Of a stretch of DNA of 64,000 nt, positions 1 to 64,000 are shown in pieces. The notes below the pieces were generated by a model. It worked only from the letters and a program-made list of their open reading frames with translations. It did no database searches and was not told the DNA's origin. Positions within the stretch are counted from its first letter, which is position 1, and the number at the start of each line of letters is the position of its first letter. The position numbers and the translations under genes are program-made. The stretch is from a virus. The stretch is from the IMG/VR virus record IMGVR_UViG_3300027917_000019, positions 101,820 through 165,819 of that record. One strand, written 5' to 3'.

Positions 1-7
1 CAAGGCT

Positions 8-1279
8 TTGCAGTGGTTCTTTGAGACTTTGCGGGATGCAAAGGTCAAACTCACGTCTGCATCTCTACAACAGGAGATGGTGAAGGCTGTCCAGGCAAAG
101 ACGATTCGAGAAGATGAAATTGACAAGTATCTTGAGTACTTCAACTTCCTCAAGGTAAAGCCTCTTCCTGTAGAAGAAGAGCACATCAACAACGAGTTGG
201 GAACCTTCATCAGAACACAGGCTACGAAGTTAGCCCTGCAGGATTCTTGGAACCTCGCTAAGAATGAGCAGTGGGAGGAGATTGTCACTAAGCTACAGGA
301 TGCAGTAAATCAAGGGCTCGATGTTCTAACTCTCGGAAACTTCTACTTTCAAGACTACCAACAGAGACTTAGCGACCGTTTGAACGCAGTCAAGGTTGAG
401 AGGCTTCCTACAGGCATTCCAGACTTGGATGACCTCATGTATGGGGGGCTTAGACTCAAGCAGCTTGGTCTTGTGGCAGGAGGAACAGGTAGAGGTAAGT
501 CTATCTTTTTAGCGTGGCTTGCACAGGTTTCTATCCTTCTTGGGAAGAAAGTTGTGTACTACACGATGGAGCTTAGTACTGAGGACGTAGCTGAGCGTTT
601 TGACAGTTTGTTTACTAAGGTCAAGATCAACGACTTGAAGACATACAACAACGCAGTATTTAGCTCACTTTCTACAATGTCTTCAAAGTTCTCAGACCAC
701 CTTGTAATCAAAGAGTATCCGCCTGACACTGCAACTGTAGGAACACTCAAGGCACACCTTAGACAGCTCGCAGGTGTTGGGTTTATTCCCGATTTGGTCA
801 TTGTAGACTACTTGGACCTTGTTAAGCCACACAGAACCTACAACTCTTCTCACGAAGAACTAGATGCTATCACCAAGGCGCTGCGAGGGTTAGCAGTTGA
901 GTACGCCACTAGAGTTTGGACGGCCACTCAGCTCAATCGTGCCGGGATGGCAATGGAAACCCCAGACGAAACAGCTATTGCGGGGGCCGTGTCGAAGCTT
1001 TTCACCGTAGATTTTGCACTTCTGATGGCGCAAACGCAAGAAGAGCGTGAAGATGAGTTGATCAGACTACTCATAGCTAAGAGTCGTATAGGTCCGGCAG
1101 GTAGAACCATCAAATTAGACACAGACTACAGTAGAATGGCTTTCTATAGGCCGCCTCCTATTCCGGCAGCTACAACAGTTGTTCCTCCTCCAACACCCGT
1201 TAAGAAGGATAATGACACAGACGTGTTAGGACAGGTTGATGGAGTTACTGAAGAAGATGGTAAACTAGTACTTGAGTAA
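8..1279 (+). CDS. dnaB: DnaB-like (SF4) replicative helicase, 5' end probably outside window
   Basis: PTGIPDLDD, Walker A GGTGRGKS, MELS, VIVDYLDL, TQLNR, IAKSRIG motifs. Confidence 0.93.
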   Translation: MQWFFETLRDAKVKLTSASLQQEMVKAVQAKTIREDEIDKYLEYFNFLKVKPLPVEEEHINNELGTFIRTQATKLALQDSWNLAKNEQWEEIVTKLQDAVNQGLDVLTLGNFYFQDYQQRLSDRLNAVKVERLPTGIPDLDDLMYGGLRLKQLGLVAGGTGRGKSIFLAWLAQVSILLGKKVVYYTMELSTEDVAERFDSLFTKVKINDLKTYNNAVFSSLSTMSSKFSDHLVIKEYPPDTATVGTLKAHLRQLAGVGFIPDLVIVDYLDLVKPHRTYNSSHEELDAITKALRGLAVEYATRVWTATQLNRAGMAMETPDETAIAGAVSKLFTVDFALLMAQTQEEREDELIRLLIAKSRIGPAGRTIKLDTDYSRMAFYRPPPIPAATTVVPPPTPVKKDNDTDVLGQVDGVTEEDGKLVLE

Positions 1280-1282
1280 ACA

Positions 1283-1705
1283 ATGACCAAACAGGCAGGG
1301 CCTCCCTTTTTCGCTAAGATGAAGTCTCTTACGGCCGGTACGTGCAGCTTCTGCGGTAAGCCTAAAACAGCCGTAATCTGCGCTCACTTTACAGGGAAGT
1401 CCATCTGCTGGGAATGTATCTATGTTGCAAAAGTGACCTTGGGAGAGATTCCTACTACTGCGATTAGTTGTTATTCGTGTGGGTCACATGCTGGGTTTAC
1501 TCTTCAATATCCGCTGGTTCAAGTAGACTGGATCTTTAGTGGTGTAGATGCACAAAAAGAGATCATCTACACAATCAAGAACACAACTAACATGTTTCAA
1601 AGCCACTACAGACCTACTAAGGCTGTATGCTCTAAGTGTCGCGCCCCTATTCCTTTGGACATCTTGAAGTACAACAAATATGTCAAACAAGCACATAATG
1701 CGTAA
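1283..1705 (+). CDS. Zinc-finger protein (ClpX C4-type-like N-terminus)
   Basis: CSFCGK..ICWEC plus two more CxxC pairs. Confidence 0.65.
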   Translation: MTKQAGPPFFAKMKSLTAGTCSFCGKPKTAVICAHFTGKSICWECIYVAKVTLGEIPTTAISCYSCGSHAGFTLQYPLVQVDWIFSGVDAQKEIIYTIKNTTNMFQSHYRPTKAVCSKCRAPIPLDILKYNKYVKQAHNA

Positions 1706-2783
1706 CGTTCAAGAAGACTTTGATTGGGAAAGTTATCTTGAAGACAACTATTCTGTGCGAAGAGTTTCTGGCAAGAATGGCTTAGAGATTCGAATATGCT
1801 GTCCAGCCTGTGGAGAAACAAAGTATAAGTGCTATGTCAATCCTTCAAGAAACGCCTTCTATTGCTTCAAATGTGACTTTAGAACCGGTAGCCGATACAA
1901 CCTTTTGGATTTCGTTGCCATCACAGAGAACATCACAAAAGGACAGGCCCTTTTACGTCTCGTGCGTGAGTATAAACCGGTTGCCCCTGAAGAACCTTCG
2001 TTTACTTTCGGAGACCCCACACATAACAGTGCCGTTTTTTTGGATGCAAATACGCCCCACTTTCCAGAAATGAAGCACATCTCTGGGCTACCAGAGGAAG
2101 CTGTCAAGTTAGAGGTTGAAGAGGGTAACAAATATTGGGAATACGTTAAGAGCCGTGGATTCACAGAAGAACATCTCAGAGCAACAAACCTTCACTATAT
2201 TCCCGACCGTAGAGTTCCCTTCTACGACTCTGAAGGAAAGTTTCGCGGTAACCTCGGTAACCGCATCGTCATTCCAATCTACGGACAAGACGGCGCGTTG
2301 GTTTCCTGGTTGGCTCGAACAATCTCTTCCGGAGAGTCACATAAGTACCTCAACGCCCCTGGATCTGACCTTTCAAAGACAGTATGGCCCTTTTCTCTAC
2401 CTTACCCCGGAGCGCCAGTAGTTTTGGTTGAGGGCGTCATAGACGCTTTGGGAGTGCGTCAAGTTCCTGATACGGCTGCATACGCCACGTTTGGGAAACG
2501 CATTAGCAAGGAACAGATACAACTTCTTAAGTGTTGGGGCGTCCAGGAGGTTGTCTTGTGGTATGACAAAAAGGATGCCCACAAAGAAATGATCTCTGAG
2601 GTAGAGAGGCTCAAGATGCACTTCAGGGAAGTGTATGTTCTTGACCTCTCGAATTGGCCAAAGGATAAGGATCCTGGAAGCTTCTTGAGTGATACGCAAG
2701 GAACTGCTATGATAAAGGACACGCTTGAAAAGCGTATCAGTGTGTATTCCTTGGAGTATGAGCAATGGAAGATGGCCTTCTAA
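1680..2783 (+). CDS. dnaG: DNA primase (Zn finger + Toprim)
   Basis: CPAC..CFKC Zn finger, RIVIPI, KYLN, VLVEGVIDAL, WYD, KDPG. Confidence 0.9.
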   Translation: MSNKHIMRNVQEDFDWESYLEDNYSVRRVSGKNGLEIRICCPACGETKYKCYVNPSRNAFYCFKCDFRTGSRYNLLDFVAITENITKGQALLRLVREYKPVAPEEPSFTFGDPTHNSAVFLDANTPHFPEMKHISGLPEEAVKLEVEEGNKYWEYVKSRGFTEEHLRATNLHYIPDRRVPFYDSEGKFRGNLGNRIVIPIYGQDGALVSWLARTISSGESHKYLNAPGSDLSKTVWPFSLPYPGAPVVLVEGVIDALGVRQVPDTAAYATFGKRISKEQIQLLKCWGVQEVVLWYDKKDAHKEMISEVERLKMHFREVYVLDLSNWPKDKDPGSFLSDTQGTAMIKDTLEKRISVYSLEYEQWKMAF

Positions 2784-3196
2784 GGCAGATAGTCGTAGTG
2801 ACTAGTCCAACTCTTTTGCCATCAGGAGCCGACCACGCAACTACAGTTGCTGCTTTGTGTAGAGATAACCAACTAGTATTGCTTCTACACTTTGGAGATG
2901 AGCGTTATAACTTTCCAGAAAATCACTGCCTACCCTACAACGCGCGAGTAGTTCATTACGACTATGAAACGCTTGACGAGTCCCTAGCAGAGCTAGAGAG
3001 TTACTTGTCTGGATTTGGTGTAGGAATGATTTCCAGACACAAAATGAACGGTACGCACTTGCCATTCGTGTTGGGGGGATCTATCTTGCAGGTGCCTAGG
3101 GGAGTTCAGCTCTCCTTCCTTGATAGTCGGTCAGAATTGCCTGAATTGGAAAAAACAACCGTCAGTATTCCTGACGCGGAGTGGGACTTTGACTGA
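2765..3196 (+). CDS. Hypothetical protein
   Basis: ORF packed in operon. Confidence 0.55.
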   Translation: MEDGLLRQIVVVTSPTLLPSGADHATTVAALCRDNQLVLLLHFGDERYNFPENHCLPYNARVVHYDYETLDESLAELESYLSGFGVGMISRHKMNGTHLPFVLGGSILQVPRGVQLSFLDSRSELPELEKTTVSIPDAEWDFD

Positions 3197-3641
3197 ATCT
3201 CTTAAAATTCCTCTAGTTACTGCACCAATCAAAGTTGGGACCCGCGTAGGGTTGTTTGCTTCTTACCTAGAAGAAGAAGGACAGCGAGTGTTTCGCTTCT
3301 ATGGCTGGGGTACGTATGAGGGAGATTTCCTGTTCGGTGATGAGGAGCCGGGGGTTCCGTATCAGACGGCGCAAGAGAAGGCTGATTTGTTTGACGCTCG
3401 CGGTGTAATCACGGCTCCCCGCCTGCGTCTAGACGACGGCACCCTGACTTGGGGGCTTCTTGTTTGGTGGGACGAAGAATCTCGTATAAACACCTATATT
3501 GAACAAGCCGACTCGGTGATTCAGGTGGATTTGAAATCTGCCATGGCCGGTTTCAAAGCTAATGTAACTCAATGCAAAGAATTCGTGCATCTTCTTAAAT
3601 GGGTCAACACATATAACACTGAAAAATCACCAGGAAACTAA
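3120..3641 (+). CDS. Hypothetical protein (start probably TTG near 3189)
   Basis: ORF; stop overlaps next ATG. Confidence 0.6.
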   Translation: MIVGQNCLNWKKQPSVFLTRSGTLTESLKIPLVTAPIKVGTRVGLFASYLEEEGQRVFRFYGWGTYEGDFLFGDEEPGVPYQTAQEKADLFDARGVITAPRLRLDDGTLTWGLLVWWDEESRINTYIEQADSVIQVDLKSAMAGFKANVTQCKEFVHLLKWVNTYNTEKSPGN

Positions 3642-4726
3642 TGCCCACTGACGCCAAACACCAAGACCTTATTAGCTCTCAGGTTTCGAAGATTGCACAC
3701 GCGGCGGATCGTGTGACCAAGAGTTTTTCACTGTCCCAGACTTTCAACGTTCAGTTGGGCCCTGTGATGAAGAAGGGTTCTCCAGTAACTGATGACAACG
3801 GACAGGTTAAGTACAAGGATAAGCAAATTATTGGATTCAAAGACCCAGGTCCTTTGACTCCTACAATTAACCCGCACTACAAGTTTCCTAAGCAAGATCT
3901 CATCATGTTCTTGATGGCTATGTCCAACAAGGACTCGATTTACCTGCAAGGCCATTCCGGTACTGGTAAGACTGCAATGGTAAATCAGATCGCCGCTAGG
4001 TTGAACTACAACGTGGTTCAGGTGAACTTTGACGGGCACCTACTTCGTGGAGATCTCGTTGGCGATATCAAGATCGTCAATGGTGCTACGAAGTTTAGGT
4101 ATGGACTAGTACCGCTAGGGTTCACGCTCCCGGGGACCATCCTACTTTTCGATGAGGTAGATGCTGTGGCGCCTGAGACTGCGTTTGTTCTTCAACGGGC
4201 GATCTCAGATGATCGTAAGATGCTTCTACACGAGACAAACGAGATTTTTGAACTACACCCGCAGAATTGCATCGTAGCTACCGCAAACACTTCTGGGATG
4301 GGAGATGACTCCAGTCTGTATGTAGCTGGTACAAACGTGCAGAACTTCTCGTTCCAAAACCGTTGGGACACCGTCATGCAGATCGATTACTTGTCCCCTG
4401 AAGATGAGGAAGATGTTCTCAAGAAGTTGTTCCCGAAGGCAGACGGGAGTATCATCAAAAGTGTTGTGGCTGTGATGGCAAGTGCCCGAGAAAGTTTCAG
4501 GGGTGGAAAGCTCTCTGCCCCACTAACCACTCGTGACAGCATTCGCTGGCTTCAGAAGCTTAGTATGTGGCCTCTACCTATGATGGCTGCGGAATATACC
4601 TTCCTCAACCGCATGACTACTGAAGACGCTATGGCTGTTGCTGGCGTCATTCAGCGTATTTTCAGGCTTCCTAAAAAGGACTCTACCAAGTTCATTTCTA
4701 GTTCCACATCAACTAAGAGGTTGTAA
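3641..4726 (+). CDS. cobS: CobS/MoxR-family AAA+ ATPase
   Basis: GHSGTGKT, LLFDEVD, VATANT, NRW. Confidence 0.88.
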   Translation: MPTDAKHQDLISSQVSKIAHAADRVTKSFSLSQTFNVQLGPVMKKGSPVTDDNGQVKYKDKQIIGFKDPGPLTPTINPHYKFPKQDLIMFLMAMSNKDSIYLQGHSGTGKTAMVNQIAARLNYNVVQVNFDGHLLRGDLVGDIKIVNGATKFRYGLVPLGFTLPGTILLFDEVDAVAPETAFVLQRAISDDRKMLLHETNEIFELHPQNCIVATANTSGMGDDSSLYVAGTNVQNFSFQNRWDTVMQIDYLSPEDEEDVLKKLFPKADGSIIKSVVAVMASARESFRGGKLSAPLTTRDSIRWLQKLSMWPLPMMAAEYTFLNRMTTEDAMAVAGVIQRIFRLPKKDSTKFISSSTSTKRL

Positions 4727-5001
4727 TGGACAAGGACACTCTACTTAGTGTGTTTTTTATTATCGGCATTCTGGCGGGAACAATCGGACTGTTGATAGGA
4801 ACAATACGGTGTGCAACTGCGGATAAAGATTCCCACAAGCAAGCTCAGTGCAGTACGTTATGTTCCGCAGCGGGTGGACAATTGGAAAGCACTGATGAGT
4901 ATGCGTGGCGCCATCAGTACTGTTTCTGTCAACTTCCTGACCGTAAGGTGATAATCAACCGAGGAAACGGTGTGGTTATTCGAATCACGAGGGAACACTA
5001 A
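4726..5001 (+). CDS. Small membrane-anchored Cys-rich protein
   Basis: N-terminal hydrophobic helix; CxxxC..CxC. Confidence 0.6.
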   Translation: MDKDTLLSVFFIIGILAGTIGLLIGTIRCATADKDSHKQAQCSTLCSAAGGQLESTDEYAWRHQYCFCQLPDRKVIINRGNGVVIRITREH

Positions 5002-5079
5002 CGTGGTTGAAATCCTATCGTTTGCTGTGATCCTTCCCTGTGTGCTCATTATCCTCGTTTTGATTTTCTGGGGGGACTA

Positions 5080-6873
5080 GTGGCTCGTCGTGTCACCGAA
5101 AGCGTCCTTGAACGTACTGCGAAGCTATTGACGGCTAAGCATAATATCAAGGTACAGTTTAAGCCTGGTGTTGCAGAAACTAAGGGCAACGTGATCACGT
5201 TGCCCACACTGCCTGATAATGCTGACCAGGAATTGATTGACGCGATGCAGGGATACTTGGACCAGCAGGCAGGAAACATTTTGTTCTCAGACAGGAGCGT
5301 TAGTAATTCTCTGAAGAATAAAGCCACACGTAGCAAGAAAGCTGCACAACTGAAAGAGATATTTCAGGTTGTTGAAAACGCTCGTGTTGAATCTTGCATG
5401 GAGAATATCTACCCTGGTTGTGAGGTGAACTTCACCAACGCTCACTGGTGGTTTTACAGCCATCTTCGTGAGAATTGGGACAAGTCTGTCATGGGTAAGG
5501 AAGTAGTCTCTAAGTTTTCGAAGATTCTTGCTGCCAGTTTTCTTGAGCTTCGCCACAGGAATACAGACTTTTACGAAAACTTCATCAGTAAAGAGGTTCG
5601 CGAGAAGGCTGATAAGGTTGTTGAAACAGTAGTTAAGAATGCTCCTAAGGATACACAAGACTCTCTAAAGCTTGCTGAGGAGATTCTTAAGCTTCTTGAG
5701 GAAGAGGCCGAGGAGGACGAGAAGAACCGTCCAGATGACGGGGGTGCCGCAGACGCAGAGGGCACCGAGCAATCTCCGATGGCTATGCCTTCTCAGGGGA
5801 CTAAACAACAATCTGAGAATAAGGGCCAAGAAAGGGCGAAGAGTGCTGGGGATCTGTCTAAGGCTTTGGCTCAGGCGGCCCAGCAAGAGATTTCTGAGCG
5901 AGGAGACCCAAACAAGACTGGTTCCTCATATTGGAGTAGGGATCGCTCCTATGAACACGGGTTGGACGATAAGATTGGGTATTCAATTTTCGATACTTCT
6001 CAAGATTCTATCGAAACTCTCCCGGAGCGTACTACTCCTACCCATGGGGATTACCTCAACTCTTTGAGGAACGAAAGTCGCCAATTTACCTCTATCATGC
6101 GCTTCAAGCTCATAAACACCCTCAGGGCGTCCTCTAAGCGCCGCTGGGTCGGGGGCAAGCCGGAGGGACGTCTAGATGCTAGGCAGGCTCATAAGGCTAT
6201 CCTGGGCGTCTCACAGGACGTTTACAAGACGCGCCAGAAAAAGGTTCATCTCGACACTGCTGTAGCTCTCGCCATCGATCATTCGGGAAGTATGAGTGGT
6301 CGTGCGCTAGAGCTAGCCGCTGAGAGTGCAATTGTTCTAGGGGATGTATTTGATCCTCTGAAGATTCCGTTCATGGTGTATGGGTATAGTACTCGTGGGA
6401 CGCCCAGGACATACCCTGAGTATGATGAACAGCAATTATATTCTCGCTGGTCAAACTTGTGGATTCGTTACTACAAAACTTTCAACGAATCTTGGAATAA
6501 AGGAGCGCTGAAGCTCACGCACGCACGAGACAATTGTCAAGCTAATACGCTCGATGGAGAATCTGTGCTACATGGAATTCAGCACTTGCTTGCGCGCCCA
6601 GAAAAGCGTAAGATACTATTGGTGATGAATGATGGGCATCCTTACCCGGGACATGGACATACGGGACGTTGCCAAGGGTATTTGAAGTCTATCGTCGCCG
6701 CAGGCACACAGGCTGGTGTGGAAATTATTGCCTTTGGCATCCAATCTGCTGACGTAAAAGAGTACTATCCAAATCATGTGGTGATTAACGATTTGGAAGA
6801 CTTGGTGAAAGAGCCTTTGAGAAAGATTGATGGAATTCTTCGTCAAGGAATGCTAAAGGCAATGAGGGGTTGA
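5080..6873 (+). CDS. cobT: CobT-like protein with C-terminal VWA domain
   Basis: N-terminal ITLP..ENARVE region, acidic linker, GRLD, MIDAS DHSGSM, RKILLVMNDGHP. Confidence 0.85.
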   Translation: MARRVTESVLERTAKLLTAKHNIKVQFKPGVAETKGNVITLPTLPDNADQELIDAMQGYLDQQAGNILFSDRSVSNSLKNKATRSKKAAQLKEIFQVVENARVESCMENIYPGCEVNFTNAHWWFYSHLRENWDKSVMGKEVVSKFSKILAASFLELRHRNTDFYENFISKEVREKADKVVETVVKNAPKDTQDSLKLAEEILKLLEEEAEEDEKNRPDDGGAADAEGTEQSPMAMPSQGTKQQSENKGQERAKSAGDLSKALAQAAQQEISERGDPNKTGSSYWSRDRSYEHGLDDKIGYSIFDTSQDSIETLPERTTPTHGDYLNSLRNESRQFTSIMRFKLINTLRASSKRRWVGGKPEGRLDARQAHKAILGVSQDVYKTRQKKVHLDTAVALAIDHSGSMSGRALELAAESAIVLGDVFDPLKIPFMVYGYSTRGTPRTYPEYDEQQLYSRWSNLWIRYYKTFNESWNKGALKLTHARDNCQANTLDGESVLHGIQHLLARPEKRKILLVMNDGHPYPGHGHTGRCQGYLKSIVAAGTQAGVEIIAFGIQSADVKEYYPNHVVINDLEDLVKEPLRKIDGILRQGMLKAMRG

Positions 6874-6874
6874 A

Positions 6875-7273
6875 ATGGCAGCGTGTAGATATTGTGGTTA
6901 TAAGGTTCGCCAGTGTGTTTGTGCAAACACCACGTCAGATGGACTTAGTTTTACAACATATGCTGAAGAGGCTGGGGCTACAGCACTTTATCCAAATCGC
7001 GGAGATAACATCGTCTATCCCACACTTGGAATTGCTGGAGAAGCTGGTGAAGTAGCAGAGAAAGTAAAGAAACTCATCCGAGATAAGGGTGGAGTTGTCG
7101 ATGATGAATTCAGGGAAGCTATCAAGAAGGAATTGGGTGACGTGCTGTGGTACCTAACAGCAGCTTCCTATGAACTAGGGTTTACGCTTGAAGATGTGGC
7201 TAAAGCTAACCTAGACAAGTTGTATTCTCGCCGCGCTCGCGGAAAGATTCATGGCGAGGGTGATGATCGCTGA
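6875..7273 (+). CDS. mazG: MazG-like nucleotide pyrophosphohydrolase
   Basis: LGIAGEAGEVAEKVKK..KELGDVLWY..NLDKL..R. Confidence 0.9.
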   Translation: MAACRYCGYKVRQCVCANTTSDGLSFTTYAEEAGATALYPNRGDNIVYPTLGIAGEAGEVAEKVKKLIRDKGGVVDDEFREAIKKELGDVLWYLTAASYELGFTLEDVAKANLDKLYSRRARGKIHGEGDDR

Positions 7274-7286
7274 TTGAGGGGTAAAT

Positions 7287-8600
7287 ATGGGGCGTTTGCT
7301 TTGTTTGGTTGTTGTATTGTTGGCTAGTTGCGCAAGACCAGAGCGCCATCCACCAGACCTTAGAGCAGACGCTGGTTATGCTGCCCTTGTTTGTGACGAG
7401 ACTACAGACCTCCTAACAGATATCAATCATTGTGGGGCCTGTGAAGCTGCTTGTCCTACAGCAGATGCTGATCAGTGCGTTGATGGGGTGTGTATGTGTG
7501 GTTCTCACGAGACATGCATACCTGGGTATGACTGTCGCAATGGCAACTGCGTACCGCGCGATACTTCAGGAAGATTTTGTGAGTTTGACAGCACTTGTGG
7601 TGCAGGATTTGCGTGCATTGAAGGACATTGCTCTCGTTTGGAGTGTGTACCTGAAATCTGCGATGGGTATGACAACGATTGTGACGGCATCGTAGACAAC
7701 TCAGGAGCTACACCCCTGTCTGGTTGGTGTTCTGGGACAGAGGTGGCAGTCCCCGGTTCTGTTATGGCGCCGTGCACTGTTGGGATCCGTCTTTGTGTTG
7801 AGGGGGCTTGGGGAGAGTGTCTAGGAGATGTTCCTCCCGTTCCTGAAGTAGGTTTGTTGGCTTGTGATGGCGCCGATAACGACTGTGACGGGTGTGTTGA
7901 CGGAGTGATTGAGTCAGGGGTTTGTGTATCTCAAGAACCTGTCGGTATTGACGTCTTGTTTCTCATCGACACTTCTGGGTCTATGACTAACAAGATTCAT
8001 ATCGTAAAACAGGCAACCAATCTATTTAGCACCCGCCTTTCAACTAGCTCTAACATCCACTATGGGATTGAGACGGTTCCAGGACCAGTAGATGGAACTC
8101 CAGCGCTGTATCAAGACCTAACTGATTTCGCTACATTTAAGGCTGCGCTGCAAACACTTCCACACGGTGGTAGTGGGTCAGAGCCGCAGTGGGATGCTGT
8201 AGTTGAAGCTCTTGACGGAACACTGTCTGTTTCGTGGACTTCTGGGGCTGCAAAGATCATCATCCTGTTCACAGACGAGGGAGGACAGACAACACGTGCC
8301 CGCCGCACATCTCCAGTGCTTCCGCCTGTCTATGAGGCAGAGATGTGTGCGGCTGTAGTAGCCGCTGGAGTAGCGTTTATTCCTGTAGTAACTGCTCCAT
8401 ATGCAGGAGATTTCGACGACTGTGCCTACCGCAGTGTAACGCTACCTTCTTTTGGTTTGTATGCAGGAACGGGGACTGCGTGCACGGAAGACGCAGACTG
8501 TGATGGCAGCGATACGTGTGAGGCCGCTGTTTGTGTCTCTGCAGCCGTAATAGAAATGGTCAACAATCTGGAAGTTGTTATTGCAAATCCTTGTGGGTAG
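7287..8600 (+). CDS. Cys-rich lipoprotein with VWA domain (myxobacterial type)
   Basis: Lipobox LLASC, DINHCGAC, EICDGYDNDCDGIVD and CDGADNDCDGCVD repeats, MIDAS DTSGSM, FTDE. Confidence 0.8.
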   Translation: MGRLLCLVVVLLASCARPERHPPDLRADAGYAALVCDETTDLLTDINHCGACEAACPTADADQCVDGVCMCGSHETCIPGYDCRNGNCVPRDTSGRFCEFDSTCGAGFACIEGHCSRLECVPEICDGYDNDCDGIVDNSGATPLSGWCSGTEVAVPGSVMAPCTVGIRLCVEGAWGECLGDVPPVPEVGLLACDGADNDCDGCVDGVIESGVCVSQEPVGIDVLFLIDTSGSMTNKIHIVKQATNLFSTRLSTSSNIHYGIETVPGPVDGTPALYQDLTDFATFKAALQTLPHGGSGSEPQWDAVVEALDGTLSVSWTSGAAKIIILFTDEGGQTTRARRTSPVLPPVYEAEMCAAVVAAGVAFIPVVTAPYAGDFDDCAYRSVTLPSFGLYAGTGTACTEDADCDGSDTCEAAVCVSAAVIEMVNNLEVVIANPCG

Positions 8601-8602
8601 TT

Positions 8603-9043
8603 ATGGCTGATAGTGAACTTAAGTATTTGCGTCCGGGGCATGTAAACCTGGACAGACCTTGTGACAAAATCGCCCTGCACGCCGCTAAGTGCCTACCCGG
8701 GACTGGGGAAATGCCTTCGCACTGGCAGTGGGAGTCACAGGAGTCGTTTCTAGAACGCTATTCTGACTTGGGTCCCTTGGTGTGGGCCAAGACTGCGTCC
8801 TATCACATGCTCTTGATAAACGGTAGACACGCATTCAGAATCTGGACAGACTCCCCCAAGACAGCTTTAACTGATGTTTGTAACGAACTTGCAGCTGATT
8901 TAGTGGGTGTTTTCGACATTCTTGACGTTCCAACATCTACTCAACGAAAAACCAAACCAATGACAAAACGCATACGTTTGACGTCAACTAGAGACGTAGA
9001 GATTCTGCTACTACAGACAATTCTCACATTTGGACTCGTATAA
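8603..9043 (+). CDS. Hypothetical protein
   Basis: ATG right after previous stop; stop overlaps next ATG. Confidence 0.55.
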   Translation: MADSELKYLRPGHVNLDRPCDKIALHAAKCLPGTGEMPSHWQWESQESFLERYSDLGPLVWAKTASYHMLLINGRHAFRIWTDSPKTALTDVCNELAADLVGVFDILDVPTSTQRKTKPMTKRIRLTSTRDVEILLLQTILTFGLV

Positions 9044-9354
9044 TGCCGTATATTGTAAACACCTTCCAGTGCTGCTCGTGTGGTCACGAGTTTGAAGAGA
9101 TGTGGATGAAGAAACATGGGGACGATAGCGAGAAGCCGTGGGAAGGTATTGTGGCGTGTCCTGATTGTGAGGGGGAAGATTTGAAGAGACTCATCTCTGC
9201 TACAGGTATAGCTACGTTCAGTATAATGGACCGTGCAGCGCAGATGGAGTCTTTGAAGAAGCGCTCATCAGATCATACTAAGAAGCTAATGAAAACTGAG
9301 AGAGATAGAATTCAAAAGCAGCTAGATCAGAAGCCTAAGGGTGTAGGCGGATGA
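9043..9354 (+). CDS. FmdB-like zinc-ribbon protein
   Basis: MP..FQCCSCGHEFE..CPDC..LKRLIS. Confidence 0.75.
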   Translation: MPYIVNTFQCCSCGHEFEEMWMKKHGDDSEKPWEGIVACPDCEGEDLKRLISATGIATFSIMDRAAQMESLKKRSSDHTKKLMKTERDRIQKQLDQKPKGVGG

Positions 9355-10058
9355 GCAAAAAAGAAAAGAAGGCATTGGACCTCTTGCAGAAACCTGTTCA
9401 CGTGGCTATATTGCGTCCTGCACACGTACAGAAGCTGGCACAAGAGGGGAAGTTGCCACAGAGACTTCTGTCCATCCCCGTGCGCAACATACCGGATCTT
9501 CCAGACGGAAAGCCGGCGCCTACAGAGAAGCCGGTTGCAAGCTATGCTGCAGCGGCGCGGAGAGGTGCTAAGGCGCGTAGAGAAGTGATGCTTCGCACCA
9601 AGCTTCACGTAATCCATAACAACGTGCCCCCGTTGCCAAAAGACCAACAGCCTCCTTGCCATGATTGTAAAAACTCAGCGTGCTGTTATGCCTTCATGGT
9701 CAACATAACGGCAGAAGAATACGAAAGTGGGTTGTACGGGGATTACGCAGTAAAGCTCACACACAAGGACGCTGAAAATCTTGGTGACGGAAGGTTTGCT
9801 CGTATTGCGACAATGAGGACACCGGCTGTACACGACATAGTTGAAGGGCAGCCACAATACTATCTTGAAGGCCCTGTAGGGCGTGCATGCCCGATGCTTC
9901 AGGAAGACGGGAAGTGTGGCATTTATGAGAAGCGACCAATTACTTGTAGGGTTTACACCTGTGTTGGGGATAAGCGCATAACTGAAGAGATGAGAAACGG
10001 CGATATAGACATTGAAGAAGCGTTGATGAACTGGATGGTGGACTATCGTGCTGAGTGA
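9351..10058 (+). CDS. CxxCxxCC (YkgJ/UPF0153) Fe-S/Zn cluster protein
   Basis: CHDCKNSACC..CPML..CGIYEKRPITCRVYTC. Confidence 0.85.
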   Translation: MSKKEKKALDLLQKPVHVAILRPAHVQKLAQEGKLPQRLLSIPVRNIPDLPDGKPAPTEKPVASYAAAARRGAKARREVMLRTKLHVIHNNVPPLPKDQQPPCHDCKNSACCYAFMVNITAEEYESGLYGDYAVKLTHKDAENLGDGRFARIATMRTPAVHDIVEGQPQYYLEGPVGRACPMLQEDGKCGIYEKRPITCRVYTCVGDKRITEEMRNGDIDIEEALMNWMVDYRAE

Positions 10059-12246
10059 AGTCAAAGAATATGATGTAGTCAATCAAGTTCCTATGACTCG
10101 TTTTGACGGGGTAGAGCATTGCAAGCTTTACCTAGTTAACACCAAGTCTGAGTGGAGCGCTTTCTTTGAACTTCTTATGAAGCAGAAATTGGTAGCGTGC
10201 GATACAGAAACTAGCGGGTTTCATTACTTCAAGGATGATAGAATTTGCGGTCTTTCCTTTGGTTGGGGGAAGACCCATTTTTACATTCCTGTTAGACATC
10301 TTGAATCTATTACAGGCGGTCCTCCTCCCCCACAGTTGTCCATGGATGACATTCGTGAGGACCTCATAGCCTTCTTTAGTCAAGAAGACGTTTGTACCAT
10401 TTGGCACAACTGGAAGTTTGACGCGCATTTTTACCGCGCTGATGGAATTGAGATCCTAACGAAGATTCACGATACGCGCACCTTGTGGCACTTCTACGAT
10501 GAGAATGCTCCTGGAAAACTAAAGGTAATCGCATCAGGTTGGACAGACGATTTGGGGCGTAGGCACAGAGGAATCGTTCATAAGGCTGCCAACTTGTCTG
10601 AAAAGCAAATTGATAAGTGGCGTTCTGAAGAGGCGAGGGCTAGACGTAAAGCGTTTTCTGCGCTTGTGATGCAGAAGGCAGATGAGCTTCAGAGAGATCC
10701 TAAGTATCAAGGGTTCAATCGTAGAGACTTGAAGAAGTCTATAGCGGTTCCTATGCTGAAGAACCACATCTATTATGACGCACATAAGGATGATGTTCAC
10801 TACGGATATATTCCCGTTCCGTTGATGTGTAGGTATGCTGGTTTGGATACTTTCCTAACATGGTCTATATATGAGTATGTCATGAGCAACATGAACTTTA
10901 CTCGTAGACTTCAAAAGCTGTATAACAACGAGATCAAGCTCGCGCGCGTCCTAATGGAAGCTGAGGAAAAGGGCGTACTAATCGATAAAGACTACCTAGA
11001 AGACTTAGGGCAACAATACGACGCCGATGTGGAGAAGCTTGAGAAAGAACTCTGCAACCAGCTAGGCAACATCAACATAGGGTCTAATTCGCAACTCGCT
11101 GAGGCACTTCTTGCTACAGGAGTACCTCTTACAGCAAAGACAGACTCAGCTAGAGACTGTGTTGCCTGTGCACAAGGTACTTGTGTAGAACACTTCTCTG
11201 TAGACGCTAAAGCTCTCAAAAAGTTTGAGCACAACTACCCAGCGGTTAAGCTAATACTCGAACATAGAACCCTTACAAAGTTGAGGAATACCTACGTAAC
11301 CGGCATTCTCAACAAACTTACGGACGACAACATCCTACATTGCTCGTTCAACCAGAACGTGAAGACTGGACGAATGTCGTCCAATGACCCCAACCTACAA
11401 AACATCCCTGGGCGTGATACAAGCATACGTAGAGCATTCGTTTGTCCTGGTGATGATTGGGTTTTTGTATTCTTAGACTATTCACAGGTAGAAGTTAGAC
11501 TAACCGCGCATTATTCACAGGACCCCCTGCTACTAGACGCATATGCAAGAGGTCAGGACGTACACACACGCACTTTCTGTGAGATGTTTGGGCATGAGTA
11601 CTCAGAAGTTGTTGCGGTATTAGCTAACGAGACACACCCCAAATATAAGGAATACTCCGCACTTCGAACCATTGCTAAGCGCATCAACTTCGGAATCATC
11701 TATGGTGTAGGTGCTCCCGGTCTTAGTGAACAGATCCCTCGACCCAAGCAGCACGAACATCTTAGCAACCGAGAGTGGGTCAAAGTTTGTCAAGATTTCA
11801 TCGACCAGTATTTGGACAAGTATCTAGGAGTAAGGCGTTTTGTAAATGAAGGCAAGCGTACCGTTAGGCGTTACCAACAGATGGAGAATTCCTTCGGTCG
11901 CATTCGTCATCTACCACACGCGAAGGCATGTAGAATCCTCCAAGATAAGAGCAAGTTCTGGCTAGAAGCACGCGCAGGAAGACAAGGTGTCAACTTCTTG
12001 ATTCAAGGTGATGCTGCAGACGTGTTTAAGACAGCAACCGTCAGGGTGGCTGAACTTCTTCGTGGAAAGAAGTCTCATATCGTGAACTTTGTACACGACG
12101 AAATTCAGATATACATGCACAAATCTGAGATTCCCTTGCTCAAAGAAATCAAACGACAGATGGAGGATTTCCCCCAGTTTACCGTACCTCTACTAGTCGA
12201 TATACAGTTCAGCACAACAAACTGGGCTTCAAAGGAAAATATCTAA
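10048..12246 (+). CDS. polA: Family A DNA polymerase with 3'-5' exonuclease
   Basis: DTETSG, HNWKFD, YAGLD; TGRMSS..PNLQNIP, DYSQVEVR, RTIAKRINFGIIYG, VHDEI. Confidence 0.96.
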   Translation: MLSEVKEYDVVNQVPMTRFDGVEHCKLYLVNTKSEWSAFFELLMKQKLVACDTETSGFHYFKDDRICGLSFGWGKTHFYIPVRHLESITGGPPPPQLSMDDIREDLIAFFSQEDVCTIWHNWKFDAHFYRADGIEILTKIHDTRTLWHFYDENAPGKLKVIASGWTDDLGRRHRGIVHKAANLSEKQIDKWRSEEARARRKAFSALVMQKADELQRDPKYQGFNRRDLKKSIAVPMLKNHIYYDAHKDDVHYGYIPVPLMCRYAGLDTFLTWSIYEYVMSNMNFTRRLQKLYNNEIKLARVLMEAEEKGVLIDKDYLEDLGQQYDADVEKLEKELCNQLGNINIGSNSQLAEALLATGVPLTAKTDSARDCVACAQGTCVEHFSVDAKALKKFEHNYPAVKLILEHRTLTKLRNTYVTGILNKLTDDNILHCSFNQNVKTGRMSSNDPNLQNIPGRDTSIRRAFVCPGDDWVFVFLDYSQVEVRLTAHYSQDPLLLDAYARGQDVHTRTFCEMFGHEYSEVVAVLANETHPKYKEYSALRTIAKRINFGIIYGVGAPGLSEQIPRPKQHEHLSNREWVKVCQDFIDQYLDKYLGVRRFVNEGKRTVRRYQQMENSFGRIRHLPHAKACRILQDKSKFWLEARAGRQGVNFLIQGDAADVFKTATVRVAELLRGKKSHIVNFVHDEIQIYMHKSEIPLLKEIKRQMEDFPQFTVPLLVDIQFSTTNWASKENI

Positions 12247-12956
12247 TGGATGAGACCCTAACCTCTATTACTATCATTTTGGATCGTTCCGGCTCCATGA
12301 GTCCTCTTCGAAACGACGTCATCGAAGGTGTGAATGCCTTCATTCGAGACCAGCAAAAGACAGAAGGCAAGGCTACCGTCAGCTTGGTGCAGTTTGATGA
12401 TCGCTACGAAGAGAACTACATGAATCTTCCTCTTGAGAAGGCTGAGTTCCTTTCTGAGGAAACTTACGAACCTCGCGGGCTTACTGCACTCTTGGACGCT
12501 GTAGGGCGTTGTGTCAAGAATGCTAAGCAGCGTGTAAAAGAGATGCCCAAGGCTAAACGACCTGCAAAGAACATTGTCTTGATATTCACAGACGGTGCTG
12601 AAAATGCTTCCCAAGAGTGGACTAAGGAAAAGGTGGCAGCACTGGTAAAGAAGCAAGAAGACAAGCACAACTGGAAGTTTGTATTCTTGGGGGCTAATAT
12701 CGATTCCTTTGGCACCGCCTCTTCATACGGAATCTCTGCTGGATCTACATCCAATTTCAACGCAAGCTCCAAGGGCATCAGGTCTGCTCTTTACGGCGCA
12801 AGTAATGCTGTAACATACGCACGTAATCAAAGCACAGAAGAGTATACTGAAACAGCAACTCTTCTTAGGAGTGCGGGTGTGGATGAGAACATTGACGACA
12901 ACTCTGTTACTGGAACAGAATTCGACGTAACAACTAACACAGAGGAAAACAAGTGA
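12246..12956 (+). CDS. Stand-alone VWA domain protein
   Basis: ILDRSGSM, TALLDA, FTDGAENAS, FLGAN. Confidence 0.88.
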   Translation: MDETLTSITIILDRSGSMSPLRNDVIEGVNAFIRDQQKTEGKATVSLVQFDDRYEENYMNLPLEKAEFLSEETYEPRGLTALLDAVGRCVKNAKQRVKEMPKAKRPAKNIVLIFTDGAENASQEWTKEKVAALVKKQEDKHNWKFVFLGANIDSFGTASSYGISAGSTSNFNASSKGIRSALYGASNAVTYARNQSTEEYTETATLLRSAGVDENIDDNSVTGTEFDVTTNTEENK

Positions 12957-13207
12957 AAGAACTACTTAGGCCGACATATCGACGTGTTACAGGGATACAC
13001 GTCGATGCTCAACCTGCTGGGAATCCTGTTCATGTAAATGATTGTACTGTAACGGTAGCACAACACTGGACAGATGCGTCAATTACAGACCTCACAGTAT
13101 TCCTGCTCAAGTTTGTAGTAGCTGCCGTTCCGGCAGTGGCTCTTACCTTCCTAATCTACATGCTAACCTTTCTAGCTGTTGCAACAGCTTCAGGACTGCT
13201 GCGATGA
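12953..13207 (+). CDS. Small membrane protein
   Basis: Hydrophobic C-terminal half; overlapping start/stop. Confidence 0.55.
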   Translation: MKELLRPTYRRVTGIHVDAQPAGNPVHVNDCTVTVAQHWTDASITDLTVFLLKFVVAAVPAVALTFLIYMLTFLAVATASGLLR

Positions 13208-13692
13208 GTGATGAAATACTAGATCAGGAATATGATGTCGATGGTGTAGCTCATCGCTCAGAGTTGGCGAAAGATCTTGACATTGATCGCTTGAATTTGA
13301 GTGAGGAGTTCGAAAAGCACAGTAAGCGCTATGCTTGGTATGCAACTGCTTACGAACTATGCCTTGACAAAGAACGTCGCCTCAAGGCAGAGCTAGGCAG
13401 GGCGTACGCCCATTTGGATGCTCAAGCGCGTGCCAACATGACGAGTAATGGCATTCGTATCAGCGAAAAGAAGGTAGAAAACATGGTAATTACTGCCTCT
13501 GATTATGTGGCGCTCCAAGAGGAATATCATGAAGCGCAGCGCATGACAGGCTTGCTAAAAGCTGCTCGCGATGCTATGATCAGCAAGAAAGATTGCCTGG
13601 TATCACTAGGCGCCAATATTCGTGCGGAACTTGCTAGTGACCCTAGCCTCCTTCAAGAGATGTACCGCACAAAACACGGAAACCAGAAGTAA
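13204..13692 (+). CDS. uvsY: UvsY-like recombination mediator
   Basis: DLDIDRLNLSEEF..YAWY helical pattern; adjacent to SSB and RecA. Confidence 0.65.
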   Translation: MSDEILDQEYDVDGVAHRSELAKDLDIDRLNLSEEFEKHSKRYAWYATAYELCLDKERRLKAELGRAYAHLDAQARANMTSNGIRISEKKVENMVITASDYVALQEEYHEAQRMTGLLKAARDAMISKKDCLVSLGANIRAELASDPSLLQEMYRTKHGNQK

Positions 13693-13722
13693 CTATTACA
13701 ACCCGTACAATGGAGAAAAACC

Positions 13723-14595
13723 ATGGGACTAGATTGGGATAAACTAAATCAGCAAAAGCAACGTCTTGATACAAAGCTCTCTAAGGGTGGAGGTGGAACA
13801 CGCGCCAGATTCTGGAGACCCCAGGATGGCGAAAACCGCATCCGCATCATGCCCAGTTGGACTGGAGAAGGCGACTTCTCTGGACAGTTTTGGCGCGAAA
13901 TCGGACAGCATTGGAATGTGTCCGAGGAACAGCGCGGTCCTGTTCTTTGTCCAAAGAACACGCCGTACCTTACAGGGCCTTGTCCTATCTGCCAATTCGT
14001 TGACGAACTAAAGAAGTTGAAGAGTGATACGCACGCTCAGGAAGTAGCAAAGGATTTGCGTTCTAAGACGGCGTTCCTTCTCAATATCGTTGACGTCAAC
14101 GATCTTACGTACACAGCGGCAGACGTAGCCGAGTTTAAGAAGGCTCGTCCTGAAGCTGATGTACCGTTCGAGGTTGGTCACGTAAAGGTACAGGTTTATG
14201 CTTGTCCCTCTACAGTGTTCAATCAGATCTTGTCCACCATCCAGGTAAACGGAACAGACGTTACTGACCCCCAGGCGGGCCATGACGTCACCATCCGCAA
14301 GTCTGGTAAGGGACTGAAGACTCGCTACGAAACGACTATCGTGCTTAAGAGCACAGTAGCCCCGCCCGTAGAGACTCTTCCTGATCTTAGCAGCGTCGGG
14401 TATTCTATGAGCGTGGAAGATCTCACTGATCTTCTTGCAGGTGGTGCGGGCGTGGAGTTCATGTCCACGTTTAAAAACGCCCTGCCTACTGCTACATCAC
14501 TTGTAGGCGCTCCTAGGGACGACGAAGGGGAAGACGATGGGAGTGACGAAGATGCCGCCGCTCTCAGGGAAAAGATGCTAGCTGCTGTTAGCTGA
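13723..14595 (+). CDS. gp32-like single-stranded DNA-binding protein
   Basis: FWRP..RIRIMP, H..C..CPIC Zn site, GHDVTIRKSG..TRY, acidic tail. Confidence 0.8.
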   Translation: MGLDWDKLNQQKQRLDTKLSKGGGGTRARFWRPQDGENRIRIMPSWTGEGDFSGQFWREIGQHWNVSEEQRGPVLCPKNTPYLTGPCPICQFVDELKKLKSDTHAQEVAKDLRSKTAFLLNIVDVNDLTYTAADVAEFKKARPEADVPFEVGHVKVQVYACPSTVFNQILSTIQVNGTDVTDPQAGHDVTIRKSGKGLKTRYETTIVLKSTVAPPVETLPDLSSVGYSMSVEDLTDLLAGGAGVEFMSTFKNALPTATSLVGAPRDDEGEDDGSDEDAAALREKMLAAVS

Positions 14596-14602
14596 TTTGT
14601 TG

Positions 14603-14651
14603 TGGGTAGGTCTAGGGCGTTGAGTTTAGCGCCCTAGATCTACCCATTTTT
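14603..14651 (+). terminator. Intrinsic terminator after SSB
   Basis: TGGGTAGGTCTAGGGCG / CGCCCTAGATCTACCCA stem followed by TTTTT. Confidence 0.8.
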
Positions 14652-14664
14652 CTTGGAGACAACT

Positions 14665-15675
14665 ATGAACAAAGAAGCAGCAAGACAGGCAGCGATTGCC
14701 GCAATTGAAAAAGCGTTTGGTAAGAATACAATCACAGCCGCTAGTGACTATGCTGCTCCTGATGTAGAAGTTATTCCCAGTGGTTCATTGGGAATTGATT
14801 TCCTATCGGGAATTGGCGGGTACGCTAGAGGGCGTATCATTGAGATTTACGGCCCCAATGCCAGCGGTAAGACAACACTCACACTACACGCTATCGCAGA
14901 AGCCCAAAAGAGGGGCGGTAAGTGTGCGTTTGTAGATGCAGAACATACATTTCATCACGATTACGCACAAGCCATCGGTGTAAACTTAGAAACCCTAGAC
15001 CTACACAATCCCGATTCTGGTGAAGAGGCTTTGGAAGTGGTGGATATTCTAACGAAGTCCACTGCTTACGATCTGATCGTAATCGATTCAGTGTCTGCCC
15101 TCGTACCTAAAAAAGAGATAGAAGGCGAGATGGGCGACAGTCATGTGGGGCTTCAAGCACGCCTCATGGGACAGGCTTGTCGTAAGCTTGCCGGGTCTGT
15201 TAGTAAGACAGGAACTACTGTCATCTTTTTGAACCAACTTCGTACAAAGATTGGAGTCATGTTTGGCTCTCCTGAAACTACAAGCGGTGGAAACTCTTTG
15301 GCCTTCTATGCTTCCCTTAGACTAGACGTTCGTCGCATCGGTAGCATTAAGTCTGGAGATACTGTCATCGGTGGGCGTACTCGTGTTAAGGTCGTAAAGA
15401 ACAAGTTGGCGGGTACTTCATACGCTACGTGTGAGTTTGACATGTACTCCAACAATGAATATGGCGCTGGAATTTCCTATCACGGAGAGGTTTTCGAGGC
15501 TGCTGTAAAGCTAGGAATCATTGACAAAGCAGCGGCTTGGTACTCTTACAACGAGGAACGTCTAGGACAGGGCAAGGATAATGCAGTGTTGGCCTTGAAG
15601 AAGCATCCTGAAATATTTGCAGTAGTTGATGCCGCTGTTCGAAAGGAGCTTGGTCTTGTCAAAACCGCTGATTGA
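14665..15675 (+). CDS. recA: RecA recombinase
   Basis: [42 protein letters not shown]. Confidence 0.97.
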
Positions 15676-16771
15676 ATTGGTCGCTTTTTCGGACCTACAC
15701 GCACACAATTACCGCTATGGCAGTAAGCGTGTGCCTCACCCAAATGCTGGTGGCTTGTTCAATAGTAGGTTGTTGGACTGCGTTTCTGTTCTACGAGATA
15801 TAGAGAAGTACTGTGTTGACCACGTTATCAAACACGTACTTTTCGGAGGGGATTTGTTCCATCGCAGGTCCGTACTGCATACCGATGTCTTTAATGTGAT
15901 ACATCGTGAGTTCGCAAGAATGAATCAACTGCACTTCACAATGCTTCCAGGAAATCATGACTATAGTGATAGAACTGGGCACATTCATTCTCTTGAAGCG
16001 TTTTCTCAACTGCCGCATGTAGATGTTTTGGACAAACACAAGCGCTATCTATTTGATCCTGAAGATCATAGTACCTGTATGGCTATTCTCCCCGTTCCGT
16101 ACACAGATGATCGAGAGGAAGCGAAAAAGCGTTTAGAGCACGCTGGTGAGCTTGCTGAGAACCAAAACGTACCCACACTTCTTTTGGCGCACCTGGGTAT
16201 GCAGGGAGCAACTGTAGGAAGCGACTATGTACTTGTTTCAGATTCAGATATAGGGGTAGCTGATGTCCCGTACGAAAAGTTCACTGCCTGCCTCTTCGGA
16301 CACTACCACCAACACCAACAATTGTTTAGAAACGGTTGGTACATCGGAGCCACCCATCAACACAACTGGGGAGACGCAAACACAAACAGAGGATTCTTAC
16401 ACATCAGAGTCTTCGACGACAGAATTGAGTTTGTTCAAGTCCCTACTAGTGCCCCACGCTTTTTCAACATACAAGAAGTCGACCCTGACGCTGTGGAAGT
16501 TCACCCACGTGATTTCGTTCGCTATCATACGAGAGCAGGGGGAATCAGGGACGTTCGTGAAGTGGAACAAAGATACAATAACCACCACGTGGAAATTATC
16601 GAACACAACGAAACCGAACAAGAAGATCTCAGACTCCCTGAAGGAACTCTTGAACCCCGCGCACTGGTCGAAAGCTGGGTCAGCTCCAAAAACACCGACA
16701 AAGACTCCACAGAAGCCAAAATAGCGTTGGGTAAAGAGCTGCTAGCTGAGGCAGAGGATGAGGTACTATGA
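15626..16771 (+). CDS. sbcD: SbcD/Mre11 nuclease (start uncertain)
   Basis: SDLH, GGDLFH, PGNHD, LAH, GHYH. Confidence 0.9.
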
Positions 16772-17037
16772 GCAATCAAATAATCATTACAGACTCTCAG
16801 CAAGTGTTTCAGATCGACTGTAATGTTGATCTCGTTGTGCCTGACGACGGGACTGAATACCATTCTGCAGACCTTGTGTGGGCAGGAGCTTTGAACTCTG
16901 TTCGTAAACATGCCGAAGGACTAGTAGTTCCCGGCAAGAAATATTCGGTCAAGGTTATAGCAGTCATCATTGAACTACCTGATGAACTTGAAGATACTAC
17001 AAAGGGGCTAAATGAGGTTTCTAACACTACACGCTGA
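16768..17037 (+). CDS. Hypothetical protein
   Basis: Between sbcD and sbcC with overlapping ends. Confidence 0.55.
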   Translation: MSNQIIITDSQQVFQIDCNVDLVVPDDGTEYHSADLVWAGALNSVRKHAEGLVVPGKKYSVKVIAVIIELPDELEDTTKGLNEVSNTTR

Positions 17038-18937
17038 GAACTTCATGCGTTTGGGGAATGTTTCCCTTCCTTTAGATGGTCAAGGATTGGTTCTCCTTCT
17101 TGGTGAAAACAGGGATGCTTCAAAAGCTTCTAGCAACGGAGCCGGTAAGAGCGCTCTTCTCGATGCCCTCTGTTGGTGTTTGTGGGGGAAGACTATCCGT
17201 GGTAAGAAGGACGACGGTGTTGTTCGTAGAGACGTAGGGCGAGACTGCAAGGTCGTGGTTGAGTGGTTGGACGGAGACTCTCACTACCGCGTGACTAGAT
17301 ATCGTCTACACACCGGTCCTGAAGCTAAGAAGCCGAACGATGTGGTCTTTGAGGTGAATGGAGAGACTGACGACGGCGCAGGGATGGCCAAGACTCAGGA
17401 GCGCATCATAGAGGCTCTAGGGCTGTCATTCAGGACCTTCCAGGCCATGATGCCAGGTGCTGGGGTCAAGGTGGCAGAGTTGACAGACGGGGGCGTCAAA
17501 GAGCTTCTAGAGACCCTCCTACAGATGGACGTCATCTCCAAAGCACAAGACATCACGAAAAAGAAGCTGGCGGCAATCTCTGAAGACCTCTTGAATAAGA
17601 GAAGAAAGGTCCAACAACTTGAGACCAAGGCTGCAGAGTATCGAGAGCTTATTCAAACGTACTCAGAAGCACAGAAGTCCTTTGAAGAGGATAAGCGCAA
17701 AGAGGTCTTAGACGTTCAGGCAAAGATAGGTGATTTGCTAGATCGTAGAGAACAAGTCCTCGTACGAGTAAAAGCAAAGGAAGAAGCCCAGAAGACTTTA
17801 GACAACGTAACCGCCCGTGCTAGCACCCTTCGTGACGAGAAGAGAGCGGCGCTTATAGCAGAAAAGCAACACAATATTATCTTGGCGGAATACAATGCAA
17901 ACTCCAGAGAAACAATTGCTGGGCTTAAGACTGAACTTAGACTTCTCAACGATAAAATCACCAAACTCAAGGGGTTGGGAGACGTGTGTGACCACTGCGG
18001 CCAAACTATCTCTGGAGAATATAAGTCCCAACAGACGGTTAGGAATCAAGCTGTTTATGAAAAGGCGCTTGAAAATTGTACAGATGTAACTGCAAGAATA
18101 AACGAGAGTCGAATAGCTTTAGAGGCTAATTGTAGGGCTGCAGAAACAACTGTAAAGAAGCTCTCAGAAGACATTGCTCTTCTCAACAATCAAGCTATGG
18201 AGTTGAAGGCGACTATAACAGACGGGGAGTATGCACAGCGAGAAGCTGACGACTTGTGGGTACAGATGGGCAGCCTTTCTGAACTTCAGGATGAGATAGT
18301 TGCTCGCACAGCACCTTTCAAGGGGCTTATTGCAAACGCAGTAGATAATGAATACGAAATAACTGCTGAGAGTCTTGAAATCAAGGCCGCCATAAAGGAC
18401 CTGGAAGTAACAGAAGAGAACCTCAAGTTCTGGGTTGAGGGTTTCAGTGCTAGAGGTCTTAGAAGCCTAATGTTACAGCACGTTACGCCGATACTAAATT
18501 CCCGCGTTAAATACTATGCAGACATCTTGACAGACAGTGAAATGACTATCAACTTCTCCACAGAGAGACAACTTCGTAGTGGTAAGACTAAAGAGGAATT
18601 CACCGTTCAAGTGATCCAAAAGGATGGTGATGACTCTTACTGCGGGTCTTCTTCAGGAGAAAGAGCTAAGGCCGATCTTGCCATTGCGTTCGCATTGGGG
18701 GATTTGGCTCAACTCCGCGCGAATAAGAGGATATCTTTCCGTTTCTTGGACGAGCCTTTCGAGTCTATCGATGCCACAGGACATGAGAGTATCGTTAGAC
18801 TTCTCAACGAACAAAGGCTACAATACTCCACCGTTTTCTGCATCACACACAAAGAGTCTTTTCAACAACTGTTTCCCAAAGCCTTTAAGGTGGTAAAGGA
18901 AAACGGTGTTTCAAGATTGGAGCAAGCGCATGAGTAA
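17012..18937 (+). CDS. sbcC: SbcC/Rad50 ATPase
   Basis: NGAGKS, coiled coil with CDHC hook, SSGE signature, FLDEPF, ITH. Confidence 0.93.
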   Translation: MRFLTLHAENFMRLGNVSLPLDGQGLVLLLGENRDASKASSNGAGKSALLDALCWCLWGKTIRGKKDDGVVRRDVGRDCKVVVEWLDGDSHYRVTRYRLHTGPEAKKPNDVVFEVNGETDDGAGMAKTQERIIEALGLSFRTFQAMMPGAGVKVAELTDGGVKELLETLLQMDVISKAQDITKKKLAAISEDLLNKRRKVQQLETKAAEYRELIQTYSEAQKSFEEDKRKEVLDVQAKIGDLLDRREQVLVRVKAKEEAQKTLDNVTARASTLRDEKRAALIAEKQHNIILAEYNANSRETIAGLKTELRLLNDKITKLKGLGDVCDHCGQTISGEYKSQQTVRNQAVYEKALENCTDVTARINESRIALEANCRAAETTVKKLSEDIALLNNQAMELKATITDGEYAQREADDLWVQMGSLSELQDEIVARTAPFKGLIANAVDNEYEITAESLEIKAAIKDLEVTEENLKFWVEGFSARGLRSLMLQHVTPILNSRVKYYADILTDSEMTINFSTERQLRSGKTKEEFTVQVIQKDGDDSYCGSSSGERAKADLAIAFALGDLAQLRANKRISFRFLDEPFESIDATGHESIVRLLNEQRLQYSTVFCITHKESFQQLFPKAFKVVKENGVSRLEQAHE

Positions 18938-19319
18938 TCGCGACCCTATTGTTGCTTCAAGGAATCCAAAAGGTCCTGGAGTAGTAGATATTAGCGGCGG
19001 TGAGTGGAAGTTTGGGTATCACGGCAGCCTTATCAAGAAGGCGCTATATGAGAAGGTTGGAATGCTTGAGGAGGCCACCAAAGACATTCTGAATCAGCTT
19101 GAGAGAGAATTAGGGGCAAACATGAGCGATGTTGCTGCGCTGTTGGTGGCGGTACATTCTCCCACAATGAACACAAAAGCTCGCTATATAAAGGCTTTGT
19201 GTGAGCGTGCTGTAGAGCTAGATACGATGCGATCTCGTCTTGCGAGGGCTGCTAAAGGGTTTAACGACGACATGGTATACGTAATCTCACTTTCCGATAT
19301 GGAAGAGATGGGACTATGA
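18930..19319 (+). CDS. Hypothetical protein
   Basis: ORF with GGAG RBS. Confidence 0.55.
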   Translation: MSNRDPIVASRNPKGPGVVDISGGEWKFGYHGSLIKKALYEKVGMLEEATKDILNQLERELGANMSDVAALLVAVHSPTMNTKARYIKALCERAVELDTMRSRLARAAKGFNDDMVYVISLSDMEEMGL

Positions 19320-20101
19320 AGAAGATTGTGGGGATTTCAGGACAATTGGGTAGTGGCAAAGACAGCGCTGCTGACCGACTAGTTGATGAGTTTGGTTTTG
19401 TGAAGGTAGCCTTGGCTGACCCTCTCAAGCGTTATGCATTTCGCGTGTTTGATTTTACAGAGCAGCAGTTGTGGGGTCCTAGCGAGTTTAGAAACACACC
19501 TGACGGGAGATCACGATTTCATACCTGGTGGGCAGACGTAACCGAGAGAGCGGCAGAGTACAATCCTGTTTTTGTTGAAGAGCTTTTTCCAGAAGAGGGG
19601 GATGTAAAGACGGCTGCCTTAGAAGCTCTAGAAGGGTGGTTGAAGCTACTTGCAACCGAGCACCCACGCCTTAGTCCCAGAGTTATGCTACAGTCGCTAG
19701 GTACAGAGTGGGGCAGAACTGTAAAGTCAGACATTTGGATTAGTCATGCTATCGAGGTTTCAGAATATTTGTTAGAGGGCGGGTTAGTTTACGATCGCTT
19801 AGCAGGACTTTTTACTAGTGAGGCATCTGATCCCCCGTCTGGAGTAGTCATTTCTGATGTACGTTTCCACAATGAATTGGAGCGTATCAAAGAAGCTAAT
19901 GGCTTTCTCATCAGAATAAAGCGTCCCGATACAGACAATCGAGCAGGTGTTACGGGGATCGAGGGACATCCTTCTGAGAAGCAACAGAAATCGTTCGATG
20001 ATGAGCTTTTTAATTACGTCATTGTTAACGACGGAACACTTGACCGCTTCATCGCTGATATTGACACAGCCGGTTTTGTGTTGACAGGTAGGGCTAAGTG
20101 A
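19316..20101 (+). CDS. Deoxynucleoside monophosphate kinase
   Basis: GQLGSGKD, ADPLK, PRVMLQSLGTEWGR, ISDVRFHNE, HPSE. Confidence 0.9.
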   Translation: MKKIVGISGQLGSGKDSAADRLVDEFGFVKVALADPLKRYAFRVFDFTEQQLWGPSEFRNTPDGRSRFHTWWADVTERAAEYNPVFVEELFPEEGDVKTAALEALEGWLKLLATEHPRLSPRVMLQSLGTEWGRTVKSDIWISHAIEVSEYLLEGGLVYDRLAGLFTSEASDPPSGVVISDVRFHNELERIKEANGFLIRIKRPDTDNRAGVTGIEGHPSEKQQKSFDDELFNYVIVNDGTLDRFIADIDTAGFVLTGRAK

Positions 20102-20114
20102 TTAGGTTGTCATC

Positions 20115-20294
20115 ATGACCCGCGCGACAGATGTTTTACTCGTGGTTAACGCACTTACCTTGTGCTTTTTAGGTGGGTTTGCGTTAGGGTTCGATTTGTA
20201 TATACAAGGATTTGGTTGCTTACTTGGTGCCTTGGTTTTTGAGCAAGTGCATCATCACAGGAAGAGGGGAAGGCATGCAGATAACACAGACTAG
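20115..20294 (+). CDS. 59-aa two-TM membrane protein (below ORF track cutoff)
   Basis: MTRATDVLLVVNALTLCFLGGFALG..basic tail; fills the gap. Confidence 0.5.
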   Translation: MTRATDVLLVVNALTLCFLGGFALGFDLYIQGFGCLLGALVFEQVHHHRKRGRHADNTD

Positions 20295-20562
20295 GTTTAG
20301 GGATCTCAGGGGTAATGCACAGAGTCGCATTCTTGGAGAGGTAGATGAAGTTACGCCTACAGCTCGCGTATTTACAGCCAAGGGGAAGAAGCGTACTTTG
20401 GGCACAGCGGTGGCAGAACATCGTGTGGATATTTGGGGTAATCGTTACATCCTGGTCAACATAAATGCCACCACAGAAGCTGTAAACCAACAACTCGTGG
20501 AGACAGTAAGGGAAAACCTTGCTTACCTTCACCGCAGGATTATCTTCTCCTATGGAAACTGA
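20275..20562 (+). CDS. Hypothetical protein
   Basis: ATG with GAGGGG RBS. Confidence 0.5.
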   Translation: MQITQTRFRDLRGNAQSRILGEVDEVTPTARVFTAKGKKRTLGTAVAEHRVDIWGNRYILVNINATTEAVNQQLVETVRENLAYLHRRIIFSYGN

Positions 20563-20923
20563 AAACGACTGGGCAGATGCTCTCGGGGACGAAGAATCTT
20601 CCCCGCCTGAAGAGGAGATTGTTCTTACAGAAGAGCAGAAGTTGATTCTCATTGCACAGGGAATGCTTCTTCAACAGTTTCTAGAATCTGAGAAGTTTAG
20701 GACTTTTGTCAGCATGAACTATGATCTCATGCGTGACGAAGAGACCAAACTCCTATATGTCGTTGAGGTTCCAGACGACGTTGCTGCTCAACGCGCTCTT
20801 GCGGTCATGAAGACGCACGCGGCAGAGGGTCCTCGCGTGATTACACCGTCGGTTGCTGAGGCGCAGAAGGTCTTGAATGACCCAGAGTTCCTCAAGAAAG
20901 CAAAGGGCGCACAAAAGGGATGA
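20552..20923 (+). CDS. Hypothetical protein
   Basis: ORF; overlaps next start. Confidence 0.55.
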   Translation: METENDWADALGDEESSPPEEEIVLTEEQKLILIAQGMLLQQFLESEKFRTFVSMNYDLMRDEETKLLYVVEVPDDVAAQRALAVMKTHAAEGPRVITPSVAEAQKVLNDPEFLKKAKGAQKG

Positions 20924-21210
20924 AAGTATTAGATCGAGTTACCTCCTATGTTTCAAAATTGCTTCTCCCAAAGGCTGATGCGGAGGATTTTCAGGATTTC
21001 TTTGTTGAAGCGTCATACAAGGCGGGACTGAAAGAAGCGTTGGATATTTGTGGTAATGTTCTCGACGAGTGTGACGTCATGATTTCTCTATACGAAGATG
21101 CAGCTAATGAGCATCCCGTGAGTGAAGCAGCGCAGCGTATCCACACCTACACTGCGCGTAAACAGGGTGTCCTCCAAATCAGGGACAGGCTTATGTCTCG
21201 TCTAGAGTGA
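20920..21210 (+). CDS. Hypothetical protein
   Basis: ATGA overlap. Confidence 0.55.
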   Translation: MKVLDRVTSYVSKLLLPKADAEDFQDFFVEASYKAGLKEALDICGNVLDECDVMISLYEDAANEHPVSEAAQRIHTYTARKQGVLQIRDRLMSRLE

Positions 21211-21211
21211 T

Positions 21212-21829
21212 ATGGCTATCGAGGTTGAAGTAGGCCAAGTTTTTGGAGCTTGGGAAGTTCTAGAGAAACTCAGCTATAAGAACAAATACAGGTGTATTTG
21301 TCAGGCGTGTGGAGAAACCGTTCAAAACATTAGGGTCTACGATCTCGTAAAAGGAAAGACTCTGATGTGTAAGAACTGTTCTCAAACAAAGAGTACAGAA
21401 ATCGCACGCCCATTGGAGTACCACACGTGGATAGCTATGAACCAACGCTGCCACAATCCCAACTCGAAGGACTACAAAAACTACGGAGCGCGTGGAATCG
21501 TTGTCTGCGACCTCTGGCGCAACTCGTTCGAAGCTTTCTACATGTCCATGGGGCCGCGTCCAGAGCCTCATTACACCATTGAGCGAATAGATACAAACGG
21601 AAACTACGAGCCAGGTAATGTAAAATGGGCAACTCGTGCAGAACAGACACGTAACCAACGTTCTAACGTCAACCTAACTATCAACAACGAAACTAAGACA
21701 GTAGCGGAATGGGCGCTGCACAAAGACTGTTCAGTCAGTCAGTTTGTGATCTACAAACGACTAAAGCGAGGCTGGGACCCTGAGCGTGCTGTCTTTGAAC
21801 CAAATACGGTAACTCCTTCAAATGACTAA
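21212..21829 (+). CDS. Free-standing HNH-type homing endonuclease
   Basis: WIAMNQRCHNP..YGARGIVVC..W..F..TIERIDTNGNYEPGNVKWAT..Q..N. Confidence 0.85.
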   Translation: MAIEVEVGQVFGAWEVLEKLSYKNKYRCICQACGETVQNIRVYDLVKGKTLMCKNCSQTKSTEIARPLEYHTWIAMNQRCHNPNSKDYKNYGARGIVVCDLWRNSFEAFYMSMGPRPEPHYTIERIDTNGNYEPGNVKWATRAEQTRNQRSNVNLTINNETKTVAEWALHKDCSVSQFVIYKRLKRGWDPERAVFEPNTVTPSND

Positions 21830-22178
21830 GAAACACCGTGAAATTGAGACTACGCGACTAGAGTACAAGAAGGGAACTTCTAACAAGTTCTACGAAGTCA
21901 GGTTGGTTTACGTGCCTGATATGGACGGATATCAAGTTATACGAAAGTGGGGTAGGATCGGGACGCTTGGAGACAGTAGGACAGAATACGTGGGTACGGA
22001 GTCTACTGCTTGGGACATGTATGCAGATTACCTTGACGCTAAGGAAGCCAAGGGATACAAGCGGGTTAGCGTTACCAAGGGTGATGCCGTACCTAAGGCT
22101 AAACGGAAGCCTCTGCCTAAGGCCAAGAAAGCTGTTGAAACTAAGACTTGGGCAGAGGATGATTGGGATGTTTTGTGA
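21822..22178 (+). CDS. Stand-alone WGR domain protein
   Basis: SNKFYEV..KWGRIGT..KEAKGY. Confidence 0.85.
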   Translation: MTKKHREIETTRLEYKKGTSNKFYEVRLVYVPDMDGYQVIRKWGRIGTLGDSRTEYVGTESTAWDMYADYLDAKEAKGYKRVSVTKGDAVPKAKRKPLPKAKKAVETKTWAEDDWDVL

Positions 22179-22708
22179 GCAAGAAGATCAATAGTAGGAG
22201 TAAAGGGAACAGGGGAGAACGTATCCTAGTAAAGAAGTTCTCAAGCTGGTGGGGTAAGGAATTCTACAGAACTCCAGGATCAGGCTCTTTCGCTACTAGA
22301 GGGTACAAGCATGAGGCTATGAGCCTCGCTGGCGATGTTGTTACGACAGATGAGACATTTCCTTTTTGTATCGAGTCTAAGAACGCAGAAGGGTGGCATC
22401 TCGAACAACTTCTAACGTCTCCCAGATGTGACATAATCAAGTGGTGGGAACAGGCTGTTGCTGAAACTCCCGAAGGAAAGATTCCTCTCCTCGTGTTCAC
22501 TAGAAATCACCAACCCCATTTCTTCATGATGCCGATTGACTATTGGTACAAAGTGGCTAATTTGGGGATGGCTTCCCGTTCAACAGCGGGCTTTATCTTT
22601 GAGATAGGCACCACTACAGTCAAATTAGGGCTGTTAGACGAGTTGTTTGAAAGAACCCAACCAGATGCTTGGAGACACCATGTCTGCGAAGAAACCCCCC
22701 GAGACTGA
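22175..22708 (+). CDS. Holliday junction resolvase (PD-(D/E)xK)
   Basis: SRSKGNRGER..RTPGSG..GDV..IESKN..WWEQA. Confidence 0.8.
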   Translation: MSKKINSRSKGNRGERILVKKFSSWWGKEFYRTPGSGSFATRGYKHEAMSLAGDVVTTDETFPFCIESKNAEGWHLEQLLTSPRCDIIKWWEQAVAETPEGKIPLLVFTRNHQPHFFMMPIDYWYKVANLGMASRSTAGFIFEIGTTTVKLGLLDELFERTQPDAWRHHVCEETPRD

Positions 22709-22808
22709 CCGTTCAAAGCTTCCAGAGCCTTCTCTACCTAAGTGCCCCTCTTGCGGTAAGAATCCGTTTGAATGTAAGTGTGGTACTTGGGAGGACTTGA
22801 ATAAGTGA
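22680..22808 (+). CDS. 42-aa Cys-rich mini-protein
   Basis: GGAG RBS; CPSCGKNPFECKC; stop overlaps next GTG. Confidence 0.5.
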   Translation: MSAKKPPETDRSKLPEPSLPKCPSCGKNPFECKCGTWEDLNK

Positions 22809-23599
22809 GCACTAAGGGACGTATCAAGTTCACTGTAGCCGGGGCCCACCCGCAGCTCTACATGTTGCGCGACCACCTCATCAAAAGGGGATTTGCTCTC
22901 GTTTCTCCAGATGAAGATGTTGATTTTGTACTTCAGGGGGGCTTGACTGGTGCTCCAGAGACTTGGCGGCTTGATTGTCCAAGTTCTGAAATTCCAGTGC
23001 TTCTGTTGAGTAGCGATTGGGTCTATTCAGACCGCGATCTGGCTCTCGGGGTTCGCGACAAAGTTCCCATGCGAGAGGATGACCCAATTCTATTGCCATC
23101 TTCTGCGGAGCCTACAATCGCAAGTACGCTTCAGTACTTGCAAGCGGAGAACTACTTCCTGCGCTATACAAAGACCATGGTGCTTCGTATCTTCAACATC
23201 TATGGTCCTGATATTAAAGAAGGGTTGATTGTAGACTATCTAGACTGTGTTTGCAACGTTACGCCGTTGCCGATCTATGCGCCAGGGTACCAAACACGCA
23301 CGTACTTACATCAGACAGATTTCTTGACAATCTTTGATAGGATGGTCCAGCGTTTTCTAGAAGGAACTACCGGCATTTTCAACGTAGGGTCTGAGGAGGA
23401 AACTTCCATCAAACGCCTTGCAGACTCTGTTTGGCAACTCGCGTACGGTCCATCAACCCCTGTCCAGGTAGAAAAAGTTAGGGCACCGCGTTCTTATCGT
23501 TGGTGGGTCCTTCCTGACTTGACTCGCACCAAGGCCGTGACTAAGTGGAAAGCTAAGGTCACCCTTCGCACTGGTTTGTGGGAGATGTTGAATGACTGA
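22805..23599 (+). CDS. Degenerate NAD-dependent sugar epimerase/dehydratase-like protein
   Basis: LRIFNIYGP, QTRTYLH..D, FNVGS..SI..LA, PDLT..W..KVTL..GL; GxxGxxG and YxxxK missing. Confidence 0.7.
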   Translation: MSTKGRIKFTVAGAHPQLYMLRDHLIKRGFALVSPDEDVDFVLQGGLTGAPETWRLDCPSSEIPVLLLSSDWVYSDRDLALGVRDKVPMREDDPILLPSSAEPTIASTLQYLQAENYFLRYTKTMVLRIFNIYGPDIKEGLIVDYLDCVCNVTPLPIYAPGYQTRTYLHQTDFLTIFDRMVQRFLEGTTGIFNVGSEEETSIKRLADSVWQLAYGPSTPVQVEKVRAPRSYRWWVLPDLTRTKAVTKWKAKVTLRTGLWEMLND

Positions 23600-23699
23600 A
23601 GAAGAAACTATTGCTCTCGAAGCCTACATGCGTACTCCTCCTGATGATACGAAAGGGGAAGTTGAGGTTTCGGAATCAGGCGAATGGGACGTTCTGTGA
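23592..23699 (+). CDS. 35-aa acidic mini-protein
   Basis: GGAG RBS, ATG overlapping previous stop; ends EWDVL. Confidence 0.45.
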   Translation: MTEEETIALEAYMRTPPDDTKGEVEVSESGEWDVL

Positions 23700-23989
23700 C
23701 AGCACACAACACCACAATAGGACGGATTGACCTTGAACGAAGAGTATTAATCACAATTGGTAAGGTGGAATACAACCTTTCTGACTATCCCAATGTCATG
23801 ATCCTGATAGATGGGGAGTGGGTGGAGGGGTGGGTCTGGACTCCGATACCTATCATACGTAGCGCTTATTATCTCAAGGTTGTATTGGCTATAGAAGATG
23901 ATTGTGTTCACTTTGTGTATGCACTTCCGAGTGTATGTATCCCGGCAGAAACCTTCCCCTTCATGGACGTAAATGCCTGGAAATCCTAA
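23684..23989 (+). CDS. Hypothetical protein
   Basis: ORF in operon. Confidence 0.45.
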   Translation: MGRSVTAHNTTIGRIDLERRVLITIGKVEYNLSDYPNVMILIDGEWVEGWVWTPIPIIRSAYYLKVVLAIEDDCVHFVYALPSVCIPAETFPFMDVNAWKS

Positions 23990-24629
23990 TCGAAAACTGG
24001 TTCTAGTAGCAGATACTCACGATCGGTACGGAATGTTCCCTATGCCGGAAGGGGATATCTTGCTCCACGCAGGAGACTTTACCTTTCGAGGACGCCCTGA
24101 TGAGTTGTCTCGTTTTAATGATTGGTTGGATGCACAAGGTAGCTTTGCCCACAAGGTCATCATCCCAGGTAATCATGATTTGAGTTTTGAAGTCGATTGG
24201 TGCGGAGCGGTTGGAAAAGTGCCGGCTGCTGATGCCGTTCTCAACGGTCAGTTGTATGAAGCTTTGGGGCTTAAGATTTGGGGAGAGCCTCGACAACCAG
24301 AGTTCTATAACTGGGCGTTCAACGTATCTCGCGAAGGGATGAAGAAAGTCTGGGAAAAGGTGCCGCCAGACATTGATATCTTGCTGACACACGGCCCTCC
24401 ATACGGGGTAGGGGATATGACTCTTCCAAGGAATTTTAAGCTTGGAGAACATGTGGGCTGTAAGTATCAGCGCCAGTGGATTGAAGAGAACCAACCGAGG
24501 TTGGTGGTGTGTGGGCATATTCACCCAGGATATGGCATCTACATGCTGGGAAATACCCTTGTAGTAAATGCAAGTGTTTGTACTGAGGCGTACAAACCTA
24601 CAAACCCACCCATTGTCCTGCACATCTAA
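23973..24629 (+). CDS. Calcineurin-like metallophosphoesterase
   Basis: ADTH, HAGD, PGNHD, THGPP, GHIH. Confidence 0.92.
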   Translation: MPGNPNRKLVLVADTHDRYGMFPMPEGDILLHAGDFTFRGRPDELSRFNDWLDAQGSFAHKVIIPGNHDLSFEVDWCGAVGKVPAADAVLNGQLYEALGLKIWGEPRQPEFYNWAFNVSREGMKKVWEKVPPDIDILLTHGPPYGVGDMTLPRNFKLGEHVGCKYQRQWIEENQPRLVVCGHIHPGYGIYMLGNTLVVNASVCTEAYKPTNPPIVLHI

Positions 24630-24641
24630 GCGTGCTATACT
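24613..24641 (+). promoter_or_regulatory. Sigma70-like promoter, near-leaderless for 24650 ORF
   Basis: TTGTCC-N17-TATACT with extended -10 TG; 8 nt between -10 and ATG. Confidence 0.5.
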
Positions 24642-24649
24642 TCGCTTAA

Positions 24650-24892
24650 ATGCGGCGTTGGTTTATTCGTGATTTTCAATCAGATGATCTCACGGAAGTT
24701 GTTGACTTCCGTGAAGCGGAACTTCTTGCACGAAAACTGAGTAAAGAAAACGAGTCTGGATTGATGGAGGTATTAGTCGAGGAGACTAATGGCCTCCTTT
24801 TTGTTACTGGCATCTTCCTGCGAGGCAGGAAGAGATACCAAGGCAAGAAAGCTAGGGAAAGTAGTGCCAATGGGCTACCTCCCACACTTTGA
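24650..24892 (+). CDS. Small protein, paralog of C-terminal domain of 30775-31251
   Basis: Alignable end to end by eye. Confidence 0.7.
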   Translation: MRRWFIRDFQSDDLTEVVDFREAELLARKLSKENESGLMEVLVEETNGLLFVTGIFLRGRKRYQGKKARESSANGLPPTL

Positions 24893-24899
24893 TTTGTAA

Positions 24900-24928
24900 T
24901 TGACAACTCCTTCAGTATTTGGTACCTT
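24900..24928 (+). promoter_or_regulatory. Sigma70-like promoter of the structural cassette
   Basis: TTGACA-N17-TACCTT in intergenic gap. Confidence 0.6.
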
Positions 24929-25017
24929 TACTTGTATCTGTATCATGAGGGTAGGACTAACTTCCGGGAGGGACGACTCGGGTTACTGTGCTTTCATAAA
25001 GGCAAGGAACAACTGAA

Positions 25018-27507
25018 ATGGCACTAGGCGTAATTGCGGACCCCAACTCTCTGTCCCAGGGTGAGGAAACCGTTGTGTCTGATTGGGTGGTTGGCACACC
25101 CACAGGGCTGAATGTTACTCATACTTCTGCTGGCGCTAACTTTGAAGTCCTAGCAGCTGGAGATTTCTTTGAAATCCGTGATCACAGTGTTGCTGTGAAC
25201 AACGGACTTTACATTGCAACCGGTACGCCTAGTGCAAGCTCTCTACCCAGCACAAAGGTTACAGGAAGCGCTCCGTCAGCCTCTGGGTCTGAATCTGCGA
25301 GCATGTTCTCTAAGGTAACTACTGCTGTCTCTGACATGGTTTTTGCAAACCAGAGCGTGCGAGTGGTAGACATTACCTCAGCCCTCAGTGAGCTTCCTGC
25401 ACTGGTAGTTGGGTCTAGATTCGTTGTTGGAGACCACTCAGACCCAGATAACAACGGTACGTATGAAGTAACTGTCGTCAATACTTCAACGAGTGACTAC
25501 ACCTGTACTAAGCTAGACCTTTCTACCAACGATCCGAATAACGCAGCTTCGGAAGCTGCTACTACTATCCATGCTGACAAGAGTGTCATGTACGACACTG
25601 CAGCACTGGATATCTATCTCATGGAGAATGGTGGTCTCGACCTAGACGGTGTTCTAGGACAGGCGTTGTATTCTTTCACGGTAATTTCCTGGAAGGACGA
25701 TGACTTCCTCATTGCAAACGCACCGTTCCCGATGCTTTGTATCGACGCTGACGCTGGTAAGTACTTCGTAGGTCAGGACCCGTCTGGTAACAACTCCGGT
25801 TGGCAGATGGCTGACAACGCTACACACAGCATTAGGACCACAAAGCTTCCCAGGAACATGGGATGGTCCGAGGTTAGTGCTGCGGGTGTCTTGAATAAGC
25901 AGTATGCGGGTATTCGAACCCTTGGTGCTTTCCTAGACGAGACTCCTGGTACTGGTGACACGGCTTACTATCACTTCGGGTCTGATACCACGGTAGATGA
26001 CACTGTAAGCTTTACTTTTGCTGGTCCTGTAAATGAGCCTATCGAGGTTTACAACGGCCTAGCAACGCCGGCCGATCCGTCTCCAGGATTTGCTATCACA
26101 GTAACCAACACTATCACTAGAGCTGACGGTGGAAACTGGAGAACCGACGGCTACAAGGTCGGCGGTCAGATTGTTATCATTGACGCAGAGGATGTAGGAA
26201 ACAATGGTACCTACGTTCTTACAAGCGTACAGGACTCGGTAAACGGTGCTGTAGTTGTGGCTGGTACACTTACCAACAACGCTGCAGATACGACTGTCCA
26301 CTTTGCGACGGATAATAGAAACCTCCTCACACTGAAGTTGAGAGTGCGTACAACGTCGGGTGACACTAACGCTAGAACGTTCGCACAGGCTAACCTAACT
26401 TCCGCTGGTGAAACCATCCTCTCAAACCGTTTGTTCACGTTCGGTTTGTCTAACTCTCAGGACCTTGATATCTCCGCATCCGATGCGACGATTGACGGGT
26501 CTGTGCCTTACACCGGCATGAGTATGACTTACTACGCAACCCCCCAGTCGTTGGGTGGATCTGGAGACTTGGTAGGCGGTCCATACAACTTCGGTATTGT
26601 AATCACTGGTAATGATGGTACTAACACCCAGGTGTATGAGTGGACGCAACGTCAGTTGAGAAAGACTTCTGACATTGATGCCGACGCAGACGTTGCTATT
26701 GGTGTTATGATGGACGGTTTGATGCGCTTCCTAGGTCCGACTCTACAAGTTGGATCTGTGGACGGTGGCTTGAGCTTCCCGGTGAACCCGGATGGCGGCG
26801 GGTCTGGAGTATTCATCTCCGGCCTCAATGCGTCTAGTCGTAACAACACGGTCTATTACGATAACCTAGGAATTCAGCGTGCTCACCCGCTCGGAGTGCC
26901 AGTCACCTTGGATTTCAATGCCACTATTATTGATGACTCTTTGGCTAAGTACACACTGTTCTTTGACGCAACCATCTACACCACTGTAGCTGATTTGGTC
27001 ATTACAGCGGGTACCGGTGCCAATGGTACCTTCAACTCCACAGGAGCTAATCTACCTACGCTTGCTGTAGGTGCCCTACAATATGTGCGCGTTACCGGGA
27101 AGACTGGTGTTGACGCAGCTATGAATGGCATCTACCAAGTAACTACTGAGACGTCTACCTCTGTGTGGAGCGTAACTAGATACGACGGTGACACTATAGT
27201 AACTACTGGGTCTTCTTCTTGTAGCGTAGACCAGTATCCGATCGATTCTCCTGACGCAATCATCGTACAGGATGACACTCCGGTGGATGTGACAGGCACA
27301 GACCCGAGTGCGGACTTTGTATTCACTTTCGACTATTCCGGAAACACGCAAGGTGGGCGTACTGCAAGCACAGATGCCTTCGTCAAGGCTCGTGCTATTG
27401 GACAGTCTGGGGCGCAGTATACACAGACTACGGTACAGACCATTCCATCCACCGCTGTGACCATCCCGGTAACGTCCAACATTGAGAGAAACTTCCTCAA
27501 CCCGTGA
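25018..27507 (+). CDS. Large acidic beta-rich virion protein with four NGxYxV (FCCH-like) modules
   Basis: G/T/S/D-rich; NNGLYIA, NNGTYEV, NNGTYVL, MNGIYQV; ends ERNFLNP. Confidence 0.7.
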   Translation: MALGVIADPNSLSQGEETVVSDWVVGTPTGLNVTHTSAGANFEVLAAGDFFEIRDHSVAVNNGLYIATGTPSASSLPSTKVTGSAPSASGSESASMFSKVTTAVSDMVFANQSVRVVDITSALSELPALVVGSRFVVGDHSDPDNNGTYEVTVVNTSTSDYTCTKLDLSTNDPNNAASEAATTIHADKSVMYDTAALDIYLMENGGLDLDGVLGQALYSFTVISWKDDDFLIANAPFPMLCIDADAGKYFVGQDPSGNNSGWQMADNATHSIRTTKLPRNMGWSEVSAAGVLNKQYAGIRTLGAFLDETPGTGDTAYYHFGSDTTVDDTVSFTFAGPVNEPIEVYNGLATPADPSPGFAITVTNTITRADGGNWRTDGYKVGGQIVIIDAEDVGNNGTYVLTSVQDSVNGAVVVAGTLTNNAADTTVHFATDNRNLLTLKLRVRTTSGDTNARTFAQANLTSAGETILSNRLFTFGLSNSQDLDISASDATIDGSVPYTGMSMTYYATPQSLGGSGDLVGGPYNFGIVITGNDGTNTQVYEWTQRQLRKTSDIDADADVAIGVMMDGLMRFLGPTLQVGSVDGGLSFPVNPDGGGSGVFISGLNASSRNNTVYYDNLGIQRAHPLGVPVTLDFNATIIDDSLAKYTLFFDATIYTTVADLVITAGTGANGTFNSTGANLPTLAVGALQYVRVTGKTGVDAAMNGIYQVTTETSTSVWSVTRYDGDTIVTTGSSSCSVDQYPIDSPDAIIVQDDTPVDVTGTDPSADFVFTFDYSGNTQGGRTASTDAFVKARAIGQSGAQYTQTTVQTIPSTAVTIPVTSNIERNFLNP

Positions 27508-27531
27508 TGGTTTGACATATGTGGGGTTATA

Positions 27532-29742
27532 GTGGCTATCACCTACTCAGCAGGTGCAGGAACAGCTGTTACTACTAGTGCAAAAAACGGTACCGTAAAG
27601 TCCTTTACCGGTGGAAAGGTTCGTTTGAACGACCCTATTACTACTGGGAATAACGGTAACTTGGTAGCAAGTCCGACCTATACGGGTCGCTTGATCTATA
27701 TTAGCGGTGGTACAGGTGTTGGGCAAACTAGGTATATTTCTGGAGAAACATTGTCTCTTGGTGATGGAGACGATGTTGATCTCGACGTTTCTGAGCCTTG
27801 GACAACAAATCCTGACAACACTAGTACCTACGAGATTAGCTACATCCTAGAGGACGCAGCCACGCTGGCTGGGTTGTCGTTGAACACCCGAAACGGTTTC
27901 TGGGAATGGAAGCGTGAGCTAGTCATTGACGGCTCAGGAACTTTCGCATTCATGTTCTGGGCAGGTGATAAGAAACTTGTCGAGTGGTATGATAACGGTT
28001 CCACGTCAGCAGGGTCCGTATATATAGCTAGCAACGGACGTCTGGATATCGGATACCCCCTTGTAGACCTGCCTGTGTTTGGTTGCGCAAGCGTTGTCGT
28101 TAACGGCACAGACGGAGAGTGGGGGCTGCAGCTAGCTAGCGGCAGCTTCACAAACTTCTACGACTTCCAGTTGTTCGGCGCTGTGGCAAACAACAACATA
28201 AACTCAGCCGGAGGCACGCACGTGTGGCACTCCGGCAAGATACAATCAGCGACTTACGTAGCTTTGTTGGGGGGAACGTTTGAGATCGATGGAATCATTT
28301 TCGTAGGAGAGAGCACTACTAACGACACCATCAGGATCGAGGACACTACCACTTTCCTGTCTGGGCAGATGGTTGGTATGTATGGATTCGAGTCCCTGGA
28401 TGATGGGCTAACTGAGACGTTGGAAGTAAGAAACTGTGTATTTGTTAACACTGCCGGTCGTAATGTTCGTGTTCATGATGACAAGACTTGGAACTTTGTC
28501 AATCCAGTAAACCTTGGTAGTGATTCTACTCTCATTAGCTTTGAGATAGATGATCTAAACCAAGTAAACCGATTGTTCTCCGTCCAAGTTACTGTGACAG
28601 AACCGGATGGTACTGCCATTACAGATGCTGACTGTTACATTTATGAGGGGTTGACCAACCAAGATCTTCCGACCGCTAACTTTGTCGATACTGATTCTAA
28701 CGGGTACGCGACGACAGACGTGTTGGTAAATCGATACACATACCCATCGAGCGTGTTTACTACCGTTTCTTATGGAGATTTCGCGCTCAAAGTGTATGAG
28801 TGGTTGAAGCTGCCCTTCGTCATTCCCATAGTTCCAGATTTCACAATCACTGGAGGAGTAACACAGGGTGTCGTTTTGGTTGCTGACCCCAACATCGTTC
28901 AGACTACTCAGGCGACAGCAATCTCGGCGGGTTCAACCATCACCATGGAGCAGACCGTCAACGGTTCGTCTCTACTAAGCTACGATACGGGCACGATAGC
29001 GTTCAACGTGGGTGATACTGTTGTCGGACTAACCAGCAATGCTAACGGCATCGTTACCGAGATCACAGAAGGTACAACCGCCTCGGGGCGAATCCACCTG
29101 AGGAATAGAAACGCCATTTCTTCGTTTACAGCGGGAGAGGCTCTACAGGTAAGCGGAGTTACGCGCGCCTACGTAACGAATCCACTTGTGCAACTAGACT
29201 TTGCAACGCACATCGACTGCCAAGCGCTCAGCCTACAAACGGTGTATGACTATTGGGCTGCTAGAATGGCCGAAGATACTCTTGGGGCAGTCGGCCAGAC
29301 TGCCATTGAGTGGGGTGCTGAGGAGTGGGCTCAAATTGTATTTGCAGACGGGAATAGCACCTTTAGGACAGAGCGTAACGTTGCAAACACTAACGGTGTG
29401 TTTTTGAGCGACCGAGGTGCCGGGGGCATCACCTATATGACTGCCGATGATGGGACACAGTATGCACCACCCGTTGGGATCACTGTTAGCTTCACTAACG
29501 TTGTTGGGTCTGAAATTCGCGTCTACAAAGTTAGTGACGGTTCCGAAGTAGCTGGCATTGAGACAACAACGGCGTCACCTTGGGATGCTGGTTTGGCGGC
29601 ATCAGTGGCATACAATATTGTTGCTTTGGGCCCCCTTACCGGTACACAATACAAGCCTGTTCGCAAGGAAAATGTTTCCTTTTCTGGCAGTCAAGGTTAT
29701 GATCTAAACCAGCAGATTGACTTGAACTTCAACAACCCGTGA
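27532..29742 (+). CDS. Large beta-rich virion/tail-associated protein
   Basis: GTGVGQTRYI..W.TNPDNTSTYEI motif, beta-helix-like centre, ends DLNFNNP. Confidence 0.7.
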   Translation: MAITYSAGAGTAVTTSAKNGTVKSFTGGKVRLNDPITTGNNGNLVASPTYTGRLIYISGGTGVGQTRYISGETLSLGDGDDVDLDVSEPWTTNPDNTSTYEISYILEDAATLAGLSLNTRNGFWEWKRELVIDGSGTFAFMFWAGDKKLVEWYDNGSTSAGSVYIASNGRLDIGYPLVDLPVFGCASVVVNGTDGEWGLQLASGSFTNFYDFQLFGAVANNNINSAGGTHVWHSGKIQSATYVALLGGTFEIDGIIFVGESTTNDTIRIEDTTTFLSGQMVGMYGFESLDDGLTETLEVRNCVFVNTAGRNVRVHDDKTWNFVNPVNLGSDSTLISFEIDDLNQVNRLFSVQVTVTEPDGTAITDADCYIYEGLTNQDLPTANFVDTDSNGYATTDVLVNRYTYPSSVFTTVSYGDFALKVYEWLKLPFVIPIVPDFTITGGVTQGVVLVADPNIVQTTQATAISAGSTITMEQTVNGSSLLSYDTGTIAFNVGDTVVGLTSNANGIVTEITEGTTASGRIHLRNRNAISSFTAGEALQVSGVTRAYVTNPLVQLDFATHIDCQALSLQTVYDYWAARMAEDTLGAVGQTAIEWGAEEWAQIVFADGNSTFRTERNVANTNGVFLSDRGAGGITYMTADDGTQYAPPVGITVSFTNVVGSEIRVYKVSDGSEVAGIETTTASPWDAGLAASVAYNIVALGPLTGTQYKPVRKENVSFSGSQGYDLNQQIDLNFNNP

Positions 29743-29745
29743 TTT

Positions 29746-30111
29746 ATGCCTGAACTAGAAGAACGCCTTTGGCGAAAAGAAGCTCATCACTTTGTGATTG
29801 AGATTCAAGTTGGTAACGTATGGGTTGAACACAGCCGTGCAAATACCTCTTACGAAGCGCGTAATCAGGCTAAAGAAGCTATCATCGACAAGTCGGTAAA
29901 GGCTGTTCGTGTCGTAGAGCATGCTCTTACACATGTTGCGACGAAGATTTACGAGGATGCCCAAATAGCCATCTTGAAAATTCCTGCTAAAATGGCAATA
30001 ACAGATCGTATACAAGCTTGTCCTAAATGCTCTTCTCCTTCTAAGGTCGCCTATGACGGCTGCGATTATTGGACGTTTTGTGACGCTTGCCAAAGCACAA
30101 TGCCGGTATGA
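29746..30111 (+). CDS. Hypothetical protein with C-terminal Zn ribbon
   Basis: CPKC..CDAC. Confidence 0.55.
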   Translation: MPELEERLWRKEAHHFVIEIQVGNVWVEHSRANTSYEARNQAKEAIIDKSVKAVRVVEHALTHVATKIYEDAQIAILKIPAKMAITDRIQACPKCSSPSKVAYDGCDYWTFCDACQSTMPV

Positions 30112-30114
30112 TAG

Positions 30115-30774
30115 ATGCCTGATATAGTTACATTCGACACTTCTGGACCTCTGCGAATCATTGAGATTAGCGCAGGCGGGGATAACGAGATAGATTGGCT
30201 TGAAATCTACTCGGAGTGGAAGGTGTGGTCTCAGCTATCAGATAACCTGAAATACCCGCCCGCGTTTCGAGTTGTCGGTGGTGACCCTATTTCTGACGTG
30301 CAGAATCTAGGCAGTACCTTTTTCTTGCTGGCTCCTTGGAGATTTAGACCTGCAGAGCTGGACCACGAGCTTATTATCAACGGCAATGTTTTCTACGATC
30401 CTCCGGGTATTCCCCCCGTTGTGCCGACTCTTGGAGGATACACGGTACTAACTACACTCAAGGTTTCTAACCTTGTGGATTCTGCTGCCACTCCAGAAGT
30501 AGACCCAGCGGCTATAGCGGACGCTGTGTGGGATGAGCCTGTTGCAGACCACCTAGGTGTAGGATCTACTGGTGCCGCTTTGGAATCTGGAGGCGCGGGG
30601 GGTGCTGGGTTGACTGACGCTCAGGCTACACAGCTAGCAGAAGTTTGGAGGCTACTTGGCCTCGACTCTGCTGCGCCACTAACTATCGCCCGCACACAAC
30701 GTTCTGCAGGATCCGGTATTGTTTTGAGGATTGCTGAACTACCTAGCGGGTCTGCTACCGTGACAAGGCAATAA
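30115..30774 (+). CDS. Putative virion protein
   Basis: IYSEWKVW..NLKYPPAFRVVGGDP, IADAVWDE motif; cassette context. Confidence 0.6.
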   Translation: MPDIVTFDTSGPLRIIEISAGGDNEIDWLEIYSEWKVWSQLSDNLKYPPAFRVVGGDPISDVQNLGSTFFLLAPWRFRPAELDHELIINGNVFYDPPGIPPVVPTLGGYTVLTTLKVSNLVDSAATPEVDPAAIADAVWDEPVADHLGVGSTGAALESGGAGGAGLTDAQATQLAEVWRLLGLDSAAPLTIARTQRSAGSGIVLRIAELPSGSATVTRQ

Positions 30775-31251
30775 ATGTCGTTTGACTTGACCATCGGTAC
30801 TGTTACGTACGTCTTCAACAGCCCTATTCATATTGCGACCCAGGGCTATTTAGATGGTCCTCTAGGGGTTGCCTTTATGGGAGAGGTAGTGGTAATAGAC
30901 TCTGGGCCGCAGGCTGGAGTTTCTAACGTTCCTCCTAACAACATAGGGTCCTTACTTGGAGATCCTCGTCGAGAGTGGTACGTGCGAGAAAATTCACAGG
31001 ATCCGCTGTTTGGTCCCTTGTCTTTTGCCGAAGCCGACAGACATTGTCGTTACCTCTCCCAGCTTGAGGACCGCTCAGGGCTTGCAGAGCTTGTAACCTA
31101 CGTGGCTGATACTAGTCGCGGGGGAGACCCTGCGCGCCTGAGTCCTAAGCCTCGTTTGTTTGTAGCGTTCATTTACATCAAGGGTAAGCGCACACTTGGT
31201 GGCCGTACGGCACAATTTCATTCCGATCGTGGGTTGCTTTCGACCACATAA
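30775..31251 (+). CDS. Protein with C-terminal domain paralogous to 24650-24892
   Basis: WYVRE..F.EA..R.LS..SGL.E..LFV..I..G. Confidence 0.65.
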   Translation: MSFDLTIGTVTYVFNSPIHIATQGYLDGPLGVAFMGEVVVIDSGPQAGVSNVPPNNIGSLLGDPRREWYVRENSQDPLFGPLSFAEADRHCRYLSQLEDRSGLAELVTYVADTSRGGDPARLSPKPRLFVAFIYIKGKRTLGGRTAQFHSDRGLLSTT

Positions 31252-31299
31252 GGACTTACTTTGTCTTGGCGCCGTGTTAAAGCTCCCCGAAAAGAACCT

Positions 31300-31956
31300 A
31301 TGACGACACCCATTGACCACGAAGTCAAGAAGATTCGTGCTCAGCACGAGTTCATCGCTGGGATTGATGAAGCAGGCTGGGGGCCAATTGCTGGGCCTCT
31401 AGTTGCTGCTTGCGTTATTCTCCCAAAAAACATTGAGATTCCGAAGTTTATCAAAGACTCAAAGAAGTTGAATGAGGCGCGTAGGGTAGAAGCATACACT
31501 TGGATTTACCAAAACGCAGTCTATATTTCAGTCGCTGTAGCATCAGTGGATATGTTTACAAAGAACGGTGCAAGCTTTGCACGAGACTACGTATTCAACA
31601 CTTTGGCTAAGGACTTGGCGTTTGAAACGACTACCCTTTCTAGTGCACCATTTATTGTTGTAGATGGTGATTATCTTCCGGAAGGGATGGCAAATGCTGC
31701 TGCTGTGGTGAAGGCGGACGTAATTTGTCCTGAAGTGTCTGCGGCTTCCATTATTGCTAAAGTAAACCGCGACAACGCAATGGTGGTCTTGTCTTCTATG
31801 TACCCTGAGTTCAACTGGGATCTAAATAAGGGGTACGCCACGCCCGAGCACCTGTCTGCTCTCAAGAAGTTCGGTGCAACAAAGATGCACCGTGGTAATG
31901 TTAAGAAAGTGAAGGAAGCTAAGCCTTATGGCAACGAAGCCCCTGGCAAAGATTAA
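31300..31956 (+). CDS. rnhB: Ribonuclease HII
   Basis: GIDEAGWGPIAGP, DSKKL, VDG, KAD..SAASIIAKV.RD, NKGY.T.EH. Confidence 0.95.
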   Translation: MTTPIDHEVKKIRAQHEFIAGIDEAGWGPIAGPLVAACVILPKNIEIPKFIKDSKKLNEARRVEAYTWIYQNAVYISVAVASVDMFTKNGASFARDYVFNTLAKDLAFETTTLSSAPFIVVDGDYLPEGMANAAAVVKADVICPEVSAASIIAKVNRDNAMVVLSSMYPEFNWDLNKGYATPEHLSALKKFGATKMHRGNVKKVKEAKPYGNEAPGKD

Positions 31957-32128
31957 GCACGGTGAATTGGTACTAGGCGTAATTCCTGAAGCCCGATTCT
32001 TCAATGATATTGCGCGCTCGACTTCCCTTGACGTGAAGACGCTGCAACAGACCCTTGCCAACCTTGCAAAAAATGGTTATATCGTCAAAGACTCAAAGGA
32101 TCAGTGGACTATCCCAGTAACTGAATAG
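31928..32128 (+). CDS. Small winged-helix DNA-binding protein
   Basis: FNDIARSTSLDVKTLQQTLANLAKNGYI..W. Confidence 0.6.
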   Translation: MATKPLAKIKHGELVLGVIPEARFFNDIARSTSLDVKTLQQTLANLAKNGYIVKDSKDQWTIPVTE

Positions 32129-32136
32129 GGGACTAA

Positions 32137-32541
32137 ATGAAAATCGACGTTTATACACCGCCGTGGACGTATCTACTGCGCGCGTTCGTACTATTCATTA
32201 TCGCGGCACCAACAATTGCGCTTGGTTGGACGTGGTTTCCTGAGGCACAAACAAACGTGATTGTTGCTCTTGGCGTGTCTTTCATCCCCATCATCCCTGC
32301 TTACTACTTTGCGGCGAAGATTCACCGCTGGTACGTAGGGGATGTAAACTATAAGGGGTTGATTGTTTTCCACATGATTTCTGAACAAGTAGTTCCCACC
32401 TTCCGAGAAGGTGTGCAACAAGCTGTGAAGAAAGTCACCGAAGAATACGTACACCGTTTTGCGAATGACCCGAAGTTTCGTGCCACAGAAATCATGCTGG
32501 CAGTTTTGGATAAGGAAGAGGAAGAGGAAGAGGAAGCGTAA
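32137..32541 (+). CDS. Two-TM membrane protein with acidic tail
   Basis: Two hydrophobic segments; poly-E end. Confidence 0.6.
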   Translation: MKIDVYTPPWTYLLRAFVLFIIAAPTIALGWTWFPEAQTNVIVALGVSFIPIIPAYYFAAKIHRWYVGDVNYKGLIVFHMISEQVVPTFREGVQQAVKKVTEEYVHRFANDPKFRATEIMLAVLDKEEEEEEEA

Positions 32542-32596
32542 TGGGAACGCGCACTTGCATTGTGTGCCGCTGCCGCCTCTCTAGGTTGTTTGCACG

Positions 32597-32824
32597 GTGG
32601 TGATTGAGCGTGAATCCACGTTTACTTGGAGGGAAGACCCTAAATGCCCAGAGATTGGGCGTTGGAGGTTTTGGGAAGTTTTACCCAAGCTGAGTTACAA
32701 CTTTAAGTGTGTAGGTGGAGGCCACAGCCCTAAGGGTTGTGGTCATTTGTTTGTAAGTAAGGGCGCCACACAATGTCCAAGGTGTGGTAATGCTTACGTA
32801 CAAAATATGGGAGAAGAGAAGTGA
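32597..32824 (+). CDS. Zn-ribbon mini-protein
   Basis: C..CGHLF..CPRCGN. Confidence 0.5.
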   Translation: MVIERESTFTWREDPKCPEIGRWRFWEVLPKLSYNFKCVGGGHSPKGCGHLFVSKGATQCPRCGNAYVQNMGEEK

Positions 32825-33174
32825 AAAAGATCGCCGTAAAGGCATACACAAAACTGCGCCCTGGCGAAGTCTATGACTTTCAGTCTTTTGCTGGAGAACG
32901 CTTTGAGCGGGACGGGAAGTCTCTTCTTCGTTTCAAGCCTAGTATTGTGCGCCGTGGAAAGCTTCTTTTTGTTAGTACTCGCTGGCGTGTAGCACGAGAC
33001 CTGAAAGGTAAGGAAATCAGTCGAGAGCTAGTAGGAGATCGGCTTGCTTTTGTTCCAGATGAGGATACAGCTATCTGGGAATTCACAGGTGAAGTACTAA
33101 AGGTTTACGAGTGCCATATTTGTTGTGGCCTGTTTCAGATTTACGAGGTGGAAGATGGGGATGTTGGACCCTGA
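32821..33174 (+). CDS. Hypothetical protein
   Basis: GTGA overlap with upstream stop. Confidence 0.5.
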   Translation: MKKIAVKAYTKLRPGEVYDFQSFAGERFERDGKSLLRFKPSIVRRGKLLFVSTRWRVARDLKGKEISRELVGDRLAFVPDEDTAIWEFTGEVLKVYECHICCGLFQIYEVEDGDVGP

Positions 33175-34135
33175 ACTAAACATTCCGTTTGATGTGTGGG
33201 ATGAGGATGATGTTGATTTGCAGGCTGGGGCGACCCCTGATTCCTACTTTCCTAACGGAGTAGTATTCAACTCGTATCAACTAGCTATTCAATCTACTCT
33301 TGAACTATTAGGGACTAGGATATCCCCCATCCCGGTGATTATGCCTGTCACTGCCTCCCCAGACACAGTTGCTGCTGTGCTGCGCAGCGGGGCCGCTCCG
33401 GTCCTCCTGGACGTGGACTACCTCACCCTTCAGATGAACGCCACGCAGCTTCAGGACGCCCTCCAGGAGCTTGAGAGCGCCATCGTTTTGCTTACCATGC
33501 CAGGAGGGCAGGCAGTAAACGAAGGCTTGATCACACTGGTGGAGGATCTGCCCACAGTTGTTGATACCCGTCTAGTGCCAGATCCGAAGGACCTCAAGCA
33601 GTTAGGATCTTTTACGGTGTACGATTTGGGGCCGATGTGTGGTGCGGGAGGCGTAGTAGTACATAAGTTTCTACCACAGCTTGCTGAGTTGAAAGTAGTA
33701 CGAAGTGGCAGTATGGGGCACTCTGGTAAGCTTTCTTGGCCACAGACCCACTACATCGAGCAGCGTGTTGATCAGGTGGCTAGCAGGAAACAAGACCAAG
33801 CACTCAATGCTTTTCTATACACAGATGCCTTGCGCGCGAGTAATAAGTCTGGTATGATAGTTTTCAAGCATAGCTTGGATTGGCCTTATTACTTAGTTCG
33901 TGTGCCCAATGCTGCGCATGTGGTAGCACATCTTCAAGAGCAAGGTATACGGGCAGTGTTTGGATGTTACCCACTACACCTAGTTGATGAGTTGAAGCCA
34001 CGCTGGACTGAAGCCCCTGAATATCCAGTAGCTGAGAAGCTTAAGGACGAAATAGTGGCGCTTCCTACATGGTTCGATCCTCAAGGTGACTCAGTGAAGA
34101 AAATCATTGGATTGATGCTAGAGGTTTGTGAATGA
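33155..34135 (+). CDS. Degenerate DegT/DnrJ/EryC1/StrS aminotransferase-like protein
   Basis: VIMP..AVLRSGAAPVLLDVD..T..M, GGVVV, YPLH, YPVAE..IVALP; Schiff-base Lys motif absent. Confidence 0.72.
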   Translation: MGMLDPELNIPFDVWDEDDVDLQAGATPDSYFPNGVVFNSYQLAIQSTLELLGTRISPIPVIMPVTASPDTVAAVLRSGAAPVLLDVDYLTLQMNATQLQDALQELESAIVLLTMPGGQAVNEGLITLVEDLPTVVDTRLVPDPKDLKQLGSFTVYDLGPMCGAGGVVVHKFLPQLAELKVVRSGSMGHSGKLSWPQTHYIEQRVDQVASRKQDQALNAFLYTDALRASNKSGMIVFKHSLDWPYYLVRVPNAAHVVAHLQEQGIRAVFGCYPLHLVDELKPRWTEAPEYPVAEKLKDEIVALPTWFDPQGDSVKKIIGLMLEVCE

Positions 34136-34968
34136 GTAAAAAGAAGAAAGTAGATATCAAGGTTCATCTACCTAAGATGATCAATTCTTCGTTGTTGATA
34201 GAATTGCCTGGTAACTCTCAGAAGCAGTCTAGACACGAGTTCACAGAGCTTAGAAAGAGCATCCGTGATAATGGCTTTGATGAGAGCCTACTTGTCAGAC
34301 CCATCGCTGAAGGGTATGAAATCGTAGCTGGTAATCACAGATTTAGAGCCGGTAAGGCTGAAGGAATGGCGGATTTCCCGTGTGTTGTAAGAGACGATTG
34401 GGATGAGGTCAAATCAGAGATCGAGTCTGTTCGTAGAAACTATGTTAGAGGTAAGATTGACAAGACTGCATTCACAGCGCAAGTAGATAAGCTGTCTAGT
34501 AAAGCAAGTTTGCCACTAGACGTTATCTACGAGCAGATGGGATTTGAAGACGCAGATGCCTTCACGAAGTTCTATGAAAAAGAAAAGGCGACACAAAAAG
34601 CTGTTGCGACAGCGACAGCGTCACCGCCAGCAGTTCGAATTCTTGACGACTTGGGTACAGTCATCTCGACTATTCTTGCGGAACACGGAAGTACTGTACC
34701 ACACAGCTTCATCATATTCCCCGCAGGAAATAAACACCACTTATATATTGCAAGTACCCCAGCCCTCAGGGGGGCGTTTGAAGCAATCGTGGAATATTGC
34801 GTATCACAAAGCATTGACATCAACATCGCCCTCGGCGGACTTCTACAAATCGGTATCGCAAACTCCAGCTTCCTCAAAGGCGAGCACAAAGATACTGTTG
34901 ATAGAGGATCTACCGGTGAAGGAGGTGCTGACATTCACGTTCGATCTTTGAAAAAGGATGACCTGTGA
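34132..34968 (+). CDS. ParB/Srx-like N-terminal domain protein
   Basis: LRKSIRDNGFDESLLVR..YEIVAGNHRFRA..N..RG. Confidence 0.82.
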   Translation: MSKKKKVDIKVHLPKMINSSLLIELPGNSQKQSRHEFTELRKSIRDNGFDESLLVRPIAEGYEIVAGNHRFRAGKAEGMADFPCVVRDDWDEVKSEIESVRRNYVRGKIDKTAFTAQVDKLSSKASLPLDVIYEQMGFEDADAFTKFYEKEKATQKAVATATASPPAVRILDDLGTVISTILAEHGSTVPHSFIIFPAGNKHHLYIASTPALRGAFEAIVEYCVSQSIDINIALGGLLQIGIANSSFLKGEHKDTVDRGSTGEGGADIHVRSLKKDDL

Positions 34969-36719
34969 CAAAGCGCTACAAGCCTGAAGACGTCACAGCG
35001 GATGATCTCAGGTACTTAGGTAACGACAGTTTCATCATGTGGGCGTTGACCTCGGGGGCAAAGGTCGATAACAACGATATTGACTTTGACAAGCACAGGT
35101 ACTTGATTCCCATCTACATGGATGATAGTAAGAAGATTGTGTGGCAGAAGGCCGCTCAGATGGGGGCTACTGTTTACATGCTTCTGCGCGCCCTGTGGTG
35201 GTTGGAGAAGCATCCGGGGCGTAAGGCCGGTCTGTACTTCCCCACTAAAGATGGTGTTGAGAACCTGTCAAAGGACAGACTCACGCCTCTCATCGACTCT
35301 GCACCCTCGATCAAGTCGATAACGACAGAAGGTGATAAGCTTGGTCTTCGAAGGGTGGGTACAAGTTCTTTCTACTTGTACCACCTTGGCGGCGTTGCCT
35401 CCAAGGACTCTGTTCCCTTGGACTTCATTTCATTCGATGAGGTTCGTCTTTGTGAACCCAAGGACATTCGTCAGGCCCTTTACCGCATCAGCCACTCAAT
35501 GGGACATGGTTATGGATACCAAACGTTCATGAGTACTTGCGGGCTTCCTGAGATCGATATCAACCGGTACTTCAATGGAGGCACGCAACATGTGTGGATG
35601 AGTAAGTGCGGGTGTGAAGACGGTTGTGACTTAGCCCGCACATTCCCTGCTTGTGTTATCACTGATGATCCTTATAGACCGGGAGAGTTGTATCTTCGTT
35701 GTCCGGCTTGTTGTTATGAAATTAAAGACCCACAGAACGGTCGATACGTTCCTATGAATCCTGGAGCGGACTATAACTCTTACCACGTGAGTCAGTTGGT
35801 TTCCAAATTCCGCCCTCTCAAAGATATCTGGGCAGAGTACCTAGAGACTGTGAACATGGAGGAGTTTTACAACGCCGCTCTGGGTATTCCTTTCATCGAC
35901 GCAGCAAACCGTGGTGTAACTCCCGCTATGCTCAAAGAAGCTATTGACCCTGAGCTTCGTTGGATGAAAGATGAGATTGCCACTAAAGGCAGAAACGCGA
36001 TGCCTAGAACCGCGATGGGAGTAGATCAGGGTGGTGCTTACAACATGGTAGTCATTGCCGATATCAACGCAGATGGTACTAAGAAGCGCATTAGACACGT
36101 TGAGATTATTGAGATGCACAACCCCGACTACTATGAGAATAATGAACAAGTGTCTCCCTTCAATAGACTTTACAAACTCATGGATGAATTCAACGTTGGT
36201 ATTTGTGTAGTGGACATGATGCCAAACTACAACGAAGCTTTGAAGTTTGCACAATCCTTTCCGGGGAGGGTGTTTCTGGCCCGTTATCAGCGAGAGGGCA
36301 CTGAGGTAGTGCAGTGGGGAGACCGTGGTAAGACCAAAGAGACCGTCCGCAAGGCTGGTCCGCTTCTCAAGTTCAAGTACCAATGTGCTCTTGGGCGCTT
36401 TCCTTCTCTATCCTTCGCCTTGGGCGAGTGGCGTGAAGGAAACGTTTCTATTCCCCCGTTGGACGGGCTTAGACAGATGGCCCGTTCAGAGGAACAAGAC
36501 TCCCGTAACCAGCTTCTCCCGGAGGCCCCGGCTAGACGCCTCTTCAGCCACCTTCCAAGGCTTATCAAGCGTTGGAAAGAGGTCGGTGAGGCGGCCGAAG
36601 GCAAGGGGCGCTGGGAGTGGATTTACGCAGGGGGAGACCCACACTTGGCACATGCTTGGAACTACTGTAACGTGGCGCTGGAGAGGCTTAGGCGAAAACC
36701 CCTCTGGACATTCGGGTGA
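34965..36719 (+). CDS. terL: Terminase large subunit, lambda gpA-like
   Basis: KAAQMGAT, YFPT, FDEV, MST, YHVSQL, FYNAALG.P, MGVDQG, GDPHLAHA. Confidence 0.88.
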   Translation: MTKRYKPEDVTADDLRYLGNDSFIMWALTSGAKVDNNDIDFDKHRYLIPIYMDDSKKIVWQKAAQMGATVYMLLRALWWLEKHPGRKAGLYFPTKDGVENLSKDRLTPLIDSAPSIKSITTEGDKLGLRRVGTSSFYLYHLGGVASKDSVPLDFISFDEVRLCEPKDIRQALYRISHSMGHGYGYQTFMSTCGLPEIDINRYFNGGTQHVWMSKCGCEDGCDLARTFPACVITDDPYRPGELYLRCPACCYEIKDPQNGRYVPMNPGADYNSYHVSQLVSKFRPLKDIWAEYLETVNMEEFYNAALGIPFIDAANRGVTPAMLKEAIDPELRWMKDEIATKGRNAMPRTAMGVDQGGAYNMVVIADINADGTKKRIRHVEIIEMHNPDYYENNEQVSPFNRLYKLMDEFNVGICVVDMMPNYNEALKFAQSFPGRVFLARYQREGTEVVQWGDRGKTKETVRKAGPLLKFKYQCALGRFPSLSFALGEWREGNVSIPPLDGLRQMARSEEQDSRNQLLPEAPARRLFSHLPRLIKRWKEVGEAAEGKGRWEWIYAGGDPHLAHAWNYCNVALERLRRKPLWTFG

Positions 36720-36749
36720 TCCAGCCTTACATTTGCAAGAGGAGACGGT

Positions 36750-37028
36750 ATGACTGAAGCCACAAATAAAAACGACTTCACGCTCAATTCGCTAGAGGAC
36801 CTTGAGATTGTCCGCGTACAGATGACGCTATTTAATGGCAGTGAAAAAGAGATTACCATGGAAGGAAGTCTCTTGAAGAACGGGGTAGCTCCTTTCAAGG
36901 AATTTGTTGAAGGGCATGATATTAAGTTCGACTCTATCAAGGAACTTCGGGTCGAAACCTTTAGTGGCAGGGGCGGGGCTTACGGGCGTTCTAGGAGTGA
37001 ATGCATGTTTAAGCCTATTGATTGGTAG
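36750..37028 (+). CDS. Hypothetical protein
   Basis: GAGGAG RBS. Confidence 0.6.
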   Translation: MTEATNKNDFTLNSLEDLEIVRVQMTLFNGSEKEITMEGSLLKNGVAPFKEFVEGHDIKFDSIKELRVETFSGRGGAYGRSRSECMFKPIDW

Positions 37029-37034
37029 ACCTTT

Positions 37035-37069
37035 CCACCCTTTAGTTGTATAATTCAACTGAAGGGTGG
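37035..37069 (+). promoter_or_regulatory. 14-bp hairpin with TATAAT in loop, covering RBS/start of 37066 ORF
   Basis: CCACCCTTTAGTTG-TATAATT-CAACTGAAGGGTGG. Confidence 0.6.
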
Positions 37070-37344
37070 TATTGGTGGATAAACCAGCATCTACTGAAGA
37101 AACAGTTGACCGCCTCATAGCAGAGGCGCGTCAACTACACCTTCTTCTAAAAACAGTTCGCCACGAATTGCGGGCAATTGTAGACCTTGATAGCCTATCG
37201 CTGCAAGGTGCGGTAGCGTATTTGGTTAGACAAAAGCGGCTGCTGGATGAAGTGAAGCGGCTTCTTAAACGAGCAAACAATACACCTGGAGAAGCACTCA
37301 ATATCCTCCTCCAGATTGAGAGTCTTATAGACAAGTCGGAGTGA
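37066..37344 (+). CDS. Hypothetical helical protein
   Basis: ORF. Confidence 0.5.
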   Translation: MVLVDKPASTEETVDRLIAEARQLHLLLKTVRHELRAIVDLDSLSLQGAVAYLVRQKRLLDEVKRLLKRANNTPGEALNILLQIESLIDKSE

Positions 37345-37347
37345 TAA

Positions 37348-37611
37348 ATGATCCTATTCTGGTTGTTGGTTCTACTGTTGGTAGTTCTGACTTTCAGTTT
37401 TGGAATTGTTTTGTATCTTCCCGGTCTTCTCTTGTCTAGACTTACCAGGCGCCCGTGGTTTGAATCCCCGGGCGCCTATTTGATTGGGGCAGGCATTCTC
37501 CTCATATACGCGGCTGTTCGCGTGCATGAGGAGCTTGCTTCGGAACCTGGGCACATTCATGAGCGTGCAAGCAAGCTAATGCAAGGGGACAAATGCAACA
37601 ACAACTACTGA
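37348..37611 (+). CDS. Two-TM membrane protein
   Basis: Two hydrophobic helices. Confidence 0.55.
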   Translation: MILFWLLVLLLVVLTFSFGIVLYLPGLLLSRLTRRPWFESPGAYLIGAGILLIYAAVRVHEELASEPGHIHERASKLMQGDKCNNNY

Positions 37612-38099
37612 CCAGCAAAAGTGACCACTGGAATACCCCCGTTTCTTTCCTAGAGAGAGTTGAAGAGATAGATGCCATTGGACTTGATCCGTGTCCAAAC
37701 AGCCACAGTTACGTAAATGCTTTTGTAGAGTACTCCCTAGCGAACGAAGAAGACGGGTTGGCCCTACCCTGGCACAGCAACGGACTCGTCTTCGTCAACC
37801 CTCCCTACGGGAGAAAGCTCAAGTCGTGGACTAGAAAGATTGCTGAAGAAGCCCTGCGTGGAGCAGAGATCGTAGCCCTCACACCTGCGCGAACAGATAC
37901 GCGATGGTTCCACGACTACATCCACCCGTACGCCAACTCCATGCTGTTTTGGAAGGGAAGAATCAAGTTCATAGACGGCACTACGGGTAAGGAACGCCAC
38001 TCGGCCACCTTCCCGAGCTTGGTCTCATACTTCGGGCCCAGACCCACGAAGTTCAAGGCTGCTTTTGGAGATGCTGGTCTACTCATTGAGTTGAGGTAA
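37593..38099 (+). CDS. Phage DNA N6-adenine methyltransferase
   Basis: W.TP, LDPC, DGL..W, FVNPPYG, PARTDT.WFH, GRIKF. Confidence 0.9.
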   Translation: MQQQLLTSKSDHWNTPVSFLERVEEIDAIGLDPCPNSHSYVNAFVEYSLANEEDGLALPWHSNGLVFVNPPYGRKLKSWTRKIAEEALRGAEIVALTPARTDTRWFHDYIHPYANSMLFWKGRIKFIDGTTGKERHSATFPSLVSYFGPRPTKFKAAFGDAGLLIELR

Positions 38100-38242
38100 A
38101 GATTTCCTAGGCAGCTTCAGATTCTTCTGCTACAATGTTTGTGGGGATGGAGGTTTTTGTGATCGTCATCGACCTACTTGGAGAAACTGAAGATGGACTA
38201 GTTCATTCGCAGAAAGATTCCTGCGAAAACGATCCAGAACGC

Positions 38243-38284
38243 AAAAAGGGCCGCCCCGAGGATTTGATCCCCGAGACGGCCCTT
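38243..38284 (-). terminator. Intrinsic terminator of the minus-strand arm at the convergence point
   Basis: Minus strand AAGGGCCGTCTCGGGGAT-CAA-ATCCTCGGGGCGGCCCTT-TTT. Confidence 0.8.
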
Positions 38285-38327
38285 CAAATTGTGGTGCCGA
38301 CAACGCCGGCTAATGAGGTTCCTCCTC

Positions 38328-40289
38328 CTATTCTTCCAGATTGACCTCTCGCAGCAGTTCAGCCGCGAAGCTCTGTACGCGGAGTAGGATATCGTGGATA
38401 TCCTTTCCAGTAACCGGACGGTTCTCAGACTCAGCGAGGAAGTGCGCGAGGCGGATGCTGTTCTTGATCTGACGTCCGTTTACCTCGTGGAGAGCCAACT
38501 CGCAGATCTCCTCCTCGGTAAGTGTGATTTCGTGTACGTTCAGCAGGTTACGCACGATTTGCTCACGCACGTCGTCCGTGTGGTCGTGGTACTTACGAGC
38601 AAACGAGATGCGAGAGTAGAAGGCTGGATCGATAGCCTTCACACGGTTTGACGTGAGGATGAGAATACCGTTGTAGTATTCCAACAACCTCAAGAACGTT
38701 CCTACCATTGCGTTGCGGTGGATATCTCCGCGAGAACGTTCCTCAAGGAAGATATCGGCTTCGTCAAGAAGAAGCACCGCGTTCCACCTCGCAGCAAGCT
38801 GCAGGACGGTCTGTAGGTTCGTCTCCAAGGTATCCACGTCCACCCCTAGCTCACCCACAGAAGCGGCGTAGAGAGGGCGCTGAACCGTCTCAGCGACGGC
38901 CTCAGCTGTGAGGGTCTTACCAAGGCCCGGCTTTCCGTGGAATAGGAAGGTACAACCGCCTCCCTTACCGTCGATGAAGTCCGTAACCCTGGAAGGATCC
39001 ACGTGTTTGACAAGAGAAAGGATTAGCTTTTTGTCATCAGTGTCCATGACAAGCTGGTCGAACGCATCCTTGCGGAAGTTGATTTCCGTAAGGTCACCCG
39101 CATGGAACCTTCCCCACTGCTTGGCAGCAAACGAGAACCCATGCAAATACGGTTCGATTAGTGCATACTTCTTGTTGTTGAAGGTTGTAACATCTACAGC
39201 CGTTTGATCCTCAGAATCACGCTTGTAGTTTCCAGACGGCTTGACTAGCTCCATACCTTCATGGTCAACCATGGCACGGCCACTAGCAGGAATCTTGCGG
39301 TATCCCCAGAATGTTTTGATATCTAGCGTCCCGGAGCAGAGCACGTAAGAGGGTTCGCGGCTTAGCCTAATGACCTTCTTACCAACTTCCGCTAGCTCTG
39401 CACATTCTTCCTCAGTCACCTCGAATTGAATTCCGAGACTTTCAAGAGTCTTTTCACCCTCCCAGAACGGGATACTCTTGGTGGTGGTTACTCCACACAG
39501 TGCGTTTGTTTCCCAGCGATATACTTGAATAGAACACGTCACGTAGCTGCCGAAAAACGTATGCTGTTCCCTGGCTGAGATAAACTGCGCGGGGGTACGG
39601 AATTCCCCGGGCTGTCCCTTATCTAGGAACATGATAGGAAGGTCAATGTCCGCCGGAAGGGGAGAATCGTCGTAGATACTGCGATTCACCATGTGTGGGT
39701 TGGCAAAACGGTTGAGTACGTTGACTAGGAAATTGAATTCGAACGGCTTGTTCTTCTCGATGATATCTGTGATGTGCTGTTCGTATACAGCGGTATTCCA
39801 CTCACGGAACGCCTCGAACAGGTTGGCATCAACACGCCTAAAGGTTTCCATCATCATATTGACATGATGCGGACCATGAATGTTGATGGCCTCCAAAAAC
39901 TGACTCATAGGGATTACGACGGACTCAAGATCCCTGGTGTTGACAGTTTTTAGCGCAGCCTTGTTCATCAACTCTCGCTGATCGTATTTGAGACATTGCC
40001 ACTCCCAGTTCAAAAGCTTATGAAGCAAGCGAGCGTTGGGCCTGACAGAGACGGCTTCGTGAAGTGTTCCCTTGTTGAGAACCTTGAATTGCACGGACGC
40101 CTTCTTAGGCGCCTTCTTAGCTGCCTTCTTAGGCGCCTTCTTAGCTGCCTTCTTAGGCGCCTTCTCGACAGCCGCCGCACTTTCTACAACCTCTACGGCA
40201 CGAAGAGCTGCCTCTGCACGCTCAAGTGCTTCGCTTAGGGTAGTGATGGCTGCGCTGCTGCCGTTTGACTGATTTGTTTGTTCACTCAT
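38328..40289 (-). CDS. AAA+ ATPase with N-terminal KKAP/KKAA repeats
   Basis: HGKPGLGKTLTAEAVAE, LLDEAD, FLRLLEYY.G, TSNR, D.AF.SRI, NGRQIKN. Confidence 0.9.
   Translation of the reverse strand: MSEQTNQSNGSSAAITTLSEALERAEAALRAVEVVESAAAVEKAPKKAAKKAPKKAAKKAPKKASVQFKVLNKGTLHEAVSVRPNARLLHKLLNWEWQCLKYDQRELMNKAALKTVNTRDLESVVIPMSQFLEAINIHGPHHVNMMMETFRRVDANLFEAFREWNTAVYEQHITDIIEKNKPFEFNFLVNVLNRFANPHMVNRSIYDDSPLPADIDLPIMFLDKGQPGEFRTPAQFISAREQHTFFGSYVTCSIQVYRWETNALCGVTTTKSIPFWEGEKTLESLGIQFEVTEEECAELAEVGKKVIRLSREPSYVLCSGTLDIKTFWGYRKIPASGRAMVDHEGMELVKPSGNYKRDSEDQTAVDVTTFNNKKYALIEPYLHGFSFAAKQWGRFHAGDLTEINFRKDAFDQLVMDTDDKKLILSLVKHVDPSRVTDFIDGKGGGCTFLFHGKPGLGKTLTAEAVAETVQRPLYAASVGELGVDVDTLETNLQTVLQLAARWNAVLLLDEADIFLEERSRGDIHRNAMVGTFLRLLEYYNGILILTSNRVKAIDPAFYSRISFARKYHDHTDDVREQIVRNLLNVHEITLTEEEICELALHEVNGRQIKNSIRLAHFLAESENRPVTGKDIHDILLRVQSFAAELLREVNLEE
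40099..40165. repeat. Tandem 12/24-bp repeat encoding (KKAPKKAA)n
   Basis: GCCTTCTTAGGC/GCCTTCTTAGCT alternating about 5.5 units. Confidence 0.9.
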
Positions 40290-40497
40290 CTTTTTTTAGT
40301 TCCTCAATTAGTTGTTTGTTCTCTTTACGAAGTTTTTTGATCTCATCTCGTTGGGTAGTTACTATTGCAGTTTGTTCAGCTAGCACCTTTCTAAGTCGGT
40401 CACGATCTGCACGAAGACGGGTAATCATCTTGAGTAGATCACTTCGTCCAACACGAGTCAAAGGCTCTTGGTCAGTAATGTCTGCAGCATTATCCAT
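40282..40497 (-). CDS. Small coiled-coil protein
   Basis: Heptad pattern; overlapping ends. Confidence 0.55.
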   Translation of the reverse strand: MDNAADITDQEPLTRVGRSDLLKMITRLRADRDRLRKVLAEQTAIVTTQRDEIKKLRKENKQLIEELKKDE

Positions 40498-40735
40498 AGT
40501 GTACCCAAGCTAGAAGGTAAATGAGGGATCGTATCCAAGCTTTTTCCGACATAACTACTCGTTCTAGTATTCGGGCACACTTATCACGTTCTATGACCAA
40601 TTCGAGAGCTAACGGAAACGTAGTTATTGCTTCGTCTTCCCGATCTTGTGCAACGCGCCGCCAAATACAAACATTTCCTAGGATAATTTGATTCCAAATA
40701 GGGTCCATCACCTTTTCAACCATTCTAAAATCCAA
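40490..40735 (-). CDS. Small protein, W..W family copy 3 (start possibly 40708)
   Basis: SEKAWIRSLIYLLAWV. Confidence 0.6.
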   Translation of the reverse strand: MDFRMVEKVMDPIWNQIILGNVCIWRRVAQDREDEAITTFPLALELVIERDKCARILERVVMSEKAWIRSLIYLLAWVHYG

Positions 40736-40923
40736 GTAATGCTATGAACCCACTCCCTTCGTGAATAGTCTAAGTGTGTTTGTAGGAATTTGACGTCCTT
40801 AGCTTCTAAGACCCATTTGTTAGACAAAGCGTGTAGGGTTTGTCTAAGGGATCCTTCACCGAGTTTTGCTTCCTCGGTCCAGTAAGCCGCACTATCTAGG
40901 AGCACCAAGTGGTTAGTTGGCAT
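40708..40923 (-). CDS. Small protein, W..W family copy 2
   Basis: SRREWVHSITWILEWL. Confidence 0.6.
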   Translation of the reverse strand: MPTNHLVLLDSAAYWTEEAKLGEGSLRQTLHALSNKWVLEAKDVKFLQTHLDYSRREWVHSITWILEWLKR

Positions 40924-41170
40924 AACATAGCCATTCTAGTATGTACGAAAAACAATACGCCCAAGCACGTTCGCTGTTTGTTACAAGTTTTTCTGAATAG
41001 AGTACTTCAACTCTTTCAGCAACCAACTCTCTTTTCAAACGGTGTAACTGCCTGTATGCCCCAGCTTCTCGTTCTACTGCTCGCATCCGCCAGTGACACG
41101 CAGAGCTTCTTATGAAATCTTCTTTACGAGTTGCCACCAGCGTTAGCTCTTTCAGGGTATCCGTGGTCAT
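40913..41170 (-). CDS. Small protein, W..W family copy 1
   Basis: SERAWAYCFSYILEWL. Confidence 0.6.
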   Translation of the reverse strand: MTTDTLKELTLVATRKEDFIRSSACHWRMRAVEREAGAYRQLHRLKRELVAERVEVLYSEKLVTNSERAWAYCFSYILEWLCYAN

Positions 41171-41348
41171 CTATTTCACCATTCCACCATGCCAGCCAGT
41201 GACGCTCGCAGAAGTGGTTAGGTGCGTCGTAGTCGGCTTCCTCTTGGCAGCCTGGTACGACACACCCTACCACATTGTCATACTCATCTATAGAGTGGTT
41301 TCTTTGCGCTCGTTTATCCATTCTTGAAGTCCCGCGTAAGCCTGCCAA
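41124..41348 (-). CDS. Small Cys/His protein (start uncertain)
   Basis: CVVPGC..FCERH. Confidence 0.4.
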   Translation of the reverse strand: MAGLRGTSRMDKRAQRNHSIDEYDNVVGCVVPGCQEEADYDAPNHFCERHWLAWWNGEIDDHGYPERANAGGNS

Positions 41349-41869
41349 AAAGATCGTAGCAAAGGTTCAGGGATATCTCCGTGGTCAGCAGCCTTCATTA
41401 CTTGATAAGCACTAGTGGTGTAAGCCACTACGCTAGTTGTCTTCCAGCCAGGAGGGCAACGCACAAGGTCACGAAGGTTCGACGTCTTGTCTGCAATCTT
41501 CACCATGCGTGCCCTACAATCGGCACGCTGCATGCAGGAGATCTGATACTTACGTTTCTCGTCTCCACTAATACCAGGAGTATTTGTGAGGGCTCCAACG
41601 AGCACTCGGACCTCATTACCAAACATCATGGACAACTCTTCCTCAGTACATTCTGTGTCTTCTAGAACGTCATGAAGAATTGCAACCTGAAGGGTAATGA
41701 GGTCACAAATGCCCGCGTCTACTAGGATAGAGACTGTCTCAATAGGGTGAACCATGTACGGTACGAAAGATGCGTCCCTAGCCTTCCTTCGCTGGTTGCT
41801 ATGCTTATACAGAGCAAAGCTAATTGCGCGAAGTAGTTCTTGACTAAAAGGTATCAGGACTTCTTTCAT
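41288..41869 (-). CDS. Mesh1/SpoT-type HD hydrolase (small alarmone hydrolase-like)
   Basis: H..QRRK..PYMVHP, AILHDVLEDT, VKIADKTSNLRDL. Confidence 0.88.
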   Translation of the reverse strand: MKEVLIPFSQELLRAISFALYKHSNQRRKARDASFVPYMVHPIETVSILVDAGICDLITLQVAILHDVLEDTECTEEELSMMFGNEVRVLVGALTNTPGISGDEKRKYQISCMQRADCRARMVKIADKTSNLRDLVRCPPGWKTTSVVAYTTSAYQVMKAADHGDIPEPLLRSFWQAYAGLQEWINERKETTL

Positions 41870-41872
41870 TAC

Positions 41873-43147
41873 TCACTCCGATGTAAATGCTTCGAGTAGT
41901 TTTGCTACATCGTCGTCGTACGTAGAGACCAGCGTTGCAATCTCCGAAGGTGTCATAGGTCCGATGAGTTGAGCAGACACATCCACAGAGCGGAAATCTG
42001 CCGTGGACTTAGGACGACACAGCACAAACTGTCGGGGCTGGAGGCCCCCGATACGAGCTTCTAGCTTGTGACGATCGTACTGTGTGGAGGTTGCTAGTGC
42101 CTCGATAACACGACGGCGATCGTGGGCCATCTGCAAGCGCCCAACCACCCAGGTTTCACAGTTGGACAAAGCCTTGTAGTCCAGGTCCATAGGGTTCTGG
42201 GAGGCGAGGACAAGCCCCAGACCATACGCACGCGCCTGCTTGAGCATGGTCATCAGGGAGCCCTTAGTGGCCGGCTTGTTGGGGTAGGGGGGCAGGAGCC
42301 CAGCGCATTCGTCCACGAGGAGAGCCGCACGCAGAGCAGAGGTTCCACGTTGACGACGCATCCAAGCCTCCATACTGTCGAACAGTAGTGCGAGAGCAAA
42401 AAGACGCTCATCATCGTCGAGATGCGCTACTGAGTACACAGTAACGTTTGTAGGCTTGTCCGGGCTGTTGGATGTGAGTAGTTCACTCACATCCAGGTCG
42501 ATTCCCGTGCGCCACCTTTCGAAGCTGGGAGCTACAAGAAGGTTGTTTAGACGCGCTGCGAGCGCGTTCCTGCTGGCGCTGGGGAAGGCGTCATCTAGTG
42601 TCAAAGCACCAAACGACCTGAAGGGAGGATCACAGACACCTGTGATCAGCCCTACCAAGTTGACGGCAACACCGTTCGCATGGTAGTGGTTCAAAAGCTT
42701 TGAGAGAAAGCTGTGCTGCTTTGACGAAAGCGGGTTGGCATCCTTCGCGCGAATCATCATGAGAAGCTGAGACACAGTATTCTTGACACGCTCCGGACGC
42801 TGGAGGTTGGCGAACAAGTTGATTTGCTCGCCATGAGAGCCTCCAGGCGTAAGCACACGAAAGTTCATGCGCTTACGCACGTCAAACGGCTGCATAGCCA
42901 GGTTACACATATCTCCCTTGATATCTACGATGATAGTAGGGATACACGCATCCACATACTGCTCTGCGATGTTGATGACGATGCCGGTCTTACCCGATCC
43001 TGTCATGCCCAAAACAGCGACGTGTTTGGTGAACTTATCTACTGGCAGAGCGATTGCTTGCCCAGAGATGAGATGTGTCCCCAGATTGATGTTCGTCATG
43101 TAGTCTCCAAAGGCATTCGAGAATTGGTCACTATAACCACTCGACAA
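41873..43147 (-). CDS. HerA/FtsK-like (DUF87) ATPase
   Basis: HVAVLGMTGSGKT, DIKGD, VDE, KQARAYGLG..ASQNP.DLDYK. Confidence 0.85.
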   Translation of the reverse strand: MSSGYSDQFSNAFGDYMTNINLGTHLISGQAIALPVDKFTKHVAVLGMTGSGKTGIVINIAEQYVDACIPTIIVDIKGDMCNLAMQPFDVRKRMNFRVLTPGGSHGEQINLFANLQRPERVKNTVSQLLMMIRAKDANPLSSKQHSFLSKLLNHYHANGVAVNLVGLITGVCDPPFRSFGALTLDDAFPSASRNALAARLNNLLVAPSFERWRTGIDLDVSELLTSNSPDKPTNVTVYSVAHLDDDERLFALALLFDSMEAWMRRQRGTSALRAALLVDECAGLLPPYPNKPATKGSLMTMLKQARAYGLGLVLASQNPMDLDYKALSNCETWVVGRLQMAHDRRRVIEALATSTQYDRHKLEARIGGLQPRQFVLCRPKSTADFRSVDVSAQLIGPMTPSEIATLVSTYDDDVAKLLEAFTSE

Positions 43148-43164
43148 GGATTTTGCAAGAACGA

Positions 43165-43593
43165 TCAGACTACGGTGACGATTGCGCGGGCATCCGAGAA
43201 GAGCTTACGTGTCTTCTCATTCCACGCCACAAAATACACATAGTCTGCGAAGGTGCGCTCAACAAACTTAGGAAGCTCACCACGGTGTTCGCTGGTCATG
43301 CTCTTGGCAATGGTGAGCATGGGGTGTTCACCTTCGACACGCTGAACCGTAAGGCGGTGCTTCAAAGAGTTCATACGGTTTTCAGCAATCATGCGGCCCT
43401 TAGCCTTCTTATGCTGGTCACCCTTGACTCGTCGAAGTCCGCGATAGCGGCTTCCCTCGTAATCACATGTCCACTCAGTGGGGCGGCACACAGAGATTCC
43501 GAAAACGATCGTATCGCCTTCGATGACTCGTGCCACAGTGATCACGCGGGTAAAGTTCTTGGGATCTGTGAGATATGAGTAATGCGTTGTCAT
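43165..43593 (-). CDS. Hypothetical protein (leaderless; start revised to 43593)
   Basis: 6 nt between -10 of upstream promoter and ATG. Confidence 0.6.
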   Translation of the reverse strand: MTTHYSYLTDPKNFTRVITVARVIEGDTIVFGISVCRPTEWTCDYEGSRYRGLRRVKGDQHKKAKGRMIAENRMNSLKHRLTVQRVEGEHPMLTIAKSMTSEHRGELPKFVERTFADYVYFVAWNEKTRKLFSDARAIVTVV

Positions 43594-43599
43594 GGTTTC

Positions 43600-43628
43600 T
43601 ATATGTGTATGGGTTAGAGGGTTGTCAA
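43600..43628 (-). promoter_or_regulatory. Sigma70-like promoter, leaderless
   Basis: TTGACA-N17-CATATA-N6-ATG. Confidence 0.55.
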
Positions 43629-44068
43629 GAGTCGAAGTCCTGAAAACTGAGTTCTTCGTAAGGAATGAAGTCACGCATGAAGGTTTGTAGATCCATAGTG
43701 TGCGCGTTGTTAGGGGCGCCTTTTTGATAGAGAGAGATCATTAGCTCGTATGAGCCTCCGTTTCGGGACTGTGGGAATACACTACCGACGATAAACTCAG
43801 ACGGTGTTTGCATGTCTTCCAATGTCCCATCCTCTCCCAGCTGCATGGCTTCCCCTTTGGTAATCCACAGTGTTCCAGAAAGGCTTTGTTCAACCTTTTC
43901 TGCAACCTGTTTGCGCATCATCTTGCTGGAGCTGTACTTACCCGTCTTAGCTTCGTACCAAGGAAAGATCAGCTCGTCCATCACTTTGCGAACGAGAGTA
44001 TCCTTTCCATAGGACGCCATTCCTACGAGAGTCAGTAACAGATCTTTTAGGGTTGTTTCTTCGTCCAT
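43625..44068 (-). CDS. Hypothetical protein
   Basis: ORF. Confidence 0.55.
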   Translation of the reverse strand: MDEETTLKDLLLTLVGMASYGKDTLVRKVMDELIFPWYEAKTGKYSSSKMMRKQVAEKVEQSLSGTLWITKGEAMQLGEDGTLEDMQTPSEFIVGSVFPQSRNGGSYELMISLYQKGAPNNAHTMDLQTFMRDFIPYEELSFQDFDS

Positions 44069-44079
44069 ATTTCACCGGC

Positions 44080-44304
44080 TCACTTAGTCACCTCCGTGCA
44101 GAGGAATTCGACGACTTCGTACGTATCGTCTGTGATCTTTTCCATGAATTCGAGGTGATCTAGTGCCGCATCATAGGACAAGAAAGGGAGTTCGGCCCCT
44201 TTTCCGTGAGCGTAGGTGCGAGGTTGATACGGCTTAGAGCGCTTCGCCACAAACTTTCCGTCACTGACCCTGCGAACCTTCCAGCAAGTGAATGTAGTGC
44301 TCAT
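44080..44304 (-). CDS. Hypothetical protein
   Basis: ORF, GGAG RBS. Confidence 0.55.
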   Translation of the reverse strand: MSTTFTCWKVRRVSDGKFVAKRSKPYQPRTYAHGKGAELPFLSYDAALDHLEFMEKITDDTYEVVEFLCTEVTK

Positions 44305-44305
44305 A

Positions 44306-44533
44306 CTATTCTATCTCCGTAGCTGTGGTATTTCGTAGCAGGGCCCACCAACCATCGGCTTTAGCCTTCATTTCGGCTGCGGTGTAAACCTGTCTGACAG
44401 AAAATCGGTTCGAGCGTTGCTGTGACGCCCATTCTCGTGCCTCCTCTTTGCTAGAGGCACGAACCTTCCACACCTCGTCATCTCGACTATCGGTGTGGTT
44501 ACTCGCGTAGACGTAGTAAATACGTCCCCTCAT
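44306..44533 (-). CDS. Hypothetical protein
   Basis: ATGA overlap with ligase stop. Confidence 0.55.
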   Translation of the reverse strand: MRGRIYYVYASNHTDSRDDEVWKVRASSKEEAREWASQQRSNRFSVRQVYTAAEMKAKADGWWALLRNTTATEIE

Positions 44534-45576
44534 ACGTCAGTCCTCTCCCTCAAGAAGATTGGGAACCTAGGCTTACCAGCGTTGGTGTGCCCTTGGTGTT
44601 TGTAGGTGATGGTGCAGCCGATCTCAGGAGGATTTTCACGCTGCTGGTCGCTAAAACCGCTCCCTACGTCGAATTCAATACCGTCTGCGTCCCTGCACTC
44701 AAGTGCTCCGAGACGGCCCTTATGACGTCCTTTGCCTCCCTTGTACCCAACGACAACCGCGTCTGAATCTTGGAAGCTCTTCACCTTGAGAAGAGTTGTG
44801 GAGCGTCCTTCCACGTAGGGAGATCCAGGCTGCCGAAGCATCACTCCCTCACCTCCGAGACCCTCTACTTTCGTGAGGTAGTCTTGAAGGTGGTCTTCTC
44901 CCAAACAAAGCATTTGTGGAAGAACCTCTACATGCTCAGGCCATTTCTCAGCGCGCATTTGCAGCCACGCCATACGCTTTTCGAAGGGGAAGTCAATTCG
45001 TGGAGCATCAAACACGCGATATTTAACTTCTTTCCAATCCTCGCTCTTGTCCTGCCTACGGACAATACTAACTGTACGTTGAAACTCTCCACGCCCTACA
45101 AAGAGTTCTCCATCTAGCTCCAAGAGATGGGGCATGCCCTCCTTGAACCAATCCGGAGCGTGGTAAATGTTTCCAAGCCTTGAGATGAAGTTCTCACCGT
45201 CCCAGTAGGCCCTAACCCCGTCAAGCTTCTCGCTCATCCACCACCCGGTGGGGTCCATCTCTCCATCCCAACTATGGGCGAGAAGAAGGGACGGCTTATT
45301 GGCTTCAGCAGCTGCCTGCTTTGCCACAGTAGCTGCAGTCTTCTTTTTTGCAGACTTCTTTCCCTTCTCCGGGAAAGAGTCCCCGAGACGAGCACGCTCC
45401 GCATCCTCGCCACGAAGCTTTATGATGTGCTTACACGTACGCACATCAATAGAGTTGGACTGGTTACGCCATGCAGGACAAGAGCAGGAGTAAACACCGC
45501 CAACATTTTTCAAGACATAAGGCTTCTTACCGGAGCCTTGTATCTCAGTAGTCTCTCCGTCTTTGAGATCAGTCAT
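44530..45576 (-). CDS. lig: ATP-dependent DNA ligase with N-terminal SWIM Zn finger
   Basis: SCSCPAW..CKH SWIM; SEKLDGVRA, DGEL, FDAP, EGVML, LKVK, PRFP; GAGGAG RBS before 45576. Confidence 0.92.
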   Translation of the reverse strand: MTDLKDGETTEIQGSGKKPYVLKNVGGVYSCSCPAWRNQSNSIDVRTCKHIIKLRGEDAERARLGDSFPEKGKKSAKKKTAATVAKQAAAEANKPSLLLAHSWDGEMDPTGWWMSEKLDGVRAYWDGENFISRLGNIYHAPDWFKEGMPHLLELDGELFVGRGEFQRTVSIVRRQDKSEDWKEVKYRVFDAPRIDFPFEKRMAWLQMRAEKWPEHVEVLPQMLCLGEDHLQDYLTKVEGLGGEGVMLRQPGSPYVEGRSTTLLKVKSFQDSDAVVVGYKGGKGRHKGRLGALECRDADGIEFDVGSGFSDQQRENPPEIGCTITYKHQGHTNAGKPRFPIFLRERTDV

Positions 45577-45898
45577 CAACAGTCTCCTCTTGGGTGGTGA
45601 GCGCATCGAACGCCCCGACGAGCGCACAGATACCGCAGTCCCGGTCGTCATCCCCGTCGTCGATAAGACCGGACCCCCCGCAGGCGCGGCACGCCTCCTC
45701 CGGCGGGAGGGCGCGCTCCGGGTCGCCGCAGTCCACCAGCACATGGGCGTCGGAGAGCGCCTGGCCCACGAGGTCCACCACTCGGAGGAGGGCGCGTAGG
45801 TCTGAGGTGGCATGGTTTTTTAGCAGAAAATCGATCTCACCAAGAGTCTTGCCGGGCCCGACTGTCCACCGCTCCCTGATCTTGTCCAGCTTATTCAT
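45569..45898 (-). CDS. Hypothetical protein with CxxCxGxG Zn-finger-like GC-rich segment
   Basis: CRACGGSG..CGIC. Confidence 0.5.
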   Translation of the reverse strand: MNKLDKIRERWTVGPGKTLGEIDFLLKNHATSDLRALLRVVDLVGQALSDAHVLVDCGDPERALPPEEACRACGGSGLIDDGDDDRDCGICALVGAFDALTTQEETVDD

Positions 45899-45917
45899 TG
45901 TGATGCCCGCAAAGCTT

Positions 45918-46127
45918 TCACCGTTGGTAGGCGCCCGTTGAGAGGATCTCAGAAATCCTTTCAACGGCTTCTAGTAATGTGGTTGCGGGCCATGAATGGA
46001 AGCCCACTTCCACGTTGCGGTGCCACACCAGCACGGAGTCATCCCCGGTACGCCAGCGTAACCAAAAAACCTTGTTAGGCTTACCGCCCCAAACACCCCG
46101 GAACTTGACTTCTATACGCTCACTCAT
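45918..46127 (-). CDS. Hypothetical protein
   Basis: GGAG RBS. Confidence 0.5.
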   Translation of the reverse strand: MSERIEVKFRGVWGGKPNKVFWLRWRTGDDSVLVWHRNVEVGFHSWPATTLLEAVERISEILSTGAYQR

Positions 46128-46189
46128 TATCGTTCTCCATATTCGAGGGTCATACTACTTCCGAGGTGTCACCACCGAGACTTTGAGTT

Positions 46190-46384
46190 TCACAACCTCA
46201 GTCCTTGCCTTTCTAGATCCTTTATGAGGTTCGTAAAGGCTCTCTTGTCACTGGGAGTTGATCCGGTGTATACCGCCCGCCTGCTCTTGTCAGGCGGGCA
46301 AAACCGGACATGGCTGTTCTTAGTCTTCTCGACTAGCCAGCCCTGTTCCTTAGCAGTCTTGATAATCTTCCTCAGGTGTTTCAC
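46190..46384 (-). CDS. hicA: HicA-like small RNA-binding/RNase protein
   Basis: LRKII..A..QGW.V..TKNSHVRF..P..TPSD. Confidence 0.65.
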   Translation of the reverse strand: MKHLRKIIKTAKEQGWLVEKTKNSHVRFCPPDKSRRAVYTGSTPSDKRAFTNLIKDLERQGLRL

Positions 46385-46929
46385 GGCTCCTCCAAATGCC
46401 CGGTATCGTCAGGATACTTTTCACGCCAATCAGCGAGAGCATTCTTGAGGGATGATCCCTTTCCTGGGGTACGCGGGTCACCACTTGGGGAATACACTAC
46501 CGGATCCCTAGACGCTTTCGGGTACCCTACAAACCAGCCGGCACCACCACAATTACGTGCATGCAGCTTACCGATTTGCCCACGGAGTTTATCCCCACCC
46601 CTTGAGTCAATAGCAGTCCACTTTGCCCATACCCCCGCCGACGCGGCCTTGGGACGGTCTGTTTCATCCGGCGCTTTCATGACTACTTTGATAGTGGTTG
46701 GGTCACAGCCATAATTTCGTGGAAGGGCGTCGGCTCCCCTCCTCGTTGTCTTCGAAGCTTCTTTCACGGGCTTAGGCTTGGTATCTTCTTCAGCAGTGTG
46801 GCGCATCTTCCACTCTTCTACTGTCAACCTTTCTGCAACCTCATTTAGAGACTTGCAGCCACAGTTTGGGCAAAGCCCTCCACGAATGGAAAACTTTGCG
46901 GGCGACCCACAATGACTACAGTACAACAT
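46381..46929 (-). CDS. Zn-ribbon-containing hypothetical protein
   Basis: CSHCG..CPNCG. Confidence 0.55.
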   Translation of the reverse strand: MLYCSHCGSPAKFSIRGGLCPNCGCKSLNEVAERLTVEEWKMRHTAEEDTKPKPVKEASKTTRRGADALPRNYGCDPTTIKVVMKAPDETDRPKAASAGVWAKWTAIDSRGGDKLRGQIGKLHARNCGGAGWFVGYPKASRDPVVYSPSGDPRTPGKGSSLKNALADWREKYPDDTGHLEEP

Positions 46930-47252
46930 TACTTCCCCTTCCCCTTCTTCTTGCCAGACCTCTTCTTGAGCTTGGTTGCTGCGGCCTTGACCAGAGAGCG
47001 TCCCTTGCGCGCCTTCTGGACCTCCAGCAGAGAAAGGTGTGCAAGCCCTGCACCCTCCCCCATCTCCACGCCCGTGAGCTTGGACACGGCGAAGTTGGGG
47101 CCATCGTGGTACTGATCGGAGGCCACAACCATCTCAACAAGGTTCTTCCCATCTCCGCGACACCACTTGCGGAAGGGAAGATCGGACTTGGACGCCTTGT
47201 GCTGCCTGCGGAGCCACGTCTTGGTGATAGCCTGAGTCATGACAGATCCCAC
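46929..47252 (-). CDS. Lys-rich basic protein
   Basis: ORF; basic tail. Confidence 0.55.
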   Translation of the reverse strand: MGSVMTQAITKTWLRRQHKASKSDLPFRKWCRGDGKNLVEMVVASDQYHDGPNFAVSKLTGVEMGEGAGLAHLSLLEVQKARKGRSLVKAAATKLKKRSGKKKGKGK

Positions 47253-47617
47253 TCTCCTGTTCGATACTTGTAACTCTGGTGCTGTTGTTTAGGGTTCTTG
47301 AGAAGGTTTCGCTGACCTTCCGAAAGCTTCATGTACTTGTTGTACACCCACTGTGGCATATTCACCGGCTTAGCTTCTGCATCGATGAAAGGCTTGAGAA
47401 ATAGCCCTGAACAACGCATACAGCCCGGGTTGCCGCAGTTGGAAGTCTCGTGAAGTCGAGGGCGAGGACCCTTGCGCTTATTCTTAGAGGCACGCTTAGA
47501 CTTGGTGTTGACACCCTCTTCTGCCCACCTCTGATACTTTTCCTGATTCGCCTTCTTACGAGCGCGCTTCGCCTTCTTACGCTTCTCTGCAGACTTGGCT
47601 TTACTCTTTTTGCTCAT
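47237..47617 (-). CDS. Very basic protein with H..CGNPGCxxC motif
   Basis: Lys/Arg-rich N-half. Confidence 0.6.
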   Translation of the reverse strand: MSKKSKAKSAEKRKKAKRARKKANQEKYQRWAEEGVNTKSKRASKNKRKGPRPRLHETSNCGNPGCMRCSGLFLKPFIDAEAKPVNMPQWVYNKYMKLSEGQRNLLKNPKQQHQSYKYRTGEWDLS

Positions 47618-47623
47618 ACCCCT

Positions 47624-47651
47624 ACCTTATCCATCGTTTCCGCGTTGTCAA
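47624..47651 (-). promoter_or_regulatory. Sigma70-like promoter, probably leaderless
   Basis: TTGACA-N16-TAAGGT-N6-ATG. Confidence 0.6.
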
Positions 47652-48292
47652 TCGTCGTCGTCGATAAGTTCACCCTCTACGATATTGTCTGCCGGTAGTC
47701 TAGCCGGCGGTTCAGGATCTGCCAGCTTGGATAGTTGTGCTTCTACTACAGCGGATACTAAAGCTTTTTGTTCCGGCTGTTGTAGGGACCTAATGAGCGG
47801 GGATACTTGTACTTCGACAGTAGTTTTGCTGGTCGCTCTTTCAAGCCTACCCAAGTCCATGAGAAGCTTTGTATGCTTCTCTCTCGCCTGCATCACCAGC
47901 GCTAGAGCCTTTGTCTTGGTAGCATCATCCCCCTGGTGATACAATTCCCAAGCTTTATGCTCTACCTCTTCATAGAGAGAAGCCGTTTCTCCGACAGTAT
48001 GATCTTGATCGATGCTTTGCCCACGCTCAACTAGGTGTTCTCTAATACGCGCCATTTCTTTCGAAATGACTGGTTGAGAAACTTTTAGAAACCCTGCCAT
48101 CGCTGACTGGCTCAATCCTCGTAGCTTGAAGCGCGCTATCAGTTGCTGTCTTTCTGTTAAACCCTCATAGGGGTCCGTCTGAAGCAGCTTTAGGTCTTCC
48201 TCGGTACTTAGGGCGTCTGCTACCTTGACAGCCTCAGCGAGGTCCCCAGCTTGAGGACGTCCATTCTTTCCACCGGTTGGTTTTCTAGCCAT
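47648..48292 (-). CDS. HTH protein, candidate terminase small subunit
   Basis: LTERQ..GLSQSAMAGFLKVSQPVISKE HTH, helical body, acidic end; GGAGG RBS and TGTTATAAT upstream. Confidence 0.55.
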   Translation of the reverse strand: MARKPTGGKNGRPQAGDLAEAVKVADALSTEEDLKLLQTDPYEGLTERQQLIARFKLRGLSQSAMAGFLKVSQPVISKEMARIREHLVERGQSIDQDHTVGETASLYEEVEHKAWELYHQGDDATKTKALALVMQAREKHTKLLMDLGRLERATSKTTVEVQVSPLIRSLQQPEQKALVSAVVEAQLSKLADPEPPARLPADNIVEGELIDDDD

Positions 48293-48344
48293 GTGTAACC
48301 TCCAGTGGAAATTATAACACGTTTATTCGAAACTGGGAAAAGGT

Positions 48345-48515
48345 TGCCGGGTGAGGGGATCGAACCCCCATCATCCTGACCCTCTAGACTAGTATAGAGG
48401 GCTTCATCTTCCTTGCGAGAAGATTATCGGGTCTGTTGCTAGTCACTGCACGTGGGTTGACTATCCCCCACTAACTACCCGACAGGCTGTTTTTTACCGC
48501 TTAAACTAACCCGGC
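48345..48515 (-). ncRNA. tRNA-shaped RNA with 104-nt structured insert in place of the anticodon loop
   Basis: Acceptor GCCGGGT/ACCCGGC+A, D arm GTTT-AAGCGGTAAA-AAAC, stem CCTG/CAGG, variable TGAT, T arm GGGGG-TTCGATC-CCCTC. Confidence 0.8.
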
Positions 48516-48523
48516 GTAATCTT

Positions 48524-48700
48524 TCAAACGAACAGCAGCATAACTGCTATCTTTGCAGCAAGTTCTGCATTCTTTTGAGGCGTTGTAATCACCTCCCGCG
48601 TCCCCCTGCGCCCCTTCCCTACGAATCGCGTCGGAGTCCAGTCTTCCGGTACCGGCTCTTCCTCGGGCGTGGGGCGCAGGGGGATAACGGTGATTTCCAT
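48524..48700 (-). CDS. Small hypothetical protein
   Basis: 3' part of ORF 48524-48880 outside upstream gene. Confidence 0.4.
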   Translation of the reverse strand: MEITVIPLRPTPEEEPVPEDWTPTRFVGKGRRGTREVITTPQKNAELAAKIAVMLLFV

Positions 48701-48734
48701 CAAGTGAAAGCGAAGCGGATCCACTGAAATCTTC

Positions 48735-49022
48735 CTACTTCCTGGCCGACTTTTTGGCGCTAGGGCGCTGCTTACCAGGCTTCTTGTCAGGGCTCTTTGC
48801 AGAAGGCTTGGGCTTCTTTGCGTCTTCGATCGCCTTGGCAATGCGTGCGCGCTGCTTAGTGGCTCCCTTACCCTCTCCAAATCGCAGATCTAGGGCAGCA
48901 AGTTGCTGCGTGTGGGTAAGGCCACTCCAAGCCTTGTTACGCTCCTCGGCCTCCCTACGCCTCAGGTCCTTACGATACCGACGGGAGAAGAGAGGATTCC
49001 GAGAAGGGTCACGCTTAGCCAT
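48735..49022 (-). CDS. Very basic protein
   Basis: Arg/Lys-rich; QLAALDLRFG.G.GA.KQRAR. Confidence 0.6.
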   Translation of the reverse strand: MAKRDPSRNPLFSRRYRKDLRRREAEERNKAWSGLTHTQQLAALDLRFGEGKGATKQRARIAKAIEDAKKPKPSAKSPDKKPGKQRPSAKKSARK

Positions 49023-49102
49023 GTTACAAGCCTTTCTTGAAATTGAGGTGGGCCTTTTATCCAGTCATGCCCAGGACTGTACTTCTCTAGAGTAGCTGAG
49101 GA

Positions 49103-49540
49103 TTAGTCCAGCACGATGGTGGTTTCGCGCTGCTCCTCGTCCCCAAACAGCGCCGCTCCGGAGATGGCCGCCCCATTGCTGGGAGCCTCCTCGGAATCGG
49201 CCTCGGGCTCAGGAGCCGCCTCCTGCGGAGACTCAGCCGGCGCGGGCGCCTGCTGCTCCTGGTACTTGGCCGCACGCGCCTCAGCAAGCCATTCCTTCGG
49301 AGGACGGGCAAGCTCGCAGATGAAGGGAACCATTTCACCGGTTGCCTTGTCCTTGCGCTCTCGGACCTGATAGAGCTGGCCCTCGTGCATGAAGGTCTTG
49401 CCTCCCGCGCGAGCCACGGTGCGGAGTGCTTCGTGGACAGTTTCCTGGGCCTCTCGGACGCCTCGGAGGGCGACCTGATACAGGTTCCAAGCCTGTTCGA
49501 GAGAAAGGGACGTGCTGGTGGTTTCGTTCTGCTCAGTCAT
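49103..49540 (-). CDS. Hypothetical protein, GC-rich codons, own promoter
   Basis: AGGAG RBS; TTGACT-N17-TACATA at 49567-49595. Confidence 0.65.
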   Translation of the reverse strand: MTEQNETTSTSLSLEQAWNLYQVALRGVREAQETVHEALRTVARAGGKTFMHEGQLYQVRERKDKATGEMVPFICELARPPKEWLAEARAAKYQEQQAPAPAESPQEAAPEPEADSEEAPSNGAAISGAALFGDEEQRETTIVLD

Positions 49541-49577
49541 TTTGCATTCTCCTGGTTGGTAGAGACTATGTAATCAG

Positions 49578-49778
49578 TCATTCTAAGCAAGTCAAGGAGT
49601 CGCCGTCACTTTTTTTCGTTGTGACGTCTTCTCCAGACACGTTTATGACGATAGGAGCAGCACGCCAACGACGTACATGCCCCTGCGCCTGGTCACGAGG
49701 AACAGAGGTAGCACTGACCTCTTCGTACAAACCTTCCTCATTCTTACGCATGAGAAAGACTGTGACTGCTTCCTTCAT
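49578..49778 (-). CDS. Hypothetical protein
   Basis: ATGA overlap. Confidence 0.5.
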   Translation of the reverse strand: MKEAVTVFLMRKNEEGLYEEVSATSVPRDQAQGHVRRWRAAPIVINVSGEDVTTKKSDGDSLTCLE

Positions 49779-50248
49779 TCCTTATCCTTCTTGTCGTAGT
49801 ACGCTTGAAAAGCTTCCGCTTCAGCAATTGCGGCCCTGGAAAGTAGCATGCCGTGACACCTGGGGCAATGGCCACCAGACTTGCCCCCTGAATATCCACA
49901 ACCGTCGCCGTCGCCACCATCACCAATGCACAATACTTCTTGAGGGTCCGTGGCCGCGAGGGCCAGCCTCTCGGCCAGTGCGCATTCGAAGCAGGCGCCC
50001 TCTCGCGCGTTGCCGTTGGCTCCCGCGCACCCGTCGGCCACATGCTCTGAGAGGTCGGCCAGTGCGCCCGCGATTGCCGCCGCTAGTTGGTCCCGCTCCT
50101 CCCGGAGCTTCCTCATCGCCTCAACCATTTCGGTTGTGGTTACATCAGCACGTAGTTGCTCGTTTTCCACCTGCAACCTTTTAATCTTTGCATCACAGCA
50201 TGCTGTACAATGTCCATCATGCTTTCCGTGAATTGAGCAATTACTCAT
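49775..50248 (-). CDS. Cys-rich/coiled-coil hypothetical protein
   Basis: Several C/H clusters; GC-rich middle. Confidence 0.55.
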   Translation of the reverse strand: MSNCSIHGKHDGHCTACCDAKIKRLQVENEQLRADVTTTEMVEAMRKLREERDQLAAAIAGALADLSEHVADGCAGANGNAREGACFECALAERLALAATDPQEVLCIGDGGDGDGCGYSGGKSGGHCPRCHGMLLSRAAIAEAEAFQAYYDKKDKE

Positions 50249-50604
50249 AGTTGTAGATCCTTCGCCTTGCGCGCTCGTTTAGCCCACTTGGACCACCTCT
50301 CAAGGGCAACCCACAGGATCCCAACAACTACAAAACACATTACAAGAGTAGCTAGAGCCGTCAGCACAGCCACCCATTGCATTGCGTCAGGAAGAGGGTC
50401 TTCAGGACCGTCGTAAGTTGCGCAAACAATGATGCCGCATACCCACCCAACAAGTCCTAGAATCAGGGCAGGAATCCCAAGAACCTTCTTTGGACCTAGG
50501 GTCAACAAGCCAACGACGGCTGTAGAAATCCTTTCTCTCAAAGAAGGTGGGACTGGATCTGGTTTTGCGTTGTTTCGGTAGGGACTCATCAACCTACTCC
50601 ACAT
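50245..50604 (-). CDS. Two-TM membrane protein
   Basis: SPYR N-terminus; two hydrophobic helices. Confidence 0.6.
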   Translation of the reverse strand: MWSRLMSPYRNNAKPDPVPPSLRERISTAVVGLLTLGPKKVLGIPALILGLVGWVCGIIVCATYDGPEDPLPDAMQWVAVLTALATLVMCFVVVGILWVALERWSKWAKRARKAKDLQL

Positions 50605-50686
50605 TGCTGCAACTGCAGAACGATGATTCCTGCGAGAAGCAACAGTGAAAGGGTCACCTGCCCAAAGGGATTTTCAGGTTCGTACA

Positions 50687-51211
50687 TCAGAAGTTCTCTA
50701 CGATAGCCTCACAAAGCTTCACGAGGTCTTCGGGCTTGAAGTTGTATGAACTGTTTGAAGGGTCGTGCAGCGTGATTCGTACGGGAGTTCCCAGCGTAGG
50801 GTTAACTGACCATGAACCACCCACTGTCTGAATGACAGTGTGGAAGGTGGTCTTGATTTGCACGCCCCTCGCTTTGGAAACCTTGGTTCCGGCAATCTTC
50901 TTGAAGTCGAGAAGTAGGATAGCCTTAGCCAGTCCAACCAATTCTCCAGTAGCCATAGCCCTGGTACGTCCGCAGGGGTACGTGATGAGGTGTTCAGCCC
51001 CACTGCGATTATACGTTTCAAACGTCATCTTGCCATTGTTACTGTACTGGCGGCCTCCTGGGGAAAACGTGAGAGTGGAGATCTTCTTCTCAGCAACCGC
51101 GATTAGCTGCGGCTTCTTCTTCACAGCCTTCTTCACAGCCTTCTTCACAGCCTTCTTCACCGCCGCCTTCTTCACCGCCGCCTTCTTCACTTTGAACGCC
51201 TTTATAGTCAT
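50687..51211 (-). CDS. Protein with histone H1-like (VKKA)n N-terminal tail
   Basis: VKKAAVKKAAVKKAVKKAVKKAVKKK; GAGG RBS. Confidence 0.7.
   Translation of the reverse strand: MTIKAFKVKKAAVKKAAVKKAVKKAVKKAVKKKPQLIAVAEKKISTLTFSPGGRQYSNNGKMTFETYNRSGAEHLITYPCGRTRAMATGELVGLAKAILLLDFKKIAGTKVSKARGVQIKTTFHTVIQTVGGSWSVNPTLGTPVRITLHDPSNSSYNFKPEDLVKLCEAIVENF
51116..51190. repeat. Tandem 12/15-bp repeats encoding VKKA(A)
   Basis: CTTCTTCAC(AGC/CGCCGC) units. Confidence 0.9.
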
Positions 51212-51343
51212 TTGTTCCTCTGTTAGTAACTTTCTACGAGTGTTTGCAAAAGTGTGTGTAGTTCGTCTGGGTCTAAGGTTTTACCCTCTTCCAGTTCTTC
51301 CGCTAGTGAATGCAGAGCGTGCGCCGCCTCGGTCGATTCCCCC

Positions 51344-51670
51344 TCAAGCATCCACTCCAGAGCGCTCTGCAGTAGTGATATGTGATCCATCTTCTACCTC
51401 TGTGATCTTTCGGTCTGATTCGTCGGGGACATGTTTGATGTTGAAGCCCCTCCGGCCGCCGAATTCCACTAGAGAGATTCCTGTGTGACGGATACCAACC
51501 CAGCCGATGAGCAGGTGTGCTAGCTCCTGCTTATCTCGGGAATGTACTACGGTAGTTTCTCCCGCCTCAAACGCAATGTAGTGCGTCTGCTTGTTGGTCT
51601 TACTGTGCTTGACGTACGTCATGGTCCTGACGCCTGCGTCTCGGGCTGCCTTGTTCAGTGAGATTGCCAT
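51344..51670 (-). CDS. Hypothetical protein
   Basis: AAAGG RBS before MAISL. Confidence 0.5.
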   Translation of the reverse strand: MAISLNKAARDAGVRTMTYVKHSKTNKQTHYIAFEAGETTVVHSRDKQELAHLLIGWVGIRHTGISLVEFGGRRGFNIKHVPDESDRKITEVEDGSHITTAERSGVDA

Positions 51671-51683
51671 TTGAGTACCTTTC

Positions 51684-52244
51684 TTACCAGCGCGCATTTC
51701 CACCCGGGCCACACAACATCATGCGCGGTCCTGAAGGATGGTTTCCTGAGGGAACGTTTCCTGAAACCAGTTCACGAAGAATATCGGTCATGGTTTCTGC
51801 TTTGAGCTTCAGCTTCTGGTTTTTTGCCTTGAGATCCTTTTCAGAGAGAGTAGTGTTGTGAAGGTCGTTGAGGAGGCAGTGGAGAAGGTCAAGAATCTCA
51901 GTCTCTGACGGGTGATCCTCTAGCAGTTTGAGACATTTTTCCAACATATCGGAGCGCAGGCCACTTTCTCCTAGTATAGTCTTGTACCCTAGAACGGTGT
52001 GACGTAGGCGCTCGCGCTTTGCCTGTTCAGTGAAGCGCTTCACTGCGGCCTTGAGTTCTTCCTTTGTAGGATTCTTTTGGAAGCGGGCCTTGGTTTGGTC
52101 ACTCTTGTAGAGCTTGATACAAGTCTTGCAGGTAGCTTCTGAGAAACATTCTGCATAAGTGGGAGGTTCCTCTCGCCCGCAGAGCGAAGTCCTGTCCAAC
52201 AAAGCGTCGGGCCTGCCATTCTCAAACTGAATGTGTACCTTCAT
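51684..52244 (-). CDS. Hypothetical protein with H/C Zn site and coiled coil
   Basis: VH..SLCG..ATCKTC; GAGG RBS. Confidence 0.6.
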   Translation of the reverse strand: MKVHIQFENGRPDALLDRTSLCGREEPPTYAECFSEATCKTCIKLYKSDQTKARFQKNPTKEELKAAVKRFTEQAKRERLRHTVLGYKTILGESGLRSDMLEKCLKLLEDHPSETEILDLLHCLLNDLHNTTLSEKDLKAKNQKLKLKAETMTDILRELVSGNVPSGNHPSGPRMMLCGPGGNARW

Positions 52245-52262
52245 TTTCCTCTTTCCTTTTTG

Positions 52263-52473
52263 TTGAGTTTAGTAGTGGTGGTTGAGCCGTGGAACCTTGA
52301 AAGTATAGTGTGTAGTCACTAACTCGCAGGATTCCAATTAAATCATAAATCAATCTGTATATAGCAACTCAACCAATTTTTCATTAGATATACAGTACCC
52401 GGGTGGCTCCAGTGTATACTCCTGAAGTAGGACCGGATTGGCTCTTTGGATCAACCACCACTACTAGACTCAA
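52263..52473. repeat. 211-bp AT-rich non-coding element bounded by 23-bp inverted repeats
   Basis: TTGAGTTTAGTAGTGGTGGTTGA / TCAACCACCACTACTAGACTCAA (1 mismatch). Confidence 0.8.
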
Positions 52474-53102
52474 ATTGTTGTTGGGCCCCCATTCCTAAGC
52501 GCGATGTCTACGGCATCTATTGCCTGCTTAAGTCCACAATCGTTTCGTTCCTTCACCATGCGAATGGCGTTTAGCCTGTTGCTGCGCGCTTCTCGGTATT
52601 CATGATTAGTTACTGTCACCCGTCCCCCACCCTGTTGAGCGCCCATATCCACCAGGACGAATCGACTACGCAGCCGATCTTCCCAATACTTTTGTTGCTC
52701 TTTCTTGACCTCAACGCTCTTTTTCACACCCGCTTGGCGAGCGATAAACCACCGGGTGAATGAATCTATCCTAGCCAACACCCGTACTGCCTTGCGAGTG
52801 TCAGTTAGTTCTCTCACAAGCTTTTCCTGCCACTGGTCAACCGGGACAGGAGACCAAGTGTCGCCCCCGTACGGGAGCGCTATTTTGGCAAGATAAAGCA
52901 ATCCGCCGTCTGTTCGATGCTGGGGCCTCTTGATGTAGTTCCACGAAAGACGAAGATTTGGAGTGATGGCACGCTTAGGAGCGCGCGGAGCAGAAACCTT
53001 AGGCCACGAGGAGTCAACCCCATGCGTCAGTTTTGTAGCCTCTGTGATCAACTCTTTGAAAGCTGCACTCAAACAGGCTGCTACCATTTCCTTATCGGGC
53101 AT
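52470..53102 (-). CDS. Protein with C-terminal ribosomal bL12 CTD-like motif
   Basis: RLNAIRMVKERNDCGLKQAIDAVD. Confidence 0.55.
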   Translation of the reverse strand: MPDKEMVAACLSAAFKELITEATKLTHGVDSSWPKVSAPRAPKRAITPNLRLSWNYIKRPQHRTDGGLLYLAKIALPYGGDTWSPVPVDQWQEKLVRELTDTRKAVRVLARIDSFTRWFIARQAGVKKSVEVKKEQQKYWEDRLRSRFVLVDMGAQQGGGRVTVTNHEYREARSNRLNAIRMVKERNDCGLKQAIDAVDIALRNGGPTTI

Positions 53103-53109
53103 CTATTCC

Positions 53110-53634
53110 TCAGTGTGTGTCGGGTTTTAGAAGTGTCAATGACCCGCAGCTATATTTAAGACAGTTCACCCGATCTACATCAGTTAAGGCACGGCCGAGG
53201 TGAAAGGGGCTGTTTACCATCTTCGACACCTTAATTATCTCCACGCCCTCAGCAATCTCTGAGGGAAGATACTCTACGTTTTCTAGAGAGAATTCGGGGA
53301 CTTCATAATCCAACGCACATTCCTGAAGTTCAGGAGCTTTGAGCTTGTTCGTGTGTTCGATCAGGTGGTCAACCCATGCCTTATCTCCGCTTCCCACCGC
53401 TAACCATTCCTCCCCTAGAAACTCTTGCACAGAGGGTATCGCAGTGTGTTTGGCATCAACCTTGAACACACAGGTATAGGGGGTTTCAGTGTTCCAGTGG
53501 TGGCTTAGAAAGTAGGGGCCTTTTAGCCACGAAATATATCGAGAGGTCACTAGCGTACTCTCTTTCGTATCAAACCTCAGAAAGTACTTTTGTGTGTGAA
53601 TACATTGAACTAGTGTGTATGTGTTTACATACAT
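53110..53634 (-). CDS. Hypothetical protein
   Basis: ORF from MYVNT. Confidence 0.5.
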   Translation of the reverse strand: MYVNTYTLVQCIHTQKYFLRFDTKESTLVTSRYISWLKGPYFLSHHWNTETPYTCVFKVDAKHTAIPSVQEFLGEEWLAVGSGDKAWVDHLIEHTNKLKAPELQECALDYEVPEFSLENVEYLPSEIAEGVEIIKVSKMVNSPFHLGRALTDVDRVNCLKYSCGSLTLLKPDTH

Positions 53635-53645
53635 TGTCTGCCCTT

Positions 53646-53969
53646 TCAACCTACCTTTTCGGGGTCGTCCGCGACAGGCTTGATAACACGGAACGTGCGG
53701 TACCAATCTTCTCCCTTGACACCGATCAACGCTGTGTATGGGAACTTTTCTCCGAGGCGCCGGATCTTTACCGCAGCGCACCCGTCTATCTCTTCAAAAC
53801 CAAGCACCACCCACTCAGGTTCTTCTCGAATGTGTTCGTAACCTTCTCGGTGGAGAGTAGGCTGGATGGTATCTCCTACGGAAATGGTGACACCGTTAAC
53901 TTCAATGGATGTGGTAGTTGTTTTCTTCTCGTCCACAATATCTTTGAGCCAGTCAACTATTCCCATCAC
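53646..53969 (-). CDS. Hypothetical protein
   Basis: GTGA overlap. Confidence 0.5.
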   Translation of the reverse strand: MMGIVDWLKDIVDEKKTTTTSIEVNGVTISVGDTIQPTLHREGYEHIREEPEWVVLGFEEIDGCAAVKIRRLGEKFPYTALIGVKGEDWYRTFRVIKPVADDPEKVG

Positions 53970-54520
53970 GCTTCGTACTTCTTGGTTTGTGTGAAGATGG
54001 GATATGAAAACTTTGGCATATTTTCGTCACCCTTGTTCAGCGGATCGCCCAAGGACACGAGCGCGGCCTTCTCGTTAGCGAGGAACAATTCAACCAGTTC
54101 CTTGTCCAACATGCGATCCTTGAACTTTGCAGGTGTGACATACGAAGACTCGCTCGCCGCCGGCAATTCTACGCCTGCGAGCCTTGCTACTACCCCCTTG
54201 AGGTGCTCTAGCTCCTCTTGAAGGGCTTTGTGGCTATTTGCAAGCCACATCTGCGCTGCTCGAATAGCCTCTTCGCGCGTGTCGTACACATGTTCGAACA
54301 GGATGGTAGGAGAGTTCCTCTCGATTGACAGGGTGTCGTAGATCTTGAGATTACCCTCTCCCGGGGCACACTTGCATTGTGCCCCACCGACGAGCGCAAA
54401 GTAGAATTCATTGCCGTAGAAGATTGCATCACAGTTGTCTGGATGGTCCGAGAAGGTGATATCTTCCGGCTTGGTGGGAAGATGAGAAAGATTAGGGAGT
54501 TTAGGAAGAGGTTTAGGCAT
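53966..54520 (-). CDS. Hypothetical protein (leaderless)
   Basis: ORF directly after promoter. Confidence 0.6.
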   Translation of the reverse strand: MPKPLPKLPNLSHLPTKPEDITFSDHPDNCDAIFYGNEFYFALVGGAQCKCAPGEGNLKIYDTLSIERNSPTILFEHVYDTREEAIRAAQMWLANSHKALQEELEHLKGVVARLAGVELPAASESSYVTPAKFKDRMLDKELVELFLANEKAALVSLGDPLNKGDENMPKFSYPIFTQTKKYEA

Positions 54521-54526
54521 GTGCTC

Positions 54527-54554
54527 TACATAAGGCTTTGTAGCCAGTTGTCAA
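54527..54554 (-). promoter_or_regulatory. Sigma70-like promoter, leaderless
   Basis: TTGACA-N16-TATGTA-N6-ATG, no SD. Confidence 0.55.
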
Positions 54555-54559
54555 GCGGA

Positions 54560-54730
54560 TTACTCAATATCCACTTCGTAAGTATCAACGACTTCTTCAC
54601 GAGAAGGGCTCAACAGCCCGTTCTCAACAGCGCTGTGTACTTCACGATCCAACGCCCTAAGTAGATCGTCTTCGTCTTTGACTGTGGTTTTGTCATACCA
54701 CACACGAATGATGATTTCAATCGGAGTCAT
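54560..54730 (-). CDS. 56-aa acidic protein
   Basis: MTPIEIIIRVWYD..; fills gap. Confidence 0.45.
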   Translation of the reverse strand: MTPIEIIIRVWYDKTTVKDEDDLLRALDREVHSAVENGLLSPSREEVVDTYEVDIE

Positions 54731-54929
54731 GGTCCCTCATTGCTGTTACGAGTGCCTCAGTCCAAGCGTCATACTGCCCGCTTGAACCATCCTGGGGAAA
54801 CCCCATTGATTCCTTTTCCTTCTTGCGTAGCCTACGCAGGTCGTTCTCAGCGTAATCGAGAATCTCTTCTCGTGTCATGCCCCAGTGATCGTATGTTTTC
54901 TGTGCGTCCGTCATACAAACCTCGACCAA
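54717..54929 (-). CDS. Hypothetical protein (start possibly 54914)
   Basis: ORF in packed run. Confidence 0.5.
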   Translation of the reverse strand: MVEVCMTDAQKTYDHWGMTREEILDYAENDLRRLRKKEKESMGFPQDGSSGQYDAWTEALVTAMRDHDSD

Positions 54930-55102
54930 CAGTCGTAGGCATCATCCCAGAACCATCCTAGCTTATCAAGCTTTTCCCGGTCGTACGCGGACACGAAGTC
55001 TGCCCCTACTTCGTTGCCAGCATAGATCACTTCGTGATCTGCCTGGATTTCCCCTTCTCCATACTTCAGGAGAATTGCCAAACCTTCCATTACCTCACGC
55101 AT
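54911..55102 (-). CDS. Hypothetical protein
   Basis: ORF in packed run. Confidence 0.55.
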   Translation of the reverse strand: MREVMEGLAILLKYGEGEIQADHEVIYAGNEVGADFVSAYDREKLDKLGWFWDDAYDCWSRFV

Positions 55103-55304
55103 AGCCGTGTCGCTCCTGTAGAACCTTCAGCGCAGCGCAGTCCGGTTCGATGATCAGTGAGATGAGTAGGTAGAGTTGGTGCATCGTGTCTGCCGCGCCT
55201 GTGTTAATCTCAATCTCACTCTCTTCGAAAATGAGATGCAAGGCGTCGTCCACCACCTCTCGGTCAAGGTTTTGTAGAGCCTTTTGGATTTCTTCTAGAG
55301 TCAT
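55095..55304 (-). CDS. Hypothetical protein
   Basis: ORF in packed run. Confidence 0.55.
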   Translation of the reverse strand: MTLEEIQKALQNLDREVVDDALHLIFEESEIEINTGAADTMHQLYLLISLIIEPDCAALKVLQERHGYA

Positions 55305-55316
55305 GTCTTTCCCTTT

Positions 55317-56075
55317 CTACAGCAGCCAGATTTCGGAGTCGAACCCTACGTATGTTTGTAGGTAGTACTTTATGGGAACTTCGACTAGGACCTGATACCC
55401 CCCGTTTAGCCTTCCTTCTTGCACGCGCGATAGCCAAGTCTTGATTGCGCGCTCCCCTTCTATTTCCGAAAGCGTAATAGCTCGTTGTGGTTGCCCCCCA
55501 AACATTGCCAAATGCTTTTTGATGCGGGCGCTCCAGGACGTGGAAAGGGGCCAGATCTCTACCTGTCCATTTTGGTTGCGTTCAAAGCTGACGAAGAACG
55601 CTTGTGTGCTTCCTGGAGGGCGGACGATCGTAGCTGGGTCAATCTCTACCACGTCTGGCTTGAAAGGAATAACCATTCGGGGCAGGAAGGGAACCACCTT
55701 TCTATAAACGAAGCGTTTATTTAATTCGAGGTATGTGCGAGCCTTTGAAAACCACACACTGAATGGCAGCCTGAAGTTATCACTACAGAGATTCATCACA
55801 TCCCGACAGTTTGACTGAACCGTCCCCGGAACGTTTACGATGTTGAGTGTAATCGTTTGGTGTTCGTAGTCCAAAGAAACAATCTCTGTGTCTAGGTACA
55901 CAGCCTTAGAAAGATAGGACAAGACTGCACCTTGAAAGATGTGTACGTCTACAACGCCTGAAAACTTTCTCCCGTAGTGGTCAAGAACAACCGGAGTTGT
56001 AGTTGAACACCCTACAGTTACACCTGCGATGCGTTTTGGAAACCCGGTCGGGAAGGGGTGGGAGATAACAGTCAC
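55317..56075 (-). CDS. Hypothetical protein
   Basis: 252-aa ORF, GTGA overlap. Confidence 0.6.
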   Translation of the reverse strand: MTVISHPFPTGFPKRIAGVTVGCSTTTPVVLDHYGRKFSGVVDVHIFQGAVLSYLSKAVYLDTEIVSLDYEHQTITLNIVNVPGTVQSNCRDVMNLCSDNFRLPFSVWFSKARTYLELNKRFVYRKVVPFLPRMVIPFKPDVVEIDPATIVRPPGSTQAFFVSFERNQNGQVEIWPLSTSWSARIKKHLAMFGGQPQRAITLSEIEGERAIKTWLSRVQEGRLNGGYQVLVEVPIKYYLQTYVGFDSEIWLL

Positions 56076-57151
56076 ACACTAACCTTTGCACCGGTCGCGT
56101 TGATGTGTTCGAAGATTTCCTTAGCAAGAGTCATGTAGAGCCCCGTACGAGCACAGTACCTCTGCAGAGCAAGGTGCTTGAATCCGAGTTCCCCGTTGTA
56201 CATAGCAAGCTCATTCTTACGAGGTTCTGTCTCAAAAGTACGGGCGTAGTTCTGCAAACGTTGTTTGTGCAGATTGCGCTTACCAACAGTGCTCCGTCCT
56301 TCGGGCTTAAAGCGCCATGCCGACCCTGGGCCGCGCCGCATAACAGCCTGAAGTCCTGCTCCATGCGTAAACTTGAGGGCTCGATTGATTAGCACGGTGA
56401 GGTTCTTTTGATGTGCCTCACTCTTTGCGTGCTTACTAATGCGAGAAAAAGACTTGTGACAAACACAACAGACAGATTCACCCCTCTTTTGTGTGTTTAC
56501 CTCTGAGTCGTGCTCGCAAAAGTTTTCGGCGTAGTATGGAGACAGCCACACCTTATTCTGACCCGGCTCTTGCACCCACTGACTGGAGATTTGCCACAGA
56601 CCTGTGTGGGTACGCTCTGCGATAAACCGACCGTCTACCACAAAGGTAAACACCGCGTCCCCCTCCCTCCTCCGGGATCGAATAGAGAAAAGAGGGCAAT
56701 CTGACACTGTTCGCGCGATATTGGTTAGAATTGCAGCGTGTACTCCCTCCCCGTAAGCCCGTTCAGTACTAGCCTCACATTCCGCCTTGAGGTGATTCCG
56801 CCTGCTCCGAGTCTGATCGACGATGCGAGAAACGTTGACTAGTTGCTGCCTAAGTGCGAGACTATCACCAAGCCCGTGTAGGTCGTCTGAAGTCGAATTC
56901 GACAGAACTTTCTTGAGCGCGGCGAGGTAGGCATAACAGGTGCGCCCCCCCATCTCTTCCATAGTAGAGATGACGTCCTCTCCGTGTTTGGCTTCACACT
57001 GACTCTCGATGAATACGACGTTGTTGTCTTCATCGAACATAGCACACACATAGTGCGCGCCATAGCTCCCGTCGTCCTTAGCCGGAGCGAAGGCACAGGG
57101 AACCTTTTCGACAATAGTCAGGGCGATGTTTGGGTTGTAGAAAAAGTCCAT
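56072..57151 (-). CDS. Hypothetical protein with C2H2 (matrin/U1-like) Zn finger
   Basis: CCVCHKSFSRISKHAKSEAH. Confidence 0.6.
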   Translation of the reverse strand: MDFFYNPNIALTIVEKVPCAFAPAKDDGSYGAHYVCAMFDEDNNVVFIESQCEAKHGEDVISTMEEMGGRTCYAYLAALKKVLSNSTSDDLHGLGDSLALRQQLVNVSRIVDQTRSRRNHLKAECEASTERAYGEGVHAAILTNIARTVSDCPLFSIRSRRREGDAVFTFVVDGRFIAERTHTGLWQISSQWVQEPGQNKVWLSPYYAENFCEHDSEVNTQKRGESVCCVCHKSFSRISKHAKSEAHQKNLTVLINRALKFTHGAGLQAVMRRGPGSAWRFKPEGRSTVGKRNLHKQRLQNYARTFETEPRKNELAMYNGELGFKHLALQRYCARTGLYMTLAKEIFEHINATGAKVSV

Positions 57152-57160
57152 CAGTCTTTC

Positions 57161-57382
57161 CTAGGCGTCGGGTCCGTCTTCGTTTTCCCACGCATGCCAA
57201 TTGTACACAGCAATCTGTACTGCGTTTCGGTATGCGGTGAGTCCGTAGAGATTCTGTGATGCCCAGTTCAGGAAACCTTCTTCATCGCACTCATCTACAA
57301 TGTGTGCGGGCATCTCCACAGTCTCCGTTTCCCACGTGTGGTCGTCCCACGCGATGAGGATTTCTACCTTTTTGTTTTCCAT
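57161..57382 (-). CDS. Acidic hypothetical protein
   Basis: AGGAG RBS. Confidence 0.55.
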   Translation of the reverse strand: MENKKVEILIAWDDHTWETETVEMPAHIVDECDEEGFLNWASQNLYGLTAYRNAVQIAVYNWHAWENEDGPDA

Positions 57383-57466
57383 CTTTCTCTCCTAAAGGTT
57401 TGTGGTGTTTGTTAGTGGTTTGCAGCACTGGAGCTGCTGATACCTGGATGTGCCGGGCGCGGTCGA

Positions 57467-57679
57467 TTATTCTTTCGGCCGGAACCCTTCAAAGAAGGCC
57501 ATCCGTGCAGCCTGTATCTCTTCCTCTCCAAGCTCGCCTCCGTCCGGGCCATATACCTCGTCCGTGGACTCCCACTCCACTCCATCCGGAAGCTGCCCCA
57601 TTGCTTGGTAAAGGGCTTTGTACGCAAGCTCCAGATTGTCTTCCTCTACGTCCACACAAACCACAAATCGTGTCGTCAT
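57467..57679 (-). CDS. Acidic hypothetical protein
   Basis: GGAGG RBS. Confidence 0.55.
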   Translation of the reverse strand: MTTRFVVCVDVEEDNLELAYKALYQAMGQLPDGVEWESTDEVYGPDGGELGEEEIQAARMAFFEGFRPKE

Positions 57680-57680
57680 G

Positions 57681-59309
57681 TCAGTCCTCCACTAGAACCT
57701 TTTTGATGAAGGCTGGCACTTCACGGTCACCAGCCACCAAACCAGCGATGATCACCATATCCTTTACCGGCTTATCCGGCCAGGGAGTATCACCATCCGT
57801 GAGCACCACAACCACGTTGGGCGGTTCCTTCATTTCCTGCATGGCCCGGATGCCCACACGCATGTCCGTACCGCCGCCACCCTGCATGGCCTTGATTGCG
57901 TCCTTGAAGTTGGCAATCTCCACAACCTCGCCAGCTTCCGCATCTACACTCAAGAAAACAATCTTGGCGCCTACAGCCTTGCAGATGCCCTCGGTCTCAC
58001 TGCATGCCTTGTGCAGCGGTGACCCAGTGTTCCCTCCACCCATCGAACCGGAGGAGTCTAGAACGAGTCCTACGCGGGGAGCCGGAGAGAACGTGCTTGG
58101 GAAAAGATAACTGCCTCCAGTTGCGGCGGTCATCCTACCCTGGCGCGTCCACGAGCGACTATCATGCCCGTAGGATCGCGTCACAGACTTGCGTACAAGA
58201 CGGCGGAAGTGTACACGCCAATCAACCTTGGGCGGCGTGAGAACCTTCTCAGCCCAGCGCCTCATCCCCGCAGGTACGGTGCCACGCCTTGCGTGCTCGT
58301 CGGAAAGATTCTTTGCAATCTCTCGCTGGATGGCATCATTTTCTGCCTCGGAGATTCCAGGATTCTCGGGCGTGGGATCTCCCGTCTCATAGTCTCGCTC
58401 TTCCCCGTGAGCGCCAGACCCACAGTCTTGTGGTGAGCCATCCTCTAGAGGATCTCCCCCTCCTGCGCCCTGTTCGTACAGTTCATCCTCAAGCTCCTCA
58501 TCCGTGAGGTCATTGGGATTCTTTGACTTCTGCTTCTCTCCCTGGCCTTCCTGCTTCTCTCCCTGGCCTTCCTGCTTCTCTCCCTGGCCCTGCCCTTGAC
58601 CCTGGCCTTGACCCTGTTGCTGCTTTTCTTGCTGCTTCTTATCCTTCAGATCGATAAGCTTGTAGTAGTATTCCTCAGCGATGCGATCGTCAGGAAAGAG
58701 CACGCCATACTGAGCATACTTTGTGTTGTACTCAGTAGGTAGAAGAACACCCGGAGGAAGGCAGAGAAGGGGGAATGGGAGGCTTTGGCTTTGATGCTCT
58801 GCGTGTGCCACTCGGAAAGTTTCCAAGAGATCGTCGTTGATCTCCAGGTCAGCCGCTATGTTAAACAGCTTCCATTGCGCCTGGATCTCTTCTGCTCTCA
58901 GTCCGTGGCGCCGCACAGGGTGTTGCGCCTCATGGCAGATAACTCCTGCCACATAGGCCAGTTCATGGTGGGAAGTAGCTCCGCACGTGCCACAAGGATT
59001 TTCCACACTTACAGCCTGCGCCTTGCGCATCATCCAGTGCGTGAACCCATCATTCACGTACACACGGAAATGCTTGTCCACAGCCATAGTGAGCATTCCC
59101 GCCTCAAGTCCCTTACGAAGCTCGTAGAAGTGTGGGATGAGTGCGGAGATGGCCGGAGCAAACGTTCCAAACACCGTGGAGGCTAGCAGGCGAGCAGCAC
59201 GCCACGAGCCTTCAGGAGTTTCCAGGAGCCTTTCCAGCCCAGATGCCGGCGCCGCTGGCGTTTGCTGTTGCGCTCGTTGCTGGCGAGTAGGTCGGGATCG
59301 TCGAGCCAT
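57681..59309 (-). CDS. DUF2201-type metallopeptidase-like + VWA protein
   Basis: TMAVD, CHEAQH (HExxH), NIAADLEIND, AEEYY, VDWR, DSSGSM, GGGGTDM, TDGDTPWP. Confidence 0.88.
   Translation of the reverse strand: MARRSRPTRQQRAQQQTPAAPASGLERLLETPEGSWRAARLLASTVFGTFAPAISALIPHFYELRKGLEAGMLTMAVDKHFRVYVNDGFTHWMMRKAQAVSVENPCGTCGATSHHELAYVAGVICHEAQHPVRRHGLRAEEIQAQWKLFNIAADLEINDDLLETFRVAHAEHQSQSLPFPLLCLPPGVLLPTEYNTKYAQYGVLFPDDRIAEEYYYKLIDLKDKKQQEKQQQGQGQGQGQGQGEKQEGQGEKQEGQGEKQKSKNPNDLTDEELEDELYEQGAGGGDPLEDGSPQDCGSGAHGEERDYETGDPTPENPGISEAENDAIQREIAKNLSDEHARRGTVPAGMRRWAEKVLTPPKVDWRVHFRRLVRKSVTRSYGHDSRSWTRQGRMTAATGGSYLFPSTFSPAPRVGLVLDSSGSMGGGNTGSPLHKACSETEGICKAVGAKIVFLSVDAEAGEVVEIANFKDAIKAMQGGGGTDMRVGIRAMQEMKEPPNVVVVLTDGDTPWPDKPVKDMVIIAGLVAGDREVPAFIKKVLVED
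58530..58616. repeat. 21-bp tandem repeat (EGQGEKQ) plus QG repeats in linker
   Basis: CTGCTTCTCTCCCTGGCCTTC about 3 copies. Confidence 0.85.
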
Positions 59310-59315
59310 GATTAC

Positions 59316-59343
59316 ACCTTGTGTCGGTTGGGAGATTTGTCAA
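59316..59343 (-). promoter_or_regulatory. Sigma70-like promoter, leaderless
   Basis: TTGACA-N16-CAAGGT-N6-ATG. Confidence 0.55.
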
Positions 59344-59352
59344 GGAGAATAG

Positions 59353-59412
59353 TGGAGGCCAAAGGAATCGAACCTTTGTACGGGAGAGAGGACCGTAGGA
59401 CCACGCGCCCCC
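59353..59412 (-). ncRNA. 60-nt tmRNA-TLD-like / D-stemless tRNA-Ala-like RNA
   Basis: GGGGGCG CGTGGTCC TACGG TCCTCTCTC CCGTA C AAAGG TTCGATT CCTTT GGCCTCC A; G3.U70 and A73. Confidence 0.65.
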
Positions 59413-59468
59413 GTTGCCTCTTCAAATCTTTAGACAAGAAGAGGCGTTTGGGTCTTGCTATCCGCGAG

Positions 59469-60713
59469 TTACTTGCGCTGCCCAGATCCCCGGCTCAGAC
59501 CGGACTTCTCTCGGGCCTTGAACAGCTTGATAGCGACGTCCGGAACAGCCACACCCGGAGGCTTGCGATCCGTGAGAAGCTTCGCAGCACTCATGGCGTT
59601 GTCGGGCTTCTCCTCCAAGACCGGCTCCAAGACTCGCATCGCCCCCGTCCACCTAGCAGGGCGATCCTCACGCTCCTGCTGGGCGGCGATAGCTACCGAA
59701 TCTAGCTGCAGGCGCAGCTTGTCCGGGCGAGCCCAGATGTGGTTGGGAATGCTTGCACGGATGCTTTCCGGCGTAGCTCCCTCCCTCATGGCTGCAGCCA
59801 ACACATCCTCCGGCTCCGCGAGATCGAATTCCCGCAGGTATGCCATGAATGCCTTAGCCACACCCTCACCAAGACAACCTTCCAAAGCCATCATACAAAG
59901 CTTGCTGGACGGTTCCTCGCCTAGCGAAAGGCAGGCTGCCAGCAAACGAATGACATTGGACCACTGCCGCTTGGATGCCCAAGGCTTGTGGCAGTTGGCT
60001 TCCGTTGTGGTGGGCTGGTGCCCCTTCATGGTGTTGGAAAGCGCCGCGTTTTCCGCTACGAAAGCAGTCACAATCGTGGCTGCCACCGGGCGGAAACGTT
60101 GCTCCCAATCCGGCTCCAGGAACCTCACGTGCGCTCCCATGCCCGGACCACCGCGTTCGAAGTCGAGCCAGTCAGCCAGCGGAAGCTCCCACTGGATCTC
60201 GCACACACGGTTGATTTCCGGCGCCGCCCAGTCACGACCGGCCGCAGCACACCAAACAGGGTTTGCAGCGATGATACGCCCGACGGTGTTGGGCAGGGTC
60301 GCATCGCCCGCGCGCCCATCCTGAACGAGCGTCATGGTAGCCGCGCCCACCTGTTGAGGACAGCTACTAGCCTCATCCCCAAACCAGATCCCATACGCGG
60401 CATCGATCAGATCTCGAATATCCTTCAGAGGCATTCGTTCGAGACAGTTCAATTCCTTGTTGTGGGCTGGAATACCTGCGATATCTTCCGGAGCCGTCTG
60501 GGGCAGCGTCGTGGTTGCCACGTGGAATTTCTTGGTGAGCTTGCGCCTGATTGCCTCCTTACCAAGAATTGCTCCCATGACCTCCACGCCCTGGGTCTTA
60601 CCTTCCCCGGGCACATCCACGAGCAGCACAGGCATGGTACGACCACCGTACCAGCCTAGCTGCACACAGATGGACATTAGCTCCATGCAGTAGTTACGAA
60701 ACTTTGCAGCCAT
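59469..60713 (-). CDS. MoxR-like AAA+ ATPase partner of DUF2201/VWA
   Basis: PGEGKT, PEDIAGIP, FGDE, IAANP, NR, S.RQW. Confidence 0.85.
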   Translation of the reverse strand: MAAKFRNYCMELMSICVQLGWYGGRTMPVLLVDVPGEGKTQGVEVMGAILGKEAIRRKLTKKFHVATTTLPQTAPEDIAGIPAHNKELNCLERMPLKDIRDLIDAAYGIWFGDEASSCPQQVGAATMTLVQDGRAGDATLPNTVGRIIAANPVWCAAAGRDWAAPEINRVCEIQWELPLADWLDFERGGPGMGAHVRFLEPDWEQRFRPVAATIVTAFVAENAALSNTMKGHQPTTTEANCHKPWASKRQWSNVIRLLAACLSLGEEPSSKLCMMALEGCLGEGVAKAFMAYLREFDLAEPEDVLAAAMREGATPESIRASIPNHIWARPDKLRLQLDSVAIAAQQEREDRPARWTGAMRVLEPVLEEKPDNAMSAAKLLTDRKPPGVAVPDVAIKLFKAREKSGLSRGSGQRK

Positions 60714-60740
60714 TTTCCTCTCTCTCTTTCTTACTCGTAC

Positions 60741-60768
60741 AGAGTAATGCGTTCTCTCTCTAAGTCAA
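60741..60768 (-). promoter_or_regulatory. Sigma70-like promoter for AAA gene
   Basis: TTGACT-N16-TACTCT, then GAGG RBS. Confidence 0.6.
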
Positions 60769-60782
60769 GCTATCTGTCGTGC

Positions 60783-61406
60783 TCACTTGCCCGAGGTCAA
60801 CCTGGCCCGCGACTTGCGGGAATCGAGCAGGGCAAGAAGCTTTTGCCCCTCGCTGTGGCTCGAAAGCATGGCCCGCACGATATCGGTACGAATCTTCTTG
60901 CTGTTGCGATGAAGCTGGTACAGTTGCTGCTCAACCTCTCTCCGTTCCTCATGGTTCGCGTCAAGTGCACGCTTTTCTTCCTCGGCTTCGTATTCCATGA
61001 CCCCCACAACCGCCTGAACAACCTTTTCTGCGTAGAAAAACTTAGGGGCTCCGTATGACGTGACGGTTTTGCCGTCCCAATTCGACACCGGCCGAAGTAC
61101 GATGATCTCTCCGCTCCAAGTGCCGAGGATCATTTCCGTTCCCGCAAGCTTTTCCAGGTGCAGCTTGACAGACTTGACAGTCCGGCTCTTGGAAAGACTA
61201 GCAAACTGAGCGGCAATCCGCTGCGTGCTCGCGAGTCTGAAAGCTTCCTCAAGCTGTTTCCGCTCTTCTTCAAGCTCTTGCTGCCTGCGCTCCAGACTCT
61301 CCTTCAATTCTTCTACGAAGAGGTCGATGATATCGTTCTTGTTGAGCTTGAAATCCACCCCAGCAGCCTGCAGGGCGGATAGGTCGATGTTCATCTTTAC
61401 AGTCAT
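60783..61406 (-). CDS. Coiled-coil hypothetical protein
   Basis: GAGG RBS; heptads. Confidence 0.6.
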   Translation of the reverse strand: MTVKMNIDLSALQAAGVDFKLNKNDIIDLFVEELKESLERRQQELEEERKQLEEAFRLASTQRIAAQFASLSKSRTVKSVKLHLEKLAGTEMILGTWSGEIIVLRPVSNWDGKTVTSYGAPKFFYAEKVVQAVVGVMEYEAEEEKRALDANHEERREVEQQLYQLHRNSKKIRTDIVRAMLSSHSEGQKLLALLDSRKSRARLTSGK

Positions 61407-61453
61407 TTCTTCCTCGGTTGTAAAAGGTTCTCAGATGTGGGTGGCGCGGTCGA

Positions 61454-62395
61454 TTAGTCGTCCAGAGCAAGCTCGGCCATGCCGAGGCGCTTCTCAATCT
61501 CCTCGATACCGGCGAGGTTGTCCTCCTCTGCCATCTGGTAGGACTCAGCAAGATTCTTGAGAGTCTGGCGCAGCTTGTGAGCCTGGGCGGTCATGGAAGC
61601 CAGGCCACGCTTGCCGATGCGCCTCCCACCACTGTCCATCTTGTCAAGCTCACCCTCCAGACGCCCGCAGACCCGCTCGATTTCGTCCTGCATGGCATCC
61701 GCGATGAGATCGATCGCATCCTCATCCCCGGGGACTACTCCCCGAGTGTAGATGCGAAGCTTTCCACCACCCGTCACGGCGCGCAAAGCTTCCTGTACCT
61801 GCAGCAACAGCTTGACGCGATCCTCATTCCCGCTCTTGGGCAGGAGATACTTTCCCTGGGAGTCGGGAGCCTTGACCGCACCACAGTAGGGCAGAACCCT
61901 CGTGGTGAGCCACACCTTGAGATCGTAGGTGCAGGAGTACACCTCTCGATACTCTCGCTGCTTGTTTCGGATGAAGTCGGCAGCGGGATGGTCCGGCGGA
62001 TCGATCTTGATTGAGTAGCCGTTCCCCGTATCCGAGGGGACGATCCTCGTGGTAACCTTTGTGGCGGCTGCTCCCTCGCCGTCGGAGGTCTCACGGTCCA
62101 GCTTGCTCGGGTCCAGGGCCAGGACCGAGTGGGCAGCGGTTCCCTTGCGCCCCACGGTCACGGTCTGGCTCTCCGCGTTTCCCTTGGAAAGCTCTGCAGT
62201 GGCCCTCTTGAGCGCCACACCCTCGCTCACACCACCCGGCATGAGACCCTGGGGGAAATCGGGAATGCGATCCAGAGCCGCATCCACCTCATCCACACTC
62301 AGGAATCCCCGTGCGGTAGCGGTGACTTCGATCGCTCTCACGCTCGGGTGAGAAACATCGTTCGTGGTCATCTCGTTTTGCAGTTTTTCGCTCAT
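61454..62395 (-). CDS. Hypothetical protein (possibly DUF3150-like, AAA/VWA-associated)
   Basis: GAGGAG RBS before MSEKL; context; helical C-terminus. Confidence 0.55.
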   Translation of the reverse strand: MSEKLQNEMTTNDVSHPSVRAIEVTATARGFLSVDEVDAALDRIPDFPQGLMPGGVSEGVALKRATAELSKGNAESQTVTVGRKGTAAHSVLALDPSKLDRETSDGEGAAATKVTTRIVPSDTGNGYSIKIDPPDHPAADFIRNKQREYREVYSCTYDLKVWLTTRVLPYCGAVKAPDSQGKYLLPKSGNEDRVKLLLQVQEALRAVTGGGKLRIYTRGVVPGDEDAIDLIADAMQDEIERVCGRLEGELDKMDSGGRRIGKRGLASMTAQAHKLRQTLKNLAESYQMAEEDNLAGIEEIEKRLGMAELALDD

Positions 62396-62414
62396 GATCA
62401 ATCTCCTCTCAGCT

Positions 62415-62442
62415 ATTGTGTGTCTGTTCTCGGGCCTGTCAA
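62415..62442 (-). promoter_or_regulatory. Sigma70-like promoter
   Basis: TTGACA-N16-CACAAT. Confidence 0.6.
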
Positions 62443-62853
62443 CTACTTTTCTGGCAAGCAATCCTCGTGCCACTTACCAGCCGCGTCATAGAACGACGCC
62501 TTGATTCGTGCTCTTTTGGGAGGCATCTTGTTGGTATGCTCCCGTACCCACTTCCAAAACTTTCTGGTGCAAGGACCACACACCAGGAAAGTTTCTGTGT
62601 ACTGACAACCACTGGCGGGGTGAGCTACTCCTCCACACTCTGCACAATGGCGTCCTGATGCCTTGTCCACGTGCCCATACTGTCTCCAGATAGCACGCTG
62701 GGCATTCATCCTGAACACCTGTCCTCGCTCCAAGCTCAATCCCAGGAAACCTTCCAAGAAGGCACACAGGAGAGCCAAGGACCTCAGCTCCTCCTTCATA
62801 GCCTCCAAGCCAGCATTATATGTGGCCAGGCTGACTGCGGGCGTTTGACTCAT
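62443..62853 (-). CDS. Zn-finger hypothetical protein
   Basis: CAECGG..CGPC; ATGA overlap. Confidence 0.55.
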   Translation of the reverse strand: MSQTPAVSLATYNAGLEAMKEELRSLALLCAFLEGFLGLSLERGQVFRMNAQRAIWRQYGHVDKASGRHCAECGGVAHPASGCQYTETFLVCGPCTRKFWKWVREHTNKMPPKRARIKASFYDAAGKWHEDCLPEK

Positions 62854-63305
62854 CGGAAATTCCTTTCCTTCGCTGCCCTCTCAGTCGAGCGGTAGTAGCG
62901 GCGCTTCTCTGGGAAAAGAATGTACTGCGCACGCTTGACCATCCAAGCCCACATCTCTTGGAGGTCCCCGCCCAAGCAGGGAATGTTTCCATAGCTTCCC
63001 CCGTCGTCACCACACGCCGTGGCGATCTCATGCACGGTGGAGGGAGACACAAAGATTTCTCCCGTGTCCTGGGCATCCTCCAACGCACACTCCAGTTGCT
63101 CTGCGCTAGTGTATCGCGCGGCATGGAAGCTCAGGTCCAGAGCTTCCTCGGGAGCACGCACCACAAAGCTTCCCTCGATCCCACAATCCTTTTCGCGATG
63201 GGAGGGGACGCGGTACGTCACAAAGATTTGTCCGAAATGAGGCATGCTATCCGATGTCCTTGTATGGTTAGAGGCAGAGAAGGGAGTAGCACAGAAGTAT
63301 GCCAC
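62850..63305 (-). CDS. Hypothetical protein (start uncertain)
   Basis: ORF. Confidence 0.5.
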   Translation of the reverse strand: MAYFCATPFSASNHTRTSDSMPHFGQIFVTYRVPSHREKDCGIEGSFVVRAPEEALDLSFHAARYTSAEQLECALEDAQDTGEIFVSPSTVHEIATACGDDGGSYGNIPCLGGDLQEMWAWMVKRAQYILFPEKRRYYRSTERAAKERNFR

Positions 63306-63334
63306 TCAGCAGCCCCAAGGTGTCCAGGGCGAAA

Positions 63335-63769
63335 TCAGACATTCTGAAGGTCTAGAACTTCTTTGATCTTCTTGTAAGCGTCCGCGAGGGAGAGCCCCTC
63401 CTCTCCAAGCTTTTGGAGGGCGCGAAGCTTCCCCCATCGTTGGATGAACGCGAGCAAGTCTTGCTCCTCAGCCGTCAGGGCGCGGCCCTTCTTTTTCTTG
63501 ATGCTCATAGTGCTTGTCCTCCACGTAACGCTGCCCACCTTCAGACGCTTTCCGATCGCCCGCTGGGCATAGCATTGGTAGTTTTTTCTCTCCCACCACC
63601 ACAACCACTCTGGATTCTCCACGATTTCCAGAGTCTCTGCATGAACCACAAGATCTCCCGACACTATGCGGGCGTGTCGGGCCTGCTCCAGTGTGTCACA
63701 CACTGCAAACACGGTAGCTTTGGGCAGACCATGCCCCTCATCGGGCCCGAAAACCACCAAGTATTTCAT
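63335..63769 (-). CDS. Hypothetical protein
   Basis: ATGA overlap. Confidence 0.5.
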   Translation of the reverse strand: MKYLVVFGPDEGHGLPKATVFAVCDTLEQARHARIVSGDLVVHAETLEIVENPEWLWWWERKNYQCYAQRAIGKRLKVGSVTWRTSTMSIKKKKGRALTAEEQDLLAFIQRWGKLRALQKLGEEGLSLADAYKKIKEVLDLQNV

Positions 63770-63966
63770 GGCTGCTCCGGGATGAGGTAGACTGCCTCAC
63801 CTTGAATGTTTCCTACGTAGCAGCTAGCCCGCTGCTCGGGAGGCAGTTGCCTACCCACCCGACGCGGCGCCGTCTCCCGGGGGAAGCGAGCCCGCATCTC
63901 GCGAGCCATCGCACGAAACTCTTGCACCCGCTGATCCTGGATCAGATACGAGCGCACAAGTCCCAT
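63766..63966 (-). CDS. Hypothetical protein
   Basis: ORF. Confidence 0.45.
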   Translation of the reverse strand: MGLVRSYLIQDQRVQEFRAMAREMRARFPRETAPRRVGRQLPPEQRASCYVGNIQGEAVYLIPEQP

Positions 63967-64000
63967 CTCCCAGTAGCGCGCGCGGAGGGCCTGGCAGCGG

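Follow-up and report, generated by a model that had tools for sequence, protein, structure and literature searches.

The small RNAs OppZ and CarZ of Vibrio cholerae are dependent on Hfq. Both are autoregulatory RNAs that derive from 3' untranslated regions, are cut out by RNase E and pair with a translation start within their own operon (PMC7398697). In plant mitochondria, t-elements are tRNA-like folds within transcripts that define mRNA ends by way of tRNA-processing enzymes (PMC1920247). A tRNA body can also be made to carry another RNA: in the engineered tRNA scaffold of E. coli, foreign RNA replaces the anticodon arm and the chimera is processed and stabilised as a tRNA (PMC3753655). The phage RNA described here can be compared to each of these, its regulatory logic being closest to that of OppZ and CarZ and its anatomy closest to that of tRNA-like processing signals. 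A further point of comparison is MALAT1, in which a protective structure immediately precedes the RNase P site and a mascRNA of about 60 nt is set free. In Staphylococcus aureus, RNAIII and RsaE use C/U-rich hairpin loops to bind Shine-Dalgarno sequences, thereby blocking initiation. In a full-text literature search, the incomplete coverage of which makes the result no proof of novelty, no description of a tRNA-shaped RNA directed against a ribosome-binding site was found.

The window, that is, the whole stretch of 64,000 nucleotides that was analysed, forms the right-hand part (64 kb) of a virus record of 165.8 kb with an estimated completeness of 98%. On its minus strand, at 59412-59353 and just 3' of an AAA_5 ATPase gene, lies a tRNA-shaped RNA of 60 nt, recognised by its sequence, by the minimum-free-energy fold of the isolated RNA, by a model match and by covariation. 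The 5' strand of the acceptor stem, GGGGGCG (59412-59406), pairs with the 3' strand GGCCUCC (59360-59354) in six pairs, including G3.U70, and the seventh position is a G.G mismatch. Next come an unpaired, D-like region of 8 nt with GG inside (59405-59398) and helix 2, a stem of 5 bp (UACGG/CCGUA, 59397-59393 and 59383-59379), which is closed at the position of an anticodon loop by the 9-nt loop UCCUCUCUC (59384-59392). A single base separates helix 2 from a perfect T arm, with the stem AAAGG/CCUUU (59377-59373 and 59365-59361) and the loop UUCGAUU (59372-59366). The discriminator is an A (59353), and the trailer 3' of it reads CUA (59350-59352), the window element being without an encoded CCA. 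The sequence given for the minus strand in the preliminary description of this DNA agrees exactly, and the anatomy that it proposed (an acceptor with G3.U70, A73, a GG-containing D region, a 5-bp helix, a 9-nt pyrimidine loop and a T arm) is confirmed, as is the 8-bp hairpin that it placed 3 nt upstream, at 59445-59416. It ascribed no role to the pyrimidine loop, which is now found to match, as its complement, the ribosome-binding site of the gene upstream.

The tRNA-like fold is the minimum-free-energy structure of the isolated 60-mer, and the 101-nt stretch made up of element and hairpin has a z-score of -3.8 relative to shuffles. With a covariance model for which the element of the window was the sole input, this element matches at 99 bits and has no second copy in the window or elsewhere in the genome. 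Related contigs were obtained via homologs of the DUF2201 protein encoded downstream. The preliminary description had suggested looking for the element between the AAA and DUF2201 genes of related phages, and six contigs (L010, L012, L013, L014, L107 and L111) indeed have a counterpart at the same position, with extra ORFs intervening in L010. The DUF2201 proteins of these element-bearing relatives are 42-75% identical to that of the window. In all six, the element lies after the AAA gene, from which it is separated by a small ORF in L010. Contig L011 carries a copy identical to that of L010.

All six counterparts are recovered by the window-only model, with E-values from 6e-11 to 0.015 in 141 kb. 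MAFFT alignments were structurally wrong and were replaced by a model-guided alignment of the seven loci. Here, 92.9% of the cells pair, versus 50-62% with the partners slid, compensatory changes on both sides are seen in 12 of the 17 pairs, and the covariation score is reached by none of 500 shuffles; since the alignment was fitted to the structure, these pairing statistics are flattered, and the 5' strand of L010 is set in a poorer register than the one found by eye, in which 7/7 positions pair. A check that is independent of the alignment is provided by the isolated homologs, each of which is predicted to fold into the tRNA-like shape at its free-energy minimum. The acceptor stem, the T arm and the GG-containing D region are kept at 7/7 loci despite wide sequence divergence. 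All seven loci share an invariant T loop, UUCGAnU, and a GG in the D region, and have thus retained the tRNA elbow. Helix 2 is kept at six of the seven loci and is absent from L014, which is an acceptor/T-arm minihelix only, with a 10-nt linker in place of the helix. A D hairpin, and with it a full cloverleaf, is found in L013 alone; the other six loci have no D stem. The helix-2 loops measure 9-12 nt and consist entirely of pyrimidines at five of the seven loci. In L107, helix 2 is kept with a loop that is not all-pyrimidine, and the AAA start lies off the contig. The trailers are CUA (three loci), CCA (three) and CUC (one), which means that CCA is encoded at only 3/7 loci. Taken as a conserved tRNA-like RNA, the element is almost certainly real.

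The element is located within the 3' untranslated region of the AAA_5 ATPase gene and on the same strand. This upstream gene (59469-60713, minus strand) encodes a divergent AAA_5 (MoxR/CobS-like) ATPase of 414 aa, recognised by its conserved MAAK start and by the Walker A motif in the alignment. The window protein itself has no Pfam match; its L014 ortholog matches PF07728 (AAA_5) with an E-value of 1.8e-4. The downstream gene (57681-59309, minus strand) encodes a protein of 542 aa with a DUF2201_N domain (putative metallopeptidase) and a VWA-like DUF2201 domain (Pfam E-values of 9e-17 and 5e-10). Across the seven loci, the distance of the element from the upstream stop codon is 35-91 nt. The hairpin that precedes it in the window (59416-59445, minus strand) has 8 bp and an inner 3 bp, a predicted stability of -16 kcal/mol and no U tract; it ends 3 nt before G+1 and is proposed to form a protective 3' end of the AAA mRNA. 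An equivalent hairpin of -16 to -27 kcal/mol is found at all seven loci and ends 1-6 nt before G+1, so that the order of hairpin and then G+1 is invariant. The hairpin has a U tract only in L014 and L111, where most transcripts may terminate before the element.

In L010, three glycine/tyrosine-rich ORFs are inserted between the element and the DUF2201 gene, and the element stays with the upstream unit. Therefore, it is to be counted as part of the AAA transcription unit, at its 3' end. No sigma-70 promoter or intrinsic terminator was called by the scanner at the element, and there is no room for a promoter between the hairpin and G+1, which indicates that the RNA is co-transcribed with the upstream gene and cut from a longer transcript. 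For the AAA gene itself, a possible promoter, TTGACT-N16-TACTCT (60741-60768, minus strand), was read from the sequence. As its score does not reach the cut-off of the consensus scanner, the assignment is tentative; with this promoter, the 5' untranslated region of the AAA gene might measure about 21 nt and would consist mostly of a GA tract. The same layout is seen in L012 (TTGACA-N16-TACTGT) and upstream of the tRNA-Glu gene of the phage (TTGACA-N16-TACACT). A TTGACA hexamer (59338-59343, minus strand) is also present directly 3' of the element, upstream of the DUF2201 gene; it recurs in L012 and L107, and in L010, where it adjoins the DUF2201 gene.

The loop UCCUCUCUC, proposed as an anti-RBS seed, is the exact reverse complement (9/9) of GAGAGAGGA, the Shine-Dalgarno region of the AAA_5 gene and its proposed target. 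The latter is located 1.3 kb 5' on the same strand, at 60716-60724, and ends 2 nt before the ATG at 60713. This 9-mer occurs once on the transcribed strand of the 166-kb genome, in which ribosome-binding sites made up of GA repeats are rare (3 of 262 ATG ORFs). The predicted duplex of the loop with the AAA start, -15.6 kcal/mol, ranks first among 398 ORF starts, the next best being -13.4, and the limits of the complementarity coincide exactly with the boundaries of the loop. The L012 loop UUCUCUCUC matches GAGAGAGAA at 9/9 positions, the site running into the AAA ATG. The L111 loop UUUCUUCCUUUC matches GAGAGGAAGAAA, which ends 3 nt before the AAA ATG, by 11 Watson-Crick pairs and one G.U pair, and the L010 loop UACUCUCUC matches GAGAGAGGA at 8/9 positions (one mismatch), also 3 nt before the AAA ATG. 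Thus, the loop is complementary to the translation start of its own AAA gene at all four testable loci, and the two partners co-vary in L012 and L111. In L014, which lacks helix 2, the ribosome-binding site of the AAA gene is an ordinary GGAG. When each loop is paired with each ribosome-binding site in a matrix, its own site is the best or tied-best partner, and the L014 site pairs poorly with every loop. Ordinary ribosome-binding sites are also found in distant AAA/DUF2201 gene pairs without the element.

In some relatives there is more than one site. The same L111 loop matches GAAAGGAAGAAA at 12/12 positions, 1 nt before the ATG of a gene for a protein of 329 aa, and L012 has a second perfect site at the ribosome-binding site of a 66-aa gene. 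These secondary targets are mutually non-homologous, and the constant target is the ribosome-binding site of the AAA gene. Pairing of the loop with the downstream DUF2201 ribosome-binding site (AAGGUG), or consistently with an arm of the upstream hairpin, is unsupported. Loop and AAA start are both present at only four loci, which share ancestry, so that there are few independent events: the switch of loop and ribosome-binding site in L111, the C-to-U and G-to-A change in L012 and the loss in L014. Furthermore, both partners are of low complexity (CU and GA), ribosome-binding sites are purine-rich in general, and loop shuffles that preserve composition equal the observed pairing in 1.6-3% of the trials. 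A full 9-bp helix cannot be accommodated within a 9-nt hairpin loop without strain. On the basis of these sequence comparisons, a functional pairing between the loop and the ribosome-binding site seems very likely.

The features by which OppZ and CarZ are recognised are partly found here. Like these RNAs (PMC7398697), the element is encoded at the 3' end of its proposed target mRNA and on the same strand, has a loop complementary to a translation start in its own operon, and is proposed to be released by an endonuclease and to act in feedback. OppZ and CarZ are released by RNase E and end in the intrinsic terminator of their operon (PMC7398697), whereas the phage RNA is tRNA-shaped, would be released by RNase P, has a stable hairpin upstream and is not followed by a terminator. 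With t-elements it shares a tRNA-like fold that is embedded in a longer transcript and abuts the end of an mRNA (PMC1920247). With MALAT1 it has in common a hairpin just 5' of a proposed RNase P site and an RNA of about 60 nt; the Rfam mascRNA-menRNA model gave no match on 401 nt at lenient thresholds. Neither t-elements nor mascRNA are known to have a seed complementary to the ribosome-binding site of their own gene, and both are eukaryotic or organellar, not from phages. Compared to the engineered tRNA scaffold (PMC3753655), the element looks like a natural counterpart that additionally dispenses with the D stem. As in RNAIII and RsaE, a pyrimidine loop on a stable stem is complementary to a purine-rich Shine-Dalgarno sequence. 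Those are stem-loop RNAs with promoters and terminators of their own, whereas here the loop is presented by a tRNA mimic in the 3' untranslated region of the target itself.

As the loop exactly mirrors the ribosome-binding site of the AAA gene, the element most likely controls AAA translation and is not a mini-tmRNA. The interpretation that we favour, and consider probable from sequence evidence, is that of a tRNA-scaffolded antisense RNA directed against this ribosome-binding site, which would be cut from the 3' untranslated region of the AAA_5 mRNA, presumably by RNase P, and would exert negative feedback on AAA translation. Its body, consisting of the acceptor stem, the T arm and the elbow of GG and T loop without a D stem, would mimic the top half of a tRNA and provide for processing and stability. 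Bacterial RNase P accepts acceptor/T-arm minihelices with an elbow as substrates. We infer that host RNase P would cleave at G+1, leaving the AAA mRNA with an end protected by the hairpin 3 nt upstream, and trimming behind the discriminator may then be performed by an activity that processes tRNA 3' ends. The product would be a discrete, compact and stable RNA of about 60 nt. Its 9-nt loop, stacked on helix 2 in the manner of an anticodon, could serve as a pre-formed seed. It would pair with GAGAGAGGA (-11 to -3) at the AAA start, in cis on the parent transcript or in trans, and block binding of the 30S subunit. Repression is the presumed direction of the effect, and the outcome would be negative feedback on AAA synthesis. 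In some relatives, the RNA may also reach one or two other genes with matching ribosome-binding sites.

The reading put forward in the preliminary description was that of a mini-tmRNA, restricted to the tRNA-like domain, which would be alanylated, bind SmpB and EF-Tu and either rescue ribosomes or titrate trans-translation. There is a real resemblance to the tRNA-like domain of tmRNA and to the mitochondrial tmRNAs that consist of this domain only: an acceptor stem, a T arm, a stemless D region and a helix at the position of the anticodon stem. The window copy combines these with G3.U70 and A73, and at both termini it is similar to the tmRNA that the phage itself encodes. AlaRS acts on G3.U70 minihelices, and the window RNA could, by analogy, receive alanine if processed and provided with CCA. 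The proposal had been tied to the conservation of helix 2 and of G3.U70 among homologs. Helix 2 is missing altogether from L014, and G3.U70 is confined to the window, one of the seven loci, the others having G-C (four or five, depending on the register of L111) or A-U, with the L010 pair miscounted as G.U by the model alignment. The discriminator at position 73 is A, U or C. As G3.U70 is lineage-specific, alanine charging is not the function of the family, and the alanylatable, SmpB-binding RNA does not withstand the comparison. The covariance-model search that had also been suggested gave no support either: the tmRNA (RF00023), alpha-, beta- and cyano-tmRNA and mt-tmRNA models found no match up to E 10 on 401 nt. 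The tmRNA model recognises, as a positive control, the complete tmRNA of the phage itself with 135 bits. The latter is encoded on the other strand at genome positions 38264-38548, about 120 kb from the element, and its tag is predicted by ARAGORN to be ADNAALPLAA; the phage has 38 tRNA genes besides. Rfam at gathering thresholds returned nothing in the whole window; in a lenient search the only related match was tRNA-Sec, with 14 bits against a threshold of 47 bits (E 5.5), and tRNA (RF00005) was not listed up to E 10 on 401 nt, overlapping clan matches being merged. ARAGORN found nothing in the whole window and was negative at six of the seven loci, calling L010 in a different register. Unlike a tmRNA domain, the element has no tag ORF, CCA is unencoded at 4/7 loci, the window copy among them, and helix 2 is short and capped by a loop with a conserved complementarity of its own, to which a mini-tmRNA would give no role. 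Moreover, the phage already has a complete tmRNA, and neither SmpB nor a CCA-adding enzyme was found to be encoded in its genome. Of the features of a canonical tRNA, the elbow is present, with a 12-bp coaxial stack of acceptor and T arm, a T loop of the type UUCRAnY and its GG partner; a cloverleaf that combines a D arm with an anticodon loop of 7 nt (U33, purine 37) is not. Judged by the features that define them, neither the tmRNA nor the tRNA family includes the element, and a function as mini-tmRNA is highly improbable. Only slightly less remote seems a ribosome-directed tRNA mimic with a 9-12-nt 'anticodon' reading the ribosome-binding site. After processing, the tRNA-like body of such an RNA would engage the ribosome or its 30S subunit, with the loop on -11 to -3 of the AAA mRNA, and the RNA would be a gene-specific adaptor that parks or recruits ribosomes instead of a passive antisense block, here possibly charged with alanine via G3.U70 and A73.

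Among the remaining alternatives, a pure processing or stability signal of the t-element or mascRNA type deserves most attention, even if we regard it as rather unlikely. The fold would do no more than recruit RNase P and RNase Z, so that the AAA cistron is separated from that of DUF2201 and its mRNA is protected at the 3' end by the hairpin; the match between loop and ribosome-binding site would be incidental. The close and constant spacing of hairpin and G+1 at all seven loci fits such a signal, as do the deviating loop of L107 and the loss of helix 2 in L014; since the latter keeps only the acceptor and T arms, the minimal conserved core would be an RNase P substrate. What such a signal leaves unexplained is the all-pyrimidine loop at five of the seven loci, its exact and co-varying complementarity to the AAA ribosome-binding site, and the coincidence, in L014, of helix-2 loss with an ordinary ribosome-binding site. 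The preliminary description had mentioned an RNase P processing signal between the two genes as a fallback, and this idea survives as one component of the antisense reading, in which cleavage remains presumptive. It could also be imagined that the element is a tRNA decoy or a degenerate tRNA, one of several mimics in this phage that act as bait for host nucleases targeting tRNA or as ligand of a Ro60-like protein or of tRNA-modifying enzymes. The phage genome has further non-canonical tRNA-like RNAs and a TROVE/Ro60-like gene, and the full cloverleaf of L013 with its D hairpin suggests descent from a tRNA. A decoy is nevertheless improbable: the element is far from the cluster of tRNAs and mimics, on the opposite strand, and has kept its place between one and the same pair of genes throughout the relatives, it has no linkage to genes for defence or tRNA functions, and, unlike its loop, those of the other mimics in the genome have no complementarity to ribosome-binding sites above chance. 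Finally, loop and ribosome-binding site constitute a 9-bp inverted repeat bracketing a single gene, and a feature at the DNA level could be considered, either recombination sites (GAGAGAGGA ... TCCTCTCTC) flanking the AAA gene or an att remnant of a host tRNA or tmRNA. The chance of this is close to negligible. Both acceptor strands are present and covary, for which an att remnant would have no need, and the repeat coincides exactly with the loop of the RNA. The second perfect sites in L111 and L012 are ribosome-binding sites of other genes and flank nothing. As for identity with the 3' end of a host tRNA or tmRNA, which had been raised in the preliminary description, no exact match to the 3' portion of 23 nt emerged from 185,579 bacterial and archaeal species, each represented by one genome, so that an att remnant derived from a known tRNA or tmRNA is excluded.

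If the antisense interpretation is correct, an antisense seed is carried here by a natural tRNA body as its scaffold. A single element would then unite tRNA-like processing signals with autoregulatory small RNAs derived from 3' untranslated regions, two principles that have not been seen together in bacteria or phages, and RNase P substrates within phage mRNAs would be able to release regulators. The combination of hairpin, RNase P site, tRNA body and programmable loop would amount to a compact, self-processing design that can be tested and reused. It would also account for the odd GA-repeat ribosome-binding sites of some phage genes. At the same time, a false lead is removed, namely that of a second, minimal tmRNA.

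Several collections were searched for additional members. Phage GenBank records, searched by blastn and tblastn with both flanking proteins, contained no useful close relative, nor did IMG/VR when searched by protein pattern and exact DNA. A distant AAA locus in IMG/VR, L018, does not have the element. JGI metagenomes (protein alignment and DNA pattern) and GTDB genomes (AAA alignment) yielded nothing. The pattern CTCTCTC...GGTTCGANTCC gave 88 loci in IMG/VR, most of which are ordinary tRNAs. Among these 88 loci, and kept separate because no convincing complement in a ribosome-binding site lies nearby, is a recurrent family between major capsid and head-tail connector genes, which ARAGORN identifies as tRNA-Glu(CUC), with U at position 37 and a CUA trailer.

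In this phage, a second ribosome-binding site may fall within reach of the 60-nt tRNA-shaped element, whose loop is the exact reverse complement of the site of the AAA_5 ATPase gene. The site of a 186-aa gene, GAAAGAGGA (window 52255-52247, minus strand, 2 nt before the ATG at 52244), agrees with the loop at 8 of 9 positions and is a possible secondary target.

The same genome encodes other non-canonical tRNA-like RNAs. One, of about 171 nt (window 48340-48520, minus strand), combines a T arm with a 7-bp acceptor stem, GCCGGGU/ACCCGGC, while the place of the anticodon loop is taken by about 100 nt of additional hairpins; its minimum free energy is -65.6 kcal/mol (z -2.7), and its loops showed no complementarity to ribosome-binding sites. 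Another, at positions 33455-33560 of the whole phage genome record (plus strand), is not called by ARAGORN. Its acceptor stem, GGAGGGG/CCCCUCC, pairs perfectly, its D loop holds an insertion of about 40 nt and its anticodon loop, UAUUUAA, is odd; like the 60-nt element, it carries a CUA trailer, not CCA. Several tRNA mimics on the plus strand (27755-28446 and 39503-39766 of the record) have aberrant anticodon arms, one with a 17-nt loop, and intact acceptor and T arms. Near these mimics lies a TROVE (Ro60-like) gene, and together with the nearby tRNA-like module at 28093-28148 (plus strand) it suggests a phage Ro/Y-RNA-like system.

Outside the window, the genome also has a tRNA cluster (27263-40595) and a complete tmRNA of 285 nt (38264-38548, plus strand; 135 bits), for which ARAGORN gives the tag peptide ADNAALPLAA. 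The tRNA genes number 38 in the phage genome, and one, labelled tRNA-Pyl by ARAGORN, carries the anticodon CUA, an amber suppressor type.

A recurrent tRNA-like gene is found at L062:1465-1537 and at about 20 similar IMG/VR loci (L020, L026, L047, L048, L053 and others), about 10 nt 3' of the major capsid gene and 5' of the head-tail connector gene. Typed by ARAGORN as tRNA-Glu(CUC), it carries a CUCUCUC loop, U at position 37 and a CUA trailer. In Rfam, with E up to 1, no tRNA is listed for it, and the best matches, tRNA-Sec (26.7 bits) and mascRNA-menRNA (24.9 bits), are both sub-threshold. No clear ribosome-binding-site target was found for this family.

Upstream of the DUF2201 gene, a conserved leader (window 59310-59343, minus strand; 3750-3779 and 3165-3200 in the related contigs L012 and L010) runs from TTGACA over about 16-18 nt to ACACAAGGUGUAA, which the ATG follows. 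This stretch may be a promoter or leader specific to the phage; a sigma-70 scanner made no call on it. In L010 (NCBI GCA_040960765.1, a contig of 172 kb), gene calling splits the DUF2201 gene into two ORFs of 266 and 308 aa, and three small glycine/tyrosine-rich ORFs, all ending in the same EWIW motif, are inserted between it and the tRNA-like element (L010:2545-3200).
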